Translations under genes and position numbers: made by a program | Shown here: positions 1 to 64,000 of the stretch, in pieces | Layout: each line of letters starts with the position of its first letter | Position numbering within the stretch: position 1 is the first letter of the stretch | NCBI GenBank assembly: GCA_963721815.1 | Contig: CAVRLO010000024.1 | Location: 422,234 to 486,233 of the forward strand | DNA: 64,000 bases | Source: an uncultured Candidatus Rokubacteria bacterium | Lineage (GTDB): Bacteria; Methylomirabilota; Methylomirabilia; Rokubacteriales; CSP1-6 | Direction of reading: 5' to 3' | The notes under the pieces: model-generated | Seen by the model: the letters and a program-made list of their open reading frames with translations, nothing else | The model's database searches: none | What the model was told of the DNA's origin: nothing

Positions 1-508
1 GACGTCGGCGCCGACACGGGTCGCGTCGCCGTGGCCGGTGATTCGGCCGGCGGCAATCTCTCGGCCGTCGTCTCGCAGCTCGCCGCATCCGGCGGCGTGC
101 CGGCTCCGACGTGTCAGGTGCTGATCTACCCGGCCGTCGACTTCTCGCTCGACACCGGCTCGCACAAGGACCTGGCCGACGGCCACGTGATCCCCCGCGA
201 CCGGATCCTCTGGTACATGGAGCAGTATCTGCGGAACGACGGCGGACAAGTCGGATCTCAGGGCGTCTCCGCTGCGCGCCGCCAGTCTGAAGGGCCAGCC
301 GCCGGCCATGATCGTCACCGCCGGCTTCGATCCGCTCCGCGACGAGGGCCGGGCCTACGGCGATCGGCTGCGCGAGGCCGGCGTCGACGTCGTCTACCGC
401 GAGTACCCCGGGCAGATCCACGCGTTCGTGTCCCTGACCAAGGCGATCCCGCAGGGCATGGCGTGCACGCTCGAGATCGCGGAGTTTCTGCGCCGGCGTC
501 TGGGCTGA
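1..508 (+). CDS. alpha/beta hydrolase, HSL-family esterase/lipase (5' partial; apparent frameshift near 255)
   Basis: GDSAGGNL nucleophile-elbow motif in frame 1; C-terminal 'SPLRA..LKGQPPAMIVTAGFDPLRDEG...HAF' continues in frame 2 (ORF 308..508). Confidence 0.6.
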
Positions 509-515
509 GCCGGCG

Positions 516-1202
516 ATGACCTTCTCGCTCATCGGCCGCTGTGAGCGCACCGGCATGTTCGGCATCGCGATCTCGACCAGCGAGATGGCGGTCGGCTCGC
601 GATGCATCCACGTGGCGCCGGGAGTCGGCGCGATCGTCACCCAGGCCAGCACCAATCCGCGACTCGGCCACCTCGGCCTGAATCTTCTGCGCGCCGGCCA
701 CTCGGCGCCGCGCGTGCTGGACGAGATCGCGGCGAGCGATCAGTTCGTCGAGCGCCGGCAGCTCGGCTGTCTCGACGTGACCGGCCTCGGCGCCGGCCGC
801 ACGGGCTCCGGGAACAAGCCGTGGGCCGGCCATCGCGTCGATCGCAACGTGGTCGTCACCGCCAACGCGGTCGTCGGCGAAAAGGTCGCCGACGCGATGT
901 TCGAGACGTTCCGGCTCGGCGCCGATCTCACCTTGTGGGAGCGGCTGCTGCGATCGCTCGAGGCCGGGAAGGCGGCGGGAGGCCAGCCCGACGGCGAAAC
1001 GTCCGGCGGGCTCTACGTGGTCGACCGCGAGCCGTACCCGATGGTCGATCTGCGCGTCGATCTGCATCCGTCACCGGTCGCCGAGCTCCGGCGACTGGCC
1101 GCCGCGTACTTTCCGCTGGTCAAGTACTACCAGCTGCGCCCGCGCGACCCGAACGTGCCTCCGGCGGCCGAATGGCTGGCCGCGCAGGGCCGCGGCGGCT
1201 AG
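516..1202 (+). CDS. DUF1028-family (Ntn-hydrolase-like) protein
   Basis: N-terminus 'MTFSLIGRC' typical of DUF1028; 228 aa intact ORF. Confidence 0.55.
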   Translation: MTFSLIGRCERTGMFGIAISTSEMAVGSRCIHVAPGVGAIVTQASTNPRLGHLGLNLLRAGHSAPRVLDEIAASDQFVERRQLGCLDVTGLGAGRTGSGNKPWAGHRVDRNVVVTANAVVGEKVADAMFETFRLGADLTLWERLLRSLEAGKAAGGQPDGETSGGLYVVDREPYPMVDLRVDLHPSPVAELRRLAAAYFPLVKYYQLRPRDPNVPPAAEWLAAQGRGG

Positions 1203-1217
1203 CGCTCGCCCGGCCGA

Positions 1218-1832
1218 TCACGCGAGCATCGCCAGAGCTTGCTGCAAGGTGCGGACGCGCGAGTACATCTTCATCGACTTGTCCAGGCTGTAGGCGTGGG
1301 CCGTGGCGTCGCCGCCCCAGCAGCACTCGCGTACGACGACGGTGTCGAGGTCCATGCTGAAGGCCTCGCGCACGCTCGTCTCGACGCCGCGATTGGTCGC
1401 GCCGCCGCCGATCACGATCGCGCCGCGGCGGAGCAGGCGCAAGAGCTCGGCCACCCCGGTGCCGTAGAACGCGCTCGGCCGGCGCTTGAGGAAGACGTAG
1501 TCCTCAGGTCGCGGCGCGATCTCGTCCGGGAAGCCCGCGTCGGGTGTGCCCTCGACACAATTCGTGAGCGACGGCACGCCCGTCTCGACGCTGAGGTCGG
1601 TCGGCAGCAGCACGACGTCGGCCCCGTCGGCGCGGCTGACCGGGGTGGTATAGATGATGGGCATCGCCCTTGCTCGGCAAGCCCCGATCAGGGCGATCCA
1701 GGCGTCGAGAACCGGCCGCATCGCCGCACGTCGGGCGGGATCGGCGGGCGTCAGGGCACGGCGGCAGGCGTCGTAGACGATCAGGGCGGCTCGCGAGGCG
1801 TCGACACGATCGGGTTTGGCTGTGGTATTCAT
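1218..1832 (-). CDS. isochorismatase-family cysteine hydrolase
   Basis: ORF 1218..1904; internal Met 'MNTTAKP' at 1832 is the likely start; 'VIGGGATNRGVETSVREA...RVRTLQQ' isochorismatase-like. Confidence 0.6.
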   Translation of the reverse strand: MNTTAKPDRVDASRAALIVYDACRRALTPADPARRAAMRPVLDAWIALIGACRARAMPIIYTTPVSRADGADVVLLPTDLSVETGVPSLTNCVEGTPDAGFPDEIAPRPEDYVFLKRRPSAFYGTGVAELLRLLRRGAIVIGGGATNRGVETSVREAFSMDLDTVVVRECCWGGDATAHAYSLDKSMKMYSRVRTLQQALAMLA

Positions 1833-1888
1833 GGGTCGAATTCTAATCCGGTCCGGGTTCACATCCCGGTCCGAGACGAGGTGATCCG

Positions 1889-2692
1889 ATGACAGAGTCC
1901 GCACGAGTGCACCTCATCGCCGGCGGCTTCCCTCCGGGATCGCTGGCCGGGCACGATCAGGACTACGCGCGCCTGCGCCTCCTCGGGCTCCTGGCGGAGC
2001 GCGAGATCCAGGCGTCCGTCGCCAACGACTTCAGCGATGTGGAGAAGTGGCTGGCGGTGAGCCGCTCGCTGATCACCTACGTGGCCGGCCCATACCCCGA
2101 CGCCGCCCAGTGCCGCGCCATCCAGCAGTGGCTCGAGGCCGGCGGACACTGGCTCGGCCTGCACGGCACGAGCGGCGGCCGCGCCGACCGCGTGGAGGGC
2201 GCGCGTCAGCGCCGGACGGTGAAGACCGAGCACCACGCGCTGCTCGGGAGCTATTTCCTGACCCACCCGCCGATCTGCAAGATCCGGGTCGACGTGACCG
2301 GCGGCGACTCGAGCCTGACGCGCGGGCTCGGCCCCTCGTTCGTCGTCGAGGACGAGCCCTACTTCATCGAGCTGCAGGATCCGAAGTCGACGCGGATCCT
2401 CCTGACCGCGGACTATGGCCCCACCGCGACGTCGCCGGCGATCGGCACCTTGTATCCATCGGACACCTCGCTGCAGCCGGACGGAAGGACCCGCGTGCTC
2501 GGCTACACGCGCACGGTCGGCCAGGGCGGCGTGGCCTACTTCGCACTCGGCCACTGCCATAACCCCGCGATCAGAGCGGCGCGCGCGGTCGATCCGACGG
2601 ACACGACGCCGCTCACGTTCCGTGGCTCGTGGGAGAGCGACGCGTTCATCACCTTGCTGCGCAACGCGATCACGTGGGGGGTGGGGGCGTAG
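1889..2692 (+). CDS. ThuA-like (trehalose utilisation / class-I glutamine amidotransferase-like) protein
   Basis: 267 aa ORF; 'HLIAGGFPPGS..HDQDYARLRLL' ThuA-type pattern. Confidence 0.5.
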   Translation: MTESARVHLIAGGFPPGSLAGHDQDYARLRLLGLLAEREIQASVANDFSDVEKWLAVSRSLITYVAGPYPDAAQCRAIQQWLEAGGHWLGLHGTSGGRADRVEGARQRRTVKTEHHALLGSYFLTHPPICKIRVDVTGGDSSLTRGLGPSFVVEDEPYFIELQDPKSTRILLTADYGPTATSPAIGTLYPSDTSLQPDGRTRVLGYTRTVGQGGVAYFALGHCHNPAIRAARAVDPTDTTPLTFRGSWESDAFITLLRNAITWGVGA

Positions 2693-2880
2693 TGCGCTTC
2701 GCTCCGCGGCGTCTGAATTCGGATACGTGTGTCGGATCTCGCGCTGCCAGCCGAGAATCTTCTTCTTTCGCGATTTGTGCTTGACAGCGCTCGGCGCGCG
2801 CGCTCGTTGACGCTCGCGCCTCGTTGTGAATCGCGCGCCTAAGCGCCCCAACGGCGCCGAGACGACAGCGATATCAGGTC

Positions 2881-3484
2881 GTGGTCCATGTGGACGCTCC
2901 GGTGCTGGCGGACCCGGAAGCTCCGGGGCAGTCGGCCCTCGAGGACGGGACGTGCGTTTCCGCGGAAACGTCTCAGAGGCTGGCATGCGAGGCGAGCCGG
3001 GTGGTAATGGCGCACGGGCCCGACGGCCGGGTGGTGGAGGTCGCCGCCCGGAGTCGCACTACTTCCTCGGCGTTACGGCGCGCGCTCCATCATCGAGATC
3101 ACGGGTGCCGGTTCCCGGGCTGCACCGTGCGCTTCGGGCAGGGCCATCACATTCGACACTGGGCTCAGGGCGGGCCCACCACGCTCTCGAATCTGGCCAT
3201 GCTCTGTCGCCGGCACCATCGGGCGGTTTCACGAGGAGGGCTATCAGGTCGAGCGACAGCCCGACGGCGCACTGCAGTTCCGCCGGCCGGACGGCGAGCT
3301 CTTGCCAGAGATCCCGCGCTCTCCTGCAATGCCCGCCGATCCGATGGCAACGATACGAAAGCGAAACGAAGCGGCAGGACTGATCGTGCACCCGCGCACC
3401 GCCATGCCGGGTTGGCGAGGCGAGCGCTTGGACGTCGGCTGGGCAATCGACGTGTTGTACCCTTTCGAGAATCCGGGCGCGTGA
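2881..3484 (+). pseudogene. HNH endonuclease (13E12-repeat type) C-terminal remnant; N-terminally truncated with a +1 frameshift near 3227
   Basis: 'CRFPGCTVRF..HHIRHWAQGGPTTLSNLAMLCRRHHRAV' in frame 1, then 'HEEGYQVERQPDGALQFRRPDGELLPEIP...RTAMPGWRGERLDVGWAIDVL' in frame 2; no DUF222 N-domain upstream; lower-GC flank 2693..2880. Confidence 0.6.
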
Positions 3485-3549
3485 AGATTGAGCACGATAG
3501 TTCCACGTCTGAAACTCGTGTGAGATCCTGACTGGGGAGGAGAGCGACG

Positions 3550-3795
3550 ATGGCTGAAGACGTGCACGCGGAGATGGAGCGGCTCAAGGCGGAGAATGCC
3601 GCGCTGAAGGCTCAGGCGACGCGCGGCGTTTCGCTGAAGGTCAGCGAGAAGGGCGGAGTCTCGGTCTATGGTCTCGGCCGGTTTCCGGTCACCCTCTACA
3701 AGGAGCAGTGGACGAAGCTGCTCGACCTGGCCGAGGACATCCGCGCCTTCATCAAGGCGAACGACGCGCAGCTGAAGGCCAAGGAGCCGCGCTAA
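3550..3795 (+). CDS. small conserved hypothetical protein (81 aa, coiled-coil N-terminus)
   Basis: strong SD 'GGGGAGGAG' 8 nt upstream of ATG; hairpin CCCGCC-N9-GGGCGG just after the stop. Confidence 0.45.
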   Translation: MAEDVHAEMERLKAENAALKAQATRGVSLKVSEKGGVSVYGLGRFPVTLYKEQWTKLLDLAEDIRAFIKANDAQLKAKEPR

Positions 3796-3856
3796 CCCGC
3801 CAACGACAACGGGCGGCGGAGCGCCCAGGCAGGATTTTGCTATTGTCGGCGACGCG

Positions 3857-5047
3857 ATGGGCGAGAGCGACGCGATCGTCGACGGGCACTGCGAGCCCGC
3901 GTTCAGGGCAGTGCGAGCCGCGCTAGGCGAGGTGCTCGCCTCCGGGTTCGAAGTGGGCGCGGCCCTGACGGTCTATGTCCACGGTCATGCCGCGGTCGAT
4001 CTGTGGGGCGGCCACGCCGACGCCGCGCGCACCCGACCATGGCAGCGCGACACCATCGTCAACCTCTACTCGGTCGGCAAGGCGATCAGCGCGGTCTGTG
4101 CGCTGCGCCTGGTCGACGCGGGCGTGCTCGATCTCGACGCGCCGGTGGCCAGCTACTGGCCCGAATTCGGCCAGGTGAACAAGGCGCGTATTCCCGTGCG
4201 CCATCTCTTGACCCATCAGGCGGGCTTGCCGGCCATCGCGCAGCCGCTGCCCTCGGGCGCGTGGCGCTCGTGGGACGTCATGACCGAGGCGCTGGCGGCG
4301 CAGGCGCCCTGGTGGGAGCCAGGTGCCGGCCACGGGTATCACGTCAACATGCAGGGATTCCTGATCGGCGAGCTCGTCCGACGCGTGACCGGTAAGAGCC
4401 TCGGCGCCTACCTGCGCGATAGCATCACGGGGCCCGCGGGCATCGACTTCTTCATCGGCTTCGGGCCCGAGCTCGACGCACGCTGCGCCGACGTGCTTCC
4501 AGCGAAGCCGAGCGCCGAGACGGCCGAGCTTCAGCGGCAGCTGAGCGTCGCTCCGGGCGGGCTGAGCGGGCTGCCTCTGATGCGCGTGAACGCCTACCGC
4601 AATCCGCCGGAGATTTCCGGGACCGGTGTCGTCAATACTCGACCGTGGCGTGCGGCCGAGGTGCCGTCGACGAATGGCCACGGCAACGCGCGGGCCGTCG
4701 CGCGCCTCTACTCGGCGCTGGCCGGCGACGGCGAGGTCGACGGAGTTCACGTGCTCTCGCCGGAAATCATCGCGCGCGCGAGCGCCGAGCACGTGTACGG
4801 CGACGACCTCGTGCTGCAGCGGCCGACGCGATTCGGCCTGGGCTTTCAGCTCACGATGGCCGAGCGCCGTCTCGGGCCGAGCCCGCGGGCCTTCGGACAT
4901 TTCGGCGCCGGCGGCTCGCTCGGATTCGCGGACCCCGATGCGCGCGTCGCCTTCGGCTACGCCATGAATCAAGGGCGGGGCGGATGGCAGCACAAGCACG
5001 TGCGCCACCTGATCGATCTCGTCTATGCGGCGCTCGGGCGACGGTAG
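3857..5047 (+). CDS. serine hydrolase (beta-lactamase/esterase family)
   Basis: 'SVGK' SxxK motif; 396 aa intact ORF. Confidence 0.75.
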   Translation: MGESDAIVDGHCEPAFRAVRAALGEVLASGFEVGAALTVYVHGHAAVDLWGGHADAARTRPWQRDTIVNLYSVGKAISAVCALRLVDAGVLDLDAPVASYWPEFGQVNKARIPVRHLLTHQAGLPAIAQPLPSGAWRSWDVMTEALAAQAPWWEPGAGHGYHVNMQGFLIGELVRRVTGKSLGAYLRDSITGPAGIDFFIGFGPELDARCADVLPAKPSAETAELQRQLSVAPGGLSGLPLMRVNAYRNPPEISGTGVVNTRPWRAAEVPSTNGHGNARAVARLYSALAGDGEVDGVHVLSPEIIARASAEHVYGDDLVLQRPTRFGLGFQLTMAERRLGPSPRAFGHFGAGGSLGFADPDARVAFGYAMNQGRGGWQHKHVRHLIDLVYAALGRR

Positions 5048-5120
5048 TTGTCATGCCCATCCGCCGGGTGCAGTATCAGGACGCCATGAGCGCCGTTAGA
5101 CGCGAACAGGAGACAGAGCG

Positions 5121-5684
5121 ATGAGCACCACCCCGACGTTTGGACGCTATGCCGAGATTCCCGTCGACCAGATGACCGCCGAGCAGAAGGAAGGCTACCG
5201 CTTCCTCGTCGACGGCCCGCGCGGCCGGCTCCCGGGCCCGTACAAGGTGTGGGTTCACAATCCCAAGCTGCTGCGCGCGGCCGCCCCACTCGGCGAGCAT
5301 TTCACGCCGGGCCATTCGTCGTTGACGGAGCGCGAGCGCGAGATCGCCGTGATCGTCATCACCAGCAAGTGGCACTCGGCCTACCCTGCCGCCGCTCACG
5401 AGAAACGAGGCAAGGAAGTCGGGCTGCCCGTTCCCGCCGTCGAGGCGATGATGGCCGGCCTTTCGGCCTCGTTCGCGGATCTGCGCGAGCAAGTTGTTTA
5501 CGAGCTGGCGACCACGCTCGCCGACGGCCGGCTGGTCTCCCAGGGGCTCTATGACCGCGCGGTCAAGGCGCTGGGCCACGAGAGCATCACCGACGTGGTC
5601 GTGCTGATGGGCTACTACACGGCCGTCTCGCTGACGATGAACGTCTACGCGGTGGCGGCCGGTACTCCCGGTCTGGCGCGCTGA
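5121..5684 (+). CDS. carboxymuconolactone decarboxylase (CMD/AhpD-like) family protein
   Basis: 187 aa; CMD-family pattern. Confidence 0.65.
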   Translation: MSTTPTFGRYAEIPVDQMTAEQKEGYRFLVDGPRGRLPGPYKVWVHNPKLLRAAAPLGEHFTPGHSSLTEREREIAVIVITSKWHSAYPAAAHEKRGKEVGLPVPAVEAMMAGLSASFADLREQVVYELATTLADGRLVSQGLYDRAVKALGHESITDVVVLMGYYTAVSLTMNVYAVAAGTPGLAR

Positions 5685-5697
5685 GGGAGGCAGCATC

Positions 5698-6519
5698 ATG
5701 GCGGCAGTCAAGATCACGGCGCTCCATCCGTCGCTCGGAGCCGAAGTCACCGGCGTCGACCTGAGCCACTCGATCGACGCGCCGACTCGCGAGGCGCTGT
5801 CGCACGCGCTGGCGGATCATCTGGCGCTCGTGTTCAGGGAACAGACCTTGACGCCGGCACAGTACCTCGCCGCCGCATCGGCGTTCGGCCCGCCGATGGA
5901 GCAGCACTACTCGCAGCACAACATGCCCGACTTTCCGCTGATCGGCCTGATCTGGCACCGGAACGGCCAGCAGCCCGCGGAGCAGTGGCACACCGACCAC
6001 ACCAACCGCGAGCGCCCGCCGGCCGCGACCATCCTGTACGGCGTGGAGATTCCATCCGCCGGCGGTGGCACGAGCGTGGCGAGCATGCGCGCGGCCTACG
6101 TCGCGCTTGCCGAGAGCGAACGGAGGCGCCTCGAGTCGCTGACGACGTTCAACAGCCTGGACCGCGATCGCGGCGACACGCGTCAGGACGATCTGGACAA
6201 GTACGGCAAGCCCATCGAGCACCCGATGGTGCGTACTCATCCCGTGCACGGCTCGCGGGCCGTGTACTTCCACATCACCAAGGCGACTCACATCGACGGA
6301 ATGACGCCCGAAGCAAGCCGGGCTTACATGGCCGACCTCCTCGACCGCATGATCCGGCCGGAGATCGTCTATCACCACGTGTGGCGCAAGGGCGACGTGC
6401 TGGTCATCGACGACCGCGCGACGATGCACCGGGCGCACGGGGATTACGATCGCCGCCAGAGCCGCATCCTCTGGCGGATCATCGTCGAGGGCGATCGGCC
6501 GCGGCTGGTGCTTGGTTAG
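5698..6519 (+). CDS. TauD/TfdA-family Fe(II)/2-oxoglutarate-dependent dioxygenase
   Basis: 'WHTDHTNRERPPAATILYGVEIPSAGGGTSVASM...RATMHRA' His/Asp facial triad pattern; SD GGGAGG. Confidence 0.8.
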   Translation: MAAVKITALHPSLGAEVTGVDLSHSIDAPTREALSHALADHLALVFREQTLTPAQYLAAASAFGPPMEQHYSQHNMPDFPLIGLIWHRNGQQPAEQWHTDHTNRERPPAATILYGVEIPSAGGGTSVASMRAAYVALAESERRRLESLTTFNSLDRDRGDTRQDDLDKYGKPIEHPMVRTHPVHGSRAVYFHITKATHIDGMTPEASRAYMADLLDRMIRPEIVYHHVWRKGDVLVIDDRATMHRAHGDYDRRQSRILWRIIVEGDRPRLVLG

Positions 6520-6545
6520 TCCGTTACGATCCGAAGAGGCGACAC

Positions 6546-6920
6546 ATGATCGAATACCGACTCGACACAGCGCATTCGATCTTGTACGTGCGGCTGAAGG
6601 CTGCGCTCGAGGAGAGCGACTTCGTGAAGCTGGCACGAGAGGTCGATCCGCACATCGAAGCCACGGGCGCGCTCGCGGGCCTCATCGTCGAGCTCTCCGG
6701 GTTTCCTGGCTGGGAAAGTCTTGGCGCGATGGCGGCGCACTTCCGCTTCGTTCGAGGTCACCACAAGCGCATCGGTAAGGTTGCCGTTGTCACGGACTCG
6801 GCGCTGGGCAACGTCGCAGAACATCTGGCATCGCACTTCGTGTCGGCGGCGATCAGGCATTTCTCGGCAGGAGAGCTCGCGGCCGCGCGACAGTGGATCA
6901 TGGGTTCAGCGCGGCCCTAG
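6546..6920 (+). CDS. STAS/SpoIIAA-like (DUF3478) protein
   Basis: 124 aa; 'GWESLGAMAAHFRFVRGHHKRIGKVAVVTD'. Confidence 0.5.
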   Translation: MIEYRLDTAHSILYVRLKAALEESDFVKLAREVDPHIEATGALAGLIVELSGFPGWESLGAMAAHFRFVRGHHKRIGKVAVVTDSALGNVAEHLASHFVSAAIRHFSAGELAAARQWIMGSARP

Positions 6921-7056
6921 GTCTCGCTCAGCGTCCGCCAGCAGATCGTCGAACGACGACGGCAGCTCGAGCGTGCGCCCCACGACGCCGGGGCTGTAGC
7001 CCTGGAGCCAGTAGCTGTTAGTCGGATGGCCGCCGCCCGCGACGACGATCACGAAG

Positions 7057-8619
7057 TTGTCAGGCGCTCGCGGTGATCGGCCACGGGTCGAGCGCGATGC
7101 TCTCGCGTACGACTTTGCTCGAGTCGATCTCCAGCCACGCCGGGCATCCGGAGCGCCGGAGATGCTCGGTCGGAATGCGCGAGTGCTCCCAGAGGAACTC
7201 GCGGATCGACGCTTTCGTCCAGCCCAGGCCGGCCATCGTGTTCGCCACGACGCCCGGGATCATCAGGATGCCCGGGGTGCCGTGCTCGTAGCCGGCGAGG
7301 CCCGGCATGTTGGGCACGCGCATGAAATCGGCCATGCGGTACATGCCCTGGAGCGCGTCCTCTTCGGGCGTCTCTTTCTTCGCTCCGCGGCGGCGGATGT
7401 TGGTGGCGCCGTTGGCGAACGTGAGCGAGATCGAATTCTTCCCCGGCGCGAAGGCGTGCCGCTCGGTGGCGTGCGGCGCCCAGCCCGGCGGCAGGTTCGC
7501 CTCGTCCTCGGCGAAGACGACGTTCGTGTAACGCACGCCGCCGTAGTTGGCCATCGTGCCGATGCCGGGCAGGGCGCCCCCGGCGTTCTGCTGCAGGAGA
7601 CGCAGCGCGCGGCCTATGCTGGCCCCGGCCGGTCGCTGCGGGTCAGGACCGAGGCAGCCGAAGCCGGCGTTGAGCCGGATCTGGGCGCCGATGGCTCCGT
7701 TGACGATCACCACGGGGAAGGCACTGCCTGACGCGGCCTGAAGCTGCGCGCTGCCGGACTCGGGATCGAGGAACGCATCGACCGCGCCGACGAGCACCGG
7801 CAGGTACTCGGGCCGCCCTCCGGCCATCGCGAGCGCGATCGCGCACGTCTCGATCGTCGTCACGCCGCCGCGGGGCGGAAAGATGCCGACCCGATGGCGC
7901 CGAGGGAGGGTGGCCCCGCGCAGGATCCAGTCCACTCGCTCGCGCGTCGGGGGCCAGAGCGGGAGACCGTCGCCCCAGCGATTCGCGAGCATCAGATGAT
8001 TCGCGCGGGCGAACGTGTCCTCCATGCTCGCGCCCTCGACCTTGATCATCGGCGCTTCGGCCGCGCCGTCGCCGCCGAAGGCCGAGCGCCATCGCGTCAG
8101 CCCGTCGTAGAACTCGCGCTTACGCGCTTCCACGGGGGAGATGTCGCTGCCCGGGAGGAACATCTCGATGGGGAATGTGACCATCGCCGCGTCGGGTGCC
8201 AGCCCGAGCCCGGCGACGGCGTTCGTCATGACGCCGACGAAGTCTGCACGGGTCAGGGTGACAGTCGGAATCCCGTGTGCTTCGAGCCTAGCGGCCGCCC
8301 GGCCGCATGCAGTGGCGCAGGACCCTCAGGCGGCGTTGCCGATGATGACGGCGTCGACCCCGCTGTGCTTGACCTGGGCCGCGGTCTCCTCCGAGCCGAT
8401 CAGCGCGTTGCCCTGAGGAAACGCGTCGAGCGGCAGCACCTCGATCCCCGGGAAGTCGGCCTCGAGCAGCTTTTTCAGGAGCGGCAGCATCCGGAAGGCC
8501 TGCCACTGGTCGTTGCTGACGAAGCCGACGCGCTTGCCGTCGAGGGCGGCGACGCGCGGCGCGAACGGTTGCTTCACCTCGATCGCGCCTGACGGATCGT
8601 GGAACTCGAGCGTGACCAT
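7057..8619 (-). CDS. UGSC-family selenoprotein: GrdB-C-terminal-like domain fused in frame to a ~390 aa uncharacterised domain; UGA (Sec) at 8326..8328
   Basis: ORFs 8326..8619 and 7060..8229 are in the same frame, separated only by TGA in the context 'GVDAVIIGNAA-U-GSCATACGRAAARLEAHGIPTVTLT'; the context parallels GrdB-like 'GVDAVILTST-U-GTSTRCGAAITRELERAGLPTV'; AGGAGG RBS before ATG 8619. Confidence 0.65.
8326..8328 (-). other. in-frame UGA, predicted selenocysteine codon (UGSC motif)
   Basis: followed by GCGGCC-GGGC-GGCCGC hairpin (SECIS-like). Confidence 0.6.
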
Positions 8620-8711
8620 CGCGTGCCTCCTGCACGAGTCATGCGTGCGTGTCGATTATATCCATCCGGCGACATTGACGCGTCGTGCATTGCGCCGATA
8701 CGATTGCCGTG

Positions 8712-9290
8712 ATGGTCGACTACGAGATCAGGACGCGCCGCTTCACCCGGGTGGAGTACGAGAGGCTCATCGACCTGGGCGTGTTCCAGCCGGGCGAGGC
8801 CATCGAGCTCATCGGCGGCGAGCTCATGGTCGCGGAGCCGCAAGGCGCTCCACACTACACGGCGATCCGTAAGACTGCGAAGGCGCTCGAGGCTGCGTTC
8901 GGGCCGGGGTGGGAAGTCCGGACGCAGGGTCCCATCGGGCTCGACGATGAATCGGAGCCCGAGCCCGACGTCGCCGTCGTCCCCGGAGCGCCGGACGACT
9001 ATGTTCGCGTGCATCCCGCGCGTCCGGTGCTCACGGTAGAAGTGGCCGAGACGAGCCTCGTCCTTGATCGGCAGCGCAAGGGCAGTCTCTACGCCCGGGC
9101 CGGCCTCCCGGACTACTGGGTGCTCAACCTGGTCGACCGCGTCCTCGAGGTGTACCGAGGGCCGGTCGTCGATTCCGCGGCGCCCTTCGGCTGGCGTTAC
9201 GGTCGCGCCGATGTGCTCGATGCCTCCGCTGAGGTTGCGCCTCTGATCGCGCCGGAAACGCGCATCCCGGTCTCCCGGCTTCTGCCCTGA
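8712..9290 (+). CDS. Uma2-family (DUF820) putative endonuclease
   Basis: 'EPEPDVAVVPG...PDYWVLNLVDRVLEVYR' Uma2 pattern; tandem paralog of the next gene. Confidence 0.6.
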   Translation: MVDYEIRTRRFTRVEYERLIDLGVFQPGEAIELIGGELMVAEPQGAPHYTAIRKTAKALEAAFGPGWEVRTQGPIGLDDESEPEPDVAVVPGAPDDYVRVHPARPVLTVEVAETSLVLDRQRKGSLYARAGLPDYWVLNLVDRVLEVYRGPVVDSAAPFGWRYGRADVLDASAEVAPLIAPETRIPVSRLLP

Positions 9291-9295
9291 CTCCC

Positions 9296-9871
9296 ATGCA
9301 GCAAGCGGAGCGGCTGCGTCGCTGGACCCGGCACGAGTACGAGCGGCTGATCGATCTCGGGTTCCTGGACGAGGACGACCCGATCGAGCTACTCGATGGG
9401 TTGCTGTTCGTCAAGGAGCTACAGCACAGCCGACACAGGACGGCGGTGCTTCTCGTGGCGAGAGCATTGGAGCGAGCGTTCGGGGAGGGCTGGTTCGTTC
9501 AGACCCAGAGCCCGATCATTCTCGACGACCGGTCGGAGCCGGAGCCGGACGTCTGCGCCGTGCGCGGCTCGCCGCGCGACTACGTCGATGCGCACCCGAC
9601 GCGCCCGGCGCTCGTCGTCGAGGTCGCCCTGTCAGGCTTGCGGCTGGCGCGAGGGCGAAAGGCCGCGGCGTACGCCCGCGCCCGAATCGCGGACTACTGG
9701 ATCGTCAACCTGATCGATCGGGTGCTCGAGGTTCATCGCGAACCGTCGAGACCAGGTCCGGCTCGGCGGCAGTGGACCTACACGGCCTTCGAGACGCTCG
9801 GCGCCGACGCGACGATCACCCCGCTCGCCGCGCCAGCCGCCCGCATCCGCGTCGCCGATCTTCTGCCGTAG
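9296..9871 (+). CDS. Uma2-family (DUF820) putative endonuclease
   Basis: 'EPEPDVCAVRG...ADYWIVNLIDRVLEVHR'; 5 bp after the previous paralog. Confidence 0.65.
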   Translation: MQQAERLRRWTRHEYERLIDLGFLDEDDPIELLDGLLFVKELQHSRHRTAVLLVARALERAFGEGWFVQTQSPIILDDRSEPEPDVCAVRGSPRDYVDAHPTRPALVVEVALSGLRLARGRKAAAYARARIADYWIVNLIDRVLEVHREPSRPGPARRQWTYTAFETLGADATITPLAAPAARIRVADLLP

Positions 9872-9880
9872 GCGACCCCG

Positions 9881-10810
9881 CTAGAGCTTGATCCGCAGCA
9901 GCTTCGCCGCCGTCTCGCTCAGCATCGCCCGGCGATCCGCGTCACTGAAGCCCGGAGCTTTCAAGATGTGATCGATCGACTTGTCCTGCCAGGGGATCGG
10001 ATGGTCGGTCCCGATGACGAGCTGACTCACGCCGACTTCCGCCGCCAGGTGACGCAGTGCCTCCGAGGTGAAGACCAGGGTGTCGTAGTACATCTGGCGG
10101 AGATACTCGGTCGGCTTCTTCTTCAGCTTGACGCCGGTGTCCATGTCCGGCGCGACCCGCAGGCTGTTGTCCGAGCGCGGCGCGTAGGACGGCAGGAAGC
10201 CGCCGCCGTGGGCCGAGCAGATCTTGAGCCGCGGGAAGCGATCCAAGGTGCCCTCGAAGATCAGGTGCGAGAGCGCGATGGTCGTGTCCAGCGGGTTGCC
10301 GATCGTGTTCGCGAGCCAGCCGTTGCCCTGGAATCGCTTGGCCAGATCCGGCGTGCTCTGCGGATGAATGAAGATGAGCACGCCGAGCTCCTCGGCCTTG
10401 GCCCAGAACGGATGAAACTTCGCGTCGGAGAACTCGTCCCCGGCGACGCTCGCGCCGACGGCGGCGCCGCGCAGCCCGAGCCTTTTCACGCCGTCGACGA
10501 GCTGTTCGACCGCGAGATCCGGATACTGGAGCGCGACCGATGCGAAGGCCACGAAGCGGTCCGGGTACTTCCCGCAGAACTCCGCGAGCCGCGTCGTTCT
10601 GGATCTTGATCACCTGGGTCACCAGATCGCGCTCGGCCCGATACCACGCCGGGTTGATACTGAGCGCCTCCATGTCGATGCCCTGCGCGTCCATCTCCCG
10701 GATGCGCCGAGGGCCGACCTCGTCGATCCCGGGCCCGCGATGGTCTTGCACCTTGAGCCCCAGCAGCGCGTACGCCTCCGGGATCACGCAGTGCGCGTGC
10801 ACGTCGATCG
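9881..10810 (-). CDS. amidohydrolase-2 family (ACMSD-like metal-dependent hydrolase); apparent frameshift near 10590; start uncertain
   Basis: N-terminus 'KTIDVHAHCV' in the frame of ORF 9942..11003; remainder 'FVAFASVALQYPD...GTDHPIP' in the frame of ORF 9881..10552. Confidence 0.55.
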
Positions 10811-11042
10811 TCTTCACCCGGCGGCCGCCGACGACCACCTCCCGACGCCGGCCCGGCGCGGGCGCCTGGCCGCGCCGTTCGGCCGTCCGCGCGGGCGCCT
10901 TGCCTCTCGCAGCCGATCGAGCCGAGGGGCGCGCCGCGCCGCGCGCGGCAGTGACCACCTCGCAGGTCGTGAAGGAGATGTCGAATGCTGTGCTCACACT
11001 CATCGCTGTCCCCCTGGAGTCGGTCTCTTCCCGAAGCGCCGC

Positions 11043-12335
11043 CTATGATAGTCGATTCGCCCGGCTCTGCCGCGGCGACATGGCGAGCTCCGCCGGCTTG
11101 CGCTGGCACACGTCGACCGCGGTCGCGGCCAGCACACGCGTGACCCTCTCCATCTCGCTCACGAGTACGCAGGCGTCGTCCTCGTCGGCGTTGCCGCGGA
11201 TCGTCGCCGGGCCGTACAGGAGGCACGGGATGCCGGCCTTCCAGAGATGGCAGGTGTCGTCCGCGCTGTACGAGTGTGGCAGCACGGTGCCGATGGCCTT
11301 CGGCTCCGCACCGGTCACGGCGCGATAGCTCCGTGCCACCGCCTGTACGATCGGCGCGTCGGTCGGCATGTCGAACGGGTCCATCACGAGGCGCCGGCGC
11401 CCTTTGAAGCTGGCGGGCGGCGGGATCTCGATCTCGTAGCGGAGATCGGGATCCTGCGCGGCGACCGGGTCGAGCGCGCGGCGGATGTCCGCGACAATGC
11501 CGTCGACTGTTTGACCCGGCAGGAAGTGCACGTCCACCAGGATCGTGCACAGGTCCGGCACGTACGGCGGCTCGACGAGCACATAGTCCCGACCGCGGCC
11601 GCCGAGAATGCTCCCGACGTTGAGACGCGGGAATGCGGGCAGATCGGGCCGGGGCGTGTAGCGAAACTTCACGTGCTCGAGCGCTTGCACGATGGCCGTC
11701 ATCTTCTGCACGGCGTTCACGGTGCCTTCGAGCCGCCCGATGTGCCCGGTGACACCGTGCGCGTGAATTGCCATGTGCACGATGCCCGAATGCACCGTGA
11801 CGAGGTGGTCGGCGCCGAACGGCTCCGCGACCACCGCGGCGTCGGTGCGCAAGCCGCTCTGCATCAGGTAGTGCGTGCCCTCGCCGCCCTGGGTCTCGCC
11901 CGCGACACAGGCGACCATCAGGTCTCCGGCGAGCCGGACGCCGGCGCGACGGATGGCCTCGGCCGTCATGATGATGCTCGCCAGACCGCCCTTCATGTTC
12001 TGCACGCCGTGGCCGTAGAGGCGATCGCCTTCGAGGCTCGGCGTCCACGGATCACGCCGCCACCGGCGCGTGAGCGCGTTGATATCGGTGTGGCCGTTGA
12101 GCATGAGGCTGGCACCGCCGCCCGTGCCGCGCAGGGTGGCGATCGTCTGGAAGCGGCCGGGCTCGATCTCCTGCAGATCGACCTCGTAGCCGCGCCCGCG
12201 AAAGAACTCCTCGAGAAACAGGGCGACGGGCGTTTCCTCGGTCTTGAAGCTCGGGATGCGGATGAGGGCGCTGGCCAGGTCGACCAGCGCGCGCGGATCG
12301 ACGTGCGCCAGCACCGCGCGCGTCGACTCGTCCAT
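11043..12335 (-). CDS. M20-family metallopeptidase (ArgE/DapE/acetylornithine deacetylase-like)
   Basis: 430 aa from 'MDESTRAV'; 'LMLNGHTDIN...GVQNMKGG' M20 motifs; ATG overlaps the upstream stop (TGATG). Confidence 0.75.
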   Translation of the reverse strand: MDESTRAVLAHVDPRALVDLASALIRIPSFKTEETPVALFLEEFFRGRGYEVDLQEIEPGRFQTIATLRGTGGGASLMLNGHTDINALTRRWRRDPWTPSLEGDRLYGHGVQNMKGGLASIIMTAEAIRRAGVRLAGDLMVACVAGETQGGEGTHYLMQSGLRTDAAVVAEPFGADHLVTVHSGIVHMAIHAHGVTGHIGRLEGTVNAVQKMTAIVQALEHVKFRYTPRPDLPAFPRLNVGSILGGRGRDYVLVEPPYVPDLCTILVDVHFLPGQTVDGIVADIRRALDPVAAQDPDLRYEIEIPPPASFKGRRRLVMDPFDMPTDAPIVQAVARSYRAVTGAEPKAIGTVLPHSYSADDTCHLWKAGIPCLLYGPATIRGNADEDDACVLVSEMERVTRVLAATAVDVCQRKPAELAMSPRQSRANRLS

Positions 12336-13510
12336 CAGACGAAGGTGAGGGGCTCGACGTTGGCTTCGCCGCGCGCGAAGCGGCCGATGTCGAGGGGGCC
12401 GGCGTCCATGGTCACGGCGTGGCCGTGCCCGAGCATCTCGGCCATGAGCTGGCCGGCGATCGGCCCGTGCATGAAGCCGTGGCCGCTGAAGCCGGCGATG
12501 ACGTGAAGCCCGGTGACGCCGGGTACGGCGCTCACGATGCCGGTCTGGTCCGGCGTCATCTCGTAGAGGCCCGCCCACGCCCGCATCAGCTCGGCGTCGG
12601 CCAGGGCCGGCGCCCGGTGAATTGCGCGCTCGATCAGCGCGGGCTCGAGGCTCCGGTCGATCTCGGTGCTGAAGCCGTCGGGCTCGTCGCGCCGCCCGTG
12701 GCCGAGCAGGAGCCCGGGGCCCTCGCGGCGCAGGGAGAAGTTCGTGTGCGGGTCGATGATGAACGGGGTGGCCGCCGGGATGCGCGATGGCGGAAACGGC
12801 GCGGTCATGAACTTGTGGCGCCGGTGCGGGCTCACCGGGATGTCGACGCCGGCGAGCCGGCCGACGACGCCCGACCAGGCCCCGGTCGCGATGACGGTGG
12901 CGCGCGCCTCGAACGAGCCGGCTGCGGTGGCGACGCCGCGCACGCGCTCGCCGTCGCGGAGAAAGCCGTGCACCTCGTGCTGCTGCTTGATCGTCACGCC
13001 GAGATCGCGCGCGCGGGCCGCGATCGCGGTCGCGCACAGGTACGGGTCGGCGTAGCCGTCGCGTGGCGTATAGGTGGCGCCGAGGAGATCGTCGGTGTTG
13101 AGATACGGGCACAGCGAGCGAGTCGCCGCGGCGTCGAGCAGCTCGACCTGCACACCCAGGCTTCGCTGGAGCGCGACGCTGCGCCGCGCGACCGCCAGCT
13201 CGTCCTCGCTCCCGATCAGGATCAGGTAGCCGTGCTGCCGAAAGTTGGGATCGACGCCGAACTCGTCCTTGAAGCGCTCGTAGGTGACGATGCTGTGCGT
13301 CGTCAGCTCCACGCCCAGACGGTTCGCGTACTGGTGACGGATGCCGCCGCTCGCGAGCGCCGTCGAGCCCGAGCAGACGGTGTCGCGCTCGAGGACGATC
13401 ACCGGGCCCACGCCGAGCCGGGCCAGATGGTACGCCGTGCTCACGCCCATGATGCCGGCGCCGACGATCACGACTTCCGCAGTTTGCGCCACGCCGCCAC
13501 CATACGGCAA
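12335..13510 (-). CDS. FAD-dependent amine oxidoreductase (glycine oxidase / sarcosine oxidase beta / DadA-like)
   Basis: 'VVIVGAGIMGVSTAY' dinucleotide-binding motif; 391 aa. Confidence 0.75.
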   Translation of the reverse strand: MPYGGGVAQTAEVVIVGAGIMGVSTAYHLARLGVGPVIVLERDTVCSGSTALASGGIRHQYANRLGVELTTHSIVTYERFKDEFGVDPNFRQHGYLILIGSEDELAVARRSVALQRSLGVQVELLDAAATRSLCPYLNTDDLLGATYTPRDGYADPYLCATAIAARARDLGVTIKQQHEVHGFLRDGERVRGVATAAGSFEARATVIATGAWSGVVGRLAGVDIPVSPHRRHKFMTAPFPPSRIPAATPFIIDPHTNFSLRREGPGLLLGHGRRDEPDGFSTEIDRSLEPALIERAIHRAPALADAELMRAWAGLYEMTPDQTGIVSAVPGVTGLHVIAGFSGHGFMHGPIAGQLMAEMLGHGHAVTMDAGPLDIGRFARGEANVEPLTFV

Positions 13511-13624
13511 GCCTGAGCCGGGCTCAACGGCTGGTTCGAAGCCGCTTGAATCGGCACGCCAACGCGGTGATCATGGCGCGCGGCGGAGCCGGGAGATCCC
13601 GGCCCGGCGAGGGAGGGCACTTCG

Positions 13625-15022
13625 ATGGCGACGATAGATCCTGTGTGGGCAACGGTCGCGGAGCTGTCCCGCGCATTCGAGGCGCGCACCTTGTCGCCGG
13701 TCGACGCCGTCGAGGCGCTGCTCGGGCGTATCAAGCGGCGCAATCCGGCTCTCCAAGCGTTCATCGCGGTCTACGACGCCGAGGCGCGGCTGGCGGCCGA
13801 GGCCGCCGACAAGGCCATCCGCGCTGGCCATCGCGTCGGGCCGCTCCATGGCGTCCCGATCGCGCTCAAGGACCTCGTCGATCTCGAGGGCCGTGTCACC
13901 ACCGGCGGCTCGAAGGTGTGGGCCGAGCGCGTGTCGCCAGTCACCGCGACCTTGGCGCGCCGGCTCATCGCCGCCGGGATGATCGTCCTCGGCAAGACGC
14001 ACACGGTCGAGTTCGCCATGGGCAGCTGGGGCACCAACACGCACATGGGCACGCCGCGCAATCCGTGGGATCTCGCGGTCCATCGCACACCCGGCGGCTC
14101 GTCCAGCGGCTCGGGTGTTGCCGTCTCCGCCGGGCTCGCGCCGGTCGCGATCGGCACCGATACCGGCGGCTCCGTCAGGATTCCTGCGGCGTGGTGCGGC
14201 ATCGTGGGGCTCAAGGTGACGGCGGGGAGGATCAGCACGTACGGCGTCCTTCCGCTCAGCTCGACGCTCGACACGCCGGGCCCCCTCGCGCGCTCGGTCG
14301 AGGACGCGGCGTTGATCTATCGCGTACTGAACGGGGCCGATCCGCAAGACCCGCAGACCCTCGCGTGGACTCCGGTCGATCCGATGGCGACGCTCCGGCG
14401 CGGCATCGCGGGCCTGCGGCTCGCGGTCTTGCCCGACGTCGAGCGGACGGGTGTCGAGAAGGAAGTGCTCGCCGCGTACGACACCGCGGTGAACGCGCTG
14501 GCCGGGCTCGGCGCCGATATCGTGCGCGTCGAGTTTCCGCGCCGCCTGAGCGACTACGCCGCGGCCACGGGCACGATCATCGGCGCGGAGGGCTATCGAT
14601 TCGTCGGCCACCTCGTCGACGACACGGCGCTTCCCACGGACCCGCACGTGCGGCCACGCATCCAGCTCGGGAAGACCATCTCCGCGCGTGACTACTTGCT
14701 CGCCCTGGCGCAGCGAGAAGAGCACAAGCGCGAGTTCGTGGCAGCGCTGGGCAGTGTCGACGCGATCCTGACGCCGACCGCGCAGACCGCGGCGATTCCG
14801 ATCGATCGAGCGGATCAGGCGGGCACGGCGGCCCACTTCACGCGCCCCGGCAACTATCTCGGCCTCTGCGGCCTCGCGATCCCCTGCGGCTTTTCCACGC
14901 ACGACCTGCCGCTCTCTCTCCAGATCCTCTGCCATCCCGGCGAGGAAGCGACGGCGCTGCGCATCGGCTGGGCCTACGAGCAGGCCACGAGCTGGAAAGC
15001 GCGTAGACCTCCCGAGCCGTAA
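13625..15022 (+). CDS. amidase (amidase-signature family)
   Basis: 'GGSSSGSGVAVSAG...GTDTGGSVRIPAAWCG' AS-family signature. Confidence 0.8.
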   Translation: MATIDPVWATVAELSRAFEARTLSPVDAVEALLGRIKRRNPALQAFIAVYDAEARLAAEAADKAIRAGHRVGPLHGVPIALKDLVDLEGRVTTGGSKVWAERVSPVTATLARRLIAAGMIVLGKTHTVEFAMGSWGTNTHMGTPRNPWDLAVHRTPGGSSSGSGVAVSAGLAPVAIGTDTGGSVRIPAAWCGIVGLKVTAGRISTYGVLPLSSTLDTPGPLARSVEDAALIYRVLNGADPQDPQTLAWTPVDPMATLRRGIAGLRLAVLPDVERTGVEKEVLAAYDTAVNALAGLGADIVRVEFPRRLSDYAAATGTIIGAEGYRFVGHLVDDTALPTDPHVRPRIQLGKTISARDYLLALAQREEHKREFVAALGSVDAILTPTAQTAAIPIDRADQAGTAAHFTRPGNYLGLCGLAIPCGFSTHDLPLSLQILCHPGEEATALRIGWAYEQATSWKARRPPEP

Positions 15023-15125
15023 GCGGCGGCACGCGCGCTCGCGCGATCGGGCGTATCGCCCGATGTTCTCGCCCGTTGACTGATCGCCAGCGACATCCGA
15101 ACCCGCGCCTCGCCCGTAGCTTTCG

Positions 15126-15488
15126 GTGAGGAGGGCACATGCAATGAGTGCTCGCGGGACGATCGGAGCGGGGAGCGCGCTGGCGGTGGTGATGGCCGCG
15201 CTGGTCTCGGCGGCCGAGCCGACGACAGCCGTCGGCGTTCAAGTCTTCCAGTTCCAACCTGGCGCCGTCGAGATCAAGGTGGGGACCGCGGTCACGTGGA
15301 CCAACCGCGACGACATCGAGCACACGGTGACGTCCGGCGATCTCGAGCATCGCACCGGCCGCTTCGATCTTCGTCTGCGCGGCCGCGATACCACGACGAC
15401 GGTCGGCTTCAACGAACCGGGTGTCTATCCGTACTTCTGCGACCGGCACCCGTCGATGCGCGGCGAGATCCGCGTCAACCCTTCGTAA
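15126..15488 (+). CDS. cupredoxin (plastocyanin/pseudoazurin-like blue copper protein), secreted
   Basis: signal peptide; 'YFCDRHPSMRGEI' Cys-His-Met copper ligands; start could be Met 15144. Confidence 0.6.
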   Translation: MRRAHAMSARGTIGAGSALAVVMAALVSAAEPTTAVGVQVFQFQPGAVEIKVGTAVTWTNRDDIEHTVTSGDLEHRTGRFDLRLRGRDTTTTVGFNEPGVYPYFCDRHPSMRGEIRVNPS

Positions 15489-15535
15489 CCGTGTACCGCA
15501 ACACAACCGAGGTCAACCAACGAAAGGAGCGAGTG

Positions 15536-16204
15536 ATGAAAAAGCAGATGATCGCGTGGGTGGGGGCAGCGAGCGTGATGATGCTAACGGGCTGCACGCA
15601 GTCGATGGCGCAGTCGCCCGGGCACGGTGCCATGGCGGCGCCGATGTCGACGACGTCGGGCACCAAGGCGGCGCAGCTGCGCGCCGGCCTCAACAACCTT
15701 CTCTCGGAGCACGTGTACCTCGCGGGCGCGGCCACGAACGCGGCGCTCGGCGGGCGCGAGGCGGAGTTCAAGGCGGCGGCCGGAGCGCTCGACGCCAACT
15801 CCGTGGCGATCTCCAAGGCGATCGGCTCCGTGTATGGCGAGGGCGCCGAGAAGGCGTTCCTGCCGCTGTGGCGCCGCCACATCGGCTTCGTCGTCGACTA
15901 CACGGTCGGGGTCGCCAGCAACGACAAGGGCAAGCAGGACAAGGCGGTCGCCGATCTCGTGGCCTACACGCAGGACTTCGGGGCGTTCCTGAGCTCGGCC
16001 AACCCGAATCTACCCAAGTCGGTCGTCGCCGACCTGGTGAAGCATCACGTGGTCACGCTCAAGGACGTCATCGACGCGCAGGCGTCGAAGGATCCCGCGC
16101 GTGCCTACACCGCGCTGCGTAACGCGGCCGGCCACATGCAGATGATCGCCGACCCGCTGGCGGAGGCGATCGTGAAGCAGTTCCCGGACAAATTCGCCGG
16201 CTAG
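15536..16204 (+). CDS. hypothetical lipoprotein
   Basis: SD AAAGGAG; 'MMLTGC' lipobox; internal Met of ORF 15296..16204. Confidence 0.5.
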   Translation: MKKQMIAWVGAASVMMLTGCTQSMAQSPGHGAMAAPMSTTSGTKAAQLRAGLNNLLSEHVYLAGAATNAALGGREAEFKAAAGALDANSVAISKAIGSVYGEGAEKAFLPLWRRHIGFVVDYTVGVASNDKGKQDKAVADLVAYTQDFGAFLSSANPNLPKSVVADLVKHHVVTLKDVIDAQASKDPARAYTALRNAAGHMQMIADPLAEAIVKQFPDKFAG

Positions 16205-16241
16205 CAGACGGCCGATAAAGGCCCATCCGCAACGTTCATTC

Positions 16242-16262
16242 GGGGGGCCCCGACGGCCCCCT
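16242..16262 (+). terminator. GC-rich hairpin (GGGGGCC-N5-GGCCCCC) after the lipoprotein gene
   Basis: inverted repeat seen directly; no U-tract. Confidence 0.35.
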
Positions 16263-16363
16263 CCGAATCCGTCCAGAAGGTTGCGCGGGCAAAGCCCACG
16301 GTCGAAATCGGGCGCCGCCTCGCGTCTGGACCTTTCTCGGCCGCCTGCGGGCCTTTCGGCGGA

Positions 16364-16885
16364 TCAGGCCTTGGCGGGCGGGCGCGGCGTGACGTGGCCG
16401 CAGCGGCTACACGTGCGATTCGCTTCCGAGCCGTAGAATTCCTCGTAGGCGCGCGACACCGGATCCTCGCGATAGTCGGCCACCTGCTTGACGCTTTGAT
16501 GCAGCTGCGTGCCGCACTTCTCGCAGAACCACGTGAAGCGATCGCTCTCGTCCGGCCGGCGCTTGCGCTCGAGAACCAGGACGAACGCGTCGGGTGAGAA
16601 ACGCGGCGAGTGTGGCGTGCCGGCGGGACAATAGACGATCTGCCCTTCGCGGATCACCGCGATCTTCTCGTCGCCCTCCGGCGTCCGGTAGTGCAGGTTC
16701 ATGTCGCCCTTGATCATATACATCACCTCGTCGCTCGGATCGCTGTGGAACTCGCTGCGGAACTCGCGGCCCCTCGCGACGAAGGCGATGCTGTCGGGCG
16801 CCTGCCACAGGACCGTGTTGGGACGGCCCGAGGCGCGGATGGTGCTCATGACCTGACCGAGGTCGACGGCCTTCATCTCGTCCAT
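16364..16885 (-). CDS. 3-hydroxyanthranilate 3,4-dioxygenase (cupin with C-terminal rubredoxin-like CxxC..CxxC)
   Basis: 173 aa from 'MDEMKAV'; 'WFCEKCG...CSRCGH'; AAGGAG RBS. Confidence 0.65.
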   Translation of the reverse strand: MDEMKAVDLGQVMSTIRASGRPNTVLWQAPDSIAFVARGREFRSEFHSDPSDEVMYMIKGDMNLHYRTPEGDEKIAVIREGQIVYCPAGTPHSPRFSPDAFVLVLERKRRPDESDRFTWFCEKCGTQLHQSVKQVADYREDPVSRAYEEFYGSEANRTCSRCGHVTPRPPAKA

Positions 16886-16887
16886 GA

Positions 16888-18441
16888 CTACTCCTTGGTC
16901 ACGTTCTCGACGCGCAGATCGAAGCCGCTGGGATGGAGGCTGAAGCCCTTCACGTTGGCGCGTGTCGCGACCACCTGGATCTCGTGGTCCACGAAGACCC
17001 ACGGCGCGTCCTCGACGATGAGGCGTTGCGCCTTCTTGTAGAGCTCGGCGCGCCGGCCTCGGTCCGTGATCTGTCGCGCCTGGACGAGGAGCTGGTCGAC
17101 CTCGGGATTACTGTAGTTCGAGCGGTTCGGCATGGGCTGGTTCTTGGAAAAGAAAAGCGGGTACATGGACAGGTCGGGATCCTCGGACTTCAAGAACCAG
17201 GACAGCGCGAACATCGCCGGCGCATCGGAGCGCACCTTGCCGAGATAGGAGCCCCACTCGAAGGTCTTGAGCTGCGCCTTGACGCCCACCGCCGCCAGAT
17301 TCGCCTGGATCACCGTCGACATCTCGACCGGCGCCTGCATCCCGGAGCCCGACTCCGGCACCCAGAAATCCACCTCCAGGCCGTTGGGGAAGCCGGCCTC
17401 CGCGAGAAGCTTTCGGGCCGCTCCGGGGTCGTACGCGTACTTGCGGACGTTCGGCTCGAACGCCCAGGTGCCCGGGAGCAGGGGACCGACCGCCGGGATC
17501 CCGGTGCCCTTGAGGATGTCGCGGACGATCGCGTCCTTGTTCACCGCGTGGTTGAAGGCCTGGCGGACCCGGCGATCCGTGAACGGCTTCTTCTCGACGT
17601 TGAAGCCGGCGTACCACACGGTGAGGCCGGTGGCCTTGTGGACGGTGACGCCGGACGTCTTCTCCAGGCGGCCGACGAAATCGGGCGGGATCGGCAGGAT
17701 GAGATCGACGCCGCCCGTCAAGAGCTCGGACACGCGCGTGTTGGCCTCCGCGATGCCGCGATAGACGAGGACCTGGGGCTTGCCCTTGACGCCCCAGTAG
17801 TCGTCGTGACGGCGCAGCACGAGCCGGCTGCCCCGCTCCCACGACTCGAACCGGTACCGGCCGCTTCCCACCGGCTTGGTGTCGAAGTCGGCGGGCGACT
17901 TCGTGAAGGCCGTCGGGCTGACGATCGCGCAGTTCGGCAGGGCGAGCAGCGCCAGCAAGGAGCCCGTCGGGTACTTCAGGTGCAGCTGCACGGTTTGAGG
18001 ATCGAGCACCTCGACCGCTTTCACGCTCGAGAGATAGCCCGTGACGAACGTCCACTTGCCGCTCTTCGCGTGCGGGTGGGACGGGTCGATGATCCGGTCG
18101 AAGGTGAACTTGACCGCCGCGGCGTCGAGCGGCGTGCCGTCGTGGAAGCGGACGCCCTTGCGCAGCTTGAACGTCCACGTCATCCCATCGGCCGACGTGG
18201 TCCAGGACTCGGCGAGCCCTGGGATCACCTCGGTGCTGTCGGCGCGCGTGGCGACGAGCGTCTCGAAGATCTCGGCGGTGACGCGCAAGGTGTGAAGTCC
18301 GAGCGCCTGTCCGGGATCGAGGCCCGGCGGCTCGGCCTCCATGCCGACCACGAGCACGTCGCGGGGCACCTGCGCGACGGCGGGAGACGTCAGCAGCACG
18401 ACCGCGAGCAAGGTTGCGAGCACAGAAATGAAGGTCGTCAT
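16888..18441 (-). CDS. ABC transporter substrate-binding protein, family 5 (peptide/nickel/opine type)
   Basis: 517 aa with signal peptide; SBP_bac_5 pattern. Confidence 0.8.
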   Translation of the reverse strand: MTTFISVLATLLAVVLLTSPAVAQVPRDVLVVGMEAEPPGLDPGQALGLHTLRVTAEIFETLVATRADSTEVIPGLAESWTTSADGMTWTFKLRKGVRFHDGTPLDAAAVKFTFDRIIDPSHPHAKSGKWTFVTGYLSSVKAVEVLDPQTVQLHLKYPTGSLLALLALPNCAIVSPTAFTKSPADFDTKPVGSGRYRFESWERGSRLVLRRHDDYWGVKGKPQVLVYRGIAEANTRVSELLTGGVDLILPIPPDFVGRLEKTSGVTVHKATGLTVWYAGFNVEKKPFTDRRVRQAFNHAVNKDAIVRDILKGTGIPAVGPLLPGTWAFEPNVRKYAYDPGAARKLLAEAGFPNGLEVDFWVPESGSGMQAPVEMSTVIQANLAAVGVKAQLKTFEWGSYLGKVRSDAPAMFALSWFLKSEDPDLSMYPLFFSKNQPMPNRSNYSNPEVDQLLVQARQITDRGRRAELYKKAQRLIVEDAPWVFVDHEIQVVATRANVKGFSLHPSGFDLRVENVTKE

Positions 18442-18475
18442 GGCCCCTTATAGCGCCGTCGTCCGCACGGCGCAA

Positions 18476-19132
18476 TCACCGCCGCCGCAGCCGTCGCAGC
18501 TCGCCGATGGTCATGGCCGGAATGGTCACGCCGTTACCGGCCATCCACCCAGCCATCGATTGGCTGTCCGGCCACGGCGCGGTCCTGGCCATCACCCAGT
18601 CGCCTTCGAGCACGTGGTCGGGCCCCGTCACGCGAAAGACGAACGAGTCGCTCGTGATGCGCCGGGCCGACACGTCGAAGCTCGTCCGGTCCATCTCCAC
18701 CTTGCGCGAATCCCACGTCGTGGGCAAGGCACTCGCGCCGTCCGGGAACCCCTTGGCCATCAAGCTCAGCACGAGGATCACGAGGCGCGCGACCCGCGTC
18801 TGGTATTTGGCCTGGAACGCCTCGGCGTCCTGGGCGTCGTGCACGCCGAGGAACAAGAACGTGGAGTCCGGCTCGGTCATGTGCAGGAGCTTGCGCGTAC
18901 GGGAGCTGGAGAGGTCCTCGAAATAGACTTCGTAGTTCGAGAAGACCGTGAAGTTATAGGTTCCCGCGGCGTCCTCGCGGGCCGCCCTCGTCGCGCGGAG
19001 CTTGACCTGCCCGATGCAGCCCAGATCGGAGCAGGTCTTCCACGTGACGAGCGGCGGCTGCGCCACCGCGTCGGCGGCGCTCGCGAGCAGACACCCGAGC
19101 ACGACGAGCGCCTTCGGTAGTCTCGCCGGCAC
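18476..19132 (-). CDS. hypothetical secreted protein
   Basis: GTG start; signal peptide 'PARLPKALVVLGCLLASAADAVAQP'; C-terminal part of ORF 18476..19819. Confidence 0.4.
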   Translation of the reverse strand: MPARLPKALVVLGCLLASAADAVAQPPLVTWKTCSDLGCIGQVKLRATRAAREDAAGTYNFTVFSNYEVYFEDLSSSRTRKLLHMTEPDSTFLFLGVHDAQDAEAFQAKYQTRVARLVILVLSLMAKGFPDGASALPTTWDSRKVEMDRTSFDVSARRITSDSFVFRVTGPDHVLEGDWVMARTAPWPDSQSMAGWMAGNGVTIPAMTIGELRRLRRR

Positions 19133-19137
19133 TCGTG

Positions 19138-19713
19138 CTACTTGGTCGCGAAGCAGTAGAAGAAGCCGTTGCCCCCGGTGCTCTTCAGATCGTTCTGGCT
19201 GCAGCCACCGTCGGGGCCGCGCGAGGGATGCGAGGAGTTCCAGGATTTCGACGCGTCGTCGTCGCGCAACCCCTGCCGGTCGTGGTGGCCGACCATCGCC
19301 GCGCCCTGGCCGCTCTTCGTCCAGTTGCCGCAGGTGCGATCCTCGGCGGCCGCGAACGCGGTGCCGTCGGGCTGCGAGCCCGTCAGGATGTCGTGCATGT
19401 TCGGCGTGTCGCCGCGCCCGTTCACCGGCTCGCCCTTCTCGGTCAGCGCGGTCTGCTTGGTGACGTTGTTCTGGCCGTGCAGCTCGGCCAGGCTCTTCGC
19501 GACGACGGCGCCTTTCGCGTTCTGCCAGGGGCCGCTGCCGATGCGGTCGCGCGCGTTGACGGCGCCGGGGTCCTGGGTGCTGAGATACGCACGCCAGGTC
19601 TTGCCGCCGGCGCCCGCCGCCTGAGCGAGCATCTGGCACTGCTTGTCCGCGCCGGCGAGGCCGCCGAGGTCCCCGCCCTTTCCGGAGCCGGCGCTGGTGA
19701 CGAAGAACGTCAT
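19138..19713 (-). CDS. hypothetical protein ('MTFFVTSAGSGKGGDLGGLAGAD' family); a likely signal peptide is encoded in the adjacent frame up to 19806 (possible frameshift)
   Basis: 'MSDRIALSILQALSLLSF' signal-peptide-like sequence ends one frame away from '..AHAQQAD-MTFFVTS'. Confidence 0.4.
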   Translation of the reverse strand: MTFFVTSAGSGKGGDLGGLAGADKQCQMLAQAAGAGGKTWRAYLSTQDPGAVNARDRIGSGPWQNAKGAVVAKSLAELHGQNNVTKQTALTEKGEPVNGRGDTPNMHDILTGSQPDGTAFAAAEDRTCGNWTKSGQGAAMVGHHDRQGLRDDDASKSWNSSHPSRGPDGGCSQNDLKSTGGNGFFYCFATK

Positions 19714-19815
19714 GTCCGCCTGCTGCGCGTGCGCGGCGCTGCCGAGCGAACGACAGCAGCGAGAGTGCCTGCAGGATCGACAGGGCGATTCGGTCGCTCA
19801 TCGTGAATCCTCCAA

Positions 19816-20283
19816 TCAAGTCGTAGCCGCGGCGCGCCTCGCCTCGCGCAGCCCGGCGAGGATCGCATCGCGATCGAGGCTCATTTCCATCAGCGCGACC
19901 TGGGCCTCGTACACGTCCGCCGGCACCTGGTCACGCACCTCGGGCTCGAACACGTGAAACACAGGGAGCCCCAACGGGACTCCGGCCAACGGGCCCGCGT
20001 AGGAAGGATCGCCGGCGACGACGGTCTGGGCGAGCGTCTGCGTGCTCTCGGCGTCGGGGGTCCCGAGCAGGACCACCACGCCGCTGCCGTGCTCGTCCGC
20101 GATTCGCTTCACCGCCGCTTGATCCTCCAGGCCCATGGCGCCCGCCGCCGTTCAGACGTAGCAAGCGGTCAGGGTCAGCACGACGTCGGCGCCAGCGCGG
20201 CTCGCGCATTCCGCGACCGCGGGGCCCGGCACGCCGTCGCGCTCGCCGAGCGCGATGACCTTCTTGCCTCGGAGATCCATCAT
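19816..20283 (-). CDS. grdA: glycine/sarcosine/betaine reductase complex selenoprotein A (GrdA); UGA (Sec) at 20152..20154
   Basis: '[61 protein letters not shown]' matches the GrdA CxxU context; ATG overlaps the GrdC-like stop (ATGATG/TGA). Confidence 0.8.
20152..20154 (-). other. in-frame UGA, predicted selenocysteine codon of GrdA
   Basis: conserved position 44 in the 'CYVU' motif. Confidence 0.75.
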
Positions 20284-21734
20284 GTCGCTCCTTTCGCTCC
20301 GTTGCGCTCCAGGACGAGCGAGAGCCCGTCGGGGAGCTGCGTCATCCGTCCAAGAAACAGACTACCCTTGCCCGCGAACATCGTGCGGGTGAGGCGGCCC
20401 TCCGTGAGCCCGCGCCGCGCGTGGCCGAGGTACGGGATCGCCGAGGCGATGTGCCCCTGGGTCGGCGAGAATCCCGGCATGCCGCGCGTACGAACGAAAT
20501 CGTCGATGCCCTCGCGAGCGATCAGCTTCTCGACGACGGCCAGGCTCGCCAGGGTCCGGTAGTTGTTGAGCGGGACGTTGCCGCTGCCGGCGGGCTCGGT
20601 CGCTTCGGGGTTGTGCAGCTCGAGCGAGAAGCGGTCGACGTCGAGCAACGTGAGGCCGACCCGCCCGAGCGGCTCGCTGTAGAGCGATTTCACCACCGCG
20701 AGCGGGGCGGAGCCCGAGCCGACCTCGTGGCGGCCGATCGCGTCGAGCCGCAGGGTGGGCGAGACGCCGTCGTCGCGCGAGACGTGAACGGCGAAGCCGG
20801 CCAGGACGTCCTCGACGATCGGCATCGCGTGCTTCAGGTGGCCCTGGAACTTCATCCCCAGCTTGGCCAGCGAGCCGCCCGCCACCACGACCACGTCGTC
20901 GTGCAGGCCGCTGCGGACGAGCGCGCCGGCCAGCATCAGCGCGTGCATCGGCCCGCAGCAAAACGCCTTGATGTCGCTGCCGGTCGCGCGCGCGCAGCCG
21001 GCCCACTCCGCGACCGCCTTGGCGACGTTGCCGCCGCCCCGCTGATAGCGGTCGCCGACCGCCTCCTCACCGCAGTTCATGACGTAGCGCACGTCGGCGG
21101 CGGCGATCGCGCCGGGGCGCGCGAGCAGGTGACGCAGCGCCATCGCCGCGGTCGCCTTGCACGCGAGGTTCTCCAGCAGGACCTGGCCGGTCAAGGTGTC
21201 GTCCTCGTCGTGGCCCGGCAGCATGGCACCCAGGAGCCGTCCGTCCACCCCGACGATCGGCAGCGCCCGATGCCTCGCGATGCGCTCGTCGAGCAGGGCC
21301 TCGGTGACCCCGGCGCGCACCGGAGGGCGGCCGGACTCGCGACCAACTATGGGATGCGCGTCGAGCGCCGCGCGCGCGCGGTCGGCCAGGTCACGCTCGA
21401 GGGCCAAAAGGTCGAAGCCATCCGAGGCCGCCAGCAGGCCGAAGAACTCGTGCTCGGGCATGATCTCGCCGTCGGGCCCGAAGCGGCTCGCGGCTTCGAT
21501 GGGATGGCGATGCCACGGGACCGGCCGGGCGGCGAGGTCGTCCACGCCGACATTGCCGATGAATACCTGATTGGGCGCGTAGGTGCGCGCGGCGTCCCAG
21601 TCGCGCAGATGGGGCCGCAAGTACTCGATCGGTTTCTCGACCTCGCGCAGCACGCGCAGCGGCTTCGAGCCCAGGCGCACGAGGCTCGGCACGTGCGCCA
21701 GCACGAGGGAGACCGCGCGGACAACGGGCATGTC
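20280..21734 (-). CDS. GrdC-like protein (glycine reductase complex component C beta-subunit-like, thiolase/FabH-fold)
   Basis: ~485 aa; coupled to grdA; start chosen at '[18 protein letters not shown]' (ORF runs to 21767). Confidence 0.55.
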
Positions 21735-21763
21735 GCTCGAAGGCATGCGAGTCACGCGAGGCA

Positions 21764-22629
21764 TCATACCCTCTGGCCGGCTCGCAGCGCACGGTAGCGG
21801 GCAGGCGTGAGGCCAAAAGCCGATTTGAACGTTCGGGTGAGGTGCGCCTGGTCGGCGAAGCCCACCTCGTACGCGACCTCGATCAGCGGACGCCCGCGAT
21901 GAATCAGCTCGCGCGCGGCATCGAGGCGGCGCATGAGCAGATACCGGTAAGGGCTCGTGCCGAACATGAGCCTGAACTGGCGGGCCAGGTCGTAGCGGGT
22001 CAATCCCGTGACCGACTCCAGCTCGTCCGAGCGAACCACGCGCGTTTTCGCGGCGTCCAGAAACCGGCGCGCGCGCTCGGCGGCGACGGCGTCGACCCGT
22101 CTCGAGGCCCCGGGAGGTTCCCCTGCGTGCTCCGCGGCGAGCAGGCCGTCGGCCAGATCGACGACGAGACTGGTCGCCGCCAGCGATTCCAGCGGGAGCC
22201 GGAAGGCGGCGTCGAGCGCGCGGGCCAACCGGGTGTTCGCGGACACCGGGTCACGTACGAACGGCAACGGACCGGGACGTCCACGGAGGGTCCGCACCGC
22301 CTCGGCCAGGTGGGCGGGCTCGACGTAGACGATGCGGTATCCGAACCCCTCCTCGGTGCCCGCGCGGCCGTCGTGGGCTTCGTCGGGGTAGAGCACGACG
22401 ATCTGTCCCGGGGTACTGACCCGTGTGGCGCCCCGGTAGTCGAAGACTTGGGCTCCGCGGTCGGTCAGGCCGATCGCGTACGTGTCGTGGCGGTGCTTCT
22501 GGTAGGCGACGCCGCCGAACCAGGCGCGAAACAGCTCGACGCCCTCGGCCGGGTTCGTGCTGGTGACCCAGCTTCGGGTCGCGCGCGTGCACGATCGTTC
22601 AAGACCCTCGCCGCCCGATGTGGTCTCCT
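21764..22629 (-). CDS. AraC-family transcriptional regulator (cupin N-domain + HTH)
   Basis: C-terminal 'YRYLLMRRLDAARELI...EVAYEVGFADQAHLTRTFKSAFGLTPARYR'; GTG start proposed at 22629. Confidence 0.6.
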
Positions 22630-22649
22630 GGATGCGCACTGGAGACAGA

Positions 22650-23248
22650 GTACGACTACAGAGCAGCTCGCCGCGTTCCTTCTGTTCGCCGTGGTGGCCG
22701 CGGTCACACCCGGACCCAGCAACGTCATGGTGATGGCCGCCGGCGCGAATGCCGGCCTCGTGAAAGGGCTTCCGTGCCTCCTCGGTGTCGCGACCGGCAT
22801 GGGGCTCATGATGTTCCTGGTGCCGCTCGGGCTGGGGAGCGTCGTGCTCCAGCATCCCATCGGGATGAAGGCGCTCAACTGGGGCGGCGCCGGCTATCTA
22901 CTCTGGCTCTCGTGGAAGATCGCAACCGCGAGGGGTATCGAATCGGCTCCCGGGTCGCGGACGGTCGGCTATCTTCAGGCCGCGGCGTTTCAGTGGGTCA
23001 ACCCAAAGGCGTGGCTCGTGAGCGCGAGCGCCGCGGGAACGTTTCTCAGCGCGCAGGCGGGCAGCCCGGCCGTGCAGTCCGTCTATCTCGGCGGGCTCTT
23101 CTTCCTGGCGGCACTGCCGAGCGGCTTTGTCTGGCTGGCGTTCGGGGCCACGATCCAACGCTTTCTCGGGAGCCCACGGAGACTCAGGATCTTCAACGTC
23201 GCGATGGGGGCCCTCCTCGCCGTCTCGATCGCCCTCATCGTCGCGTAG
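22650..23248 (+). CDS. LysE/RhtB-family amino-acid exporter (start codon unresolved)
   Basis: 'FLLFAVVAAVTPGPSNVMVMAAG' LysE N-terminus; no canonical start in frame upstream; divergent from the AraC gene. Confidence 0.55.
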
Positions 23249-23263
23249 ACCAGTCTGCGCGCG

Positions 23264-23944
23264 CTACCGGCTCCCCACCGGGCTTTGGCCGGCGATCTGC
23301 GCCGTCTCGGGCGACAGCGGAATCACACCGCCGGGCTCGCCGGCCAGGATCCAGTCGATGAGCAGGCGATAGCGATCCGTCGGCACGGCGCCCACCAGCG
23401 AGAGCTTCTCGTTGAGGACGACGGTCGGCAGGCCCGACACGCCGAACCACGCGGCGCCCTCGGCGCAGTCGCGCAGCACGGCTTCGTAGGCCTCGCCGGC
23501 GTAGTCGGCCTCGAAGCGCGTCGGATCGAGCGCCGTTTCGCGGATGAGGCTGCGCAGCACCTCCGGGCGCGAGATGTCGAGGTTGTCGCGGAAGTGCGCG
23601 GTGAAGAGCCGCTCGTGGAATCGCTCGAACGCCGCGTCACCCTGGAGCTCGGCGCACTTGGCGGCCGTCAGCGCCGGCACGCTCGAGGACGGCAGCGGCG
23701 TGTCGATCTCCGGCGGCACGAAGACGGCGCGAGGCTCCTCGGCGCCGACGCGCTGCCGCCCTTCGCGCGTCTTCTGGGTGACGCGCCGGTCGGGCTGCTC
23801 GCCCGGGATCAGCGGGAAGGTCCGCCAGTGGAGCCGGATACGATCGCCGTAGGTCTGCTGGATCTCGCGCAGGCGCACCGCGGCGTTGTAACACCAGGGA
23901 CACAAGTAGTCAGAGAAGACGTCCACGCGGACCGGCGCGGTCAT
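23264..23944 (-). CDS. DsbA-like (FrnE-type) thioredoxin-fold oxidoreductase with CPWC motif
   Basis: 'VDVFSDYLCPWCY'; ATG overlaps the GrdB-like stop (ATGA). Confidence 0.7.
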   Translation of the reverse strand: MTAPVRVDVFSDYLCPWCYNAAVRLREIQQTYGDRIRLHWRTFPLIPGEQPDRRVTQKTREGRQRVGAEEPRAVFVPPEIDTPLPSSSVPALTAAKCAELQGDAAFERFHERLFTAHFRDNLDISRPEVLRSLIRETALDPTRFEADYAGEAYEAVLRDCAEGAAWFGVSGLPTVVLNEKLSLVGAVPTDRYRLLIDWILAGEPGGVIPLSPETAQIAGQSPVGSR

Positions 23945-25264
23945 TCGCGCGTGAACACCGTGGGCCGCGCCACCTCGGTGCGCAGCGCCTGGAGCGCCTG
24001 CTCGACGATGCGCCGCCGCAGCGCCTTCTCGTCCTCGGGCGAAAGATCCGCGCTGCCCAGGGGATGGATGATCCCCGCGGCCGACACGATGCGATTGGCG
24101 CCGACCATCACCGCCACCGGCGTCATGGTCGAGACCTGCACCGTCGGTAACCCCGCGCGCTCGAGCTCTCGCGTGATCGCTGCGCCGCAGCGAGTGCTCG
24201 TCCCTCAGGTGGAGGTGAGGATGACGGCGTCGACGCCGGCGGCGCGCAGCTTCTCCGCGATCTCCCGCCCCATGCGCGCGCTCTGGGCCAGGGTGGTCGC
24301 GACGCCGACGGTCGAATAGACCGTCTCGTGGAGCTTGCCGATCGCGCCGCTCTGCTCGAGCTCGCGCGCGACGTCCACGGGCACCAGCCGATGCGGATCC
24401 TGCTTTACCCACGTGGTGTCGTAGCCGCGATGCGGATTGTCGTACTGGGTCGCGTCGAGGCTCGACTTGCCCTCGATGCTGTAGGCGCCGTAGCGGGTCG
24501 CGTTCAGGGCCTCGATCCCGTCGGGGTTGCCTTGCGGGACGAGACCGCCGTCGGTGACGAGCGCGATCGTCGCGCCCTCGAGCGTCTTGATGAGCCGCGG
24601 CGCCGCGACGGGCGGGAACGCCGGCCTCGGCACCTCCGTCGCGAAGGCCCGGCCGCCGAGCTTGTCGAGCAGCATGGCCACGGCGCGATCGGCGGCGCTG
24701 GCGCCGGCGACGACGTTGCGGGTGACGCCACGGGCGAAGTAGCCGTGAGCGGCCGGGCTGCCGAGCGCCTCGCCGCGCGCGAGCTTCAATCCGAGCCCCA
24801 CGAGCCGCTGCACCTCCGGGAGCATCCGCGTGGCTTCCGCGCCGGTCTGGACGACGTAGACCTGGCGGCGATAGAGCTCGACGCCGGGATTCTCGGCGTG
24901 CATGCCGGTCACGGTCGGAATCTTCAGCTCGGCTTGCACCGCGGCGCAGAGCGCGCCGCACGCGACGCCGTAGCGGCCGGCCAGGAACGCCGGGCCCGGC
25001 CACCAGGAGATCGGGCCGCGCCGCGGCCACCAGGCGCACCAGCTCGGCGGTCGCGCGCTCGGCCTGCTCGGCCGCGTAGTTGTCGCCGCAGATCACCGTC
25101 GCGACGACCGTGCCCGCGTCGCCGAGCGCCTGCTGGACGGCGCGCGCGGCCCCGACGGCCCCGTCCGCGACCTGGGGCCCGACGCCGGCCTTCTCCTCGC
25201 CGCCGAGCTGGCCGAAGAACTGGTTGAGGTAGCAGACGACTCGCAACGTCTCGGCCGCCATCAC
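23941..25264 (-). CDS. GrdB-like selenoprotein (glycine/sarcosine/betaine reductase component B family), paralog 1; UGA (Sec) at 24205..24207; apparent +1 frameshift near 24990
   Basis: N-terminus 'LRVVCYLNQFFGQLGGEEKAG' (ORF 23264..25264 frame); middle 'AFLAGRYGVACG...GVDAVILTST' then TGA then 'GTSTRCGAAITRELERAGLPTVQVSTMTPVAVMVGANRIV' (ORFs 24205..24939 and 23941..24141 share a frame). Confidence 0.7.
24205..24207 (-). other. in-frame UGA, predicted selenocysteine codon of GrdB-like paralog 1
   Basis: 'ILTST-U-GTSTRC' context; CGCTGC-GGC-GCAGCG hairpin downstream. Confidence 0.7.
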
Positions 25265-26523
25265 CGCACCTCCGCCATCACTCTGGTTGTCCCGACCTGC
25301 TCGATCGCGCCGCAGAGCCCGCCGTACGTGACGCGAGTCTCGCCCAGGAGCTTCGGCGCCAGATCATCGGCGCCGATCACACGGTCCATCGCCGGCAAGG
25401 TGAGCGGCTCCTGGCTGCTCCCGACGTTCACGAGCGCGTCGACCCCTGGAAAATCGAAGAGCAGCATGCCCTCGGCGCTGCCGTCGGTCGACATGTCCTC
25501 GACGACCGCCGTCGTCTTCACGCCCAGCGCCTCGCACTGCGAGGCCGCCTGCGCCATGTCGACGTGCGGGGCGCCGCCGCCGATCTTGGTGAGGACGGCG
25601 CCGTCGGCGCCGAGCGTGTGCGCGACGAGCCCGGCGGTGAGGAACGCCGAGCGTACGCGCTCGGGCTCGGTCGCCTGCGCGACGGTGACGACCACGCCCG
25701 CGAACCAGAGCGTGCGGCCGTGCTGCGCGTAGAGCGCCCTGATCATCGGATGATTCTGGGTCGCCCACGTGGTCACGCTGCGGCCCATGAAGCCCCGGAG
25801 CACGGCGCCGTCGAGGACTTCGTTCGGGTGCACGATCGTCGGCAGCATGCGACGCACCGGATCGCCGTAGAGGATTCCCTCGTCGAGGCCCGTCGGGCGC
25901 TGGTGCGAGTGGATCTGGAAGACGTAGGCCACGCGCGGCAGATGCGCGAGCTCGGCGGGAACGCGCGGCGAGGGCGGCAGCTCGAACACCTCCACCCGAT
26001 CGGGCGCGGCCTCGTGCGCGGCCCGGGCGAGGTGCACCGCGGCCTTCAGCGCGGCGAGCCGCACGGCGGCCAGATAGTCGGAGCGCTCGGTGCCCGGCGA
26101 GGGCCAGGCCGAAATTACGAGGTTGTGCGTGCGGCCGAACGCCGAGAGCGCCGCGTTGGGGCCGGCCATGTCGATCACGGCCAAGGTGCCGACGTTGTCC
26201 GTCTGCTGATCCGTCGCGACGACCGCCACGCCGGCCAGCGCCGTCGTCCGCCCGTGGCCGGCGCGCCCGACGCCGCCCAGGACGCCCGGGAAATCCTCGC
26301 CGCCGTCGACCTTCGCCCGCGGCGCGATCACGTCGAACACCCGACCGATGCGGCAGCGCTCGCCCGGATGCGCGAGGTCGAGGCGAATCCGGGCGAGGCG
26401 CGAGTCGGCGGACAGGAGCTCGCGCAGCTCGTCGAGATCGACCTCGAGCCGCTTGCCCACCAGACGCGTGACGGGCGCGGCCACGAGGGCGTCCACGTCG
26501 GACCAGCGTAGCTCGAGTCGCAT
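25261..26523 (-). CDS. GrdE-like proprotein (component B alpha/beta subunit family), paralog 1
   Basis: 420 aa from 'MRLELRW'; homologous to the 41055..42395 product; the longer ORF extension to 27126 is an artifact. Confidence 0.6.
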   Translation of the reverse strand: MRLELRWSDVDALVAAPVTRLVGKRLEVDLDELRELLSADSRLARIRLDLAHPGERCRIGRVFDVIAPRAKVDGGEDFPGVLGGVGRAGHGRTTALAGVAVVATDQQTDNVGTLAVIDMAGPNAALSAFGRTHNLVISAWPSPGTERSDYLAAVRLAALKAAVHLARAAHEAAPDRVEVFELPPSPRVPAELAHLPRVAYVFQIHSHQRPTGLDEGILYGDPVRRMLPTIVHPNEVLDGAVLRGFMGRSVTTWATQNHPMIRALYAQHGRTLWFAGVVVTVAQATEPERVRSAFLTAGLVAHTLGADGAVLTKIGGGAPHVDMAQAASQCEALGVKTTAVVEDMSTDGSAEGMLLFDFPGVDALVNVGSSQEPLTLPAMDRVIGADDLAPKLLGETRVTYGGLCGAIEQVGTTRVMAEVR

Positions 26524-26531
26524 GGCGGCGG

Positions 26532-27509
26532 CTACGCGAGCAGGCTGCGCAGCTCGGGGACGACCCAGAGCGGCGACCGCCCGGCTTCCATGCGCTGGAT
26601 GTTGTCGAAGCCGTTTCGATATGCCTTCGTCCAGTTGTCCCACGTCGGTCCGGCGCTGTGCGGCGTGAGCGTGACGTTCGGCAGCGAGAACAGCGGGTGA
26701 TTCTGCTTGGGCGGCTCTTCGACCATCACGTCGAGGCCGGCGGCGGCGATCGTGCCCGACGTGAGCGCCCGGTGCAGCGCGTCCTCGTCGACGACCGGGC
26801 CGCGGCAGGTGTTGATGAGGATCGCGCTCTTCTTCATCATCCCGAGCTCGCGCGTCGAGATCATCTTGCGGGTGACGTCGTTCAGGGGCACATGCAGGGT
26901 CACCACGTCGGACGTGCGGAGCAGCTCGGTGAACAAGGTGAAGCGCACGCCGAGCGCGTCTTCCTGGTCCTCGGTGAGCCGGAGGATGTCGTAGTAGCGC
27001 ACGTCCATGTCGAAGCCCTGGACGCGTCGCGCGACCTTCTTGCCGATGTTGCCGAGGCCGACGATGCCCAGGCGCTTGCCCTCGACCTCGTAGGTGCGGT
27101 TCTCGGCGAAGTCGGCGACGCGCCACTTGCCGGCGGCGACGTTGTTGTGGTGGTACACGAGCTTCTTGAGCACGGCGAGCATGAGCATGACGGCGTGCTC
27201 GGCGACGGCCACCGAGTTGGCGCCGCCGTTGTTGGCGACGGGGACCTTGGCCTTGCGCGCGGCCTCGACGTCGACCCGGTCGTAGCCCGCGCTGGTCAGC
27301 TGGATCAGCTTGAGCTTGGGCGCGGCGCGGAAGAACTCGTTGCCGATGCCGGTGCGCGGCGAGCCCAGATAGTACTCGGCGTCGGCGGCCTTGTCGTAGA
27401 ACTCGGGCTTACCCGGATCGACGACGACCAGCTCCATGCCGGGCGGGAGCAGCTCGCGCGCGATGTCCATGACCGGGGCGGGTTGGGGCGGCGTGAGGAT
27501 CTTGGTCAC
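26532..27509 (-). CDS. D-isomer-specific 2-hydroxyacid dehydrogenase (NAD-binding)
   Basis: 'GIVGLGNIGKKVARR' Rossmann motif; 325 aa; first gene of the grdE/grdB-like operon. Confidence 0.8.
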   Translation of the reverse strand: MTKILTPPQPAPVMDIARELLPPGMELVVVDPGKPEFYDKAADAEYYLGSPRTGIGNEFFRAAPKLKLIQLTSAGYDRVDVEAARKAKVPVANNGGANSVAVAEHAVMLMLAVLKKLVYHHNNVAAGKWRVADFAENRTYEVEGKRLGIVGLGNIGKKVARRVQGFDMDVRYYDILRLTEDQEDALGVRFTLFTELLRTSDVVTLHVPLNDVTRKMISTRELGMMKKSAILINTCRGPVVDEDALHRALTSGTIAAAGLDVMVEEPPKQNHPLFSLPNVTLTPHSAGPTWDNWTKAYRNGFDNIQRMEAGRSPLWVVPELRSLLA

Positions 27510-27568
27510 GATCTCCTCCTGAGGATTGGGTGCCGAGCCGCCAGTAGTATAGTCGCTTCGACAACCCC

Positions 27569-28904
27569 ATGGCCGACGAGGACTCCTCGGATCTCGGCGC
27601 CCGCGCGCGGCTGGAGGCGGCCTTCGCGCGGGAGGAGCGCCGCGGATTGATGCTCGCCGCCGCGGCGCGCTCGGCGGCGGTGGCGGTGATCATCGTCTGG
27701 CTCGCGCTGGCGAACCCCGACACCGGCCGGGCCTATCTGTGGACCCTCGGCACGGCGTGCTTCCTTCTCGTCACCGGCCTGGCGCAGTTCTGGCTCTACT
27801 GGCGACAGCTGGCGCCTCCGATCGTTCCCTACGCCTTCGTCCTCGTCGACTCGCTGGCGCTGGCGGCGGCCATCCTCCTTCCGAATCCGTTCGACACGAT
27901 GAACCTGCCGCCGGCCCTGCCGCTGCGGTACGCCTCCTTCATGTACTTCTTCGTCCTCCTCATGCAGGCCGCCTTCTCGTTCCGGCCGCGACTGCTGCTC
28001 TGGACGGGGTTGAGCGGCGTCGTCGCCTGGACGCTCGGCTTTCTCTGGATCGTCACCCGGCCCGAGACCATCGTCCTTCCGGGCCGCGGCCGCGCCGCCC
28101 AGCTCCCCGTGTACTTCGATCGCAACTTCGCCTCGCTGATCAAGTTCGAGAACGAGATCATCGTGTTCTTACTGGTGAGCGCCGGGCTGGCGCTCCTCGT
28201 CCGGCGCTCGCGCTCGCTAGTGGCCGAGCGGGCGGCGGCCGAGCGCGCCCGCGGCAACCTGGCCCGTTACTTCTCGCCCAAGGTCGTGGACACCCTGGCC
28301 GAGCGCGACGAGCCGCTGGGCCGCGTGCGCCGCCAGGCGGTCGGCGTGCTCTTCGCCGATCTCGTGGGGTTCACGACCATGGCCGAGGACATGACCCCTG
28401 AAGAGGTCATGGCGTTGCTGCGCGATTTCCACGGCCGGATGGAAGAGGTGGTGTTTCGCCACAACGGCTGCCTGGAGAAGTTCATCGGCGACGCCCTGCT
28501 GGCGACGTTCGGTGTCCCCGAGATCGGCCCGCGCGACGCCACCGACACGCTCGCCTGCGCGCGCGCCATGCTGGCCGCGCTGCATGCGTGGAATCAGGAG
28601 CGGACGGCGGCTGGGCTATCGGGTCTGCACATGGGGCTCGGCCTGCATTACGGCCAGGTGGTAGCCGGCGACATCGGCAGCCGACGGAGCATGGCCTTCG
28701 CGACGGTGGGCGACACCACCAACGTCACCAGCCGCCTGCAGGCGCTCACCCGGGACTTGCGCACGAGCATCGTGGCCAGCGGCGCGCTCGTCGCCGCCAT
28801 CGAGCGGGAGGCCGCCGACGTGAAGCTGCTCGCAGGGACTGACCTCCCGCGGCCCGCACGCCCTGCGCGGGCGCGACACGCTCATCGAGCTGTGGGCGGA
28901 GTGA
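27569..28904 (+). CDS. membrane-anchored class III adenylate/guanylate cyclase; apparent frameshift near 28850
   Basis: multiple TM segments then 'VLFADLVGFTTMAE...FIGDALLATFG'; native C-terminus 'HALRGRDTLIELWAE*' lies in another frame. Confidence 0.65.
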
Positions 28905-28933
28905 GGGAAGCTCTGTCCGGGGGAGGAGCTGCC

Positions 28934-30052
28934 GTGGTCTCGACGTTCGCCGCGCTCGTGCTGGTGGCGGTGGTCGCATTCGCCGGGGAGGCGCCGCGAT
29001 CGCCGAACCCGAAGCACAGCCGGCTGCCCGCGCGTCAGGTCGATGTCGCGCAAGGGCTCGAGCACCCCTGGGGACTGGCGTTTCTTCCCGACGGTGGCCT
29101 GCTCGTCACCGAGCGCGCGGGCCGGCTCCGGGTCGTGGACCGCAACGGTGTGCTGTCGGAGCCGCTCGCCGGCGTCCCCCAGGTCCGCGCCGGCGGCCAG
29201 GGCGGGTTACTCGACGTCGCGCTGAGTCCCACGTTCGCTCAAGATCGGCTCGTCTATCTCTCGTTCTCCGAGCCGGGCGAGGGCGGTGCCGGCACCGCTG
29301 TGGCGCGTGGGCGGCTCGGCGAGCGCGGGCTCGAGGACGCCCAGACGATCTGGCGCCAGCACCCGAAGGTGGGCGGAGGCCTTCACTGGGGCTCTCGGCT
29401 GATGTTCCGCTCGGACGGCACGCTCTTCGTCACGCTCGGAGACCGGGGCTCGCGCGACTACGCTCAGGATCTCTCCACCACCATCGGCAAGATCGTCCGG
29501 ATCAACGGCGATGGTACGATCCCGCGCGACAACCCGTTCATCGGTCGCTACGGCGTCCGGCCGGAGATCTGGTCGTACGGCCATCGCAACGCGCAGGGGG
29601 CCGCGCTCGACGCGCGCGGACAGCTGTGGACCATCGAGCACGGCGCCCGCGGCGGGGACGAGGTGAACCACCCGGAGCCCGGCCGCAACTACGGCTGGCC
29701 CATCATCAGCTACGGCGTCGACTATTCCGGCGCCAAGATCGGCGTCGGCACCACGCGGCCGGGCATGGAGCAGCCGGTCTACTACTGGGATCCGGTCATC
29801 GCGCCCTCGGGCGCGACGTTCTACAGCGGCGACGCGTTTCCCGACTGGCGAGGCGACCTGCTGATTGGCTCGCTGAATCCCGGCGGCCTCGTGCGCCTGA
29901 GACTCACCAACGGTCGCGTCGCCGGTGAGAGCCACTACGTGATCGATCCCGGCGAGCGCGTCCGCGATGTACGGCAAGGGCCGGACGGGATGATCTACGT
30001 CCTGACCGACAATTCCCGCGGTCGCATCGTCCGTCTCGAACCGTCGCGATAA
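28934..30052 (+). CDS. PQQ-dependent soluble sugar (aldose/sorbosone) dehydrogenase, secreted
   Basis: SD GGGGGAGGAG then GTG; signal peptide; 'HPWGLAFLPDGGLLVTERAGRLRVV'; previously merged into an 827 aa ORF. Confidence 0.65.
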   Translation: MVSTFAALVLVAVVAFAGEAPRSPNPKHSRLPARQVDVAQGLEHPWGLAFLPDGGLLVTERAGRLRVVDRNGVLSEPLAGVPQVRAGGQGGLLDVALSPTFAQDRLVYLSFSEPGEGGAGTAVARGRLGERGLEDAQTIWRQHPKVGGGLHWGSRLMFRSDGTLFVTLGDRGSRDYAQDLSTTIGKIVRINGDGTIPRDNPFIGRYGVRPEIWSYGHRNAQGAALDARGQLWTIEHGARGGDEVNHPEPGRNYGWPIISYGVDYSGAKIGVGTTRPGMEQPVYYWDPVIAPSGATFYSGDAFPDWRGDLLIGSLNPGGLVRLRLTNGRVAGESHYVIDPGERVRDVRQGPDGMIYVLTDNSRGRIVRLEPSR

Positions 30053-30246
30053 GCGCGCGCTACTGGCGAAGATCCTTACAGTCAGCTCGCGTGCTCTTTA
30101 TCTTGGCCCTTGCTTCTGCCCATGCGCCGTTCATGAACTCATCGTGGGATTGTGAATTCCTGGGAACTCGGGGCTCGATCGGAAGTCTGGTCCTTTTCTT
30201 GCGCATATAGTATGGTTTGCCCATCTTCGATCGGAGGGAGACGCGA

Positions 30247-30894
30247 ATGCGGCCTGCTTTTGTTTCCTCGTTGCTCGGTGTCCTGACTTCCGCGGTGCTC
30301 TTGTTCGGCGTGCATGGGAACGCTGGCGCCGCCCTGCTGTTCACGGATAATTTCGACGCCGAGCCGCCGGTGTCCTCGCAGCTCAACTACAACGCGTTCG
30401 CCAACTGGAACGTCAGCAACGGGACCGTCGACCTCATCGTCAGCGGCCAGTTCAGCATCGATTGCGTTGGCGGCGTGGGCAAGTGCGTCGACATGGACGG
30501 CAGTATGTCGAATGCCGGGCGAATCGACACGAAGACCACGTTCAATCTGGCGCCGGGCGACTATGTGCTGAGTTTCAGCGCCTCGGGCAATCAGCGTCTC
30601 ACCACCGCGGTCAACGACTCGATGACGTTCGGGTTCGACGCCATCACCGGCTCCGTCGCGATCCCCGACCCGAACGCGCCGTTCGCGACGTTCACCCTGC
30701 CGTTTACGCTTTCCGGCACCACGTCAGGCACGGTCTTCTTCGAGCATGACGGCGGCGACAACTTCGGGATCATCCTCGACAACGTCGTGCTCGAATCTCG
30801 CGGGGCTCAGGGCGTGCCCGAGCCATCGGTGTTCTTGCTGATGGGCGCGGCCGCGGCGGCAGGCGCGATCGGCTTTCGGCGCCGCCGAGGCTGA
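30247..30894 (+). CDS. PEP-CTERM sorting-domain protein (secreted/exosortase substrate)
   Basis: signal peptide; C-terminal 'VPEPSVFLLMGAAAAAGAIGFRRRRG'. Confidence 0.7.
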   Translation: MRPAFVSSLLGVLTSAVLLFGVHGNAGAALLFTDNFDAEPPVSSQLNYNAFANWNVSNGTVDLIVSGQFSIDCVGGVGKCVDMDGSMSNAGRIDTKTTFNLAPGDYVLSFSASGNQRLTTAVNDSMTFGFDAITGSVAIPDPNAPFATFTLPFTLSGTTSGTVFFEHDGGDNFGIILDNVVLESRGAQGVPEPSVFLLMGAAAAAGAIGFRRRRG

Positions 30895-31025
30895 TCGCGG
30901 TCGTATCCCGCCACCTGTTGCGCCGTTCTGGCGCGCGTAGGCGGCGTCAGGGCGGGGCCTCTCGGGCGGCGCTCGATCCAAAGACCACACGTTGAGGTAA
31001 GCTGTGGCCCGGGAGGTAGCGGGCC

Positions 31026-31862
31026 ATGCTGATCGTCGACTCGCAGATCCACCTCTGGCAGAACGGCAAGATGAGCGGGCACCATCGCCAGATCCCGACC
31101 TATTCGGTCGACGATGCGCTGGCCGAGATGGCCTCGGCCGGCGTCGACTGCGCGGTGATTCATCCGCCCAGCTCGCTCGGCGAGCCCGTCAACGTGCTGG
31201 CGGTCGACGCCGTGCGCCGCCACCCCGACAAGTTCTGCATCCTCGGGCATTTCGACCTCCAGAGCCCGGATCGCGAGCGTATCGTCTCCCACTGGCGCGA
31301 GCGGCCGGGAATGCTCGGCTTTCGGTTCACGTTCAACCAGCCGCACCAGAAGGCCTGGTGGACGGACGGCTCGCTCGACTGGTTCTGGGCGATGTCGGAG
31401 CGGGCCGGACTGCCCATCGGGCTCCTGGCGGGCGGACAGATGCCGGCCCTGGCGAACATCGCCGAGCGGCATCCGCGGCTGAAGCTTCACATCGATCACC
31501 TCGGACGTCACGGCGGCGGCACCGGGATCACCGACGACGCGGCCTTCGCCGATCTCAAGGACACGCTCGCGCTGGCGAAGTATCCCAATGTCGCGATCAA
31601 GATGTCGGGGGCGCCGAGCTACTCGAGCCAGCCCTATCCGTACAAGAACATCCACGGCTATCTGCGGCAGATCTTCGAGGCGTTCGGGCCGGAACGCTCG
31701 TTCTGGGGCACCGACATCACGCGCATGCCGTGCTCGTATCGTGAGTGCGTGACGATGTTCACCGAAGAGCTGCCGTGGCTGAAGGGTCGCGACCTCGAGC
31801 GCGTAATGGGCGGCGCCGTCGTCGATTGGCTCGGCTGGAAGCGGCCGGGAGGGCGGGCATGA
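31026..31862 (+). CDS. amidohydrolase-2 family metal-dependent hydrolase
   Basis: 'MLIVDSQIHLW' N-terminus; 278 aa. Confidence 0.6.
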   Translation: MLIVDSQIHLWQNGKMSGHHRQIPTYSVDDALAEMASAGVDCAVIHPPSSLGEPVNVLAVDAVRRHPDKFCILGHFDLQSPDRERIVSHWRERPGMLGFRFTFNQPHQKAWWTDGSLDWFWAMSERAGLPIGLLAGGQMPALANIAERHPRLKLHIDHLGRHGGGTGITDDAAFADLKDTLALAKYPNVAIKMSGAPSYSSQPYPYKNIHGYLRQIFEAFGPERSFWGTDITRMPCSYRECVTMFTEELPWLKGRDLERVMGGAVVDWLGWKRPGGRA

Positions 31863-33022
31863 TCACGAAGTTCGGCAGCCTGTTCGCGGGCCACGTCGAT
31901 CTGGACAACGAGGGGCTGGACGGGACCGCGGCGAACGACCGCTGGCTTTCCGACGAGGAGCTGGCGGGCGTGTTCCCGAAGAGCGAGGCGATCGCGAAGC
32001 TGATGGACCGGACCGGCTACGATACCTTCTGGCTGGCCGAGCACCACTTCCAGCGCGAAGGCTACGAGTGCATCCCGAACATCCTGATGCTCGCCCTGCA
32101 CCTCTGCCACATCACCAAGCAGATCAAGATCGGCTGCGGCTTCAACATCGCGCCGATGTGGCACCCGCTCAGGATGGCCGAGGACTACGCCACCGCCGAC
32201 TGGCTGACCGGCGGCCGGGTCATCTTCGGCGTCGGACGCGGCTATCACACGCGTGAGGTCGAGGTCTTCGGCGCCCCGCTGCTCGACCAGGAAGCCAACC
32301 GGGAGCTGTTCGAGGAGCAGGTCGAGGTCATCTTCAAATCGTTCAACCAGCGCGCGTTCTCGCACCAGGGCAAGTACTACACGCTCCCGCCCCAGGTGCC
32401 CTATCGGGGCTACGAGCTCCGGGACATCAGCCTGGTCCCGCGCCCGAAGACGTTGCCGGTCGAGTGCTGGCAGCCGGTCGTGAGCGCCAGCCCGCGAGCA
32501 CTCGATTTCATGGCCAAGCACGGCATCAAGGGCATCATCGGCGGCGGCGCGGCGCAGGGCGGCGCCAACGAGAAGGTCGTGCACGCGTTCCGCGAGGCGC
32601 GCGCGCGGGCCGGCCGCGAGACCCAGCTCGGTGGCGATCTCTGCATCGGTTTTTCGTTCTACATCGCCGACAGCGTCGAGCAGGGGATCAAGGAAGCGAC
32701 GCCGTTCTTCGAGGAGAACATCAAGATGTTCGCGCCGCTCGGCTTTGTGCCGGGTCTGACGCCCGAGCAGATCGACGCGGTCGCCGATCCCAAGCGCGCG
32801 CGGCAGGCCGGGCTGCCGACCCTGCGCAACGCGATCAAGGCGGGTACCTGGCTGATCGGACCGCCGGAGCAGATCACCGAGCAGCTGATGGAGGTCCAGC
32901 ACAAGTATCCCGGCCTGGAGGTCGTCAACGTCGGCCAGCCCGTCGGCACGCCGGAGGCGGTGATTCTCGAGCAGCTCGAGCGCTTCGCGAAGCAGGTGAT
33001 GCCGGCGTTCAAGCGCGCGTAG
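31859..33022 (+). CDS. LLM-class flavin-dependent oxidoreductase (luciferase-like monooxygenase)
   Basis: 'MITKFGSLFAG...DTFWLAEHHF'; ATGA overlap with the upstream gene. Confidence 0.75.
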   Translation: MITKFGSLFAGHVDLDNEGLDGTAANDRWLSDEELAGVFPKSEAIAKLMDRTGYDTFWLAEHHFQREGYECIPNILMLALHLCHITKQIKIGCGFNIAPMWHPLRMAEDYATADWLTGGRVIFGVGRGYHTREVEVFGAPLLDQEANRELFEEQVEVIFKSFNQRAFSHQGKYYTLPPQVPYRGYELRDISLVPRPKTLPVECWQPVVSASPRALDFMAKHGIKGIIGGGAAQGGANEKVVHAFREARARAGRETQLGGDLCIGFSFYIADSVEQGIKEATPFFEENIKMFAPLGFVPGLTPEQIDAVADPKRARQAGLPTLRNAIKAGTWLIGPPEQITEQLMEVQHKYPGLEVVNVGQPVGTPEAVILEQLERFAKQVMPAFKRA

Positions 33023-33078
33023 TCCGGGTAGCGCGCCGGCGAGCCAGGTCTGGCCGCCGCCGGCGCGCCACCGCGCGT

Positions 33079-33546
33079 TTAGGCCGGTGCGGGCAGCCTG
33101 AATCCCTGCCGCGCCAGCAGCTTCCAACCGCCGTTCTGTTTTTGCCAGACCTGGAGCGCGCCGATCCTGGTGGTCGTCGCCTTGCCCTCGAGCTCGGATT
33201 CGGCCAGGAAGATGTGACGCGCGATGGCCGCGTCGCCCACCACCGCCACCTTGAGCTCGGGGAACGCGAGCGACTTGACCGTCTGCTTGCGGGTCATCAC
33301 CGCGTTGACGAATTGCTCCTTGGTCTCGACCCGTCCGTCCGAGTGGCCGTAGCTGATCTGCGCGGCCGTGACCTGCTCGAGCTTGGCCTTGTCGGCCTGG
33401 AGCAAAGCCTTGCGCAGGACCTCCACGTTCTCGGTGACCGCCGCCTCGTCGGCGGCCTGGGCGTCGGCAACGCCGCTGAGCAAGAGGCCGGGTGCGCTGA
33501 GAGCGAGTGCGCCTACAACCGCCAGGTCACGTCGCGATACGTCCAT
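33079..33546 (-). CDS. SnoaL/NTF2-like (DUF4440) protein with Tat signal
   Basis: 'SRRDLAVVGALALSAPG' twin-arginine signal; GAGGAGG RBS. Confidence 0.55.
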   Translation of the reverse strand: MDVSRRDLAVVGALALSAPGLLLSGVADAQAADEAAVTENVEVLRKALLQADKAKLEQVTAAQISYGHSDGRVETKEQFVNAVMTRKQTVKSLAFPELKVAVVGDAAIARHIFLAESELEGKATTTRIGALQVWQKQNGGWKLLARQGFRLPAPA

Positions 33547-33707
33547 GGTGTTCCTCCTCGACAGGCTGGGCCGACGCCCGATTTCGGTGCAGCGTAGCGC
33601 TCTCCGGTCCGCTTGTCGAAGGGCATTTCTCGCGCTGGACAAGGTCGCTCAGGTGCATGAGATAGGAGGGACCGGCGCGCACCCGAGCATGTGAGGAGGA
33701 GACGGCA

Positions 33708-34535
33708 ATGGACATCGGCAGTGGCAAGATCGCCTGTGGCCCGATCGGCTTCGCCCTTCAGTATCGCGACATCGACGGAGGCGCACCGCACCGCCAGGGC
33801 GCGGGAGGCGGGGGCGGCAACCATGCCGATCAGGGCGTGTGTCTGCAAGTGCTGGGCAAGGTGGACGACGCCGAGCGCGAGCTACTCCGGTTCGAGTGCC
33901 TCGACAATCATCCGCACTATCACTACGACCCGGCGGGGACCAACGTCCGCGTCATGCTCGACCCCACGGTCACCGGCAATCCGCTTCGATGGACGATGAC
34001 CCAGCTGCGCCGCAAGCTGCCGGCGATGCTCGGCCGCGCCGGATATGAGCAGATCGCGTTGCAGATCGACCCCTCGCAGCTCCTGCCCGTGCTGGACGAG
34101 GTGGAGGCCAAGGCGTGCGAGATGGCGATCCGCAAGCGCCGCACGGTCCGCCACAACCGGGGAACCGACGTGATCGAAGCGGGCAACGTCCGGTTCGGCC
34201 TCGAGATGCGCGTCGCGGGCCAAGGGGACGGTGGCATCGCCATTCACGTCCTCGGCGACATCGCCGGCCAGGAGGTCGAGCTGCTCGCCTTCGACTGCTT
34301 CCGCATCTACCCGCACTATCATTACGGGCCGATGTACAAGAACGAGCGCATCTACCTGGACAAGACCCTGGTGCCGGATCCCTTCAAGTGGGCGCTCGAT
34401 CAGTTCAAGGGCGGGAAGCTTCCGGCCATGCTGACGCGTGCGGGCTATCCGACGGTTGCGGCCGCTCTCGACGAGGGACTCGTCGCCCAGAAACTCCTCG
34501 AAGTCGACGCGAGGGCGCAGGCCATGCTCGGCTAG
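33708..34535 (+). CDS. hypothetical protein with an internally duplicated ~90 aa domain ('PHYHY' motif)
   Basis: two repeats: 'ELLRFECLDNHPHYHYDP...LPAMLGRAGY' and 'ELLAFDCFRIYPHYHYGP...LPAMLTRAGY'. Confidence 0.45.
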   Translation: MDIGSGKIACGPIGFALQYRDIDGGAPHRQGAGGGGGNHADQGVCLQVLGKVDDAERELLRFECLDNHPHYHYDPAGTNVRVMLDPTVTGNPLRWTMTQLRRKLPAMLGRAGYEQIALQIDPSQLLPVLDEVEAKACEMAIRKRRTVRHNRGTDVIEAGNVRFGLEMRVAGQGDGGIAIHVLGDIAGQEVELLAFDCFRIYPHYHYGPMYKNERIYLDKTLVPDPFKWALDQFKGGKLPAMLTRAGYPTVAAALDEGLVAQKLLEVDARAQAMLG

Positions 34536-34545
34536 GCAGCTCGCC

Positions 34546-35484
34546 TCAGGCGAGGTGCTTTTTGAAGAAGGTGATCGTCCGCTCCCAGGCCAGCTTGGCC
34601 GCGGCTTCGTTGTAGCGCGGCGTCGAGTTGTTGTGGAACCCATGCTGGGTCCCGGGATACATGTGCATCTCGTACGGGACGCCGCTCGCCTTCAACGCCG
34701 CCTCGTAGGCCGGCCACAGCGCGTTGATCCGCTCGTCGCTCTCGGCGTACTGGATCAGCAGCGGCGCCTTGATCTCCGGTACGCGCGCCGTCTCGGCCGC
34801 CGCGCCGTAGAACGGGACGCCCGCTTTCAGATCCGCGCCGAGCGTGACCGCCAGGAAGTTGGTGGTGCTGCCACCCCAGCAGAAGCCAGTGACGCCGAGC
34901 TTGCCGGTAGACAGCGCATGCGCCTTCACGAAGCGCGCCCCGTTGACCATGTCCGTGCGCAGCTTGCCCTGGTCGAGACCGGCCTGGAGCGTACGGCCGT
35001 CGTCGTCATTGCCCGGGTAGCCGCCCACGGGCGATAGCCCGTCCGGAGCCAGCGCCAGGAAGCCCTCGGTCGCGGCACGGCGCGCGACATCTTCGATGTA
35101 GGGATTGAGCCCGCGGTTCTCGTGGATCACCAGGACGGCGGGAAACGGCCCCTGGCCAGTCGGCTGCACCAGGTATCCGCGCATGGTGCCCGACGTACCG
35201 CCCGGCGACGGGTAGGTCACGTAGCGAGCTTTGATTCGCGTGTCGGTGAAGGAGATCGTCTGGGCCAGCGCATAGCGGGGCAACAGCGCCTGCGCCATCG
35301 CTAGCGCCGACACGCCGCCGATCGTCAGCAGGCTGGCCCGCTGCAGGAACTCACGCCGGTCGATGGTCCCGTGGCAGTACTCGTCGTAGAGATCGAACAC
35401 GCGCTGGTCGATCTCGGTCTGCCTCAGCGTCGGCGGCGCCTCCGGTGCGATGAGTGCCCGATCCGTCTTCGAGTCTTCAGCCAT
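34546..35484 (-). CDS. dienelactone hydrolase family protein with Tat signal
   Basis: 'RREFLQRASLLTIGGVSALA'; 'GVTGFCWGG' nucleophile motif. Confidence 0.7.
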   Translation of the reverse strand: MAEDSKTDRALIAPEAPPTLRQTEIDQRVFDLYDEYCHGTIDRREFLQRASLLTIGGVSALAMAQALLPRYALAQTISFTDTRIKARYVTYPSPGGTSGTMRGYLVQPTGQGPFPAVLVIHENRGLNPYIEDVARRAATEGFLALAPDGLSPVGGYPGNDDDGRTLQAGLDQGKLRTDMVNGARFVKAHALSTGKLGVTGFCWGGSTTNFLAVTLGADLKAGVPFYGAAAETARVPEIKAPLLIQYAESDERINALWPAYEAALKASGVPYEMHMYPGTQHGFHNNSTPRYNEAAAKLAWERTITFFKKHLA

Positions 35485-35527
35485 GGTTCGATCTCCTCCG
35501 TTGCGATCCACCGAGCCCAGGGGACCG

Positions 35528-36248
35528 CTACGCTTCGCCGTGGAAGAGGCGGCCGAGGCCCGCGATGGGCTCGGTGATCTCGAGCCGGCGAAGGGCCGCC
35601 CAGAGCACGGCTTGATTGCTGTTCACGACCGGCTTGTCGAGGCGCCCCTCGACGTCCTCGATGGCGTCGATCATGCTCGTGGCCGTGCAGCTCAGGAAAT
35701 AGCCGTCAGCCTCGGCCCGGCGGTTTTCCACAGTGAGGTCGGCCCATTGCCGTCGGGGTGATCCGGAGATACTCGTCGCCGCCGCCCTTGAGCCCGAGCC
35801 CGAGGTCGTGAACGACCTCGTAGCCCGCCTCGCCCAGGAACTCGATCTCGTGCTCGTTGGTGGCCTTCACGTATGGGCTGATGAGCACGACCTTCCGGAG
35901 CCGGAGCTTCGCGAGTGCTTCCTTGACGGCGAGTCCCGTGGTCAGGGCGCGACAGCCGCTGGCCTTCTCGACGAGCTCAAGGATGCGGGCTTCCCCGGCT
36001 TGGCCCTCGGCCATGGAGTTAGCGGTGCAGTGGAAGACGATCACGCCCGGGCTCGTGTCGGAGAGCGCCTCGGCAGCGCGGGTGATGTCGTCGGCGAGCT
36101 CGCGCAGCGGTCGCGACCACTGGCCGGTCATGCGCAGGCGCGTGGTGTGCACGCCGACGCCCACGGGGGCGTAGCGCTGGAACTGCACCTCGGCGGCGGT
36201 GTTGCTGGCCGGGACGATGAGACCGATACGCGGTGTCGGCGTCGTCAT
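35528..36248 (-). CDS. Asp/Glu/hydantoin racemase superfamily (maleate isomerase / arylmalonate decarboxylase-like); apparent frameshift near 35745
   Basis: ORF 35706..36272 and ORF 35528..35731 are consecutive in different frames; GGAGGAGG RBS. Confidence 0.5.
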
Positions 36249-36430
36249 GGTGATCCTCCTCCGCGCCACCAACCGTCAGGGCGCCCGTACGCTGCAGGCA
36301 TCGCCGGAGAGCATATCTCCCTCGACCTCGGCGGAACAGCCCCGGGGCAGTGTCGCGCCGCCCTTGCTCACTCGTTGTGTTGGCGCTACGGTTGCCCCAC
36401 GATTCGGGCCGGCGGTTCGCGGGAGGCGCA

Positions 36431-37189
36431 CGCATGAGGATGCGTCGAGGAAGCCCCGAACGAGGCGAGAGGTCACGGCGCGACCACCACGACTGGGCCT
36501 CGGAGCCGTACGTGGACGAGTGGGTGAGACGGCAGCAGGCCGAGGACCCGAGCCGAGCCGAGCGGTTTCAGTTGATCTGTGACCTCTTCCCATTCCCCAC
36601 CGACGCAACCGTCACCATCCTGGATGTCGGTGCGGGTTACGGTCCGGTGAGCATGTTCATCCTCGACCGGTACCCTCACGCGACGTGTGTAGCGCAGGAC
36701 GGGTCTGAGCCGATGCTGAATCGCGCACGTCACCTCGTCGCGAAGTACGGAGAGCGCGTCGAGCTGCATCGGTCCGACCTCTTCGACACGGGTTGGCTGC
36801 CCGCGCAATTCGGCCCGTTCGACGCAGCCGTGTCGTCCAGTTGCTTGCACAACCTGCGCGACTTCAAGCGCATCCGCGAAATCTACGGCGAGATCCGGAC
36901 GCACTTGAAGCCCGGCGGCGCCTTCTTGAACGCGGACCTGGTCAACGCCCCGACCGCCGGGCTGCGCCAGCGGTATGACAGGGTGACAGCCGCGCGACGA
37001 CACCGCGAAGGCGCCGCCGCCGAGGATCTGACGGCGCTGGTGCGCCATGGGACACCAGCGACCGCGACCCGGGAGCCCTTTCCGGCGACCTTGGACCAGC
37101 ACCTCGCGGCGTTGAAGGCGGTCGGGTTCAAGGACGTCGACTGCTTTTGGAAAGAGCTGCGACGGGCCGTCTTCGGTGGTTACGCATAG
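36431..37189 (+). CDS. class I SAM-dependent methyltransferase
   Basis: 'ILDVGAGYGP' motif I; start chosen at Met after GGGAGG. Confidence 0.55.
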   Translation, partial: RMRMRRGSPERGERSRRDHHDWASEPYVDEWVRRQQAEDPSRAERFQLICDLFPFPTDATVTILDVGAGYGPVSMFILDRYPHATCVAQDGSEPMLNRARHLVAKYGERVELHRSDLFDTGWLPAQFGPFDAAVSSSCLHNLRDFKRIREIYGEIRTHLKPGGAFLNADLVNAPTAGLRQRYDRVTAARRHREGAAAEDLTALVRHGTPATATREPFPATLDQHLAALKAVGFKDVDCFWKELRRAVFGGYA

Positions 37190-37416
37190 AGGACGGCCCC
37201 GATGAGCGGGGCAGGTATTGAAGCGCTTGACAACGCCACGGCGGAGACTACCATCCGCCACGAAGGGTAGGGTAACTCTCCACGCATCGACGGCTGATCG
37301 CTTGAGGTGTCCCGATGCGATCAGGTGCTTGTTCCTGCAGATCTGACACCTTTCCCGCGCCTGTGAGCGGGCAAGGTCCCTCCGCGAAAGGTCCCTCCGC
37401 GAAAGGAGAACCTGCG

Positions 37417-39015
37417 ATGCGAGCTCTCAAGGTGGGCGCGATTCTCTTGAGTGTCGTGATGCTCGTGGGCCTCTGCGCTGCTGCCCAGGCCATGGCCCAG
37501 GAACAGCCTCGTCGCGGAGGGGTCTTGCGGGTGGCCCTGGCCGCCGATCCCCCCAGCCTGGACGCGCACCAGGAGCAAACCTTCGCGGTGACCCAGCCGA
37601 TGAGCGCCATCTACAACAACCTGATCGTCATCGACCCTCACAACTATCCCAAGGTCGTCGGGGATGTGGCGAAGTCCTGGAAGGCCTCGGGCGATTACCT
37701 GACCTACACCTTTACGCTACACGAAGGGATAAAGTTCCACGACGGCAGTGAGTTGACCGCGGCGGACGTCAAGGCCAGCTGGGACAAGGTGGTGTTTCCC
37801 GCGGGGGGCGTGATCAGCCCACGGCGGGGGAACTATCAGATGATCAAGAGCATCGAGGCCCCCGACCGCTCCACCGTGATCTTCCGCCTGCACCACGCCT
37901 CGCCGCCGTTCCTGACGCACATGGCCCACCCGGCCAATTTCATCTATCCGAAGAAGTATCTCGACACGGATCCCAACTACTTCAAGACCAAGGCCGTGGG
38001 GAGCGGGCCGTTCAAGCTGAAGAGCTACGTGCGGGGCTCCTACGTCGAGATGGAGCGCAACCCCGACTATTGGAAGAAGGGGTTGCCCTACCTGGACGGG
38101 ATCACGTACTTCATCATCACCGACACCTCGGCCCGGACCACCGCCTTGCGATCGAGTCGCGTCGACACGGAATTGCGCTTTCTTCCCCCCGTGGACGTCG
38201 ACGCCATCAAGCAACAGCTGGGCGACAAGATCGTGGCCGCCAAGATTCAGAACATCGGGACGTTCGGCGTCACGGTGAACGCGAGCAAGAAGCCATTCGA
38301 CGACGAACGGGTCCGCAAGGCCCTGACGCTGGCCATCGATCGCTACGACGCGGTCAAGACGCTGTCCCCGATCACCAACCTGGAATTGATCGGGGGCATC
38401 ATGCACCCGGACAGCCAGTGGTCGTTGAGCCCGGCGGAGCTGGAAAAGCTCCCGGGCTTCGGCCGGGACCACGCCGCCAATCTGCGCGAAGCCAAGCGAT
38501 TGCTGGCGGAGGCCGGCTTTCCCAATGGCTTCAGGACCGTGCTGACCAACCGCAACATCAAGATGCCGTACATCGATCTCGCGGTCTACGTGATCTCGTC
38601 GTGGAAGAAGATCGGTGTGGAGGCCGAGCACAAGGTCGAGGAGACGGCCACCTGGAGTCAGAGCCGGTTGAACCGGGAGTTCGCGCTCCTCGTGGACCCC
38701 TACGGCTCCACGACGGTGGGAGACCCCGACGAGATGCTGGACAAGTTCGTCACCGGGCAGCCGGAGAACTGGGGCCGCATGAGCGATCCCGTGGTCGACG
38801 ACCTCTTCGCGCTGCAGTCGAAGGAGATGAACGAAACGAAGCGCATCCAGCTGGTGAAGCAGATGTCCAAACGCCTTCTGGAGAAAGCCTGGCGGATCGA
38901 GGGGTTGTGGACGACTCGCCTCGAGGTGCGCACGGCCCGCCTGCGCAACTACGAGCCACTGCCCAGCCACTGGAACAATCGACGCTTCGAGGATGCGTGG
39001 CTGGCGTCCAAGTGA
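37417..39015 (+). CDS. ABC transporter substrate-binding protein, family 5
   Basis: signal peptide; SD AAAGGAGAA; 533 aa. Confidence 0.8.
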   Translation: MRALKVGAILLSVVMLVGLCAAAQAMAQEQPRRGGVLRVALAADPPSLDAHQEQTFAVTQPMSAIYNNLIVIDPHNYPKVVGDVAKSWKASGDYLTYTFTLHEGIKFHDGSELTAADVKASWDKVVFPAGGVISPRRGNYQMIKSIEAPDRSTVIFRLHHASPPFLTHMAHPANFIYPKKYLDTDPNYFKTKAVGSGPFKLKSYVRGSYVEMERNPDYWKKGLPYLDGITYFIITDTSARTTALRSSRVDTELRFLPPVDVDAIKQQLGDKIVAAKIQNIGTFGVTVNASKKPFDDERVRKALTLAIDRYDAVKTLSPITNLELIGGIMHPDSQWSLSPAELEKLPGFGRDHAANLREAKRLLAEAGFPNGFRTVLTNRNIKMPYIDLAVYVISSWKKIGVEAEHKVEETATWSQSRLNREFALLVDPYGSTTVGDPDEMLDKFVTGQPENWGRMSDPVVDDLFALQSKEMNETKRIQLVKQMSKRLLEKAWRIEGLWTTRLEVRTARLRNYEPLPSHWNNRRFEDAWLASK

Positions 39016-39038
39016 GCCGGCGGGGCTAGGTAATCGCC

Positions 39039-40016
39039 ATGTGGCGATACATCCTCAAACGTCTCCTCCTGATGATTCCGACCTTGCTCGGGGTGGCCCT
39101 GGTGGTCTTCCTGCTCATGCACGTCGTGCCCGGGGATATCGCCCTGTTGATCCTGGGCGCGGGGGAGCAAGGCGGCGACGTCAACCTGTTCGAGCTCGAG
39201 CGCCTGCGAGCCAAGCTGGGGCTCGACCGCCCGCTGTACGCACAGTTCTTCTCCTGGGTCTGGGGCATCGTCTGCCTGGACTTCGGCAACTCCCTGTGGA
39301 CCGGGGCGCCGGTGATCGAGGAGCTGTGGATTCGTCTCCCCTTGACCCTCGAGATCGCCCTCTTTGCGACGCTGGTTTCCACGGTGATCGCCATCCCGCT
39401 GGGCACACTGGCGGCCATCCGTCAGGACACCTGGGTGGACTACGGCGTGCGCCTCGTCAGCATCGGCGGCCTGGCGATCCCGAACTTCTGGACCGGCATC
39501 CTGCTCATCCTCTTTCTCGTCATCTACTTCCAGTGGAGCCCGCCGCTGGTGTTCGTCCCCCTCTGGGCGGACCCGTGGGAGAACTTCAAGCAACTGTTCT
39601 GGCCCATCGTCACCGTGGGCTACCGCAATGCGGCGGTGAGCACGCGCCTGACCCGCTCGGCGGTGCTGGAGATCATGCGGGAGGACTACATTCGCACGGC
39701 CTGGGCGAAGGGCTTGCGCGAGTTCATCGTGGTGGCCAAACACAGCCTGAAGAACGCCATGCTGCCGGTCATTACCATCATCGGCGCGGAGCTGGCCTTC
39801 CTGATGGGCGGTCTGGTGGTCACCGAGACCGTCTTCACCCTGAACGGGCTGGGCCGCTTCATCGTCGAAGCCATCCTGCGTCGAGATATCCCGGTGGTGC
39901 AGACGATGGTGCTGCTGACCGCGTTCTTCATCGTGTTCGTCAATCTGATCGTCGATCTACTCTATGCCTGGCTGGACCCCCGGATCAGCTACAGCACCGC
40001 GAAGACCGGTCGCTGA
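39039..40016 (+). CDS. ABC transporter permease (DppB/OppB type)
   Basis: 325 aa with 6 TM pattern and EAA-like loop. Confidence 0.8.
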   Translation: MWRYILKRLLLMIPTLLGVALVVFLLMHVVPGDIALLILGAGEQGGDVNLFELERLRAKLGLDRPLYAQFFSWVWGIVCLDFGNSLWTGAPVIEELWIRLPLTLEIALFATLVSTVIAIPLGTLAAIRQDTWVDYGVRLVSIGGLAIPNFWTGILLILFLVIYFQWSPPLVFVPLWADPWENFKQLFWPIVTVGYRNAAVSTRLTRSAVLEIMREDYIRTAWAKGLREFIVVAKHSLKNAMLPVITIIGAELAFLMGGLVVTETVFTLNGLGRFIVEAILRRDIPVVQTMVLLTAFFIVFVNLIVDLLYAWLDPRISYSTAKTGR

Positions 40017-40028
40017 GGAGATAGACAG

Positions 40029-40952
40029 ATGGCCGTCATCCGTGAGGGGCCGCTACCGTTCACGACCCCGCAGCTGAAGGCCGCTACGGGCGGGAGGCGC
40101 TGGGCCGGCGCGCAGGCCGCGGTCCGCAAGTTTGTCGTCACAAAACCGCTGGGGGCAGCCGGTGGCGCCATCATTCTCTTGATGGTGCTCATCGCCATCT
40201 TTGCCGATGTCCTCGCCCCCTACGATCCGCATGCGATCAATCAGCGCCTACAGTTCACGGCCCCGAGCCTGAACCACTGGTTCGGCACCGACGAGTTCGG
40301 TCGGGATCTGTTCACGCGTATCGTCTACGGCGCGCGCATCGCCCTGTTCATCGGCCTGACCGCCGCCTTCGTCGGCGCGACCTGTGGAGCCATCCTGGGC
40401 GTCGTCAGCGCGTATCTCGGAGGCAGAGTGGACCTGTACCTGCAGCGCATCATCGACGTGTTGCTCGCGTTTCCGCTGCTCATCCTCGCGCTGGCGATCG
40501 TCACCGTGCTGGGCCGTTCGGTTCCCAACGTGGTGATGGCCATCGCTATCCCCATCATTCCGCGCACCGCTCGCATCGTCCGCTCCAACGCGCTGAGCAT
40601 CAAAGAGAACATGTACGTCGAAGCGGCCCGCTCCGTGGGGAGCTCGCATCCGAAGGTGATCCTGCGCCATATCATCCCCAACGTCATGGCGCCGTACTTG
40701 ATCATGCTGACCGCCCAGTTCGGGAACGCCATCCTCGTGGAAGCCTCGTTGAGCTTCCTGGGGCTGGGGACCGCCGAGCCCACGCCGTCGTGGGGGCTGA
40801 TGCTCTCCGGCAGCGCGCTGTCGTATGCCGAGAGGGCGCCGTGGGTGGCCGTCTTCCCCGGCATCGCCATCAGCCTGGCGGTGTTCGGCTTCAACCTCTT
40901 CGGCGATTCGATCCGGGACGCCCTCGACCCCAAGCTCCGCCACCACAAGTGA
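40029..40952 (+). CDS. ABC transporter permease (DppC/OppC type)
   Basis: 307 aa. Confidence 0.8.
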   Translation: MAVIREGPLPFTTPQLKAATGGRRWAGAQAAVRKFVVTKPLGAAGGAIILLMVLIAIFADVLAPYDPHAINQRLQFTAPSLNHWFGTDEFGRDLFTRIVYGARIALFIGLTAAFVGATCGAILGVVSAYLGGRVDLYLQRIIDVLLAFPLLILALAIVTVLGRSVPNVVMAIAIPIIPRTARIVRSNALSIKENMYVEAARSVGSSHPKVILRHIIPNVMAPYLIMLTAQFGNAILVEASLSFLGLGTAEPTPSWGLMLSGSALSYAERAPWVAVFPGIAISLAVFGFNLFGDSIRDALDPKLRHHK

Positions 40953-41054
40953 GGGCATCGCATCAGCAGAAGTTCTCGCCCGAGAGCGTGATCTCGACGA
41001 AGCTCCTGGAGGAGGCCGATCCCGCGCTCGTGAAGTGGAACTCGAAGACCGAGG

Positions 41055-42395
41055 TCAGGTGAGCGGCGCTCGGGGGCCGTCTACTCGATGCAGCTCAAGC
41101 TGCTGAAGCCATAGTGGTCGTCGTACCGCCACGGCGGCGGGAGCGGCCCCGCCGTCGGCAGCGCGGCGCCGTCCACGCCGCCATGAAGCCCGATGGTCGA
41201 GCCCCGCCGCACGATCTTCGTGGGCGCGCCGATCACGCGCGAGACCGCGGGCGCTTCGGGCACGGCCAGGGTGACGTTCTTGAAGAAGCTCGTGCTCACG
41301 ATCGCGTCGGCCTCGGGCAGGGGCTCGAGCATGGTGGGCGCGCCGTCGGTCGCGTCGTCCTCGCTGGTGAGGAACACGGTCTTGATGCCGAGGCGCTCGC
41401 ACGCCTGGATGCTGCGCACCACCTCGATGAACTCGTTGCCTCCCGCGTCCCACGTGACCACGGCGCCCTGCGCGCCGAGCTGGCTGGGCGAGCTTGGCCG
41501 TCTGATTGGCCATCAGCTGCTTCTCGGTTTGCGTGGTCCACTCCGTGCGGAGCGAGATGACGCCGAGGAAGTTCCAGTCGCGGCCGTGGCGGCGGTAGAG
41601 GTCGAGGAAGAGCGGATTGTTGGCGACGGTCCATGACATCGCGAACGCGGTGCGGTAGGGGCCGGTGAGCGCGCCGTCCAGGATCTCGTTCGGGTGCAGA
41701 TACCACGGCGGCGTGAGCTGGGTCAGGCCGTACGTCGCCGTGCAGAACGCCGAGGGTGATGCCGACATCGCCTGCGGCGAGTGCACGCACCAGATGTAGA
41801 CCACCTTCGGGAGCTCCGGATCCACCGGCGTCAGCTCGAAGACCTCGCGCTCGGGCGGCGTGAGCGCGCGCACCGCTTCGCCGAGCTGGTCGGCGACGGT
41901 GAGCGCCGCCTTGTGCACGGCGTAGTTCTTGACCTCTTCGTTCAGGCTCGAATCGGGCTCGACGACCAGGCAGAGGTTCAGGAGCTTCTGGTAGGGGTAC
42001 ATCTCGCCGTAGTGGCCGGACATGTCGAGGTACGTCTCGACGAAGTCGCCGCCGGCGTCGTGCCAGTTGACGCTCGACACCTCGACGACGCCCATGCCGG
42101 CGAGGCGATGCGTGCGGCCGTCGCCCACCGTGGCGATCTCGCGCCCGCAGATGCCGGGATAGCAGACGCCGGGCCCCTCGACCTTGACGCGCGGCTCGAT
42201 CACGTCGCGCACCGGCCAGATCCGGACCGACTCGCCCGGCTTCGCGATCTCGAGCCCGGCGCTCGCGATCCGCGGATCCTGGCGCACCGCCTCCAGCACC
42301 GCCTCGCGGTCCACCGTGAGCCGGCCCGCGTCGTAGCGCGTCGTTCGCCCGAAGACGATGTCCGTGACCGGGAAGGTGCCCATCTCAAGACGCAT
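41055..42395 (-). CDS. GrdE-like proprotein, paralog 2; apparent +1 frameshift near 41495
   Basis: N-terminal ~320 aa in the ORF 41055..42395 frame; C-terminal '[27 protein letters not shown]...' in the ORF 41081..41461 frame; homologous to paralog 1. Confidence 0.55.
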
Positions 42396-43734
42396 GAGCC
42401 GCCTCCTCAGTCTTACCTGGCGCCATAGGGTCGAAGAGCGTCGGCCCGGGCACGGCGATCGTCAGGGTCTGGAGCGCGGTGGTCACGATGCGCATACCGA
42501 AGGCGTAGTCCTTCTCCGGGCTCAAGGTCGGGTCGCCGCACACGTGCTCGATGCGCGCGCCGCGGATCACGCGGTTCGCGCCGGTCGTGAGGGCGAAATT
42601 GTAGATGGCCGAGATCATGCCGACGGGGATGCCGACTCGCTCGATCTCCTTGGCTATCGTTGCGCCGCAACGATTGCAGGTTCCTCAGGTGGCGACCAGC
42701 AGGGCCCCGTCGACGCCGCCGGCCTTGAGGTCCTGGGCGATGCTGCGGCCGTGCCCGGCCGACACCGCCACCGGCGTGCTCACGCCGGGCAGCGCGTAGA
42801 TGTGCTCGTGGACGCGGCCCACCTTGCCCTGGCGCTCGAGATCGCGCAGGAACGAGAGCGGCAGGATGTAGTTCGGGTTGCTGTTGACGAGATGGTTGAA
42901 GTAGCCGGCGTGGTAGGCCTCCCATTCGGCCGGCGAGAGCGACTCGAGCTCGGTCACCGTGTGCCGGTGATAGCGCACGGCGTTCGCCGAGACCTGCCGG
43001 TCGGGGTTGCCTTTGCGGACGAGCCCGCCGGTCGTGACCATCGCGATGCGCGCGCGCGAGAGGTCGGCGATCGGCGCCGCCGGGGCCACGCGCTCCGGCG
43101 CCGCGTAAGGCACTTCCGACCGAAAGGGCCGGCCGTGGAGCTTGTCGAGCAGCATGTCGAGCGCGCGCTGATAGCCCGGTCGCCCGCGGTCGTGCACGCG
43201 GCGCGTGCCGCGAGGCATGTAGCCCTCCACCTCGGACGGCCCCAGCGACTCACCGCGGCCCAGGCGCCGCGCGAGCGGGGCCAGCGCGTCGAGCGCGGCC
43301 TGCATCGACGTCGTCGACGAGCCCGAGGGCACGATGTAGATCCCGCGCCGCGCGCCCGAGGCGCCCGGATTTTCCGGATGCATCGCCGTGATCGCGGCAA
43401 TGCGCAGCCCCTGGGCCACCTTGCAGGCGAGCGCGCAAGCCAGGCCGTATCGCCCCGATCCGAACGCCGGACCGGCGACCAGCACGTCGGGCTTGATGCG
43501 CTCGAGCTCGGCTGCGATCGCGCGCGCGGCTTCGGCTTCGCTTTCGCTCGCGAAGTTGTCGCCGCAGACGATGGTCGCCTCGACTCGCGCGCCGTCGCCG
43601 AGCGCCTTCTCGAGCACGCGCCCCGGGCCGACGGCTCCGGCTTGCACGGACACGCCGACGTGCGCCTGATCCTCGCCGCCGATGCCCCCGAAGAACTGGT
43701 TCACGTAGTGCACGACGCGAAGCGGACTGCTCAT
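42385..43734 (-). CDS. GrdB-like selenoprotein, paralog 2; UGA (Sec) at 42685..42687; frame intact
   Basis: '[18 protein letters not shown]' N-terminus; '[10 protein letters not shown]' then TGA then '[30 protein letters not shown]' (ORFs 42685..43734 and 42385..42618 share a frame). Confidence 0.75.
42685..42687 (-). other. in-frame UGA, predicted selenocysteine codon of GrdB-like paralog 2
   Basis: 'VAT-U-GTCNRC'; ATCGTTGC-GGC-GCAACGAT hairpin starting 13 nt downstream. Confidence 0.75.
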
Positions 43735-43812
43735 GGTGTCGCCCCTCCCGAGCCGATCTGTCGCTGGGGGATTCTAACTCCGCCCGGGGTGGCCGTGTCG
43801 TATTCTCGACCC

Positions 43813-44907
43813 ATGGGCAACACCTGGGGGCAATTGTTTCGCGTGACCACCTGGGGGGAGTCGCACGGGGGCGCCACCGGCGCCGTCGTCGACGGCTGCC
43901 CGTCGCGGCTGCCCCTGTCCGCGGAGGACATCCAGCCGGACCTGGACCGCCGCGCACCGGGGCAGAGTGCTCTGGTGTCCCAGCGCAAGGAGTCCGACAC
44001 GGTGCAAATCCTCTCCGGTGTCTTCGAGGGACGGACGCTCGGCACGCCGATCAGCCTCCTGATCCCGAACGAAGACATGCGGCCGGGCGACTATCGCGAG
44101 GTTCGCGAGAAGTACCGGCCGAGCCACGCCGATTTCACCTACGACGCGAAGTACGGGGTCCGCGACTGGCGGGGCGGGGGGCGGACCAGCGCGCGCGAGA
44201 CCGCCGGCCGCGTGGCCGCCGCCGCCATCGCGCGCAAGCTCCTCAGCGTGCGCTTCAACGTGACGGTTGTGGCCTGGGTGTCGAAGGTCGGGCGGCTCGT
44301 CGCGGACTGCGACCACGAAAAGGTGACGCGGGAGCAGGTCGATACGACGCCGATCCGCTGCCCCGACCTCGCCGTGGCCGAGCGCATGATCGCGGCGGTC
44401 GAAGCCGCGCGCAAGGACGGCAACTCGCTAGGCGGCGTCGTCACCTGCGCCGTGCGCGGCTGTCCGGCCGGCTGGGGCGAGCCGGTGTTCGACCGTCTGG
44501 AGGCCGACCTCGCCAAGGCCGTGATGAGCCTGCCGGCGTCCAAAGGCTTCGAGATCGGCTCGGGCTTCGCCGGGACCGATCTCACGGGCGCCGAGCACAA
44601 CGACGAATTCTACGTGGAAGGCGGACGGATTCGGACGCGCACCAACCGCTCGGGCGGTGTGCAGGGCGGCATCACCAACGGCGAGACGATCTACTTCCGG
44701 GTGGCGTTCAAGCCGACGGCCACGATCATGCGCGAGCAGAACACGGTCGACATCCATCTTGAAGAAACGACCATCCAGGGGCGCGGCCGCCACGACCCGT
44801 GCGTGCTGCCGCGCGCCGTGCCCATGGTCGAGGCGATGGCCGCCCTGGTCATGGCGGACCACGCCCTGCGCCACCAGGCGGTGACGGAGCCGAATCCGCG
44901 CGTATGA
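43813..44907 (+). CDS. aroC: chorismate synthase
   Basis: '[30 protein letters not shown]' canonical AroC N-terminus; 364 aa. Confidence 0.85.
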
Positions 44908-44923
44908 TCCGCGGCGGCGTCGC

Positions 44924-47900
44924 TCAGGTCCGACCGGCGAGGTTGGCCACGACGATCGTCAGCTCGGTGGGATCGACGGGCTTGGGCACGTGCATGCTGA
45001 AGCCCGCGGACAAGGTGCGTAGCCGGTCCTCGACGCGGCCGTACGCGGTGAGCGCGACGGCCGGGAGCCGGGCGAATGCGCCGCCCTCGAGCGCGCGCAC
45101 CCGGCGGATGAACGTGTAGCCGTCCTCGCCGGGCATCTCGATGTCGGAGATCAGCACGTCCGGCCGCCAGGTCCGAACTGTTTCGAGGCCCGCGGCAGCC
45201 GAGGCGCACGTCCGCACCTTAGCGCCCGCGTTGATCAGCATCGTCGCGACCATCTCGAGCCCATCGCGATCGTCGTCCACCACGAGAACACGCAGCCCGG
45301 GGAGCGCCGGGCCGTGGCCGGCTGCCGCGACCGCCGGCTGGCCGCGCCCGCGCGACGGTCGCGCCTGCGCGGGCTCGCCGGCGCGAGCGATGGCGATCGG
45401 CAGCTTCACGGTGAAGGTGGCTCCGCGGCCCTCGCCGGCGCTTGATGCCTCCACGCTGCCGCCGTGTAGCTCCACCAGGTGGCGGACGAGCGCCAGGCCG
45501 AGTCCGAGACCGGTATGGCGGCGGGTCGACGTGCTGTCGCCTTGCTGGAACCGCTCGAACACATGGGGGAGCACGTCCGGCGCGATGCCTTGCCCCGTAT
45601 CGCCCACGCTGATCTCGACGTGCGAGTTCTGGTGCTGCAGGAGCACCTGAATGCGCCCGCCGCGGGGCGTGAACTTCACCGCGTTGATCAAGAGGTTCCA
45701 GACGACCTGCTGCAGGCGGTCGGGATCGCCTGTGATGCCGAACGCCTGAGGGTCGAGCACCGCTTGCAGCCGGAGGTCCTTGGCGTCGGCTGCCGGGCGC
45801 ACGGCGTCGATCGCCGCTTCCACCACCGCCTGCAGATCGACCGGACGAACGTCCAGGCGCATCTTGCCGGTCACGATGCGGGAGACGTCCAGCATGTCGT
45901 CGATGAGCTGCACCTGTGCGTTCGCGTTGCGCATGATGATGTCCAGAGCCCGCGTGACCGCCTCGCCGCGCAGGTCGCCGGCGCGCAGGATGTGGGCCCA
46001 GCCGTAGACGGCGTTCAGCGGCGTGCGCAGCTCGTGCGAGAGCACCGCCAGGAACTCGTCCTTCGCCCGGCTGGCCGCCTCGGCCGCCGCGCGCGCCCGC
46101 TGCTCTTCGTCGAGCAGGCGCGTATTGTCGATGGCGATCGCGAGCTGCGCCGCGATGCCCGCCATGATGGGCTCCAGACGCTCCGCGAACACGCCGGGCT
46201 TTTCGTGTCCGAGGAAGAGCCCGCCGATGACCCCGCTGGTGCGCGACACGACCGGTACCGCGAGGTAGCTCGTCACCGGCAGGTGGCCCCGCGGCATCCC
46301 GTAGTGCGGCACGTTCTGTCCGTAGCGCGGGTCCTTCCGGACGTCGTCCAGGCGGATGATGCCTTCCCCGCGGAACGTGGGTCCGAACATCGCGGTGTTG
46401 CGCGGCAGCGGGAACTTCTCGAACTCCGCCCGCGGCACGCCCGAGATCGTGTACAGCATGTACGACTCGCCCTTGTCATCGACGACGTTGTAGAAGAAGG
46501 CGCCGAACTGCGCGCCGGCCAGCTTCGTGGCCTCGTCGGTGAACGACTGCACGAGCGACGTGAGATCGGTCTGAGCAGCCAGCCGCCGGCCGATGCGATT
46601 GACCGTCTCGAGGATCTCAGTTTTCTCTTCCGCCTCGCGGCGCGCTGCCTGCTCGCGACCGAGGAGCGCCCGCCGATCCGCGTCGGCGCGCTCGCGCAGC
46701 TCCTTCATCTTGAGGTGCGTCTCGACCCGGGCGACGAGCTCGCGCGCCGAGAACGGCTTGATCACGTAGTCGTCGGCGCCCGCCTCCAGCCCCTCGACGC
46801 GAGACTCCTCGCCCGCGCGCGCCGACACGAGGATGACGGGCACGCCGCGCGTGGCCGGATCCGCGCGCAGCGCCCGGAGCAGTCCGAAGCCGTCCAGACC
46901 AGGCATCATGACGTCGGCCAGGACCAAATCGGCCGGCCGCGCGCGCAGCGCCGCGAGTGCCGCCTGGCCATCGCCCACGGTCTCGACATCCCAGTGCGAG
47001 CGGAGCAGGCGCGTGACGTACTGACGCATGTCCGCGTTGTCGTCGGCGAGCACGATCCGGAAGCGCCGACGCGTCTCGCCCGAGGCGCCGCCGCGCTCGA
47101 GCACTGCCGGGGCCGCCAGCACGTCGACGGAATCCTCGGCGCCCGGCAGCCACCCGAGCGCCTCGTCGACGAAGGGCTGGCCCACGACGGAGGCCGGTGT
47201 CCTCGCGGATTCCGCGGCGATCCGATCGGCCGGCAGATGCGCGAGCCCGCGGGGAAGGGTGACGGTGAACGCGCTGCCGCGGCCGGGCTGGCTCTCCACC
47301 CGCACCTCGCCGCCATGCAGGCGCACGAGCTCCTGGACCAGCGCCAGGCCGATGCCCGAGCCTTCGTGCGTCCGGGCGCGCGCGTTCTCCACGCGATGGA
47401 ATCGGTCGAAGACGCGGTCGATCTGGCTCGGCGCGATGCCGATGCCCGTATCGCGGACGACCAGCGACACCGACGAGCCGTGCTCTGTGAGCTCGACGGC
47501 GATGCCCCCGTCGAAGGTGAACTTGAAGGCGTTGGACAGGAGATTGAGAACGATCTTCTCCCACATGCCGTGATCGACGTAGACCGGCTCGAGGCCGGCC
47601 GGAGATCGCACCTCGAACATGAGCCCCGCCTGCTCGATCGACGACCGGAACACGCCGGCCAGCTCCGCTGTGAAGGCCCCGAGATCGGTGGGCTCGTACT
47701 TCGCCTCGTGTCGCCCGGCCTGGATGCGCGAGAAGTCGAGCAGCGAGTTGACGAGCTTGAGCAGCCGCCGGCCGTTGCGGCCGATCACCTCGAGTGTCTC
47801 GTGATCGCCGGAGCTCAGCGAGGCCGGCGCGCGGGCGATCAGGTCTTCGAGCGGGCCCAGCATCAAGGTCAGCGGCGTCCGAAACTCGTGGCTGATGTTG

Positions 47901-48955
47901 CTGAAGAACGTGGTCTTGGCCCGGTCGAGCTCGGCGAGCGCTTCGGCGCGCTTGCGCTCCTCCTCGTACGAGGACGCCTGGGTGACCGCCGTCCCGATCT
48001 GCGCGGCGACGAGATCGAAGAAGTCGCGATAGTCGCCCTCGAGCGCGAGCGAGCGGCTCGTGCCGGCGACCATGAATCCGGCGCATTGCCCGCTCTGGAG
48101 GATCGGATGGATCAAGGTCCGGTCGGGCGCGGCCCCTTCGGGCAGCTCGCGCGCGGCGTCGGCGGGCAGTGACGACTGCACGAGCGGGCGGCCGCTCCGA
48201 GCGACCGCAGCGAACGGCCACCGCGAGTCGTCGAGCGCGACCTCCGCCGGGGTCAGCGCGCCGCCCGCGGCAACACCGACCGAGCCGATGGAGCGCGCGG
48301 CCTTGCCGTCGCCGTCGACGAGATAGAGGCTCCCGAACGGAATGTCTTGCCGATTGGCGGCGAGTGCGGGCAGGGCCAGGCGACAGGCCTCCTCCGCCGA
48401 TCGGCTCTCCTTGGCGCGGGCCAGGTCACGCAAGGTGCGGAGCCGGCGCTCGCTCAGCACTCGGCCGGTGGTCTCGCTGACGATGCAGAACACGCCGCCG
48501 ACCTGGCCGGTCTCGTCGCGGACCGGATCGTAGGAGACGTCGAAGTAGGTCTCCTCGGCGAACCCGTGACGCACGAGGTAGAAGAGATGATCGGTCGCTC
48601 GGAACGCCTCACCTGTGGCGATGACCCCGTTCAGCAGCGGGCCGAGCACGTCCCAGATCTCGCTCCACACCTCACGAGCCGGGCGGCCGAGGACCCCCGC
48701 GTGCTTGTTGCCCAGCACCGGGATGTAGGCGTCGTTGTAGAGCTTGATCAGCTCCGGCCCCCAGAAGAGGCAGATCTGCGCCTTCGACGGGAGCAGGATG
48801 CTGACGGCGCTGCGCAGACTCTGCGGCCAGGACGTGGTGGGGCCGAGAGGGGTCGAGGCCCAGTCCAGCGCGCGAATACGCCCGGCCATCTCGCCCCCGC
48901 CTGCGAGCCAGGTTGCCGCCGCGCCGTCGGTGAGGCCGGGCCGATCGTCGCTCAT
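44924..48955 (-). CDS. hybrid sensor histidine kinase / response regulator (PAS-GAF-HisKA-HATPase-REC, duplicated kinase and receiver modules)
   Basis: 1343 aa; 'SHEFRTPL' and 'SHELRTPLN' H-boxes; two REC domains with 'LADVMMPGLDG' and 'DIEMPGEDG'. Confidence 0.8.
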   Translation of the reverse strand: MSDDRPGLTDGAAATWLAGGGEMAGRIRALDWASTPLGPTTSWPQSLRSAVSILLPSKAQICLFWGPELIKLYNDAYIPVLGNKHAGVLGRPAREVWSEIWDVLGPLLNGVIATGEAFRATDHLFYLVRHGFAEETYFDVSYDPVRDETGQVGGVFCIVSETTGRVLSERRLRTLRDLARAKESRSAEEACRLALPALAANRQDIPFGSLYLVDGDGKAARSIGSVGVAAGGALTPAEVALDDSRWPFAAVARSGRPLVQSSLPADAARELPEGAAPDRTLIHPILQSGQCAGFMVAGTSRSLALEGDYRDFFDLVAAQIGTAVTQASSYEEERKRAEALAELDRAKTTFFSNISHEFRTPLTLMLGPLEDLIARAPASLSSGDHETLEVIGRNGRRLLKLVNSLLDFSRIQAGRHEAKYEPTDLGAFTAELAGVFRSSIEQAGLMFEVRSPAGLEPVYVDHGMWEKIVLNLLSNAFKFTFDGGIAVELTEHGSSVSLVVRDTGIGIAPSQIDRVFDRFHRVENARARTHEGSGIGLALVQELVRLHGGEVRVESQPGRGSAFTVTLPRGLAHLPADRIAAESARTPASVVGQPFVDEALGWLPGAEDSVDVLAAPAVLERGGASGETRRRFRIVLADDNADMRQYVTRLLRSHWDVETVGDGQAALAALRARPADLVLADVMMPGLDGFGLLRALRADPATRGVPVILVSARAGEESRVEGLEAGADDYVIKPFSARELVARVETHLKMKELRERADADRRALLGREQAARREAEEKTEILETVNRIGRRLAAQTDLTSLVQSFTDEATKLAGAQFGAFFYNVVDDKGESYMLYTISGVPRAEFEKFPLPRNTAMFGPTFRGEGIIRLDDVRKDPRYGQNVPHYGMPRGHLPVTSYLAVPVVSRTSGVIGGLFLGHEKPGVFAERLEPIMAGIAAQLAIAIDNTRLLDEEQRARAAAEAASRAKDEFLAVLSHELRTPLNAVYGWAHILRAGDLRGEAVTRALDIIMRNANAQVQLIDDMLDVSRIVTGKMRLDVRPVDLQAVVEAAIDAVRPAADAKDLRLQAVLDPQAFGITGDPDRLQQVVWNLLINAVKFTPRGGRIQVLLQHQNSHVEISVGDTGQGIAPDVLPHVFERFQQGDSTSTRRHTGLGLGLALVRHLVELHGGSVEASSAGEGRGATFTVKLPIAIARAGEPAQARPSRGRGQPAVAAAGHGPALPGLRVLVVDDDRDGLEMVATMLINAGAKVRTCASAAAGLETVRTWRPDVLISDIEMPGEDGYTFIRRVRALEGGAFARLPAVALTAYGRVEDRLRTLSAGFSMHVPKPVDPTELTIVVANLAGRT

Positions 48956-49041
48956 GCCCTACCGAGTCAGGATATATGCACCACGGTGGGCGCGCCATTT
49001 AACGGCAGGGAGGGCGGCGCCGGGCGCGCCGCCGAGCGGCC

Positions 49042-50373
49042 CTAGCGGTCGGCCGCGATCCCGGCCAGGGTCTCGTCGAGGACCGGGGCCAGCTCCGCCA
49101 CGATCGCCTCGAGCGAGAACACGTCGTCGATCTGCCCGGCGAGCGAGGGCCGCGCGGCGACGGCGACGTCCTTCAGATGCCGGTGCTCCTTGACCGCGAG
49201 CGCGGCCCAGTCGTCGACGAGCGCCATCGCGCTCGCACGATCGGTGTCGCGCGCGAGCACGCGGGCCAGGCGCTCGGAGAACACGAGCCCCTGAAGCGAT
49301 TCGAGATTGGCTTTCATGCGCTCGGCGTTCACGACGAGGCCGCCGGCGATCCGCTCGAGCGCATCCAGCGCGCCGCCGGCGGCGTCGACCAGCTCGGGAA
49401 TGGTCACGAGCTCGGCCTGCCAGCCGCCGAGCGCGCGCTCGTGCTCGCCGACCGCGCCGGCGAGGAGGGTCGCCATCAGGCCGGGCACGCGCGCGGCGGC
49501 GGTCAGCGCCTGAAGGCAGGCGACCGGGTTGCGCTTGTGAGGCATCGCGCTCGAGCCGCCGACACCCTTCACGGGCGCGGACTCGAGCATCTCGCCGACC
49601 TCGGCCTGCGAGAGGAGCGACAGATCGCGCGCGATCTTGCCCACGGTTGCCGTGACGATCGCGAGCTCGCCCATCAGGCGCGTGAGCTCGTCGCGGTGGT
49701 CGTGCCAGACGCGCGCCTCGTGCAGGCGCAGGCGCATGGCCAGGCCGTTGCGCACCATGGCGCGCTTGCTGCCGATCGCGTCGAGCGTGCCGACCGCGCC
49801 GCCGAGCTGGATGCAGAGCGCGCGCTCGCGCGCTTCGGCGAGGCGAAGCCGGCAGCGATGGAGCGCCGCCGCCCAGCGCGCGATCTTCAGCCCGGCGGTG
49901 ATCGGCGTGGCCGGCTGCATGAGCGTTCGGCCGAGCATCACGGCGCGAGCGTGGCGCCGCGCGTGGCCGGCCAGGCGGCTCACCGCCGCGTCGAGCACGA
50001 GGTCGGCGTCGGCGAGACACGGCTTCAGGCAGAGCACCAGCGCCGTGTCGAGCACGTCCTGGCTCGTCGAGCCGTAGTGCACGAAGGCCGCCGCGTGCGC
50101 GTCGATTCGGCCGACGTGCTCGGTCAGCGCCTTGACCAGCGGCACCGCGAGCGAGCCCGAGCGCTTGGCCTCGGCGGCGAGCGCGTCGGGCTGAAGGCTC
50201 AGCTCCGCGCAGGCCCGGGCAATGACGTCCGCGGCGTGCCGCGGGACGAGGCCGGCGTCGGCCTCGGCGCCGGCCAGCGCGCGCTCGAAGTCGAGCATCG
50301 CCCGCACGAACGCCTCGGCGGACAGCGCCTGGGTGAAGGCGTCGCGGGCGAAGCCGCGGCCGACGAGGTTCAC
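49042..50373 (-). CDS. pcaB: 3-carboxy-cis,cis-muconate cycloisomerase (fumarate-lyase superfamily)
   Basis: 'GSSAMPHKRNP' lyase-1 signature; located downstream of pcaHG. Confidence 0.65.
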   Translation of the reverse strand: MNLVGRGFARDAFTQALSAEAFVRAMLDFERALAGAEADAGLVPRHAADVIARACAELSLQPDALAAEAKRSGSLAVPLVKALTEHVGRIDAHAAAFVHYGSTSQDVLDTALVLCLKPCLADADLVLDAAVSRLAGHARRHARAVMLGRTLMQPATPITAGLKIARWAAALHRCRLRLAEARERALCIQLGGAVGTLDAIGSKRAMVRNGLAMRLRLHEARVWHDHRDELTRLMGELAIVTATVGKIARDLSLLSQAEVGEMLESAPVKGVGGSSAMPHKRNPVACLQALTAAARVPGLMATLLAGAVGEHERALGGWQAELVTIPELVDAAGGALDALERIAGGLVVNAERMKANLESLQGLVFSERLARVLARDTDRASAMALVDDWAALAVKEHRHLKDVAVAARPSLAGQIDDVFSLEAIVAELAPVLDETLAGIAADR

Positions 50374-50389
50374 ACTCGGCGCCCGCGCG

Positions 50390-50938
50390 CTAGAATTCGA
50401 GGAAGACCGTTTCGCCCGCGCCGCGCAGCCGAACGTCCCAGCGGTAGAGCTTGGGGTCTCTCGTGTCCGGCGTCGCGATCAAGGTGCGGAGCCGATCCGG
50501 ATCGCCGACAGCGCGGGTCAGGGGATCGTCCTTGATCAGCTCGAGCGGGGCCAGGAACACGCGCGTGTGCAGCGCCTTCAGGAGCCCGCGCGCGCAGATG
50601 GCGACGCTGATCTGGGGCGCATAAGTCTCGCCGTCCGGGCCCTTGAACCGGCCGGGCATGACCGTCTCGATCGCGTAGCGGCCGTCGGTGTCGGTCGAGA
50701 CGCGGCCGTAGCCGTACGGTCTCGTTCCGTCGTCGCCCACGGAAAACTTGCCGCTCGGGTCCGCCTGCCAGGTCTCGAAGAGGGCGTCGAAGATCGGCGC
50801 CCCGGCGCCGTCGAACACGCACCCGGTCAAGGTGATGCGCTCGCCGCGGCCGGGGAACAACACCGTGCCGCCGTCCTTCCACAGAAGCTCGCGGGCGAAG
50901 AAGGGCCCGACCGTCTGCGAGGGCGTGGGCTTCGGCAT
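50390..50938 (-). CDS. pcaG: protocatechuate 3,4-dioxygenase alpha subunit
   Basis: 'MPKPTPSQTVGPFF' characteristic N-terminus; 182 aa. Confidence 0.75.
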   Translation of the reverse strand: MPKPTPSQTVGPFFARELLWKDGGTVLFPGRGERITLTGCVFDGAGAPIFDALFETWQADPSGKFSVGDDGTRPYGYGRVSTDTDGRYAIETVMPGRFKGPDGETYAPQISVAICARGLLKALHTRVFLAPLELIKDDPLTRAVGDPDRLRTLIATPDTRDPKLYRWDVRLRGAGETVFLEF

Positions 50939-50940
50939 GG

Positions 50941-51627
50941 CTACACCCCCATCGGCGTCGCGCGCGGCCCGCGCAGCACCATGTCCCAGCGGTAGCCGAG
51001 CGCCACGCCCTCGATGCCGTGCTCGAGGTCGAGCTCGGCGACGAGCAGATTGCGCCCGGCCTCGGGCACGCTCTGGAAGATCGGGTCGATGGCCAGCAGG
51101 GGATCGCCAGGGAAGAACATCTGCGTGATGAGCCGCTGCGCGAACGCGTTGCCGAACAGCGAGAAGTGGATGTGCGCCGGCCGCCAGCCGAAGGCGTGGT
51201 TCTGCCACGGGTACGCGCCGGGCTTGACCGTCACCAGCCGATAGCGGCCCTCGTCGTCTGTCAGCAGCTGGCCCTTGCCGAGAAAATTGGGATCGAGCGG
51301 GGCGTCGTGATCGTCCACGGGGTGCGGGTACTTTCCGGACGCGTTGGCCTGCCACACCTCGACGAGCGAGCGCCGCACCGGCCGGCCGTCCTCGTCGAGC
51401 ACGCGGCCGACGAGCACCATCTTCTCGCCCAGCGGCGCGCTCTTGCCCCACGTCGTCAGATCGGCCTCGCTCTCCTTCACGAACTGCTTCGGGAACGCGG
51501 GCCCGGCCGCCTCGAGCGGGCTCGGCGCCACGCGCACCAGCGGCTGCTCCGGCGCGCGCAGGCGCGTGCTCTTGTAGTCGGGATAGAGGTAGGGCGGATG
51601 GACGTCCACTGGGTGTGTCTGGGCCAT
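50941..51627 (-). CDS. pcaH: protocatechuate 3,4-dioxygenase beta subunit
   Basis: 228 aa from 'MAQTHPV'; 'YPWQNHAFGWRPAHIHFS' iron-ligand region; GGGAGG RBS. Confidence 0.75.
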   Translation of the reverse strand: MAQTHPVDVHPPYLYPDYKSTRLRAPEQPLVRVAPSPLEAAGPAFPKQFVKESEADLTTWGKSAPLGEKMVLVGRVLDEDGRPVRRSLVEVWQANASGKYPHPVDDHDAPLDPNFLGKGQLLTDDEGRYRLVTVKPGAYPWQNHAFGWRPAHIHFSLFGNAFAQRLITQMFFPGDPLLAIDPIFQSVPEAGRNLLVAELDLEHGIEGVALGYRWDMVLRGPRATPMGV

Positions 51628-51649
51628 CGGGTTCTCTGCCTCCCGGGAG

Positions 51650-51671
51650 ATTCTAGCGGAAATGCTAGAAT
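51650..51671. promoter_or_regulatory. perfect 8-bp inverted repeat ATTCTAGC-N6-GCTAGAAT between divergent pcaH and the livK-like gene (candidate operator)
   Basis: palindrome seen directly in an AT-richer intergenic region. Confidence 0.35.
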
Positions 51672-51727
51672 CCCTCCGCGCTTTGGGCCGAGACGTGACT
51701 GCTGCATCCGCGAGCATCGAGAGGAGA

Positions 51728-53015
51728 GCGAAGGTCATGAGGCATACGACGTGGTCCGCGGTCGTGCTGGGAGTCGTCGCCGTGGCGCTCGGCGCCGGGG
51801 TTGTCGGCGGCCAGCAGCCGCTCAGCGGGGAGTACAAGATCGGCGTGCTCGAGCCGCTCACCGGCAATCTCGCCGTGCAGGGCAAGCTGCACGTCGAAGG
51901 CTACGAGATCATGCGCGACCTCATCAACACCCGCTTCGGCGGCGTGATGGGCAAGAAGCTAGTCTTCGCCGTCGGGGACGCCGTCGATCCCACGGCGGCC
52001 GCGTCCGAGGCCACCCGACTGGCCACGCGGGAGGGCGTGAAGATCATCACCGGCACGTTCTCCTCTACGCTCTGCGGCGCGGCCAGCGAGGCGGCGGCCC
52101 GACAGAACGTCATCTACTGGGAGACGTCGTGCGTCGATCCGCGCCTGACGCGGCGCAATCTGAAGAACGTGTTCCGCACCGAGATCGACGGCACCGGGTT
52201 CGGCTGGTACAACGTCGAGTTCATCGCCAAGCATCTGGCGCACCGTCTCGGCAAGAAGACGAGCGAGCTCAAGATCGCCTATCTCTCGGAAGACTCGTCC
52301 TACGGCCAGAGCGTGACCGAGTCCGCCCGCCAGCGCGCCAAGCAGGAGTTCGGCATGCAGGAGGTCGGGCCCGAGTACTACACGTTCACCACCAACGACC
52401 TGACGCCGGTCATCCTGAAGCTCAAGGCCGCGAATCCGGACATCCTGCACCACATCGCGCGCGACCAGGACGCCATCCTGTTCTGGCGCCAGGCGCGGGA
52501 GCAGGACTTCCAGGTCAAGGCGGTCGTGCACGCCGGCGCGACCGGCTACGGCAACCCGGGCTTCGGCAAGGCATTCGGCAACGACGCCAACGGGCCCTTC
52601 GCGCTGCTCGAGCCCGGGCCCGGGTCTGGTCATGGAGAAGTTCCGGCCGGAGGGCCAGGCGGTCGAGCGCGCGTTCCGCGAGGCGGTGAAGGCCAAGACG
52701 GGCTCCGACGTGCTGGCGGGCGGGCATCAGCTCGCGGGCGGCGGCCTCTGGGTGCTGAAGCTGGCGCTCGACGCCGCGAAGACGGACGACCTCGACAAGT
52801 TCCGGACGGCGGTCCTGTCGCTCGACCTGCCGGTCGGCTCCGCCGTCAACGGCTGGGGCGTGAAGTTCGACGAGACGGGCCAGAACTCGAACGCGCGCGT
52901 GCAGCACTACATGCTGCAGTGGCAGAACGGCGCGCTCGTCACGGTGTGGCCGGAAGAGTTCACGACCAATCGCGCCAAGTGGATTCCGCTCGGCCCCTGG
53001 GACCAGCGGAAGTAG
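51728..53015 (+). CDS. branched-chain amino-acid ABC transporter substrate-binding protein (LivK-like); apparent frameshift near 52600
   Basis: signal peptide; ORF 51662..53128 frame up to ~52620, then ORF 52632..53015 frame. Confidence 0.55.
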
Positions 53016-53132
53016 CTATGGAGATGGGGGGCCCCGGCATGGCCCCCCATACCGCCCAGCGCTCGCGCCGCCCCTGGCGCAGCAGCCGTGGCGCGCCTCG
53101 ATCCGACCTCGCGGTAGCTCGGCGCTGAAGCG

Positions 53133-54019
53133 ATGACGCGCTACGATCCCGCAGCTGATCGTCTCGACGCTCTTGCTCGGGCGGCGTCTACGCGCTCATC
53201 GCCGTGGGGCTCACGCTCATCTTCGGCGTCATGCGCGTCGTGAACTTCGCGCACGGCGAGTTCCTGATGCTCGGGATGTACCTCGCGTTCTGGGCGTTCG
53301 CGCTGCTCCACTTCGACCCGTACCTGACGCTTCTCGTGTCGCTGCCGATCTCGTTCGTCGTGGGCTGGGCCAGCTATCGCGGCGTGATGCGCCCGATCAT
53401 CGGCGCCTCGCACAACGTGCAGGTCTTCACGACGGTCGGGCTGTCGATCGCGCTGCAGAACCTCGCGCTCGTCCTGTTCACGGCCGACGCCCGTTTCGTC
53501 CGGACGGACTACTACGCGGTCGTCGTGCGGATCGGCGGCGCCGCGTTCAACGTGGCGCAGATCGTCGCGTTCGCCATCGCCGTCGTCCTGACCGCCGGGC
53601 TCTTCGCCTTCATGCGCTGGTCGTACGCCGGCAAGGTGATGCGCGCGACCGCGCAGGACCGCGACGCCTCCGCGCTCATGGGGATCGACACCGACCGCGT
53701 CTATGCGCTCACCTGGGCGGTGGGCATCGCCTGCGTCGGCGCCGCCGGCGTGCTGCTGGCGCCGATCTATCCGGTCTACCCGACCGCCGGCCTGCAGTTC
53801 GTCCTGATCGCCTACGTCGCGGTCGTGCTGGGCGGCCTCGGCGACATGGCCGGCGCGCTGATCGCCGCGCTCGTAGTCGCGGCGGTCGAGGTGATGGGCT
53901 CGTACACGATCGGCACGGCGTGGAAGGAAGTGCTCTACCTGTTGCTGTTCATCGGCGTGCTCGTGGTGCGCCCCGCCGGACTCTTCGGCCAGCGCGGCGC
54001 CGAGGCGCTCGGCACGTGA
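53133..54019 (+). CDS. livH: branched-chain amino-acid ABC transporter permease LivH; N-terminus needs two frame changes within 50 bp (53135-53182)
   Basis: 'IPQLIVSTLLLG' (frame 1) then 'GVYALIAVGLTLIFGVMRVVNFAHGEF' (frame 2); intact from GTG 53204. Confidence 0.55.
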
Positions 54020-54990
54020 AGGCGATCGCGCCCGCCGTCGTCTTCTTCGCGGTCGCCGGCCTGGCGCCCCTCGTGGTGCGCGACGCGTTCCTGCTCGACA
54101 GCCTCGTCCTGATCCTGCTCTGGGGCAGCGCCGCGGCGGCCTGGAACGTGGCGGGCGGCTACGCCGGCCAGATCTCGCTCGGCCACTCCGCGTTCTTCGG
54201 GCTCGGCGCCTACGCCGCCGCGCTCTTGGTCACGCGCTGGGACGTCTCGCCGTGGATCGGCCTCGCGGTCGGCGCCGTCGTGGCGAGCGCGATCGGGCTG
54301 GTCGTCGGCTATCTGTCCAATCGCCTGCGCGGCCCGTACTTCGTGCTGGCGACGATCGCGTTCTCCCAGGTGCTGCTGATCGTCGGCAGCCGCTGGCGCG
54401 GCTTCACCGCCGGCTCCGAAGGCATTCCCGTTCCGTTCCGCCCCGGGTTCTGGACCCTCGGCATCGCGGACAAGCGGATTTGGGTCTGGATCGCCCTGGC
54501 CCTCGCGCTGATCGCCTATCTCTTCCAGCTCTACCTCGATCGGTCGCGCCGCGGCTATCAGCTGGTGGCGGTGCGCGAGGACGAGGATGCCGCGCTGTCG
54601 CTCGGCGTGCCCGCGCGGTGGCTGAAGGTGGCCGCGATCTGCGTCAGCGCCGCGCTCACGGCCGCGTGCGGCGCCTTGTGGGCCCAGTACATCGGCTTCG
54701 TCGATCCGTTCTACGTGTTCTCGGTGGACCTCTCGGTCAAGTTCGCTCTGGCGGCGATCATCGGCGGCCTCGGCACGGCACTGGGGCCGTTCCTCGGCGC
54801 CGCCCTCGTGACGACGGTCGAGACCTACCTGCGCGCCCAGTTCGGCGGCATCGGCGCCGGCCTCGTCGGCATCTACCTGATCGTGTACGGCTGCGCGCTC
54901 ATCGTGATGGTGCGATGGGTGCCGCACGGCCTCGTCGGGTGGATCGGCGAGCGGTGGCGCGGGCGCGCCGCCGCGGAGACGGCCTCGTGA
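54015..54990 (+). CDS. livM: branched-chain amino-acid ABC transporter permease LivM
   Basis: GTG start overlapping the livH stop (GTGA); C-terminal part of ORF 53173..54990. Confidence 0.7.
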
Positions 54991-55710
54991 GCCTCCTGTC
55001 GGTCGCCGGCGTCTCCAAGCGCTTCGGCGGCATCGTCGCCAATCGCGGGATCTCGTTCGACGTTGAGCCGGGCGAGCTGGTGGGCATCATCGGGCCGAAC
55101 GGCGCCGGCAAGTCGACCTTGTTCGAGATCATCACGGGCTTCTACCATCCGGACGAGGGCGAGGTGCGGCTGGACGGGGCCCGACTCACCGGCCTGTCGC
55201 CCGACGTCGTGTGCCGGCGCGGAGTGGCCCGCACCTTCCAGAAGCTGCGACCGTTTCAGGGGCTCAGCGTCCTCGACAACGTCATGGTCGGTGCCTTGAC
55301 CCGCACGAGGGACGTGCGGCACGCGCGCGACCGGGCGCGCGAGCTGGTCGACAAGGTGGGGCTCTCCGAGAAGGCCGAGGCTCACGCTCGCACGCTCTCG
55401 ACCGGACAGCGCAAGCGCCTGGAGCTCGCGCGCGCGCTCGCCACCGAGCCGCGCCTCCTGCTGCTGGACGAGGTCACCGGCGGCGTGGACCAGCGGACGA
55501 TCCCGGAGCTGGTGCGCCTGGTCCGAGCGCTGCACGCGCGGCGGCCTCACCCTGCTGGTGATCGAGCACAACATGCGCGTGATCACCGCGGTGGCGCAGC
55601 GGATCGTCGCGCTTCAGCTCGGCGAGGTCATCGCCGACGGCCCGCCCGACGCGGTGGCGCGCGATCGGCGGGTGGTGGAGGCGTATCTGGGGCAGGCGTA
55701 TGCCGGGTGA
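54987..55710 (+). CDS. livG: ABC transporter ATP-binding protein LivG; apparent frameshift near 55545
   Basis: Walker A 'GPNGAGKST'; 'LSTGQRKRLELARAL' signature; C-terminus '...LTLLVIEHNMRVITAVAQRIVALQLGEVIADG...YLGQAYAG*' in another frame. Confidence 0.6.
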
Positions 55711-56440
55711 GCCGGCGCCGTCCATGCTGAAGGTCGAGGGGCTCGACGTCGCCTACGGCGATTTCCAGGTGCTGTGGGGCGCCGAGATGCGGGTGGGCCA
55801 GGGCGAGATCGTGTGCGTGCTGGGCCCCAACGGCGCCGGCAAGTCGACCATGATGAACACGATCTCGGGCCTGGTGCGCCCCCGCGCCGGCAGCATCACC
55901 TTTCTCGACCGTCGCGTCGACGGGCTGCCCGCGCATCAGGCGGCCGGCCACGGCCTGGCGCACGTGCTCGAGCGGAGGCGGCTCTTTCCGTTCCTGACCG
56001 TGCTCGACAACGTGCTGCTGGGCGCCCACAATCCGCGCGCCCGTCCCCATCGCGCCGAGACGCTCGCGCGGGTGGAAGCCTTGTTTCCCGTGGTGCGGGC
56101 GCGGCGCGCGCAGCTCGCGCACACCTTGTCGGGCGGCGAGCAGCAGATGGTGGCGATCGCCCGCGGCCTCATGGCGCGTCCGCGCTTGCTCATGATCGAC
56201 GAGCCGTTCCTGGGGCTGGCGCCGCAGATCGCGCAGGAGATCGGGCGCCTCATCCGCCGGGTCCGGGAGGAAGAGGGCATCAGCGTCGTGTTCATCGAGC
56301 AGAACGTCGAGGTGGCGCTGCGCCTGGCCGATCGAGGCTACGTCCTCGAGTCTGGCCGGACCATCCTCGAGGGCCCTTCGGCGGAGCTCCTGCGATCCTC
56401 GGAGGTCAAGCGCATCTTCCTGGGCGACGTGGCGCTCTGA
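55700..56440 (+). CDS. livF: ABC transporter ATP-binding protein LivF
   Basis: 'GPNGAGKST', 'LSGGEQQMVAIARGL'; ATG overlaps the livG stop. Confidence 0.8.
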   Translation: MPGEPAPSMLKVEGLDVAYGDFQVLWGAEMRVGQGEIVCVLGPNGAGKSTMMNTISGLVRPRAGSITFLDRRVDGLPAHQAAGHGLAHVLERRRLFPFLTVLDNVLLGAHNPRARPHRAETLARVEALFPVVRARRAQLAHTLSGGEQQMVAIARGLMARPRLLMIDEPFLGLAPQIAQEIGRLIRRVREEEGISVVFIEQNVEVALRLADRGYVLESGRTILEGPSAELLRSSEVKRIFLGDVAL

Positions 56441-56588
56441 TTTTCGCGGTCGCGCCGGGCCGGGCGAAGCGTCCGACCGCGTCGATGGTGTTCCGGAAAT
56501 CGGCTTGGCACCCGGTACAAGGTGGACTAAAGTGGCGCTGAAAAGCAGCGATGAGTGGCTCATCCGGTAGCCCCTGGGAGGAGAGGAC

Positions 56589-58058
56589 ATGAGCGCGAAT
56601 GGGCATCTGTCGGCGGCGCAGATCCGGTCTAGCCTGGACCACCCGGTGATCGACGGTGACGGCCACTGGGTCGAGTTTGACCCCGTCTTCGCCGAGCGCA
56701 TGCGAAAGGTGGGCGGCGACCTTGCCGCTGAGGGGTTCCTCGCCGCGTTGAAGACCACGCAGGACGCGCTGAGCATGTCGCTCGCCGAGCGCCGGCGCCG
56801 GCGCGTCGCCCAGCCAGGCTTCTGGACCCGTCAGGCGGGCAATACCCTCGATCGCGCGACCGCGATGATGCCGCGCCTGCTCTACGAGCGCCTCGACGAG
56901 TTTGGCTGTGACTTCGCGATCATCTACCCGACTGCGGGCCTGCGCGTGCCGCGCATCGGTGACGACGCTACCCGGCGCGCCGTCGTGCGCGCCCACAACA
57001 TCGTCACTGCGGACTACTTCCGCAAGCTGAGCGACCGGATGACGCCGGCCGCGATCATTCCGATGCACACACCGGAAGAGGCCATCGAAGAGCTCGAGTT
57101 CGTGACGAGAGAGCTCGGCTCGAAGGTCGGCATGTTCGGGAGCGGCATGTCGCGCAAGGTGTCATCGACGCCGCAGAACGACCCGGACGGCAACCGTCTC
57201 GCGGTCTGGTACGACGTGCTGGCGATCGACAGCGACTACAACTACGACCCGGTGTGGGCGAAATGCCGGGAGCTCGGCATCGCGCCGACCTTCCACAGCG
57301 CGGGCAGCAACCAGGGTCTCCGGAACTCGCCGTCGAACTTCGTCTACAACCACATCGGTCACTTCGCCGCCGCCGGCCACGCGGTCTCCAAGGCGATCTT
57401 CCTGGGCGGCGTCACGCGGCGCTTCCCGGAGCTTCGCTTCGCCTTCCTCGAGGGCGGCGTGGGCTGGGCCTGCCAGCTGTTCGGCGATCTGATGGAGCAC
57501 TGGGAGCGGCGCAATCGCAAGGCGCTGGAGAACATGGACCCGCGCAAGCTGGATCGCGCCCTGCTGATGAGCCTGGCCGAAAAGTATGGCGATCCCGACG
57601 TGGCCGAGTCGTTGAGGAAGACGGACGGCTGGCCGGACCACGACCCGAGCCTGACGGGCGGCATCGAGGATCTCGACGACTTCTCCGCCTGCAAGATCTC
57701 CAGGAAGCAGGACTGGATCGATCTCTACGCCAAGCCGTTCTTCTTCGGCTGCGAGGCCGACGACCGGGCTACCGCGTGGGCGTTCAGCAAGCACAATCCG
57801 TTCGGCACCAAGCTCAACGCACTCTACAGCTCGGACATCGGCCACTTCGACGTGATCGACATGCGCCACCCGCTGCCGGAGGCGTACGAGCTGGTTGAGG
57901 ACGGGTCCATCACGCCGGACCACTTCCGCGACTTCGTCTTCGCGAACACCGTGCATCTCTGGGGCACGCAGAATCCGAAGTTCTTCGAGGGCACGAGGGT
58001 GGCCACGGCGGCCGCGGCAGAGCTGGCCCGCGGGCAGCAGGTCGTGACAGTGAACTAG
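56589..58058 (+). CDS. amidohydrolase-family metal-dependent hydrolase (TIM-barrel)
   Basis: 489 aa; GGGAGGAGAGG RBS. Confidence 0.6.
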   Translation: MSANGHLSAAQIRSSLDHPVIDGDGHWVEFDPVFAERMRKVGGDLAAEGFLAALKTTQDALSMSLAERRRRRVAQPGFWTRQAGNTLDRATAMMPRLLYERLDEFGCDFAIIYPTAGLRVPRIGDDATRRAVVRAHNIVTADYFRKLSDRMTPAAIIPMHTPEEAIEELEFVTRELGSKVGMFGSGMSRKVSSTPQNDPDGNRLAVWYDVLAIDSDYNYDPVWAKCRELGIAPTFHSAGSNQGLRNSPSNFVYNHIGHFAAAGHAVSKAIFLGGVTRRFPELRFAFLEGGVGWACQLFGDLMEHWERRNRKALENMDPRKLDRALLMSLAEKYGDPDVAESLRKTDGWPDHDPSLTGGIEDLDDFSACKISRKQDWIDLYAKPFFFGCEADDRATAWAFSKHNPFGTKLNALYSSDIGHFDVIDMRHPLPEAYELVEDGSITPDHFRDFVFANTVHLWGTQNPKFFEGTRVATAAAAELARGQQVVTVN

Positions 58059-58074
58059 CAGTCTGCGTTCGGGT

Positions 58075-58108
58075 GGGCGCCCTGAGACGTCCCTGCTTCA
58101 GGGCGCCC
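58075..58108 (+). terminator. 11-bp perfect stem hairpin GGGCGCCCTGA-N12-TCAGGGCGCCC
   Basis: 17 nt after the stop at 58058; no U-tract. Confidence 0.4.
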
Positions 58109-58316
58109 GCCGTCAGTCCGATGTCTCGGGTTTTCCCCACCAGGAGTCCAGCGACGAGCCGTAGAGTCTAGTTCGGTATCCCCGAGAATCGCTACGCCTG
58201 GGCGCCGGCCTTGACACTGCGCTTGGCGCAGGGCTAGATGTGGCCCTCGGAGCGCGCCGGCCTACGGCGCTTCACCGGAGGTGGCCCCCACACGACCCGA
58301 CTCGAGGAGATCAACC

Positions 58317-59852
58317 GTGAGCAGAAAGGTACTCGTCTCCTTCCTGTTCTTCGTCGTTGGACTTTCGGGTGGAACGGTCAGCGGTCAGAGTCAGCCGGAT
58401 GGCCAGCTCACGATCGCGTTCGACGCATCGATCGCGACGTCGTTTCTCGATCCGGCCGAGACACCGGGTATCGGCACTCCCTTCGTGTTCCTGTACGCGA
58501 TGCACGATGCGTTGATCAAGCCGCTGCCCGGCAACAGCATGGCGCCTTGCCTCGCGGAATCGTGGACGGAAAGCGCCGATGGGCTCGTGTACGAGTTCAA
58601 GCTGCGCGAGGGACTCAAGTTCCACAACGGCGATCCGTTCACGGCCGAAGATGTGAAGTTCAGCTTCCAGCGTTACAAGGGTACGGCCGCGAAGCTGCTG
58701 CACGATCGTGTGAAGTCGGTGGACATCGTCGATCCGCATCGCATCCGCTTCGTTCTGAGCGTGCCGTGGCCCGACTTCCTCGTGTTCTACGCGACGCCCG
58801 CGACCGGCGCCGCCTGGGTCGTGCCGAAGAGGTACATCGAGAAGGTGGGCGAGGATGGTTTCAAGCGTCACCCCATCGGGCTCGGGCCCTATCGATTCGT
58901 GCGGATGACGCCCGGCGTCGAGCTCGTGCTCGAGGCGAACGAGCAGTACTGGCGCAAGAAGACAACGATCAAGAGCATCACGATCAAGGGCATTCCCGAT
59001 CGCACGACGCGCCTGGCGATGCTGAAGACCGGCGAGGCGGATCTCGCCTACCTGATGATCGGCGTCGAGGCGGCGACGGTGAAAGCGGACCCAAAGCTCC
59101 GACTGGCCAAGGTGATCGCCGCGGCCACCTGGTGGCTCGAATTCCCCGAACAGTGGAATCCCAAGTCTCCGTGGCACGATCGCCGCGTACGGCTGGCGGC
59201 GACGTTGGCCGTGAACGCGCAAGCGATCAACGAAGCCGAGCGCATGGGCTTCTCGCGCCTGACGGGATCGATCATCCCGAGCGTGCTCGACTACGCGCTG
59301 CGCATCGAGCCGTATCCCCACGATCCGGCCCAGGCCAAGCGGCTCCTCTCCGAGGCGGGCTATCCCAACGGATTCGATGCCGGCGAGTTCCGTACGACGA
59401 GCGAGTTCAGCTCGTTCGGTGAAGCCGTGGCCAACTCGCTCGCCACGGTCGGCATCCGCACGCGCGTCCGCCCGCTGGAGCGCGCGACGTTCTTCGAGGT
59501 CTGGAAAGCGAAGAAACCGACGGGCGTGATCCTGGCCGCGACGGCCGCCCTTGGTAACGCGGCGACCCGCCTGGAAGCGTTCGTCATCAGCGGGGCGACC
59601 TACGCGTACGGCGGCTATCCCGACATCGACGACCTGTTTCTGCAACAGGCGCGCGAGCGCGACCGCAAGCGGCGCGAGGCCCTGCTGTATCAGATCCAGA
59701 AGCTGATGCACGAGCGTGTCATGCACGCGCCGATCTTCGAGCCGGCCACGCTGCACGGCGTCGGCCCGCGGCTCGAAGAGCCGGCGGTAGGCTTGAACTC
59801 GCTCCTCTACTTCGCCGCGCCGTACGAGGAGATGCGGCTGAGAAAGCAGTGA
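58317..59852 (+). CDS. ABC transporter substrate-binding protein, family 5
   Basis: GTG start with signal peptide '[15 protein letters not shown]'; ORF 58281..59852. Confidence 0.75.
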
Positions 59853-59880
59853 CCCGCTACAGAGTGGAAGGAGCAATCAA

Positions 59881-61406
59881 ATGGCGAGCGCGAAGCTTCC
59901 GACCCCTGACGAGCTCAAGGCCGTCGGCCGGCAGATGGGGATGAGCCTCTCCGACGCCGACATCGCGTTCTTTCTGGAGACCATGGGCGGAACCGTGGCG
60001 GCCTATCACGCGATCGAGGCGATGGCCGATCCGATGCCGCCGGTGAAGTATCCGCGCACGCCCGGCTATCGCCCGGAGGGCGCGGAGAACAAGTACAACG
60101 CCTGGTACTACAAGAGCGAGGTGCAGGGCGCGCCCTCGGGTAAGCTGCGCGGCAAGCGGATCGCGCTGAAGGACAACGTCTGCCTGGCCGGCGTGCCCAT
60201 GATGAACGGCGCCTCGACCCTGGAGGGCTACGTCCCCGACGTCGACGCGACCATCGTGACGCGCATGCTCGACGCCGGCGGCACGATCATGGGCAAGGTG
60301 CACTGCGAGTATTTCTGCTTCTCCGGCGGCAGCCACACGAGCGCGGCGGGCCCAGTGCAGAATCCGCGGAAGCCGGGCTACTCGGCGGGCGGCTCGTCGT
60401 CGGGCAGCGCGGCCGTCGTGGCGGCGGGCGAGGTCGACATGGCGATCGGCGGCGACCAGGGCGGCTCGATCCGCATCCCCGCCGCGTACTGCGGCGTGTA
60501 CGGCCTCAAGCCCACGCACGGCCTCGTGCCGTACACCGGGCATCTTTCCCATCGAGACGACGCTCGATCACACCGGCCCGATGACGGCCACGGTGGCCGA
60601 CAACGCGCTGCTGCTCGAGGTGCTCGCAGGGCCCAGACGGGCTCGATCCGCGGCAGATCGACGTGAAGACCGCCGCCTACACGAACGCGCTGACGGCTGA
60701 CGCGCGGGGCATGAAGATCGCGGTCGTGAAGGAAGGCTTCGGCCACGCGACCTCGGAGGCGGACGTGGACGCGCTGGTTCGCAAAGGCGCGGCGACGCTT
60801 AGGCAGCTCGGCGCTCAGGTGGACGAGGTGTCGATCCCGCTACACCTGGCCGGCCCCGCCATCTGGACGCCGATCGCCGTCGAGGGCGCGACCTGGCAGA
60901 TGCTGAACGGCAACGGCTTCGGCTTCAACTGGAAGGGCCTCTACGTGACGAGCCTCATCGACGCGCATGCGGCGTGGCGTCAGCGCGCCGACGAGTTCTC
61001 CGACACGTTGAAGACGACGATCCTGTTCGGTCAGTACGCGCTCAACAAGTACCGCGGCCACTACTACGCGAAATCGCAGAACCTCGCGCGCTCGCTGCGC
61101 GCGGCGTACGACGCGGTGCTGAAGGACTACGACTTGCTGCTTATGCCGACACTACCTTTGAAGGCGACACCGCTGCCGGCGCCGGGGGCGCCGCGTATGG
61201 AGATCATCCAGCGGGCGTTCGAGATGTTGCACAACACCGCGCCGTTCGATGTCACCGGCCACCCGGCGATGAGCGTGCCGTGTGGGCTCAGCGACGGGCT
61301 GCCGGCGGGGATGATGCTGATCGCGAAACACTTCGACGAGGTGTCGATCTACCGGGCGGCGTCGGCGTTCGAGAAGGCAGGGGACTGGAAGGGGATCCGG
61401 CCGTAG
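59881..61406 (+). CDS. amidase (amidase-signature family); two apparent frameshifts near 60545 and 60640
   Basis: '[30 protein letters not shown]' then '[14 protein letters not shown]' then '[13 protein letters not shown]...' in three successive frames. Confidence 0.55.
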
Positions 61407-61421
61407 GCCGGGTCAGGCCTA

Positions 61422-62332
61422 CTGCCAGGCTCGGTTGTCGACGGTGTTCTCGTAGGTCGCGCCGGGCACGGTCATGTTCCACTTGACCGTCCAGGCGTAG
61501 GTGTCGTCGAAGCGCTCGCGGGTGTAGGGCTGCGGCGCGGCGTGGAGCAGGCGCCAGGTCTGTAGCTCGTGCGGCTCGAGCAGGCCGCCCGTCTCGCGCG
61601 CGAGATAGTGGACGAACGGCGTCGGGTCCTTCTCGAGCAGCTCGACGGCCCGTGCCTGCGCCCGGAACATCTTCGCGCCAGGGTCGGGCCGTCGAGGTCG
61701 TCACCCGCGGCCTCGCTGCGCGTCGAGTGCGACTCGATAAGGATGCGCAGCCCCCACTTCTGCGCCACGCTGATCCACGGCTCCATCAGGCTCGCCGCCG
61801 CGACCTTGCCGTCGCGCACCGCCTCCAGGCGCTTGAGCATCGAGCCGGCGGTGATCCGCTTGACGTGCTCGGGCGCCAGGAAGCCTTCCATCATCTTGAG
61901 CGTGGTGAACTCCGAGCCGTTGTTCGGTGTCACCGCGATCGGCTTGTCCTTCAGCATCTCGGGCTCGTAGATCTTCGAGTCGCGCGCGACGACGATGGCG
62001 AACTTCGACATGGAGGCGCCCAGCGCCACGATCTTGCGGCCGCGCAGCCCCTGCGCGTTGGCCTCGACGGCGCGCTTCATGATGCCCCACTCGCACATCC
62101 GATAGCAGTCGATGCCGCCCTCGTTGTAGACGGAGTCGAGCGGACGCTCGAAGACAGAGTCGAACTTGACAGTGTGCGAGGTCGTGACCTGGGCCATGCC
62201 CGGCGTGGTCACGAACTCGAGATCAAGCCCTTCGTCGCGGAAGAACCCCTTGTCGCGCGCGACCAGGACCGGCAGGTCGTGGACCGCGTTCATGATCGCG
62301 ATCTGGGGCTTGGCCTTGGTCTCGGGAGCCAT
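61422..62332 (-). CDS. NMT1/THI5-like (periplasmic-binding-protein type II fold) protein with no signal peptide; apparent frameshift near 61690
   Basis: ORF 61472..62332 followed by C-terminus 'MFRAQARAVELLEKDPTPF...' in the frame of ORF 61419..61670. Confidence 0.45.
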
Positions 62333-62401
62333 GTACGCCTCCTGCGAGGTGCCGATTATAGTCTCGGTCTCGGTCCACGGAATTGGCAGGAGCCAGGGGC
62401 G

Positions 62402-63280
62402 TCAGTGCTTCAGGGCTCCCGCCGTCAACCCCTCCACGAACTGCTGCTGGAAGACGAAGTAGAGCACGAGCACCGGCACCGAGAACAGCACGAGCGAAGC
62501 CGCCAGAATCGGGTAGTTCCCGTAGAACTCGCTCGACAGCAGCGCGTAGATCCCCGTGGGGAGCGTGCGCATGCGCCCCTCGGTGATGAAGGTCAGCGCG
62601 AAGAGGAACTCGTTCCAGTTCTGCAAGAATAAGAAGATCGCGACCGTCGCGACCGCCGGGCGCGTGAGCGGCAGCATCACCCGCGCGAAGATCCTGAACT
62701 CGCCCGCGCCGTCGAGCCGTGCGGCTTCCTCGAGCTCCCGCGGCAACCCCTCGAAGAACCCTTTCATGATGAAGGTCCCGAAGGCCAGGCCGAACCCGGT
62801 GTACGGCCCGATCAGCGCGAAGGGCGTGTTGAGCAGGCCGAGTGTCCGGAGGTTCATGAAGAGCGGGATCAGCGCGATCTGAAGCGGGATGGTGAGACCG
62901 ATCAGCACGATCCCGTACACGATGCCGCGGCCGGCGAAGCGAATGCGGCCGAGACCGTAGCCGGCGAGCGCCGAGATCGCGACGGTCGCGACCATCGAGG
63001 CGGTCGAGACGTAGATGCTGTTCCAGTAGAGCCGGCCGATGTTGCTGGCCACCCACGCGCGCGGATAGTTCTCGGGATGCGGCGGCCACGCGACGAGCCG
63101 CCCGGCAAAGAGCTGCGGGTTGTCCATGAACGAGAGGCTCAGCATGTAGATGCCGGGCGCGACGGACAGGGCCAGCGCACCGAGGAGCACTACCCACACG
63201 CCGGCTCGGCCGGCGCGCGCCCCTCGGCCGAGCCGCGGTTGCCGACGCGCGACGGATGCGCTCGCGACGACGGTGCTCAC
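62402..63280 (-). CDS. carbohydrate ABC transporter permease (MalG/UgpE-like)
   Basis: GTG start overlapping the upstream stop (GTGA); 'ARLDGAGEFRIFARVMLPLTRPA' EAA loop. Confidence 0.7.
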   Translation of the reverse strand: MSTVVASASVARRQPRLGRGARAGRAGVWVVLLGALALSVAPGIYMLSLSFMDNPQLFAGRLVAWPPHPENYPRAWVASNIGRLYWNSIYVSTASMVATVAISALAGYGLGRIRFAGRGIVYGIVLIGLTIPLQIALIPLFMNLRTLGLLNTPFALIGPYTGFGLAFGTFIMKGFFEGLPRELEEAARLDGAGEFRIFARVMLPLTRPAVATVAIFLFLQNWNEFLFALTFITEGRMRTLPTGIYALLSSEFYGNYPILAASLVLFSVPVLVLYFVFQQQFVEGLTAGALKH

Positions 63281-64000
63281 GCCTTCCCGCCCTCCGGCGA
63301 CCTGTCCAGCACGAGCGTCTGGACGCGGGCGATCGACAGCACGAGGGCGACCAGGATCACCGCGACCGCGGAGGCGATGCCCATGTGGTTCAGCTCGAAG
63401 GCCTCGCGATACAGCATGGTCGCGAGCACCTCGGTGGAGTACGTCGGGCCCCCGCGGGTCATGATGAACACGAGGTCGAAGACCTTCAGCCCTCCGATGA
63501 TCGACAGGAGCGCCGTGAGCGCGAGGATCGGGCGCATGAGCGGCGTGATCACGCGGAGCGTGAGCTGCCAGGCGTTGGCGCCGTCCACCCGGGCGGCCTC
63601 CACGACGTCCTGCGGCAGACTCTGGAGCCCCGCCAGGAGGATCACGAGGCTGAATCCCACGTTCTTCCACACGCTGACCGCGATGACGGCCGGGAGCGCG
63701 GTGGTCGGGTCCCCGAGCCACGGATGCGTCCAGACGCCGAGCCCGACGGCGCGGAGAAACGTGTTGAGAAGGCCGGTGTTCGGCTCGAAGACACGCTGGA
63801 AGATGAGCGTGACGACGATCAACGACATGACGACCGGCACGAAGAACAGCGTCCGCAGCAGCGACCGCGCGACGAGCCGGCGGTTCAGCAGAAGGGCGAG
63901 CAGAAACCCGAGCCCCACCTCGAGCGGGGTTCGGACCGCGACGAAGACGATGGAATTGAGCGTGGCCCTCCAGAAGACCTCGTCACCGGCCAGGACGCGA
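63277..64000 (-). CDS. carbohydrate ABC transporter permease (MalF/UgpA-like), 5' partial at window edge
   Basis: 'EAARVDGANAWQLTLRVITPLMRP'; ORF continues beyond 64000. Confidence 0.7.
   Translation of the reverse strand, partial: RVLAGDEVFWRATLNSIVFVAVRTPLEVGLGFLLALLLNRRLVARSLLRTLFFVPVVMSLIVVTLIFQRVFEPNTGLLNTFLRAVGLGVWTHPWLGDPTTALPAVIAVSVWKNVGFSLVILLAGLQSLPQDVVEAARVDGANAWQLTLRVITPLMRPILALTALLSIIGGLKVFDLVFIMTRGGPTYSTEVLATMLYREAFELNHMGIASAVAVILVALVLSIARVQTLVLDRSPEGGKA

Follow-up and report, generated by a model that had tools for sequence, protein, structure and literature searches.

A selenoprotein gene of an uncultured Candidatus Rokubacteria bacterium in which a UGSC domain is fused to a large uncharacterised domain

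Introduction

UGSC selenoproteins have been known since the analyses of Sargasso Sea and GOS sequences of 2005-2008, as a family of unknown function (PMC2398784; PMC1976440). In the GOS data, 255 UGSC sequences had selenocysteine (Sec) and 21 had Cys; the proteins were regarded as thiol-oxidoreductase-like, a thioredoxin (Trx)-like fold was suggested for them, and a 'UGSC/Unknown_1' fusion was mentioned in 2008 (PMC2398784). The family was still uncharacterised according to reviews of 2022 and 2026. Its models, with 147 (NF041046) and 172 (PF24696) positions, imply a protein of about 150 aa, whereas the protein described here has 570 aa; the family and this protein are alike in the U/C-G-S-C motif and in the excess of Sec over Cys forms (255:21 in GOS, 74:8 in this study). 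The other described systems considered in the comparison are selenoprotein B of glycine/sarcosine/betaine reductase and PrdB of D-proline reductase (families PF07355, TIGR01917, NF040794/5 and TIGR04483), in which a U-x-x-C couple is also found.

The gene studied here lies on the minus strand of a 64,000-nt stretch of contig CAVRLO010000024.1 (assembly GCA_963721815.1), which is referred to below as the window. The window contains a GrdA-like gene with a UGA at 20154 ('CYV-U-TAAGAM') and a GrdB-like gene with a UGA at 42687 ('LVAT-U-GTC') that is accompanied by an Rfam SECIS_4 match. No tRNA-Sec was found within the 64,000 nt, and the organism appears to use Sec, because the window holds these two further Sec genes, one of them with a SECIS_4 match.

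Results

Translation of the minus strand from 8619 to 7057 gave 97 codons ending in 'GVDAVIIGNAA', a TGA, a continuation that starts with GSCATACGRAAARLEAHGIPTVTLT and a next stop at 7062..7060. The read-through across the TGA was uninterrupted and comprised 519 codons, which confirmed what an earlier sequence-only reading of this DNA had reported. A Shine-Dalgarno motif, AGGAGG, was read from the sequence at 8626..8631 (minus strand), 6 nt upstream of the ATG at 8619..8617, and it is kept in the orthologous locus L001. The TGA at 8326..8328 (minus strand) corresponds to Sec98, and the TGC at 8319..8317 (minus strand) to the presumed resolving Cys101 of the U-G-S-C motif.

The close homologues recovered by a protein search, for which the U of the fused product was replaced by C, fell into two classes. 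Those of the first class, of about 440 aa and 85-92% identity, covered the post-TGA part only, and those of the second, of about 575 aa and 63-66% identity, covered 100% of the query and had 'NAA-C-GSC' at the aligned position. L001, with 92% protein identity, was called as a 97-aa UGSC ORF and a 443-aa ORF with the same TGA between them. A locus scan with one genome per species yielded 80 loci, all of which (80/80) matched from residue 1-4 through 562-575, and 82 loci were examined in all. The codon at the Sec position was TGA in 74 of the 82 loci and a Cys codon (TGC or TGT) in the other 8, the motif read U-G-[S/A/T]-C, and the gene was contiguous in every one of them (82/82). Neither TAA nor TAG was found at this position in any of the 82 loci, TGA being the sole stop there (74/74). 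The Cys forms came mostly from Alphaproteobacteria MAGs, and the Sec forms from Burkholderiales and other Betaproteobacteria, Rokubacteria/Methylomirabilota, Dormibacterota and others. An in-frame TGA conserved in the same context in 74 of 82 loci from different species, with Cys in the rest, is far beyond chance. The ATG at 8229, from which a separate downstream gene could be imagined to start, had no Shine-Dalgarno sequence upstream and its Met was not conserved (Val or Thr in homologues), and the 96 nt that separate the TGA from this ATG encode protein sequence that is kept in the Cys forms.

In an alignment (A2) of the 66 nt from the UGA of 74 distinct Sec-form sequences, a bacterial SECIS hairpin was located at 8290..8308 (minus strand), inside the interval 8280..8328 that the sequence-only reading had named for a bSECIS prediction. 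It begins 18 nt after the TGA and has its loop G at a distance of 26 nt from the UGA; it is thus a stem-loop near the UGA with an apical G, as is general for bacterial SECIS elements. The apical-loop G is reportedly expected by bSECISearch within about 16-37 nt of the UGA. The stem GCGGC/GCCGC, of 5 bp (columns 23-27 with 34-38), was invariant, with 10 G-C to G-U variants, the apical loop was G-rich (CGUGCA or CGGGCG), and column 22 was a bulged U; in the window the closing pair is A-U and the stem has 6 bp. The closing pair (21:39) is formed by the third, synonymous positions of two Ala codons, and among the 74 sequences it was AU in 33, GC in 14, UG in 11 and CG in 4, and unpaired in 12. Its covariation score was reached by none of 500 shuffles, and the slid controls all collapsed. 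Two Sec forms, L020 and L040, had the hairpin 4 nt further upstream (GCCCU-GGGC-AGGGC and GCUCU-GGGC-AGAGC, respectively), with one compensatory change between them, and no common hairpin was found in the eight Cys forms. When the 74 nt that follow the UGA were folded as a single sequence, z was +0.55, a value that says little in this GC-rich context, and Rfam returned no SECIS family at the UGSC-gene site even at E up to 10. The SECIS is revealed by comparative analysis only.

The C-terminus of the family lies beyond the apparent stop at 7062..7060, because the homologues all run about 52-57 residues past it ('...ITAS-PDNFVIVVAGGGHPTNSYWLQGYSPGVVGR...DLGPR') and the same C-terminal sequence, of about 52 residues, is intact in the window one frame over, owing to an extra G at 7065 (coding-strand G, minus strand). 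This 1-nt insertion was seen by nucleotide alignment to L001, L062, L091 and L092, from which it is missing; it is a singleton, present in none of the other loci (about 90 examined), and it was the sole uncompensated indel of the gene in the nucleotide alignments. In metagenome contigs, a 24-mer with the extra G had no exact match and the same context without it had two. The coding sequence has a first part at 7066..8619 (minus strand; codons 1-518, M1...S518, including the Sec codon), with 88-89% nucleotide identity to the L001 and L062 orthologues, and a second part at 6906..7064 (minus strand) with the last 52 codons (PDNFVIVVAGGGHPTNSYW...DLGPR) and the true stop, TGA 6908..6906; the product of the second part matched the C-termini of the homologous proteins P0001, P0005 and P0055. 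Because the extra G shifts the frame and makes the false stop, the true gene, as judged from these alignments, is 8619..6906 on the minus strand and its corrected product has 570 aa. The end at 7060 in the sequence-only reading was wrong, being an artefact of the frameshift. Either the insertion arose in assembly or it is an inactivating mutation of very recent date. The last 52 residues are lost by it; should it be real, the motif GGGHPTN (528-534), which is invariant in the close subfamily only, goes with them, and the window copy is probably non-functional.

The N-terminal domain (residues 7-151; 8167..8601, minus strand) matched the UGSC family PF24696 of Pfam with 76.4 bits, against a cut-off of 25, in agreement with the family to which it had been assigned from the letters. 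The score on the NCBIfam equivalog model NF041046 was 49.4 bits, under its cut-off of 125, so that the protein falls outside the group of canonical UGSC equivalogs; P0204 and P0255, fused relatives that are more distant, scored 120 bits on this model.

The N-terminal domain had also been described as resembling the Sec-bearing half of GrdB, with a U-G-S-C motif and flanks close to those of GrdB-like paralogues. The part of this claim that concerns the Sec loop was upheld, as a local likeness, but not the closeness. The NCBIfam models GrdH, GrdF, PrdB and GrdB matched with E of 0.017-0.08, all of them aligning the Sec loop, and with 12-14 bits versus cut-offs of 300-800; hhalign against the GrdB-like protein of the window gave a probability of 28% (E 6e-4, 46 columns, Sec on Sec), and there was no match to PF07355, the GRDB family of Pfam, in the window protein. 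The shared segment consists of a beta-strand, the Sec residue, a helix and a 'G-I-P-T-V' strand, in which GVDAVIIGNAA-U-GSC...GIPTV of the window protein aligns Sec-on-Sec with a GrdB/PrdB segment ending in GIPV, and it spans only about 46-55 residues. The likeness of the Sec loop to that of GrdB is local and weak, and homology is not established by it. The domain order is reversed with respect to GrdB, the Sec module being N-terminal in the window protein, and the large domain has no relationship to the N-domain of GrdB. A circularly permuted GrdB was considered and rejected (hhalign probability of 2.9% between the C-domain profile and the N-domain of the window GrdB), as was a kinship of the C-domain with the Gly_reductase (GrdE-like) protein (0.04%). 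We found neither a grdA/C/D/E-type gene nor prdA within 8-10 kb of a homologue at any of about 90 loci, and since this was so, the distance of 11 kb to grdA in the window is probably coincidental; the proposed role as a redox partner of the grd cluster gained no support.

The uncharacterised C-terminal domain extends approximately over residues 190-570 (about 380 aa; 6909..8052, minus strand). No match to it was found in Pfam (69 diverse members searched), in NCBIfam (10 members) or in a PDB profile search, in which UGSC was the only family recovered, and family members are named 'hypothetical protein' throughout. The fusion, in one polypeptide, to a large domain without a curated family was thus borne out, but the length of about 390 aa given for this part was not, the domain being longer because the end at 7060 is a frameshift artefact. 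An exhaustive HMMER search gave 3,453 representative clusters (50% identity) at E <=1e-3, and the C-domain family comprised 2,058 at E <=1e-10. Conserved in the family were W215-x-D-G-L-P-x-x-P-P-T225, T255, Y272, N307, R337, E371-x-E373, W380 and K469; D217, T225, T255, Y272, N307, R337, E371, E373, W380 and K468/K469 were at least 80% conserved, E371 was invariant, and all the family-conserved residues are present in the corrected window protein. C259 and C322 were invariant in the close subfamily and Cys was frequent at columns 268, 322 and 368 in the broader family, with no universally conserved Cys in the C-domain (maximum 52% of sequences).

Most of the representatives of 420-470 aa, down to about 30% identity, begin right after the Sec position ('...GIPTVTI...') and, because their starts fall there, are halves of Sec-split fusions. 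L089, at 31% identity, had one frame with 'YGD-U-GSC...WSDGLPVIPPT' and two such paralogues in tandem. In every member with a readable upstream region the UGSC domain precedes the C-domain in the same polypeptide. The fusion is, on this comparative evidence, ancient, because diverse representatives down to about 30% identity are split gene calls. P0223, considered as a stand-alone C-domain, was rejected since it proved to be a Sec-split fusion, and no genuine stand-alone C-domain was demonstrated among the family members, P0253 and P0225 being ambiguous because they sit at contig ends. An architecture search with a canonical-like UGSC domain gave 3 matches only.

An AlphaFold2 model was obtained for a 575-aa Cys form, which shares 63% identity with the corrected window protein, using a diverse alignment (A3), with pLDDT 92.9 and pTM 0.94; a model made with a shallow alignment (pLDDT 61) was discarded. 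According to this prediction, the domains would pack together into a single unit. The N-domain has the order beta-alpha-beta-alpha-beta-alpha-beta-alpha-beta, and residue 98 is at the N-terminus of helix 99-114. A thioredoxin fold has the order beta-alpha-beta-alpha-beta-beta-alpha, with its redox motif at the N-terminus of a helix. The fold matches of the model, for which no query ranges were given, were to flavodoxin, CheY and Rossmann-like proteins and not to Trx. We infer that these matches belong to the N-domain, which would then be flavodoxin-like, and the C-domain appears to be without a close solved relative. The predicted doubly wound beta-alpha-beta fold would differ from the Trx-like fold suggested in 2008 (PMC2398784). 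The likeness to flavodoxin-like, CheY-like and B12-binding alpha/beta domains is generic: identities are 5-18%, and cofactor motifs are not shared.

In L062 and L001, the closest relatives, the fusion gene is the last one of a co-oriented cluster (SBP_bac_5, ..., DAO-family oxidoreductase, M20 peptidase, Amidohydro_2), and its start follows Amidohydro_2 by about 20-50 nt. This cluster is also found in the window, except that a pair of Uma2-family genes (8685-9290 and 9296-9871, plus strand) has been inserted between Amidohydro_2 and the selenoprotein gene. Other loci had ApbA, TauD, Fer2_2/MoCoBD molybdoenzymes, luciferase-like monooxygenases, ABC transporters, MmgE/PrpD and CoA-transferase III, and in Burkholderiales a TctC/Bug-type binding protein often directly adjoins the fusion gene. 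The neighbours are catabolic and transport genes in kind and the set is not conserved family-wide; no pathway could be assigned, because the neighbourhood is not conserved across the family.

Discussion

The UGSC family and the existence of a UGSC fusion were already known, and the gene described here is a further member. The alternation of Sec and Cys codons among homologues, together with a SECIS that shows covariation, identified the UGA as a Sec codon, as the sequence-only reading had supposed. Taken together, the comparisons showed, at the level of aligned sequences, that 8619..6906 is one gene for a selenoprotein of about 570 aa, with decoding of UGA 8328..8326 as Sec by means of the SECIS. 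That reading had named conserved termination at the TGA, with a separately initiated gene at 8229, as the finding that would speak against it; what we found there was an unconserved Met without a ribosome-binding site and, at the Sec position, both Sec and Cys codons in genes that were contiguous in all 82 loci.

The protein may function as a Sec/Cys redox enzyme whose substrate is small and imported. Sec98 and Cys101, at the start of a helix, could form a redox couple between selenol/thiol and selenenylsulfide states, and the polar set of the C-domain (D217, T225, T255, Y272, N307, R337, E371, E373 and K469) could bind a small carboxylate or amino-acid-derived substrate imported from outside. 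The selenol would attack or reduce this substrate in the manner of GrdB/PrdB, and the Se-S bond would be re-reduced by a thioredoxin-type thiol system. The likeness of the Sec loop to GrdB/PrdB suggests such selenol chemistry and is no proof of it. A single Sec gene with this redox mechanism, present in the window as a copy shifted at 7065, is likely to be the best joint explanation of the data.

The reading as two genes, in which a UGSC fragment of 97 aa would end at the UGA and translation of the downstream domain would begin at ATG 8229, corresponds to what automatic callers give in L001 and L083-L085 (97-aa and 440-aa ORFs), but it seems to us most improbable: the Cys-form homologues each have one ORF of 575 aa, no stop other than TGA occurs at the site, the SECIS covaries, and the 96 nt up to an unconserved Met without a Shine-Dalgarno sequence encode conserved protein sequence. 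Hardly more probable is a role of the protein in the glycine/sarcosine/betaine reductase-like clusters of the window, as their GrdB-type component or as a redox partner. The grdA-like, GrdB-like and Gly_reductase genes lie 11-35 kb away and the Sec loop aligns locally to GrdB, but the absence of grd-type genes within 8-10 kb at about 90 loci, the lack of a PF07355 match, the Grd/Prd scores far below the cut-offs, and a C-domain related neither to the N-domain of GrdB nor to GrdE-like proteins argue against it. As a third possibility, the UGSC domain would not be catalytic on the substrate but would serve the Cys residues of the C-domain as a built-in thioredoxin-like reductant or redox switch, as might be expected from the description of UGSC as thiol-oxidoreductase-like (PMC2398784) and from the Cys residues that are invariant in the close subfamily (C259 and C322) or frequent at columns 268, 322 and 368. 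We regard it as rather unlikely; the Cys residues of the C-domain are not conserved family-wide, and for this reason a dedicated reductant is unlikely to explain a fusion that was found in every locus checked.

The alternative that deserves most weight concerns only the copy in the window, which could be a decaying pseudogene if the frameshift at 7065 is real and the operon link was broken by the two Uma2 genes. Of about 90 loci only this one has the insertion, which the metagenome scan did not recover either; the GGGHPTN motif, invariant in the subfamily, is lost with it, and the Uma2 genes split Amidohydro_2 from a gene that follows it almost directly in L001 and L062. Against this, no stop interrupts the 52 codons that follow the shift, which are intact and remain conserved, the rest of the gene has neither a further uncompensated indel nor a further stop, the conserved residues, the SECIS and the gene's own Shine-Dalgarno sequence are all preserved, and a single-base indel is a typical assembly error. 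We therefore consider decay unlikely, though a good deal less so than the other alternatives, and retain a single Sec-dependent redox enzyme gene with a shifted copy in the window as the preferred reading.

What is new here, with respect to the family as it was known, is the comparative SECIS, the universal fusion in the loci checked, the size of the family, the predicted fold, the conserved site and the corrected end. The gene is systematically mis-annotated as a 'UGSC' stub of about 97 aa and a 'hypothetical protein' of about 440 aa, one cluster of which has 387 members, and reading the UGA as Sec restores a single enzyme. Few selenoprotein families have, like UGSC, far more Sec than Cys forms, and this excess suggests that selenium matters to the chemistry. 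With natural Cys-form orthologues, for whose expression no Sec machinery is needed, a high-confidence two-domain model, a conserved polar site and neighbours of catabolic and transport kinds, the family is now tractable. We put forward, tentatively and as the less probable outcome, that the fusion is a self-contained, previously unrecognised class of Sec-dependent reductase with thousands of paralogues, in which a GrdB/PrdB-like Sec loop feeds a selenol to the active site of a large catalytic domain that lacks close relatives of solved structure. If this is true, it would be a class that reductively cleaves or reduces small carboxylate or amino-acid-derived substrates and that has diversified in soil Rokubacteria, Burkholderiales and other uncultured lineages.

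Gene calls and the codon 105 region

Public gene calls split members of this selenoprotein family systematically, giving a UGSC stub of 97 aa plus a "hypothetical protein" of about 440 aa (P0001-P0120 among the homologous proteins; L001 and L083-L085 among the homologous loci), and one cluster of such split calls comprised 387 member sequences. Among the Sec forms, U-G-S-C-A-T-A-C-G was a near-constant reading. The UGC codon of Cys105 (window 8317-8307) is part of the SECIS stem, and Leu was found in place of this Cys both in the Cys forms and in L020 and L040, the two Sec forms whose alternative hairpin is shifted. For these reasons, RNA element and protein sequence appear to be under mutual constraint.

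Integrity and upstream neighbourhood of the selenoprotein gene

A singleton 1-nt insertion (G) at window 7065 (minus strand) puts the selenoprotein gene out of frame for its last 52 codons. This extra base was found neither in any of about 90 related loci nor in the metagenome scan; it is an error of the assembly or else an inactivating mutation of very recent origin.

Upstream, a tandem pair of plus-strand genes of the Uma2 family (putative restriction endonucleases, PF05685; 8685-9290 and 9296-9871) lies between the Amidohydro_2 gene (9881-10552, minus strand) and the selenoprotein gene, on the strand opposite to both. L001 and L062, the closest relatives, have a gap of only about 20-50 nt between Amidohydro_2 and the start of the selenoprotein gene. 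The Amidohydro_2 ORF encodes 223 aa, and its profile match was confined to positions 83-289; at the nucleotide level, homology to L062 continues upstream of it for about 430 nt (region 9881-10983, minus strand), and near window 10590, upstream of the ORF, there is a net +1 nt with respect to each of L001 and L062. The start of the Amidohydro_2 gene may thus have been delimited wrongly, or its N-terminal part may be shifted.

Other Sec and grd-type genes

A GrdB-like selenoprotein gene (42380-43734, minus strand; PF07355, 382 bits) carries an in-frame UGA (TGA at 42687) in the context LVAT-U-GTCNRCG, and the sole Rfam match in the window, SECIS_4 (42.5 bits), was located at 42647-42684 on the minus strand. 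Directly downstream of this gene is one of the Gly_reductase family (41055-42395). Around 20154 (minus strand), an in-frame TGA lies within a GrdA-like selenoprotein motif, '[20 protein letters not shown]'; the adjacent genes encode a DUF5940 protein (20280-21767) and a regulator of the AraC type (21764-22855). The architecture of a 666-aa ORF (23264-25264, minus strand) was odd: at the N-terminus, only residues 7-92 match the GRDB family, as a fragment, while residues 446-633 near the C-terminus form a DSBA-like thioredoxin domain. The ORF could be a fusion or an ORF-listing artefact spanning two genes.

Paralogues and unusual family members

The 717-aa family member P0176 differs in its N-terminal region, which opens with a DGWPVILPT-like motif; it could have arisen by tandem duplication of the C-domain and lack a UGSC domain. 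Locus L089 contains a Sec-split UGSC/C-domain fusion (1765-3483) in tandem with a second, putative split pair (4803-6536), in which a UGSC ORF of 102 aa precedes one of 468 aa that gave no Pfam match. A PGA_cap gene separates the tandem copies, and two MmgE/PrpD genes lie downstream; this arrangement suggests paralogous expansion inside catabolic islands.

Follow-up and report, generated by a model that had tools for sequence, protein, structure and literature searches.

The locus described here, from a Candidatus Rokubacteria genome, probably encodes a working and modular selenoenzyme system of the glycine-reductase family, composed of a common selenoprotein A (GrdA), one GrdC-type acyl-handling subunit and two distinct B complexes. 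Judged from its sequence, it appears to be a real and functional, though non-canonical, variant of this family. In textbooks, glycine reductase is the selenoenzyme with which anaerobic Stickland fermenters conserve energy by forming acetyl phosphate, and Rokubacteria are an uncultured and abundant soil phylum. The 64-kb stretch of DNA that was analysed (hereafter the window) has a GC content of 68.7 %, comes from a non-clostridial host and carries genes for two O2-dependent enzymes, a protocatechuate 3,4-dioxygenase (beta) and a TauD/TfdA dioxygenase, in agreement with the high-GC, non-clostridial, aerobic-type host proposed by a first-pass annotation of the sequence. The interest of the locus lies in an A and C-beta core found in a soil phylum, beside O2-dependent catabolic genes, with two B complexes that pass none of the known specificity tests and with no sign of the subunit to which acetyl phosphate formation is ascribed.

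That annotation had correctly listed the A and C-beta genes and had overlooked two B gene pairs with two more Sec codons; the three Sec genes of the window are grdA, grdB1 and grdB2 (Table 1). The two B pairs show a system that would be complete except for GrdD, though not of the canonical glycine type. Relatives were compared over 10 kb on each side of grdC, and the gene order 2HADH-grdE-grdB-dsbA-(lysE)-araC-grdC-grdA is kept across more than ten Rokubacteria MAGs. All the genes of the locus are under purifying selection (dN/dS 0.04-0.30, and 0.04-0.21 for the grd genes).

Table 1. Genes, Sec codons and RNA elements of the locus, with positions in the window.
Feature	Position	Strand	Remarks
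grdA, selenoprotein A	19816..20283	-	155 codons; Pfam GRDA, NF040748
Sec codon TGA of grdA	20152-20154	-	Codon 44; motif C41-Y-V-U44 (CxxU)
Candidate SECIS hairpin of grdA	20117..20132	-	GCCUG-GAGGAU-CAAGC, 5 bp, 22-37 nt after the U of UGA
grdC, component C beta subunit (thiolase/KAS III-like)	20280..21767	-	Alternative start 21731; NF040746, Pfam DUF5940
araC, AraC-family regulator	21764..22540	-	Pfam AraC_binding and HTH_18
lysE, LysE/RhtB-type exporter	22655..23248	+	Start approximate; divergent from araC; Pfam LysE E = 2.2e-17; syntenic in relatives
dsbA-like, DsbA-family thiol-disulfide oxidoreductase	23264..23944	-	Cytoplasmic; CPWC, no signal peptide; Pfam DSBA E = 9.9e-25; abuts grdB1 stop
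grdB1, GrdB-family selenoprotein B	23941..25261	-	Sec TGA 24205-24207, U-GTS-TRC; three-frame translation; extra base ~24990
SECIS-like hairpin of grdB1	24165..24204	-	Directly 3' of TGA; Rfam SECIS_4 20.4 bits, E = 0.56, below threshold
grdE1, GrdE-family partner of grdB1	25261..26523	-	Pfam Gly_reductase 308 bits; lacks Cys242 (RGFM---GRSVTTW)
D-2-hydroxyacid dehydrogenase family gene	26532..27509	-	Directly upstream of grdE1; syntenic in relatives
grdE2, partner of grdB2	41081..42395	-	Lacks Cys242; extra base ~41484 breaks the frame
grdB2, GrdB-family selenoprotein	42385..43734	-	Sec TGA 42685-42687, U-GTC-NRC; tblastn 44 % identity to GrdB1
SECIS element of grdB2	42647..42684	-	Rfam RF01990 SECIS_4, 42.5 bits vs gathering score 38, E = 1.7e-6

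Selenoprotein A, component C beta and the AraC-family gene

On the minus strand, araC, grdC and a grdA of 155 codons are all present as first described, and the reading of the last ORF as selenoprotein A with a CxxU motif at codon 44 is borne out by profile searches, in which a Cys was put in place of the TGA. Pfam GRDA covers residues 4-149 across the TGA (E = 1.5e-56), the NCBIfam equivalog NF040748 gives 193.8 bits against a cut-off of 130, and the protein is 49 % identical to its canonical Parvimonas counterpart. In 80 related loci, belonging to many phyla, the TGA is found at the aligned codon in 73/73 GrdA homologs and is conserved in every GrdB homolog too.

The alternative, in which the grdA TGA is an ordinary stop separating two small genes of 43 aa and 106 aa, is what automated callers report; gene calls in relatives similarly split GrdA (42 aa + 106 aa) and GrdB (351 aa + 61 aa). 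The candidate hairpin downstream of the TGA, which has one C.A mismatch in the window and is perfect in L002 and others, gives no Rfam match, and in the homolog alignment 73 % of cells pair in it, compared with at most 48 % in slid controls, with covariation not above that of shuffles. Nevertheless, the ordinary-stop reading is effectively refuted by the single HMM alignment that crosses the TGA, by the TAAGA residues between the TGA and the next Met, whose conservation in the same frame extends to 73/73 homologs from many phyla, and by a GrdA dN/dS of 0.04-0.12 measured across the TGA over the whole 154 codons. Furthermore, GrdA is known solely as a Sec protein, without Cys homologs (PMC1794560).

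The neighbour upstream of the Sec-containing grdA, at first called GrdC-like, is indeed component C beta, with 588 bits on the equivalog NF040746 against a cut-off of 450, and both products, GrdA and GrdC, therefore lie above the NCBIfam equivalog cut-offs. GrdC is 43 % identical to the canonical Parvimonas protein, and its thiolase-type Cys258 (483-aa numbering) is present in 98/98 aligned GrdC sequences. Since protein C consists of GrdC and GrdD (PMC9908766), the earlier mention of an acetyl-phosphate-forming component C is overstated for a window that has just the beta subunit.

The stop of grdC overlaps the start of grdA (ACATGATGG), as had been noticed from the sequence, and the stop of araC overlaps a candidate ATG of grdC (GTATGATG). 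The translational coupling that had been deduced from the first overlap is weakened by its lack of conservation, the grdC-grdA spacer ranging from ~15 to ~600 nt in close relatives. Likewise, a gene with AraC_binding and HTH_18 domains does precede grdC and grdA, and its position suggests that AraC may control the grd genes, as was first assumed; however, araC, which is present in L001-L008 and L081/L082, is absent in L009 and L012. In these two loci dsbA runs directly into grdC, without araC or lysE, an arrangement that ties the two halves of the locus together.

Two B pairs and their substrate class

A grdE1-grdB1(Sec)-dsbA-like cluster lies 1 kb upstream (grdE1/grdB1 pair at 26523..23941), and a second pair, grdB2(Sec)-grdE2, is found 20 kb away in B>E order (43734..41081). 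In every Rokubacteria locus that reaches past grdB, including L042, a dsbA-like gene follows the B1-type grdB. At the level of the family the assignments are clear: GrdB1, once its frame is repaired, reaches 518 bits on TIGR01918 and E = 7.8e-136 on Pfam GRDB, GrdB2 scores 421 bits on TIGR01918, and GrdE2 passes the family-level model. The substrate models, on the other hand, are all failed. Repaired GrdB1 stays below the cut-offs for glycine (478 vs 602), sarcosine (492 vs 800) and betaine (459 vs 775), as does GrdB2 (glycine, TIGR01917, 366 vs 602; GrdF 404 vs 800; GrdH 375 vs 775), and the partners remain below those of GrdG (229 for GrdE1 and 225 for GrdE2, vs 780) and FarE (172 and 129, respectively, vs 675). 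On these models neither B pair falls in the glycine, sarcosine, betaine or fluoroacetate class. The best NCBIfam matches of the D-2-hydroxyacid dehydrogenase gene (glyoxylate reductase, PGDH) are also all under their cut-offs.

The active-site motifs were compared as well. GrdB1 and GrdB2 each match only two of the six elements of the published glycine-GrdB motif (PMC9751293), which the canonical GrdBs of the comparison set fit fully in 21/24 cases, and the GrdF motif (IHGGYDR...TTGTGT; PMC9751293) is absent from both. The UxxCxxC motif is present in GrdB2 (U-GTC-NRC); in GrdB1 its first Cys is replaced by Ser (UxxSxxC), as in all B1 orthologs. In a motif alignment, both GrdE1 and GrdE2 lack the pyruvoyl-forming Cys242 at the SGN-C242-VSSCDKN position (residue 242 in the Parvimonas reference GrdE), the residue proven by MS in C. 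difficile to give rise to the pyruvoyl group (PMC9908766). The absence of the GrdE cleavage site is betaine-reductase-like, a resemblance and not a membership. We infer that glycine held via a pyruvoyl Schiff base is probably not the substrate, and that a compound resembling betaine, or another one that is not a primary amine, is the likelier candidate.

GrdC clades and the known reductases

In the window, GrdD gave only tblastn matches with E > 4 and nothing with a profile HMM at E <= 10, and among related loci it was not found within 10 kb of grdC in 78/82 (profile HMM, E <= 10); as the coverage was 10 kb on either side of grdC, GrdD could be encoded elsewhere in these relatives. Where loci do bear GrdD, grdC directly precedes grdD in 29/29 of those with upstream sequence, and the B genes, wherever visible, carry canonical motifs. 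The GrdC tree sets 70 GrdD-less sequences, among which is the GrdC of the window, against 24 GrdD-linked and 4 ambiguous ones, and 13 columns, located beside the catalytic Cys, tell the GrdD-less from the GrdD-linked GrdC. This two-clade picture could partly reflect sampling, because the search for GrdD-linked sequences to compare with started from one Parvimonas GrdD. The GrdD-less subfamily spans Rokubacteria, Actinomycetota, Dormibacterota, Chloroflexota, Desulfobacterota, Binatia, Latescibacterota and Desulfofundulus.

These observations bear on whether the locus could be an ordinary glycine reductase, converting glycine, set free from peptides and amides by the products of nearby genes, into acetyl phosphate, while other parts of the genome would supply GrdD, thioredoxin and the sel genes. 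In public Rokubacteria MAGs the grd genes are already annotated in this sense, under the NCBI and JGI names 'glycine reductase' or 'betaine reductase', and 'GrdEBCA' clusters in MAGs have been read so before (PMC9469722). The equivalog-level matches of GrdA and GrdC would fit such a function, as would the neighbours, among them an amidase, an M20 peptidase, binding proteins of peptide ABC transporters and a flavoprotein of the DAO family (glycine/D-amino-acid oxidase type). We consider it unlikely, however, in view of the two GrdBs lying well under the glycine equivalog cut-off with only a third of the glycine motif, the loss of Cys242 from both GrdEs, the adjacency of grdD to grdC in all 29 sampled loci that have it, and the placement of the window's GrdC in a separate clade.

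For the non-canonical system, a possible extension, which we advance tentatively, is that its GrdC belongs to a large and previously undistinguished protein C subfamily working without GrdD. Together with GrdA, a thiol redoxin and non-pyruvoyl B complexes, it might constitute a distinct class of Sec reductases of soil and partly aerobic lineages, which would act on substrates other than glycine, sarcosine or betaine as now defined and whose acyl release may differ from the clostridial one (e.g. direct phosphorolysis, CoA transfer or hydrolysis on GrdC). A search of the literature found no biochemical data on members of the GrdD-less clade. If this clade were truly GrdD-independent, the chemistry of protein C would need revisiting, and for many phyla the 'glycine reductase' calls of MAG surveys, inferences on the reductive glycine pathway included, would go too far. 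In addition, soils would offer a family of reductive C-X cleavage reactions open to testing, and selenium demand would be assigned to lineages seldom counted as Sec users.

A mechanism can be modelled on the clostridial enzyme (Andreesen 2004, as far as it is presented in PMC9908766 and PMC10838667). An alpha-substituted acetate would be bound by a B complex, and its leaving group would be displaced by the Sec of GrdB to give a carboxymethyl-selenoether; the carboxymethyl group would then be transferred to Sec44 of GrdA, where the attack of Cys41 on selenium would produce a Se-S bond and an acetyl equivalent, trapped on Cys258 of GrdC. The oxidised GrdA would be re-reduced by a thiol-disulfide protein, probably the DsbA-like protein encoded in the operon and not thioredoxin. 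The acetyl group might leave GrdC as acetyl phosphate, via a GrdD encoded elsewhere, or by direct release (phosphate, CoA, water) from a GrdD-independent GrdC. A common A/C module serving several B complexes has precedent (PMC10838667).

With the clostridial glycine reductase (Peptoclostridium acidaminophilum, Acetoanaerobium sticklandii, C. difficile; GrdA, GrdB/GrdE, GrdC/GrdD, TrxA/TrxB) the locus shares a CxxU GrdA with UGA-encoded Sec, a GrdB-family selenoprotein with a GrdE-family partner, the thiolase-type Cys of GrdC and the modular A/B/C organization. It differs in having no adjacent GrdD, in GrdEs without Cys242, in GrdBs that fail the glycine cut-off and motif, in the UxxSxxC of GrdB1 instead of UxxCxxC, in a DsbA-family protein in the operon in place of TrxA/TrxB, in the AraC regulator and LysE exporter between its halves, and in its high-GC soil host with O2-dependent enzymes. 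In 29 loci from outside Rokubacteria, grdC and grdA are separated by a Trx gene, whereas Rokubacteria have a DsbA-family gene after grdB1. Betaine reductase (GrdH/GrdI) is similar in that its B complex, with a GrdE-family subunit not expected to be a pyruvoyl enzyme (GrdI is reportedly unprocessed), feeds a common A/C. However, the scores of GrdB1 and GrdB2 on the GrdH model (459 and 375 bits) are far from its cut-off of 775, and no betaine transporter is found nearby. Canonical betaine reductase, moreover, still uses GrdD.

The fluoroacetate reductase FarE/FarB of Cloacibacillus porcorum (Synergistota) is a B complex of the glycine-reductase family acting on a non-amine substrate, in which FarE also lacks the pyruvoyl cysteines and FarB lacks CxxC, and which hands over to common GrdA and C proteins (PMC10838667). 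The window differs from it in the low scores of GrdE1 and GrdE2 on the FarE model NF053623 (172 and 129 bits, cut-off 675) and in having neither a radical-SAM gene nor an oxalate/formate-type antiporter gene; furthermore, the C. porcorum host, unlike the window, has grdABCDEX, including GrdD (PMC10838667). The 'GrdEBCA' clusters of uncultured Chloroflexota, Bipolaricaulota and others from Lost City and serpentinite springs have the same grdE, grdB, grdC and grdA set. No grdD is listed for them, they occur outside the classical Stickland fermenters, often with trxA and sel genes, and they were read as glycine reductase, without comment on GrdD (PMC9469722, PMC9751293). This architecture is found in ~60 of the related loci. 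Nobu et al. 2022 retained only sequences fitting the glycine-GrdB motif (PMC9751293), which the GrdBs of the window fail, and the Rokubacteria version is distinguished by its split by araC and lysE, its DsbA-like protein and its two B pairs. Finally, the D-proline reductase PrdA/PrdB is likewise a Sec enzyme, PrdB being a distant homolog of GrdB and PrdA one of GrdE; the PrdB model (cut-off 300 bits) gives scores of 92 and 71 bits, and the PrdA model (cut-off 700 bits) one of 26 bits. To our knowledge, proline reductase uses neither GrdA nor GrdC.

Frame breaks and Sec decoding

Searches of the 64-kb window found no tRNA genes and no SelA, SelB, SelD, Trx or TrxB, and with GrdD this agrees with the first-pass statement that GrdD, trxA/trxB, selA/B/D and tRNA-Sec are not visible there. 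Among the relatives, L045 and L075 have selB, selA, tRNA-Sec and selD beside their homologous GrdD-less clusters, and L073 has tRNA-Sec with selD.

The extra base in grdB1 is an insertion relative to four relatives, and it is one of four single-base insertions that distinguish the window from all relatives, the others being in grdE2 and in two unrelated genes (~7065 and ~10596). A fifth broken gene, the amidase near 60660, is split over two frames, and the rate of breaks is ~1 per 5 kb of comparable coding sequence. If real, the breaks in grdB1 and grdE2 would leave both B complexes dead in this organism; as breaks of this kind also affect three unrelated genes, they are most likely assembly errors. 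The opposite view would be that of a decaying relic, with grd genes turned into pseudogenes once an aerobic lineage had ceased to use the oxygen-sensitive selenoenzyme, and it would account for the frameshifts (~24990 in grdB1, ~41484 in grdE2) and for the missing GrdD, Trx, TrxB, SelA, SelB, SelD and tRNA-Sec; the O2-dependent dioxygenases in the same window are in line with it. Decay is, however, highly improbable: the breaks at ~7065, ~10596 and ~60660 resemble assembly noise, no further lesions are present in the frame-broken genes, the genes are intact in all relatives, the TGA is conserved everywhere and the dN/dS of the grd genes (0.04-0.21) is low.

Sec decoding in the functional system favoured here is supported by the RNA elements next to the Sec codons of the grdB genes. 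The SECIS_4 element of grdB2 begins at the base right after the TGA, and the weaker SECIS-like hairpin of grdB1 has the same offset and architecture. All three selenoproteins of the locus are truncated by standard gene callers.

The grd genes of the window

The araC, grdC and grdA genes lie on the minus strand in exactly the layout described by the first-pass annotation, and both the finding and the gene identities are correct. Translation yields a single 155-codon frame for grdA, broken only by one TGA, the 44th codon. With cysteine replacing U, the Pfam GRDA alignment crosses this codon (residues 4-149, E = 1.5e-56), and the product scores 193.8 bits against NF040748, the NCBIfam equivalog model of GrdA (cut-off 130). 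GrdC reaches 588 bits with the component C beta model NF040746 (cut-off 450), and its weak similarity to the KAS III/thiolase family is centred on a conserved cysteine. The grdC stop and grdA start overlap as described (ACATGATGG), and the araC stop overlaps a candidate grdC start (GTATGATG). The grdC-grdA pair is of a known kind, already named in the public annotation of Rokubacteria MAGs; a search by sequence for solved structures returned none for GrdA or GrdB.

Furthermore, the window contains two pairs of protein-B genes that had been overlooked. The first shares the strand of araC and is located 1 kb upstream of it, in a unit composed of a 2-hydroxyacid dehydrogenase gene, grdE1, grdB1 and a DsbA-family gene; the second, of a different motif class, is 20 kb away. 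Since each pair has an in-frame TGA, the window holds three selenocysteine (Sec) genes and, with grdA and grdC, a full A + B + C-beta set. The grdB2/grdE2 neighbours are a peptide ABC transporter operon and a gene that, read from its translation, is likely a chorismate synthase gene.

Coordinates of the grd genes and associated features (window positions)
Feature	Position	Strand	Details
grdB2	43734..42385	-	in-frame TGA 42687-42685
SECIS_4 after the grdB2 TGA	42647-42684	-	Rfam, 42.5 bits (gathering score 38)
grdE2	42395..41081	-	
grdE1	26523..25261	-	
grdB1	25261..23941	-	in-frame TGA 24207-24205, ...AVILTST-U-GTSTRCGA...
DsbA-family gene	23944..23264	-	
araC	22540..21764	-	AraC-family; ligand-binding and HTH domains
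grdC	21767 or 21731..20280	-	NF040746
grdA	20283..19816	-	TGA (codon 44) 20154-20152

In-frame TGA codons and frame breaks

The proteins of the window were mapped onto 80 loci, fetched by the relatedness of their GrdC. A TGA occupies the aligned codon in 73 of 73 GrdA homologs, and the GrdB homologs each carry a TGA at their own site. The residues following the grdA TGA (T-A/S-A/S-G-A-M/L...) remain in frame across phyla, and comparison with three Rokubacteria relatives across the full 154 codons gives a dN/dS of 0.04-0.12, making GrdA the most constrained product of the locus. GrdA is known as a Sec protein only (PMC1794560). The grdA TGA is a Sec codon, and the automated gene calls of the relatives, in which GrdA appears as two pieces of 42 and 106 aa and GrdB as two of 351 and 61 aa, are the usual artefact.

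In addition to the SECIS_4 element of grdB2, a SECIS_4-like hairpin is found directly 3' of the grdB1 TGA (Rfam, 20.4 bits, sub-threshold). For grdA the indications are mixed: a short candidate hairpin, GCCUG-GAGGAU-CA[A/G]GC, lies 22-37 nt 3' of the UGA, with pairing of 73 % versus at most 48 % in slid controls and covariation not above shuffles, including when two registers were evaluated on 43 sequences. This hairpin has no match in Rfam, and folding the 70 nt that follow the UGA gave a minimum free energy that does not improve on shuffles (z = +2.2). Separately, Guanidine-II, IRES_Bip and malK-III matches in Rfam (19.7-24.4 kb) were discarded as chance, being far under their gathering scores and inside coding sequence; in particular, the Guanidine-II-like match in grdC (21508-21549, minus strand; 18.8 bits versus a gathering score of 32, E = 1.6) is almost certainly fortuitous.

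The reading frame changes near 24990 in grdB1 and near 41484 in grdE2, in each case through the insertion of one base that no relative has, and insertions of the same type are found in unrelated genes near 10596 and 7065 (the four inserted bases, from the lowest to the highest position, being T, C, G or C, and C). An amidase gene is likewise split over two frames at about 60660 (59881-60666 and 60663-61406). Programmed frameshifting in grdB1 was considered and rejected, because the extra base is missing in the relatives and similar insertions affect unrelated genes. As the orthologs are intact and dN/dS is low, the breaks are most likely assembly errors rather than decay. At about one for every 5 kb of comparable coding sequence, their frequency points to indel errors of the assembly, and gene calls anywhere in the window need an indel check.

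Non-canonical B complexes and a GrdC clade without neighbouring GrdD

The broad TIGR01918 model is the only one passed by GrdB1, repaired by removal of its frame break, and by GrdB2; both fall far under the cut-offs of the glycine, sarcosine and betaine models, as do GrdE1 and GrdE2 with the GrdG and FarE models. Within COG1978, motifs described by Nobu et al. distinguish glycine GrdB and sarcosine GrdF from the other members (PMC9751293); by this test, GrdB1 and GrdB2 each have 2 of the 6 elements of the GrdB motif and none of the GrdF motif, and the full GrdB motif is matched by 21 of 24 canonical GrdBs in the comparison set. The pyruvoyl cofactor of glycine reductase originates from GrdE Cys242 (PMC9908766), corresponding to the cysteine of the SGN-C-VSSCDKN motif (residue 242 of the Parvimonas GrdE reference), which is absent from both GrdE paralogs of the window in the motif alignment. 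Four motif classes were recognized across all loci: a canonical class (U-GTC-TRC, with Cys242 in GrdE), an actinobacterial/deltaproteobacterial class (U-GTG-TRC), the B1 class of the window (U-GTS-TRC, E>B gene order, dsbA next) and its B2 class (U-GTC-NRC, B>E order). A precedent for a B complex without pyruvoyl cysteines is fluoroacetate reductase, in which such a complex feeds common A and C proteins (PMC10838667). Judged by models and motifs, the B complexes of the window are non-canonical, and the locus is a modular system of the glycine reductase family with two B complexes of non-assigned specificity; its substrate, reductant and acyl product are inferred.

The first-pass annotation had also seen no GrdD partner. 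A Parvimonas ORF, validated as GrdD by NF040747 (593 bits), matches homologs only in four Parvimonas loci among the related loci and finds no match in the window. A metagenome scan seeded with this ORF added 33 further GrdD loci; it returns only relatives with 48-98 % identity, and a divergent GrdD elsewhere in Rokubacteria would lie outside its reach. The GrdD HMM built from these loci, which also supplied the canonical comparison set, is null at E <= 10 both in the window and in 78 other GrdC loci. Directly upstream of grdD lies grdC in 29 of 29 GrdD loci with upstream sequence (Parvimonas counted), and the B genes of GrdD loci, wherever visible, have canonical motifs. Clustering of the ORFs of the 80 loci revealed no conserved GrdD substitute, the only recurrent proteins being GrdA, GrdB, GrdC, GrdE, Trx (33 loci) and TrxB (8 loci).

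Neighbour joining of 98 GrdC sequences, from two sets seeded differently and with 10 kb of flank per locus, gave a midpoint-rooted tree that separates 70 GrdD-less sequences, window included, from 28 others. The latter are 24 GrdD-linked sequences and those of four loci, L035, L036, L049 and L057; L035 and L049 have canonical B genes and no GrdD seen, and L057 is a short contig. The two sets can be told apart almost perfectly by thirteen columns, located in conserved motifs beside the universal Cys258: a 10-residue stretch versus GD-MN-QRGGGN, K255 versus R, and KFQG versus NGKD. The GrdC of the window falls in a large clade never found beside GrdD. Closed chromosomes bearing GrdD-less clusters include OZ253462.1, OZ244561.1, OZ244621.1 and OZ240213.1. 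Both C subunits are present in Desulfovibrio desulfuricans, the non-Firmicute that has been studied (PMC7547702), and a Lost City study lists "GrdEBCA" clusters in which GrdD is not remarked on (PMC9469722). In the Chloroflexota locus L036 (2510-4457), grdC copies occur in tandem, one full and one limited by the contig end to its first 168 residues; a GrdC-GrdC' pair might replace GrdC-GrdD in some lineages.

Operon organization, redox partner and surroundings

The nearest loci belong to Candidatus Rokubacteria/Methylomirabilota MAGs (GrdC identity 83-93 %), and the order 2HADH-grdE-grdB-dsbA-(lysE, reversed)-araC-grdC-grdA-DUF1554-like is kept in L001, L002, L006-L008 and L081/L082. In L009 and L012 grdC directly follows dsbA; thus, the ancestral operon would have been grdE-grdB-dsbA-grdC-grdA, with the araC-lysE pair looking like a later insertion. 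Among related loci, the distance between grdC and grdA ranges from an overlap to about 600 nt. Therefore, of the earlier proposal of translational coupling under AraC control, the overlap and the araC gene stand, but both are local features, given the variable spacer and the dsbA-grdC junction of L009 and L012. A scan of 19-27.8 kb gave no promoter-like sites and terminator-like sites no more frequent than in shuffles, and is uninformative at 69 % GC (68.7 % over the window). A literature search retrieved no relevant paper on Rokubacteria with glycine reductase or selenoproteins.

One or two small proteins with weak similarity to DUF1554/endostatin always follow grdA in the Rokubacteria relatives (19138-19713, minus strand, in the window; 12149-13472 in L081). 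Another Rokubacteria locus, L042 (7361-16904), has a complete B2-type grdB-grdE-grdC-grdA cluster and, adjoining on the opposite strand, a B1-type grdE-grdB-dsbA module with 74-78 % identity to that of the window, indicating that the two B types travel together.

As previously stated, Trx, TrxB, SelA, SelB, SelD and tRNA-Sec are absent from the window. A thioredoxin gene is located between grdC and grdA in 29 non-Rokubacteria loci; in Rokubacteria a cytoplasmic CPWC DsbA-family gene is joined to the grdB1 end. The redoxin encoded by the operon is of the DsbA type, with no thioredoxin in the operon, and this protein would reduce GrdA. Beside GrdD-less clusters, selB, selA, tRNA-Sec and selD are found in L045 and L075, and tRNA-Sec and selD only in L073, indicating that organisms with this cluster type decode Sec. 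These loci (L075 2204-6931, L045 4358-9143, L073 94-1320) are from Actinomycetota and Dormibacterota and have the order grdE-grdB-grdC-trx-grdA; such genomes may decode Sec mainly on account of their grd cluster.

The neighbouring genes support the aerobic-type context of amide and aromatic catabolism noted at first reading. They encode a protocatechuate 3,4-dioxygenase beta subunit, a muconate-cycloisomerase-type lyase (Lyase_1), a dienelactone hydrolase and a TauD/TfdA dioxygenase, with catabolism genes at 49042-51885 (-), 5698-6519 (+) and 34546-35511 (-), together with amidases, amidohydrolases, a DAO-family flavoprotein, an M20 peptidase and peptide ABC-transporter binding proteins. O2-dependent aromatic and sulfonate catabolism genes are present in one window with three selenoprotein genes. 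Regarding the PEP-CTERM proteins also claimed, a tail of this kind can be read at the end of the ORF 30211-30894, and Pfam assigns no family to the protein. On the plus strand, 27569-30052 encodes an 827-aa protein in which an adenylate/guanylate cyclase catalytic domain is fused to a C-terminal GSDH (glucose/sorbosone dehydrogenase) beta-propeller, an unusual combination with an N-terminus that reads as hydrophobic, and 33708-34535 encodes two DUF7700 repeats (E = 3.6e-74).

Follow-up and report, generated by a model that had tools for sequence, protein, structure and literature searches.

Gene content of the locus

The window analysed here is a 64-kb stretch of DNA from a soil bacterium, a Rokubacterium (Methylomirabilota). 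A four-gene unit occupies positions 23264..27509 of its minus strand, running from a dehydrogenase through a GrdE-like and a GrdB-like subunit to a DsbA-like protein (Table 1). The first gene begins with GTG, preceded by the Shine-Dalgarno sequence AGGAGG; a TGATG junction couples the GrdE-like gene to the GrdB-like one, and the ATG of the DsbA-like gene lies inside the GrdB-like stop codon (ATGA), i.e., the two are translationally coupled. An earlier note on this DNA had described the four genes, with the dehydrogenase at the head of the operon, the in-frame TGA and the ATGA overlap; all proved real by translation, domain searches and recurrence in about 20 related genomes.

The same note held that the composition was unlike that of characterised reductase operons. 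This did not stand: an AraC-GrdC-GrdA group begins 1.5 kb downstream of the unit, so that GrdC and the selenoprotein GrdA, canonical partners that pass equivalog cut-offs, are encoded 1.5-3.5 kb away. The in-frame TGA of GrdA (20152..20154, translated context 'CYV-U-TAAG') is kept in 39/39 GrdA genes compared. The order HADH-alpha-B-DsbA-(LysE)-AraC-GrdC-GrdA was found again in the ~20 related genomes (L001-L020), and because it recurs in this way the four-gene arrangement is not due to chance. The start of the LysE/RhtB exporter is uncertain, homology reaching ~30 codons further upstream.

A second, different protein-B module (B2; the four-gene module is B1) lies at 41081..43734. Its selenoprotein passes TIGR01918 only, and its SECIS_4 element (42647..42684, 42.5 bits) is above the Rfam gathering score. 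GrdD, thioredoxin, thioredoxin reductase and selenocysteine machinery were all absent from the 64-kb window, and none of the Rokubacterial loci had a GrdD within 10 kb. Acetyl-phosphate formation and electron input are therefore not covered by genes of the window.

Table 1. Coordinates of the features discussed, in window positions.
Feature	Position	Strand	Remarks
GrdA, selenoprotein A, 155 aa	19816..20283	-	NF040748 194 bits vs cut-off 130; ATGA overlap with GrdC
GrdC, component C beta subunit, 495 aa	20280..21767	-	NF040746 588 bits vs cut-off 450
AraC-family regulator	21764..22639	-	PF02311 and PF12833; stop overlaps GrdC start as ATGA
LysE/RhtB-family exporter	22727..23248	+	PF01810 in L001 and L002, tblastn; convergent to DsbA-like gene
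FrnE-like cytoplasmic DsbA-family thiol-disulfide oxidoreductase, 226 aa	23264..23944	-	PF01323; CPWC at residues 15-18
GrdB-like protein-B selenoprotein subunit, 439 aa after correction	23941..25261	-	PF07355 E 8e-136; TIGR01918 518 bits (passes)
SECIS element of GrdB-like gene	24165..24204	-	Rfam SECIS_4 20.4 bits, below gathering score
Selenocysteine codon, in-frame TGA of GrdB-like gene	24205..24207	-	Context 'GVDAVILTST-U-GTSTRCGAAI'
Single extra G/C breaking GrdB-like frame	24991..24991	-	Absent in L001, L002, L005, L006
GrdE/GrdI-like protein-B alpha subunit, 420 aa, non-processed type	25261..26523	-	PF09338 E 8e-92
D-isomer-specific 2-hydroxyacid dehydrogenase family protein, 325 aa	26532..27509	-	PF02826 and PF00389
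B2 alpha subunit, non-processed type	41081..42383	-	One extra base at ~41483 breaks frame
B2 selenoprotein	42385..43734	-	TGA 42685..42687, motif UGTCNRC

Selenocysteine and reading frame of the GrdB-like subunit

Gene callers divide the GrdB-like gene into products of 351 and 61 aa, as would be expected if its TGA were a real stop between two separate proteins. We give this reading practically no chance. The NCBIfam model spans the TGA end to end (model positions 1-430 of 431), a TGA occupies the homologous site in 86/86 GrdB-family genes compared, and in these homologues conserved codons follow it directly, ahead of any start codon. The 87 codons past the TGA are under strong purifying selection (dN/dS 0.03-0.13), as strong as before it. 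A covarying SECIS hairpin lies 3′ of the TGA; its core is CGCUGC-GGC-GCAGCG (24178..24192), and its stem is kept with compensatory changes in 80/86 homologues. Together, these comparisons show that UGA is decoded as selenocysteine in this subunit, aided by the hairpin, within the motif U352-G-T-S-T-R-C358. The proposal of the earlier note, that the TGA marks the catalytic Sec position of component-B selenoproteins, is thereby upheld, and a genuine stop with two conserved products was not what we found.

What the note had missed is one extra G at 24991, within a G/C run, which puts 'LLVAGP' and 'AFLAGRYG' into different frames. The insertion is uncompensated in the window, and if it were real the gene would be a pseudogene in this strain and the module inactive here. 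This is improbable, since the protein is otherwise undamaged and 98% identical to the intact L001 copy, and it is not the only such defect: relative to L001 the window has other lone 1-nt indels, three other genes in it are broken or fused, and frameshifts affect at least two further conserved genes, the B2 alpha gene (41483) and an amidase gene each being disrupted by a single inserted nucleotide. The sister assembly L002 is likewise full of 1-nt indels. As relatives lack the extra base, it is most likely an assembly error.

The alpha subunit

The GrdE-like protein had been described as a pyruvoyl-type proprotein, which its sequence contradicts. It carries 'RGFMGRSVTTW' where canonical subunits have 'SGNCVSACDKNTTY', and the cleavage cysteine of the latter ('SGNCVSACDKN') is replaced by 'RGFMGRSV'. 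Because the cysteine for pyruvoyl formation is absent, the subunit is not a proprotein and is unable to form a pyruvoyl group. GrdI and FarE are reported to lack the cleavage cysteine as well (PMC10838667). More than 120 clusters have the protein at 87-99% identity, the next cluster representative being at 49%. Alpha subunits with 'SGNC' go with beta subunits of motif 'UGTCTRC' and with GrdD clusters passing TIGR01917; for non-Cys alpha subunits the beta partner has UGT(S/G)TRC.

Relation to characterised reductases

Both subunits fall outside the characterised clades, in agreement with the earlier note, being far below the curated NCBIfam cut-offs. The GrdB-like protein scores 478 bits against TIGR01917 (cut-off 602), 492 against GrdF (800), 459 against GrdH (775) and 92 against PrdB (300); the GrdE-like protein scores 229 against GrdG (780) and 172 against FarE (675), and the PrdA model gave no match to it. 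For glycine, sarcosine, betaine, proline and fluoroacetate alike, both subunits stay under the curated cut-offs, and B1 is assigned to none of these five substrates. A neighbour-joining tree was run for the GrdB-like protein, the trees being without bona fide GrdH or GrdI. No clustering inside a characterised Grd or Prd clade was seen; the module is part of a broad uncharacterised clade that combines non-processed alpha subunits with a UxxSxxC motif.

With the clostridial glycine reductase complex (Peptoclostridium; GrdE/GrdB, GrdA, GrdC/GrdD, TrxA/TrxB), B1 shares the Pfam families of alpha and beta, an identically placed selenocysteine with the same SECIS type, and GrdA with CxxU plus GrdC, both of which pass equivalog models here. 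The Rokubacterial alpha subunit, on the other hand, has no cleavage cysteine and hence no possible pyruvoyl group, and its beta partner, which stays under the TIGR01917 cut-off, has UxxSxxC in place of UxxCxxC. Instead of GrdD, TrxA and TrxB, the cluster has the FrnE-like DsbA, the 2-hydroxyacid dehydrogenase, the LysE exporter and the AraC regulator.

Glycine betaine is common in soil, and B1 could be imagined as a divergent betaine reductase, i.e., a GrdH/GrdI orthologue releasing trimethylamine from it. A non-processed alpha without the cleavage cysteine, as reported for GrdI (PMC10838667), is common to both, as is the use of GrdA and GrdC, which adjoin here. We nevertheless consider this identity unlikely. 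The GrdH model is not the best-scoring one for the beta subunit, GrdF and TIGR01917 both ranking higher, and none of the nearest relatives passes it, an exclusion made by HMM scores with no bona fide GrdH/GrdI in the trees. The BCCT/OpuD transporter usual in betaine clusters (PMC6716910) is absent from the window, where nearby transport genes are of the SBP_bac_5/Opp type.

In fluoroacetate reductase of Cloacibacillus porcorum (FarE/FarB), too, the alpha subunit has no processing cysteines and the CxxC that follows the selenocysteine of the beta subunit is altered, as in B1; the enzyme feeds GrdA (PMC10838667). It differs in phylum and gene context; besides the low FarE score, B1 has neither a farA antiporter nor a radical-SAM farC.

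D-proline reductase (PrdA/PrdB) is distantly homologous in both subunits, PrdB also being a selenoprotein. Unlike the Rokubacterial alpha, PrdA is a pyruvoyl proprotein, and the enzyme works without GrdA or GrdC. The earlier note implied such a stand-alone reductase formed by alpha, beta and the DsbA-like protein, in which case GrdC-GrdA would serve only B2. Divergent and convergent genes do delimit the alpha-B-DsbA unit, the two Rokubacterial loci that are most divergent or short (L018 and L011) have alpha-B-DsbA without GrdC or GrdA in the available sequence, and many non-Rokubacterial alpha-B pairs have neither within 10 kb. We regard this arrangement as doubtful, however, because GrdC-GrdA follow B1, not B2, in 12 Rokubacterial loci with enough sequence, and in the nearest relatives outside Rokubacteria the genes are fused directly into alpha-B-GrdC-GrdA or B-alpha-GrdC-GrdA arrays (L021, L024-L032, L039, L041). 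The beta subunit also falls short of the PrdB cut-off, and several B modules relying on one GrdA/GrdC set is a known pattern (PMC10838667). The presence of GrdC and GrdA downstream therefore points to a complex of the Grd type and not to a reductase that works alone.

The dehydrogenase and the DsbA-like protein

The dehydrogenase is the weakest link of the module. It meets no NCBIfam equivalog cut-off (best, glyoxylate reductase, 223 bits vs 455), and in the PDB it comes closest to PGDH, glyoxylate reductase and FDH. It is present in 13/18 Rokubacterial loci with upstream sequence and missing in 5/18, and the locus comparison showed no association with the module in other phyla, so that the suggested link of the substrate to 2-hydroxy or 2-oxo acids is not supported. 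The role of the enzyme may be to provide reducing equivalents or to convert a precursor.

The DsbA-like gene, on the other hand, follows the GrdB-like gene in 16/16 Rokubacterial loci. Among loci with both GrdA and GrdC (n = 37), 16 have only TrxA, 16 only a DsbA-like gene and none both, a pattern drawn from two lineages only, Rokubacteria and a Binatia type; in loci of the Binatia type, the DsbA-like gene sits 3 kb off on the opposite strand. This mutual exclusivity across Grd clusters suggests that the DsbA-like protein takes the place of thioredoxin. Its closest PDB entry is Deinococcus radiodurans FrnE (E 1e-10, CPWC aligned), a cytoplasmic reductase reducible by TrxR and NADPH (PMC8945050). 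The N-terminal beta-strand followed by CPWC matches residue for residue, and both proteins are without signal peptide (PMC8945050). Identity is only ~30%, over parts of the protein; the Rokubacterial protein is without the C-terminal CxxxxC tail of drFrnE, and its gene is coupled to a selenoprotein gene. A dedicated dithiol reductant thus appears credible.

Proposed function

We consider it probable that the four genes form one substrate-specific protein-B module of a glycine-reductase-type selenoenzyme complex, accompanied by an FrnE-like dithiol protein and a 2-hydroxyacid dehydrogenase. Of the component-B-like reductase with its own dithiol/selenol reductant put forward in the earlier note, the selenoprotein and the DsbA-like reductant are retained; the acid link and the claim on composition are not.

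If the module works like betaine reductase GrdHI and fluoroacetate reductase FarEB, Sec352 would attack C2 of an X-CH2-COO- compound, X leaving without Schiff-base activation, and the carboxymethyl group would pass to the selenocysteine of GrdA. GrdC would then convert it to an acetyl thioester and on to acetyl phosphate or acetate. The Se-S bond of oxidised GrdA could be re-reduced by the CPWC protein, not by an operon-encoded thioredoxin, and the CPWC protein in turn by a thioredoxin reductase encoded elsewhere.

Gene organization and reading frame of the B1 module

Four tightly packed minus-strand genes span 27509 to 23264 of the window, whose overall G+C content is 68.7%. They comprise the B1 module, i.e., a GrdE-like alpha subunit and a GrdB-like beta subunit of protein B, together with a 2-hydroxyacid dehydrogenase gene and a DsbA-like gene (see the table). 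An earlier note made from the sequence alone had described this unit, and the four genes are indeed there; however, it overlooked a frameshift in the GrdB-like gene and attached a "pyruvoyl" label to the GrdE-like product that does not hold. The dehydrogenase matches both the NAD-binding domain and the catalytic domain of its family (PF02826, 213 bits; PF00389, 64 bits) and reaches no equivalog cut-off. A scan for promoters and terminators returned nothing exceeding chance.

Table. Genes of the B1 cluster and other features discussed, in window positions
Feature	Position	Strand	Remarks
D-2-hydroxyacid dehydrogenase	26532..27509	-	GTG start with AGGAGG ahead; PF02826/PF00389
GrdE-like (alpha)	25261..26523	-	starts 8 nt past dehydrogenase stop; PF09338
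GrdB-like (beta)	23941..25261	-	start overlaps GrdE-like stop (TGATG); PF07355
DsbA-like	23264..23944	-	ATG overlaps GrdB-like stop (ATGA); PF01323
LysE-family exporter	downstream of DsbA-like gene		convergent
AraC regulator	21764..22639	-	first gene of ATGA-coupled unit AraC-GrdC-GrdA
GrdC, component C beta subunit	20280..21767	-	NF040746, 588 bits vs 450
GrdA selenoprotein	19816..20283	-	TGA 20152..20154 in 'CYV-U-TAAG' (CxxU); NF040748, 194 bits vs 130
SBP_bac_5	16888..18447	-	peptide/opine/nickel-type
SBP_bac_5	37306..39015	+	peptide/opine/nickel-type
SBP_bac_5	58215..59852	+	peptide/opine/nickel-type
B2 alpha	41081..42383	-	non-processed; frame broken by extra base at about 41483
B2 selenoprotein	42385..43734	-	TGA 42685..42687, motif UGTCNRC
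UGSC-family selenoprotein	7060..8655	-	PF24696; TGA 8326..8328
Uma2-family putative endonucleases	8679..9871	+	PF05685; two tandem overlapping genes

In the window, the first 90 codons of the GrdB-like gene lie in one frame and the remainder in the next, the switch falling between 'LLVAGP' and 'AFLAGRYG'. Aligned with the homologous loci L001, L002, L005 and L006, the window has one G too many at 24991, within the run GGGCCCGGCG; the frame is intact in all four relatives, of which L005 and L006 are curated short-read MAGs. A frameshift of this kind could mark a pseudogene. We consider an assembly error by far the more probable origin because other lone indels, broken conserved genes and an indel-ridden sister assembly surround it: further 1-nt indels occur at 15512, 16625, 19747 and 28833 relative to the 97%-identical L001; compared with L003, L009 and L017, the alpha gene of the second protein-B module (B2) is one base longer at 41483; an amidase gene (59842..61406, plus strand) is split across two frames; an 827-aa ORF at 27569..30052 fuses guanylate-cyclase-family and GSDH-family genes that are two genes in L001; and the sister assembly L002 shows many similar indels in the GrdB-like gene. 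Lone indels that break or fuse conserved genes suggest that the assembly was made from long reads and still contains indel errors.

Selenocysteine and its insertion signal

The TGA at 24205..24207 sits exactly where the earlier note had placed it, in the context 'GVDAVILTST-U-GTSTRCGAAI', and its reading as a selenocysteine (Sec) codon stood up to comparison with homologues. The alignment to TIGR01918 runs through it over essentially the whole model (positions 1-430 of 431; 518 bits vs 65), and a TGA occupies the homologous codon, with conserved residues directly after it, in 86/86 GrdB-family genes from 84 loci of many phyla. The 87 codons past the TGA evolve with a dN/dS of 0.03-0.13 in four relatives (a set that leaves out L017, for which the comparison had picked a paralogue), which does not exceed the value for the codons ahead of the TGA.

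A 6-bp stem (CGCUGC-GGC-GCAGCG, 24178..24192) lies 15 nt past the UGA and is intact in 80 of the 86 genes. Its variation is compensatory, e.g., CGC...GCG versus CGU...ACG. In L038, L048, L050, L073 and L076, the Cys codon UGC after the selenocysteine has become AGC (Ser) and the pairing Ala codon has changed synonymously from GCA to GCU, so that the stem is kept; by its sequence, this is a textbook compensatory change within a coding region. Rfam SECIS_4 matches the B1 site weakly (20.4 bits vs a gathering score of 38), and minimum-free-energy folding of the isolated post-UGA region was no better than that of shuffled sequences. Support for the predicted B1 SECIS comes from comparison across homologues, not from energy.

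If the TGA were a true stop, two separate products would be made. This possibility is excluded by the end-to-end model alignment, the invariant TGA, the SECIS and the low dN/dS, and the TGA is selenocysteine. Since four TGA-containing selenoprotein genes occupy the window, a Sec insertion machinery in the host is implied; no tRNA gene was found in the 64 kb.

Placement of B1 outside the characterized families

Besides TIGR01918, the beta subunit passes PF07355 (453 bits vs 22) and none of the specific models: it scores 492 bits with GrdF of sarcosine reductase (NF040794; cut-off 800), 478 with GrdB of glycine reductase (TIGR01917; 602), 459 with GrdH of betaine reductase (NF040795; 775), the last thus below the GrdF and GrdB scores, and 92 with PrdB of D-proline reductase (TIGR04483; 300). 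Canonical controls (L053, L060, L063 and L071) pass TIGR01917 with 641-685 bits. The alpha subunit stays far below the cut-offs for GrdG (NF040793; 229 bits vs 780) and FarE (NF053623; 172 vs 675), two models that eight other non-canonical alpha subunits likewise fail, and gives no match to PrdA (TIGR04480; cut-off 700). PDB sequence searches with alpha and beta returned no relatives.

Neighbor-joining (NJ) trees of both subunits place B1 in a large uncharacterized clade, apart from the canonical glycine clade, in line with the proposal that it lies outside the characterized Grd/Prd groups. The closest relatives outside Rokubacteria in the trees are L004 (alpha 49% and beta 56% identical) and MAGs with the labels Tectomicrobia (L022), Chloroflexota (L044), Deltaproteobacteria and Binataceae. 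Member names of the representative alpha clusters give the clades no labels; every one is generic, of the form 'glycine/sarcosine/betaine reductase component B subunit'.

The active-site motifs also depart from the canonical ones. The beta subunit carries U-G-T-S-T-R-C in place of UxxCxxC, and the first Cys of that motif is Ser in all Rokubacterial orthologues and across a wide clade. The alpha subunit reads 'RGFMGRSVTTW' where canonical alpha subunits have 'SGNCVSACDKNTTY', and neither a Cys nor a Ser is conserved at the self-cleavage site ('SGN-C-VSAC') in its wider clade. In the account given in PMC10838667 of Bednarski et al. 2001, the canonical site holds cysteines for self-cleavage and pyruvoyl formation. 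With the cleavage-site Cys absent and 'RGFMGRSV' at the aligned position, B1 alpha would not be a pyruvoyl-type proprotein. Across loci, 'SGNC' alpha subunits go with 'UGTCTRC' beta subunits, in clusters most of which also carry GrdD; the partners of non-Cys alpha subunits are 'UGT(S/G)TRC' beta subunits. GrdI and FarE are likewise without processing cysteines, and FarB is without CxxC (PMC10838667). From these missing cysteines, B1 may resemble the betaine (GrdI) and fluoroacetate (FarE) types in mechanism; by its model scores, it is a member of neither family.

GrdA, GrdC and GrdD in the surrounding cluster

The composition of the unit had been taken as unlike that of characterized reductase operons. 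Because GrdA and GrdC adjoin it, the system is not compositionally alien but a Grd-type complex.

GrdD is the PlsX-like alpha subunit of component C and carries the acetyl-thioester cysteine, as Kohlstock and co-workers reportedly found in 2001. In tblastn searches with two GrdD sequences from canonical loci, neither the window nor a single Rokubacterial locus yielded a GrdD. With the same two queries, GrdD was found beside GrdC only in loci of Bacillota, Clostridia, Syntrophomonadaceae and Synergistota, and none was found in the Chloroflexi, Deltaproteobacterial, Binatia-type and Eremiobacterota clusters. GrdC and GrdA stand without an adjacent GrdD in L021, L024-L032, L038-L046, L049, L052, L057, L065, L076, L080 and the window. 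In these GrdD-less clusters outside Firmicutes/Synergistota, either GrdD is encoded elsewhere in the genome or the reaction is finished differently. Two genes of unknown function that follow GrdA were considered as substitutes and rejected, both being unlike GrdD: one of about 208 aa has a signal-peptide-like hydrophobic start (by eye), and one of 219 aa gives weak sub-threshold matches to DUF1554/endostatin.

Searches for further partners found no thioredoxin or thioredoxin reductase gene in the 64-kb window or in the Rokubacterial loci, and no BCCT transporter within the window. Of the three SBP_bac_5 binding-protein genes, one comes just after the GrdA region and another is beside B2; in L014, L017 and L020, the two B modules have such a gene between them. 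These neighbors are a possible hint to substrate uptake. Within a few kb of the Grd cluster, at 12335..15022, a DAO-family FAD oxidoreductase gene (sarcosine/glycine/D-amino-acid oxidase type) stands back to back with an amidase gene and might conceivably be tied to the metabolism of N-methylglycine. The Rokubacterial cluster also has luciferase-like monooxygenase and arylmalonate-decarboxylase/racemase-like genes at its flanks (31745..33022 and 35706..36275 in the window).

A DsbA-like protein possibly in the place of thioredoxin

The DsbA-like protein (PF01323, 88 bits) is without a signal peptide and has its CPWC motif at residues 15-18. Its best relative of solved structure is FrnE of D. 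radiodurans (E 1e-10), in an alignment that includes the 'VDxxSDxxCPWCY' segment. FrnE reduces disulfides in the cytoplasm, carries a CP(W/F)C motif and can itself be reduced by NADPH and TrxR (PMC8945050). Many members of the FrnE subfamily, although not all, have a C-terminal CxxxxC tail, which is absent here: the last 60 residues contain no Cys.

In the 37 loci that hold both GrdA and GrdC, a thioredoxin gene within the cluster, often between GrdC and GrdA, occurs without a DsbA-like gene in 16, and a DsbA-like CPWC gene without thioredoxin in another 16 (11 Rokubacteria and 5 Binatia-type). Neither is present in 5 loci and both in none. Since no locus has both genes, the tally supports a displacement of thioredoxin by a non-orthologous DsbA-like protein, a pattern that spans two lineages only. 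In the Binatia-type loci, the DsbA-like gene is 3 kb upstream on the other strand, adjoining an NADPH-dependent FMN reductase gene. The Rokubacterial gene lies directly 3′ of the GrdB-like gene in 16/16 loci with sequence there, down to 73% alpha identity. Together with the mutual exclusion, this makes it likely that B1 has a reductant of its own, as the earlier note had proposed.

In L028, L029, L032, L039 and L041 (e.g., L029 5070..7223, minus strand), the CPWC DsbA/FrnE-like and FMN reductase genes are joined by an Asp/Glu-racemase-like gene, and this Binatia-type group lies upstream of a luciferase-like monooxygenase gene and a B-alpha-GrdC-GrdA array.

Conservation among Rokubacteria

More than 120 clusters share 87-99% identity with the alpha subunit, and those with an organism name are Candidatus Rokubacteria (Rokuibacteriota/Methylomirabilota). 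At 50% identity clustering there are about 990 alpha-subunit clusters, and the next representative is 49% identical. Loci of about 20 related genomes share the order HADH-alpha-B-DsbA-(LysE)-AraC-GrdC-GrdA, where HADH is the dehydrogenase. Of the 18 loci with upstream sequence, 13 have the dehydrogenase; L014 and L016 have the second B module or a binding protein in its place. GrdC-GrdA follow a B1-type module in 12 loci and were not seen in L018 and L011 within their available sequence. The module evolves with a dN/dS of about 0.1. A link between dehydrogenase and module outside Rokubacteria was sought and rejected, as a weak family member (30-33%) lies near in just 2/64 other loci, a chance-level result.

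Proposed mechanism and significance

A Sec-containing, probably non-pyruvoyl protein-B module is encoded beside GrdC, GrdA and a FrnE-like dithiol protein. By analogy with GrdHI and FarEB, its selenolate would attack C2 of an X-CH2-COO- substrate, the leaving group departing without need of a Schiff base; the carboxymethyl group would then be handed to GrdA, and GrdC would make an acetyl thioester from it. Re-reduction of GrdA, or of the Sec352-Cys358 pair in the beta subunit, may fall to the CPWC protein. For the dehydrogenase, two roles could be considered: a source of NAD(P)H, or the conversion of a precursor.

We hypothesize, as a tentative and rather improbable reading, that B1 serves a new substrate class (X-CH2-COO- other than glycine, sarcosine, betaine and fluoroacetate), with electrons from the FrnE-like DsbA protein and GrdD-free acetyl release. 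Candidate substrates would be a sulfonium, a halo-acetate or an opine-like N-carboxymethyl amine (imine via the co-encoded dehydrogenase). To our knowledge, about five substrates are known for the whole Grd-type selenoenzyme family, and we are not aware that this soil phylum is known for Stickland-type chemistry.

The 87-99% identity and the dN/dS of about 0.1 across many soil Rokubacteria lead us to believe that B1 has an important function in this uncultured and abundant lineage of soil bacteria. Identification of its substrate would add a new reaction to soil carbon and nitrogen turnover and give a clue to the selenium investment. If the DsbA-for-thioredoxin swap and the absence of GrdD in the sampled clusters outside Firmicutes/Synergistota hold, the textbook complex would be revised. 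In the literature searched, we found nothing on Rokubacteria with glycine reductase, only incidental matches on Rokubacteria with selenocysteine, and no paper describing the B1 module. Public pipelines already give its genes generic annotations. The lineage has already been flagged as unusually selenoprotein-rich, with 63 predicted selenoprotein genes in a Methylomirabilota MAG (PMC13188914).

The second protein-B module and a further selenoprotein

B2 and the genes of an SBP_bac_5/Opp-type ABC transporter (37306..40952) point towards each other. TIGR01918 is the only model that B2 passes, and in the NJ trees the module occupies another deep clade, its own, with the Chloroflexi relative L038. 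Rfam SECIS_4 matches B2 at 42647..42684 with 42.5 bits, above the gathering score.

The fourth TGA-selenoprotein gene in the 64 kb encodes a UGSC-family protein whose fusion partner, a domain of about 420 aa, has no Pfam match. Its Sec surroundings, 'GVDAVIIGNAA-U-GSCATACGRAAARLEAHGIPTV', are strikingly like the GrdB Sec loop 'GVDAVILTST-U-GTSTRCGAAITRELERAGLPTV', and this resemblance hints that UGSC proteins may share the C-terminal domain of GrdB. The two Uma2-family genes adjoin the UGSC selenoprotein gene.

What the first reader, a model, noticed from the sequence alone, without database searches (positions are those of the whole stretch)
24980..25000. Each GrdB/GrdE-like pair has one member with an apparent frameshift, leaving intact GrdE-like 1 and GrdB-like 2 at different loci
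GrdB-like 1 switches frame at 'LLVAGP|AFLAGRYGVACG' near 24990, an extra G in a GGGCCC run. GrdE-like 2 switches near 41495 ('AKLAQ|[15 protein letters not shown]', an extra C). If these are real, only a cross-locus GrdE1/GrdB2 combination is intact, which would be unusual. If they are sequencing indels, both pairs are functional. Either way it changes the functional inference for the system.
Basis: seen in the sequence. Interest (0 to 1): 0.55.

Follow-up and report, generated by a model that had tools for sequence, protein, structure and literature searches.

The report
Assembly insertion errors, not Grd pseudogenes
The two frameshifts are really in the sequence, but they are two of at least ten stray inserted bases that break unrelated genes across this window. 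That is the mark of an error-prone long-read assembly, so both selenoprotein reductase gene pairs are most likely intact in the organism.

Summary
Both frame switches exist. GrdB-like 1 carries one extra base at 24990/24991. Deleting one base restores full-length Pfam matches.

They are not specific to the Grd genes. The window holds at least eight more frame-breaking insertions in seven unrelated genes: an esterase, an amidohydrolase, a binding protein, LivH-like and LivG-like transporter genes, an amidase (hit twice) and an NMT1-like protein.

- Where relatives are available, every one lacks the extra base: 3/3 for GrdB1, and 12/12 genomes plus 3 metagenome contigs for GrdE2.
- All lesions are insertions. 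None is a deletion.
- dN/dS is about 0.08–0.10 on both sides of each lesion, the same as in the intact partners.
- The window's proteins map to one 878-kb MAG contig.
- Among 87 ortholog copies in 80 loci, split grd genes occur only in three Nanopore-only MAGs and one 4.6-Mb-contig assembly, always as +1 shifts.

Verdict: assembly artefact, with both pairs probably functional. Read-level proof is not available here.

In passing: both GrdB genes are TGA-selenocysteine genes, and grdC and selenoprotein grdA lie nearby.

The parts
25261..26523 (-). GrdE-like 1 (420 aa), intact. It is a partner subunit of the protein-B type.
   Evidence: Pfam PF09338 1-392/426, 308 bits. It is 94.6% identical to the L001 ortholog, with dN/dS 0.078. 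It lacks the Asn-Cys self-cleavage site of Firmicute GrdE.
23941..25264 (-). GrdB-like 1, a selenoprotein B family gene. It is broken in the assembly by one inserted base. The start is probably the ATG at 25261.
   Evidence: After repair: PF07355 2-347/347, 453 bits, and TIGR01918, 518 bits. It aligns as one 440-aa segment, 95% identical, to L001.
24990..24991 (-). Inserted base in GrdB-like 1. The coding strand has CCCG[G]CG where relatives have CCCGCG.
   Evidence: The base is absent from L001, L014 and L015. It is the only uncompensated coding indel in the 4.9-kb alignment to L001.
24205..24207 (-). In-frame TGA, the selenocysteine codon of GrdB-like 1. The motif is U-G-T-S-T-R-C.
   Evidence: TGA occupies this column in 91/91 family matches across 80 loci.
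24165..24204 (-). SECIS hairpin of GrdB-like 1 (UCGCUGC-GGC-GCAGCGA).
   Evidence: Rfam SECIS_4 gives only 20.4 bits, E=0.03, below the gathering score. The hairpin is identical in L001, L014 and L015, and differs from the GrdB2 hairpin by a compensatory change.
23264..23944 (-). DsbA-like thioredoxin-fold gene (CPWC motif). Its ATG overlaps the GrdB-like 1 stop codon (ATGA).
   Evidence: Pfam DSBA 1-187/191, 88 bits. The same gene order occurs in L001.
42385..43734 (-). GrdB-like 2, a selenoprotein B family gene. It is intact when the TGA is read as Sec.
   Evidence: PF07355, 381 bits. TIGR01918, 421 bits. 85-93% identical to orthologs in 12 relatives.
42685..42687 (-). In-frame TGA, the selenocysteine codon of GrdB-like 2. 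The motif is U-G-T-C-N-R-C (UxxCxxC).
42647..42684 (-). SECIS element of GrdB-like 2.
   Evidence: Rfam RF01990 SECIS_4, 42.5 bits, above the gathering score of 38.
41081..42395 (-). GrdE-like 2. It is broken in the assembly by one inserted base. Its start overlaps the end of GrdB-like 2.
   Evidence: After repair: PF09338, 283 bits. It aligns in one frame at 89-95% identity in all 12 relatives: over residues 1-437 or 3-437 in 11, and over the 259 residues present in L004, whose locus ends inside the gene.
41482..41483 (-). Inserted base in GrdE-like 2. The coding strand has CAG[C]CAG where relatives have CAGCAG.
   Evidence: The base is absent from 12/12 related genome loci and from 3/3 metagenome contigs that match the flanks exactly.
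41081..41083 (-). Second window-specific inserted base, inside the GrdE-like 2 stop codon. Relatives read GAGTGA and the window reads GAGTAG. It is harmless.
20280..21767 (-). GrdC (reductase complex component C, beta subunit).
   Evidence: NCBIfam NF040746, 588 bits, above the cutoff of 450.
19816..20283 (-). GrdA, selenoprotein A. It has an in-frame TGA at 20152-20154 and the motif C-Y-V-U.
   Evidence: 93% identical to the L039 ortholog.
241..246 (+). Further frame-breaking insertion, in an Abhydrolase_3 gene (<1..508).
   Evidence: The two pieces match profile positions 66-146 and 139-209 in different frames. After repair: 66-209/210, 151 bits.
10589..10590 (-). Further frame-breaking insertion, in an Amidohydro_2 gene (10838..9881).
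   Evidence: After repair: 1-289/289.
52616..52618 (+). Further frame-breaking insertion, in a Peripla_BP_6 binding-protein gene (51737..53015).
   Evidence: The extra base is absent from L007 and L011. After repair: 2-339/343.
53177..53177 (+). Further inserted base, in the 5' part of a LivH-like permease gene.
   Evidence: Absent from L007 and L011. The true start was not resolved.
55537..55539 (+). Further frame-breaking insertion, in a LivG-like ABC ATPase gene (54987..55710).
   Evidence: ABC_tran and BCA_ABC_TP_C fall in different frames. The base is absent from L007 and L011. Repair joins the two domains.
60538..60632 (+). Two further inserted bases (about 60538 and about 60632), in one amidase gene (59881..61406).
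   Evidence: Both are absent from L002, L006, L007 and L011. After double repair: Amidase 35-442/445, 320 bits.
61677..61678 (-). Further frame-breaking insertion (+2 nt), in an NMT1-like binding-protein gene (62332..61419).
   Evidence: Absent from L003, L006 and L007. After repair, a single 303-aa ORF.

Best explanation
The two frameshifts are single-base insertion errors of the assembly, not mutations of the organism. The window comes from a very long contig of a Methylomirabilota ('Rokubacteria') metagenome-assembled genome. Its consensus carries stray extra bases at roughly one per 3-6 kb. Two of them happen to fall in the four grd-like genes.

In the living cell, both protein-B-type pairs (GrdE1+GrdB1 and GrdB2+GrdE2) are most likely intact. 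They would work alongside the neighbouring grdC and selenoprotein grdA genes as two substrate-specific arms of a glycine/sarcosine/betaine-reductase-family system.

What is shown:
- the lesions themselves;
- their absence from all relatives;
- their presence in many unrelated genes;
- their insertion-only direction;
- the lack of any relaxed selection.

What is inferred:
- the sequencing platform;
- that raw reads would not support the extra bases;
- that the repaired genes are expressed and functional.
For: 1. Lesions are not confined to the grd genes. A codon-usage frame scan, Pfam on the separate pieces and Pfam on the repaired genes show frame breaks in Abhydrolase_3, Amidohydro_2, Peripla_BP_6, LivG-like, amidase (twice) and NMT1-like genes. 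There is one more in a LivH-like gene.
2. In the 27.5 kb of the window covered by relatives, there are 10 events where the window differs from all covering relatives. All are insertions in the window and none is a deletion. The two sites without relatives are also +1 shifts.
3. GrdB1 is uninterrupted in L001 and L015. More than 100 database homologs at 83-95% identity are uninterrupted at 346-351 aa. GrdE2 reads in a single frame in 12/12 relatives, and 3/3 metagenome contigs lack the extra base at the site.
4. There is no decay. dN/dS for GrdB1 is 0.081 upstream and 0.079 downstream of the lesion. GrdE2 gives 0.07-0.11. The intact GrdE1 gives 0.078 and GrdB2 0.095-0.12. The Sec TGA and the SECIS hairpin of GrdB1 are conserved.
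5. Exact window proteins are on record on a single 877,846-bp contig, with sources NCBI and ENA.
6. Among 87 ortholog copies at >=60% identity in 80 genome loci, genes split across frames occur only in L014, L021 and L029 and in L027 (4.6-Mb contig). The first three are MFD MAGs, which are Nanopore-only, assembled with Flye and polished with one round of Medaka (PMC12313526). All the resolved shifts there, 9 in L014, L021 and L029, are +1. No split gene occurs in a short-read MAG.
7. Spurious frameshift pseudogenes from long-read or low-coverage assemblies are documented (PMC11017572, PMC8103633).
Against: - No reads, coverage or quality values are available, so the error is inferred and not seen.
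- No strain-level relative (>95% nucleotide identity) was found. The closest DNA is 87-92% identical. A very recent real mutation in this lineage therefore cannot be excluded site by site.
- Several insertions are not in homopolymers (for example GTC[T]GGG and GAGT[A]GACG). That is not the classic homopolymer error.
- The platform of the source assembly is not known to me.
Confidence: 0.86

Rival explanations
1. The insertions are real, recent mutations. GrdB-like 1 and GrdE-like 2 would be young pseudogenes in this lineage, either as part of genome-wide gene decay or a mutator phase, or as variants caught in the assembled population.
For: The lesions are unambiguous in the sequence. Two paralogous pairs could make each copy partly dispensable. 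No strain-level relative was found that could contradict it directly.
Against: - This would need nine or more of roughly 60 genes to be freshly inactivated, including transporter ATPase, permease and amidase genes.
- Every one of them would be hit by insertion only, with no deletions, no premature stops and no larger damage.
- dN/dS is as low as in the intact genes.
- The same +1-only pattern appears independently in other long-read MAGs of different species and never in short-read MAGs.
Confidence: 0.08
2. Programmed +1 ribosomal frameshifting or transcriptional slippage restores the frame, so the genes are functional as written.
For: Both shifts are +1, and the GrdB1 site lies in a G/C run (GGGCCCGG).
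Against: - The shift is absent from every ortholog: 3/3 and 12/12 genome relatives, plus 3/3 metagenome contigs for GrdE2. A programmed site would be conserved.
- The same lesions hit seven unrelated genes with unrelated sequence contexts.
- No slippery heptamer or long homopolymer is present.
Confidence: 0.02
3. Real inactivation has left a working cross-locus heteromer of GrdE-like 1 and GrdB-like 2.
For: These are the two genes with unbroken frames in the assembly.
Against: - It depends on the lesions being real (see above).
- The pairs are distant subfamilies: B1/B2 are 44% identical and E1/E2 35%.
- Gene order is opposite in the two pairs, E-B versus B-E.
- Each B lies next to its own E wherever the relative's sequence reaches the partner gene.
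Confidence: 0.02

Closest known systems
Spurious frameshift 'pseudogenes' in long-read or low-coverage assemblies (Cooley & Wright 2024, PMC11017572; Nanopore MAGs, PMC8103633; the MFD-LR Nanopore-only MAG catalogue, PMC12313526)
   Same: - Scattered 1-nt indels split otherwise well-conserved genes in many unrelated families.
- The lesions are absent from short-read relatives.
- The source contig is very long (878 kb).
- Other long-read MAGs of the same phylum (L014, L021, L029) show the same +1 splits in the same grd genes.
   Different: - The lesions are all insertions, and about half are outside homopolymers. Textbook Nanopore errors are homopolymer-length errors.
- The platform of this assembly is not known to me.
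Glycine/sarcosine/betaine reductase of Eubacterium acidaminophilum and Clostridium sticklandii. Substrate-specific protein B (GrdE+GrdB, GrdG+GrdF, GrdI+GrdH) shares selenoprotein A (GrdA) and protein C (GrdC+GrdD). Sources: my own knowledge of Andreesen's work, and summaries in PMC13188914 and PMC9908766.
   Same: - Two different B-type pairs lie in one genome region together with one grdC and one Sec-containing grdA.
- Both GrdB-like proteins carry Sec at the family's conserved position.
- GrdB-like 2 has the UxxCxxC motif.
   Different: - Both GrdB-like proteins pass only the subfamily model TIGR01918. They fall below the equivalog cutoffs for GrdB, GrdF, GrdH and PrdB.
- Both GrdE-like proteins lack the Asn-Cys site that yields the pyruvoyl group.
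- No GrdD homolog is in the window.
- A DsbA-like gene is translationally coupled to GrdB-like 1.
- The host is a high-GC soil Methylomirabilota bacterium, not a fermenting Firmicute.
Betaine reductase protein B (GrdH selenoprotein + GrdI), in which the GrdE-like subunit is not processed to a pyruvoyl enzyme (my own knowledge)
   Same: The GrdE-like partners have no Cys at the cleavage column, as in the second GrdE-like paralog of Anoxynatronum in the alignment. JGI names some homologs 'betaine reductase'.
   Different: GrdB-like 1 and 2 score 459 and 375 bits against the GrdH model, whose cutoff is 775. The substrate is unknown.
GrdEBCA clusters in environmental MAGs such as Lost City Dehalococcoidia/SAR202 (bioRxiv 10.1101/2022.01.25.477282), and the large predicted selenoproteome of a Methylomirabilota MAG (PMC13188914)
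   Same: The grdB-grdE-grdC-grdA order recurs in the Entotheonella, Dehalococcoidia and Rokubacteria loci fetched here. The selenoprotein genes sit in a Methylomirabilota genome.
   Different: In this window the B2-E2 pair is separated from grdC-grdA by about 20 kb. A second pair (E1-B1-DsbA) sits next to grdC-grdA.

Membership tests
Glycine/betaine/sarcosine/D-proline reductase family selenoprotein B (Pfam PF07355, NCBIfam TIGR01918) | Full-length match to the family profile above the curated cutoff | tested here: met
   GrdB1 after repair: PF07355 453 bits and TIGR01918 518 bits. GrdB2: 381 and 421 bits. The cutoffs are 22 and 65.
Glycine/betaine/sarcosine/D-proline reductase family selenoprotein B (Pfam PF07355, NCBIfam TIGR01918) | In-frame TGA (Sec) at the conserved active-site position, followed by a SECIS hairpin | tested here: met
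   TGA at 24205-7 and at 42685-7. TGA in 91/91 family matches. SECIS_4 gives 42.5 bits for B2. B1 scores only 20.4 bits, but its hairpin is conserved in three orthologs, with a compensatory pair relative to B2.
Glycine/betaine/sarcosine/D-proline reductase family selenoprotein B (Pfam PF07355, NCBIfam TIGR01918) | UxxCxxC redox motif (PMC13188914) | tested here: inconclusive
   GrdB2 has UGTCNRC, so the feature is met. GrdB1 has UGTSTRC, with Ser in place of the first Cys, and this is conserved in L001, L014 and L015. The feature is therefore not met for the B1 subfamily.
Glycine reductase GrdB proper (NCBIfam equivalog TIGR01917), or GrdF, GrdH, PrdB | Score above the equivalog cutoff | tested here: not met
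   GrdB: 478 and 366 bits, cutoff 602. GrdF: 492 and 404, cutoff 800. GrdH: 459 and 375, cutoff 775. PrdB: 92 and 71, cutoff 300.
GrdE-type proprotein of protein B (Pfam PF09338) | Match to the family profile | tested here: met
   308 bits for E1 and 283 bits for E2 after repair. The cutoff is 22.
GrdE-type proprotein of protein B (Pfam PF09338) | Asn-Cys self-cleavage site giving an N-terminal pyruvoyl group (Cys242 in C. difficile GrdE, PMC9908766) | tested here: not met
   Firmicute GrdE sequences have SGN|CVSACDKN at this column. GrdE1 has RGFMGRSV--TTW and GrdE2 has [11 protein letters not shown]. The orthologs of each have no Cys at this column either.
Complete glycine/sarcosine/betaine reductase complex | Selenoprotein A (GrdA, CxxU motif) is encoded | tested here: met
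   20283..19816 (-), with C-Y-V-TGA. NF040748 gives 112 bits on the post-Sec part alone.
Complete glycine/sarcosine/betaine reductase complex | Protein C: both GrdC and GrdD are encoded | tested here: inconclusive
   GrdC is present (NF040746, 588 bits, cutoff 450). tblastn with two Firmicute GrdD sequences finds no GrdD homolog in the window or in any non-Firmicute locus. The rest of the genome could not be searched.
Complete glycine/sarcosine/betaine reductase complex | Thioredoxin and thioredoxin reductase as electron donors | not tested
   Only a DsbA-like CPWC protein was identified, next to GrdB1. The genome outside the window is unavailable.
True pseudogene (real inactivating mutation) | The lesion is supported by the raw reads | not testable with these tools
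   No reads or quality values are available.
True pseudogene (real inactivating mutation) | Signs of relaxed selection or further damage, or a lesion shared with relatives | tested here: not met
   dN/dS is 0.08-0.11 on both sides of each lesion, equal to the intact partners. There are no other lesions. The extra bases are absent from all relatives.
Assembly indel artefact | The same kind of lesion is spread over unrelated genes at a rate far above natural pseudogene density, and it correlates with assembly type | tested here: met
   At least 10 frame-breaking insertions in 9 genes within 64 kb. The source contig is 878 kb. Split grd orthologs occur only in long-read-type MAGs.
Programmed frameshift | The shift site is conserved in orthologs | tested here: not met
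   Orthologs are uninterrupted in one frame at both sites: 3/3 and 12/12 genome relatives, plus 3/3 metagenome contigs for GrdE2.

The most novel reading that the evidence does not exclude
The insertions are real. This Methylomirabilota lineage has just lost GrdB-like 1 and GrdE-like 2, and it either runs a hybrid GrdE1/GrdB2 enzyme or is shedding the system, as part of a burst of insertion mutations across the genome. This is not excluded, because no reads and no strain-level relative are available.
Probability: 0.04. Interest if true: 0.45.

Novelty: not a real feature. Interest (0 to 1): 0.1.

Why it matters
The value is practical.
- Anyone annotating this contig should treat frameshifted genes as probable assembly errors. 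Both Grd-like pairs should be counted as present, along with the amidase, Liv transporter and other genes.
- The in-frame TGA codons should be read as selenocysteine and not as truncations.
- If the frameshifts were taken at face value, the metabolic reconstruction would wrongly drop one subunit from each reductase pair. It might also invent an odd cross-locus enzyme.
- The density of lesions, roughly one per 3-6 kb, warns about every other gene call on this contig.

The underlying system may be worth a separate look. It has two non-canonical protein-B pairs without the pyruvoyl cysteine, together with GrdC and GrdA, and no GrdD in view. That is not the finding under review.

Tried and rejected
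- **Exact-protein look-ups.** Three window proteins (GrdB2, the 2-hydroxyacid dehydrogenase and the histidine kinase) were looked up to fetch the source contig or strain-level copies. Nothing was on record in that index. The cluster look-up did show that they exist on one 878-kb contig.
- **Exact-pattern scan for the GrdB1 site.** A scan of metagenome contigs, allowing zero or one extra base, gave no match. The same scan for the GrdE2 site gave three contigs, all without the extra base but only 90-92% identical to the window. No strain-level comparison was possible.
- **The one genome-collection scan.** It did not return the source genome. The best hit was 92% amino-acid identity.
- **First junction heuristic.** My first stop/start heuristic for frame junctions was unreliable in this 69% GC sequence, because long spurious ORFs are common. 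I replaced it with a codon-usage maximum-segment scan plus Pfam and alignments to relatives.
- **Decaying SECIS in GrdB1.** I considered that the weak Rfam score (20 bits) of the GrdB1 SECIS might mark decay of a pseudogene. I rejected this because the hairpin is identical in three intact orthologs.
- **Programmed frameshifting.** Rejected for lack of conservation.
- **LivH-like start.** The start of the LivH-like gene after repair at 53177 was not resolved.
- **Literature.** A search for Rokubacteria together with glycine reductase found nothing.
Full report
**Observation**

All four genes lie on the minus strand. In GrdB-like 1 the coding strand reads CTCCTGGTGGCCGGGCCCGGCGTTCCTGGCC. One frame gives ...PDLLVAGP and the +1 frame continues AFLAGRYGVACG.... 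In GrdE-like 2 the coding strand reads GCCAAGCTCGCCCAGCCAGCTCGGCGCGCAGGGC. One frame gives ...TAKLAQ and the +1 frame continues [15 protein letters not shown]....

Deleting one base from each gene gives proteins that match Pfam GRDB over 2-347/347 (453 bits) and Gly_reductase over 1-384/426 (283 bits).

Alignments to relatives place the extra bases at + strand 24990/24991 and 41482/41483.

A plain ORF list hides the first lesion. The shifted frame stays open for 666 codons and runs into the next gene.

**What the genes are**

The window is 69% GC. The closest DNA comes from Candidatus Rokuibacteriota / Methylomirabilota MAGs, at 83-92% nucleotide identity.

Both GrdB-like genes have an in-frame TGA after T-[S/A]-T, followed by GT[S/C]xRCGA, and then continue for about 90-100 codons.
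- TGA occupies this column in 91 of 91 family matches across 80 genome loci.
- Rfam finds a SECIS_4 element after the GrdB2 TGA, at 42.5 bits against a gathering score of 38.
- The GrdB1 element scores only 20 bits. It forms the same 7-bp stem with a GGC loop, is identical in three orthologs, and differs from GrdB2 by a compensatory pair.

Both are therefore selenoprotein B family genes. NCBIfam places them only in the subfamily model TIGR01918, below the cutoffs for GrdB, GrdF, GrdH and PrdB.

The GrdE-like partners match PF09338. They lack the Asn-Cys cleavage site (SGN|CVSACDKN) that is present in Firmicute GrdE in the same alignment (the site is as defined in PMC9908766).

Close to locus 1 the window also encodes:
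- GrdC, at 588 bits against a cutoff of 450;
- a Sec-containing GrdA with the motif C-Y-V-TGA;
- a DsbA-like gene that overlaps the GrdB1 stop codon.

No GrdD homolog is in the window.

**Are the frameshifts special to the Grd genes?**

They are not. I ran a codon-usage scan of all six frames. Together they show the same kind of break in these genes:

| Gene | Position | Evidence after repair |
|---|---|---|
| Abhydrolase_3 | about 243 | pieces match profile 66-146 and 139-209; repaired 66-209, 151 bits |
| Amidohydro_2 | about 10589 | 1-289/289 |
| Peripla_BP_6 binding protein | about 52617 | 2-339/343 |
| LivG-like ATPase | about 55538 | ABC_tran and its C-terminal domain, previously in different frames, are joined |
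| Amidase | about 60538 and about 60632 | 35-442/445 after two repairs |
| NMT1-like binding protein | about 61677 | +2 nt removed; single 303-aa ORF |

**Comparison with relatives**

Relatives cover 27.5 kb of the window. A net-indel scan over that stretch, with inspection of each site, found ten events in which the window differs from every covering relative. They lie at 24989, about 41082, 41482, 52615, 53177, 55538, about 60538, about 60632, 61677 and 62333.
- All ten are extra bases in the window. None is a missing base.
- The two sites without relatives are also +1 shifts.
- Two of the ten break no gene: 41082 lies within the GrdE2 stop codon and leaves a stop, and 62333 lies just upstream of a start codon.
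- That gives about one lesion per 3-6 kb, with nine genes broken out of roughly sixty.
- With about ten lesions in 64 kb, two or more hits in the 5.25 kb of grd genes has a probability of about 0.2. Given two hits, the 'one B, one E, different loci' pattern is one of the likelier outcomes. This last point is my own arithmetic.

**Relatives at the two sites in question**

GrdB1:
- It is uninterrupted in L001 (95% amino-acid identity, a single 440-residue alignment) and in L015.
- More than 100 database homologs at 83-95% identity are uninterrupted proteins of 346-351 aa.

GrdE2:
- It reads in a single frame in all 12 related genomes, at 89-95% identity. One of them, L004, ends inside the gene.
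- Three metagenome contigs that match the flanks exactly also lack the extra base.

Over the 4.9-kb alignment to L001, the only uncompensated single-base indel in coding sequence is the one at 24990.

**No sign of decay**

- dN/dS for GrdB1 against L001 is 0.081 upstream and 0.079 downstream of the lesion.
- GrdE2 gives 0.07-0.11.
- The intact GrdE1 and GrdB2 give 0.078 and 0.095-0.12.
- There are no further stops or indels, and the Sec codon and SECIS are kept.

This shows only that a real mutation would have to be very recent. It removes any positive support for pseudogene status.

**Link to assembly type**

Exact copies of four window proteins are on record from NCBI and ENA, each on one contig of 877,846 bp. 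That is very long for a soil MAG, and I infer a long-read assembly.

I compared the four Grd proteins with all 80 genome loci, which gave 87 ortholog copies at >=60% identity.
- Genes split over more than one frame occur only in L014, L021, L029 and L027.
- L014, L021 and L029 are 'MFD...' MAGs with Flye-style contig names. That catalogue is Nanopore-only, assembled with Flye and polished with one round of Medaka (PMC12313526).
- L027 comes from an assembly with a 4.6-Mb contig.
- All nine shifts resolved in the three MFD MAGs are +1.
- No short-read MAG has a split gene.

The window therefore shares both the contig scale and the lesion signature of a class of assemblies known to carry indel errors. 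Spurious frameshift pseudogenes from such assemblies are well documented (PMC11017572, PMC8103633).

**Conclusion and limits**

The two frameshifts are best explained as assembly insertion errors (confidence about 0.86). Both pairs should be treated as intact selenoenzyme genes.

The limits are:
- I have no reads.
- No relative closer than about 92% nucleotide identity was found.
- About half of the insertions are outside homopolymers, so the error mode is not the textbook one.

The rivals are as follows:
- Real recent mutation needs about nine freshly broken genes, all by insertion, with no other damage. I give it about 0.08.
- Programmed frameshifting is contradicted by the absence of the shift in all orthologs. 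I give it about 0.02.
- A cross-locus GrdE1/GrdB2 enzyme needs real lesions plus pairing between subfamilies that are only 35-44% identical. Each B keeps its own adjacent partner wherever the relative's sequence reaches it. I give it about 0.02.

**Comparison with known systems**

Functionally, the region looks like a multi-arm member of the glycine/sarcosine/betaine reductase family. Two protein-B-type pairs share one GrdA and one GrdC, as in Eubacterium acidaminophilum. That parallel is from my own knowledge, and the components are as summarised in PMC13188914.

It fails several membership features of the characterised enzymes:
- the equivalog scores;
- the pyruvoyl-forming cysteine;
- GrdD, which is not in view.

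GrdB1 also has UxxSxxC instead of UxxCxxC.

GrdEBCA-type clusters in uncultured lineages and selenoprotein-rich Methylomirabilota MAGs are already described (bioRxiv 10.1101/2022.01.25.477282; PMC13188914).

None of this bears on the finding itself, which is an artefact and scores low.

Noticed in passing
window 20280-21767 (-) and 19816-20283 (-): grdC (NF040746, 588 bits) and a selenoprotein grdA lie just beyond the AraC-type regulator next to locus 1. grdA has an in-frame TGA at 20152-20154 and the motif C-Y-V-U. The window therefore holds two protein-B-type pairs plus GrdA and GrdC. No GrdD homolog was found in the window.
   Followed up: partly
window 7060-8619 (-), TGA at 8326-8328: This is a fourth TGA-selenocysteine candidate. 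The ORF reads ...IIGNAA-TGA-GSCATACG... (U-G-S-C motif) and the same frame continues for about 420 more codons. The N-terminal part matches Pfam PF24696, the 'UGSC family'.
   Followed up: partly
window 25261-26523 (-) and 41081-42395 (-); loci L002, L014, L015, L018, L032: Both GrdE-like proteins and their orthologs lack the Asn-Cys self-cleavage (pyruvoyl) site found in Firmicute GrdE in the same alignment. In this they resemble the unprocessed GrdI type.
   Followed up: partly
window 24184-24207 (-); L001, L014, L015: The GrdB-like 1 subfamily has U-G-T-S-T-R-C, with Ser replacing the first Cys of the family's UxxCxxC motif. This is conserved in three orthologs. GrdB-like 2 keeps UxxCxxC.
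   Followed up: partly
window ~243, ~10589, ~52617, 53177, ~55538, ~60538, ~60632, ~61677: Eight further frame-breaking inserted bases lie in seven unrelated genes: Abhydrolase_3, Amidohydro_2, Peripla_BP_6, LivH-like, LivG-like, amidase (twice) and NMT1-like. Gene calls across this contig need frameshift-aware handling.
   Followed up: yes
window 23264-25264 (-): The shifted frame of GrdB-like 1 stays open, which is usual at 69% GC, and fuses with the DsbA-like gene. The result is a spurious 666-aa ORF that a naive gene caller could report as a real protein.
   Followed up: yes
window 35434-41077; loci L002, L003, L082-L084: About 5.6 kb next to GrdE-like 2 is absent from the closest relatives. 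It carries a methyltransferase and a family-5 peptide/nickel-type ABC transporter. In those relatives, the sequence matching window ~35434 follows GrdE2 directly.
   Followed up: no
loci L014 (10001-19363) and L015 (10001-17834): In these relatives the two Grd pairs are only about 3-4 kb apart: B2-E2, then a gene about 68% identical to window 58.4-59.8 kb, then dehydrogenase-E1-B1. In the window they are about 16 kb apart.
   Followed up: no
window 27569-30052 (+): An 827-aa protein combines an adenylate/guanylate cyclase catalytic domain with a full glucose/sorbosone dehydrogenase (GSDH) domain.
   Followed up: no
window 23941-23944 and 25261-25264 (-): The GrdE1 stop and GrdB1 start overlap, and so do the GrdB1 stop and DsbA-like start (TGATG and ATGA). 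This suggests the three genes are translationally coupled.
   Followed up: no
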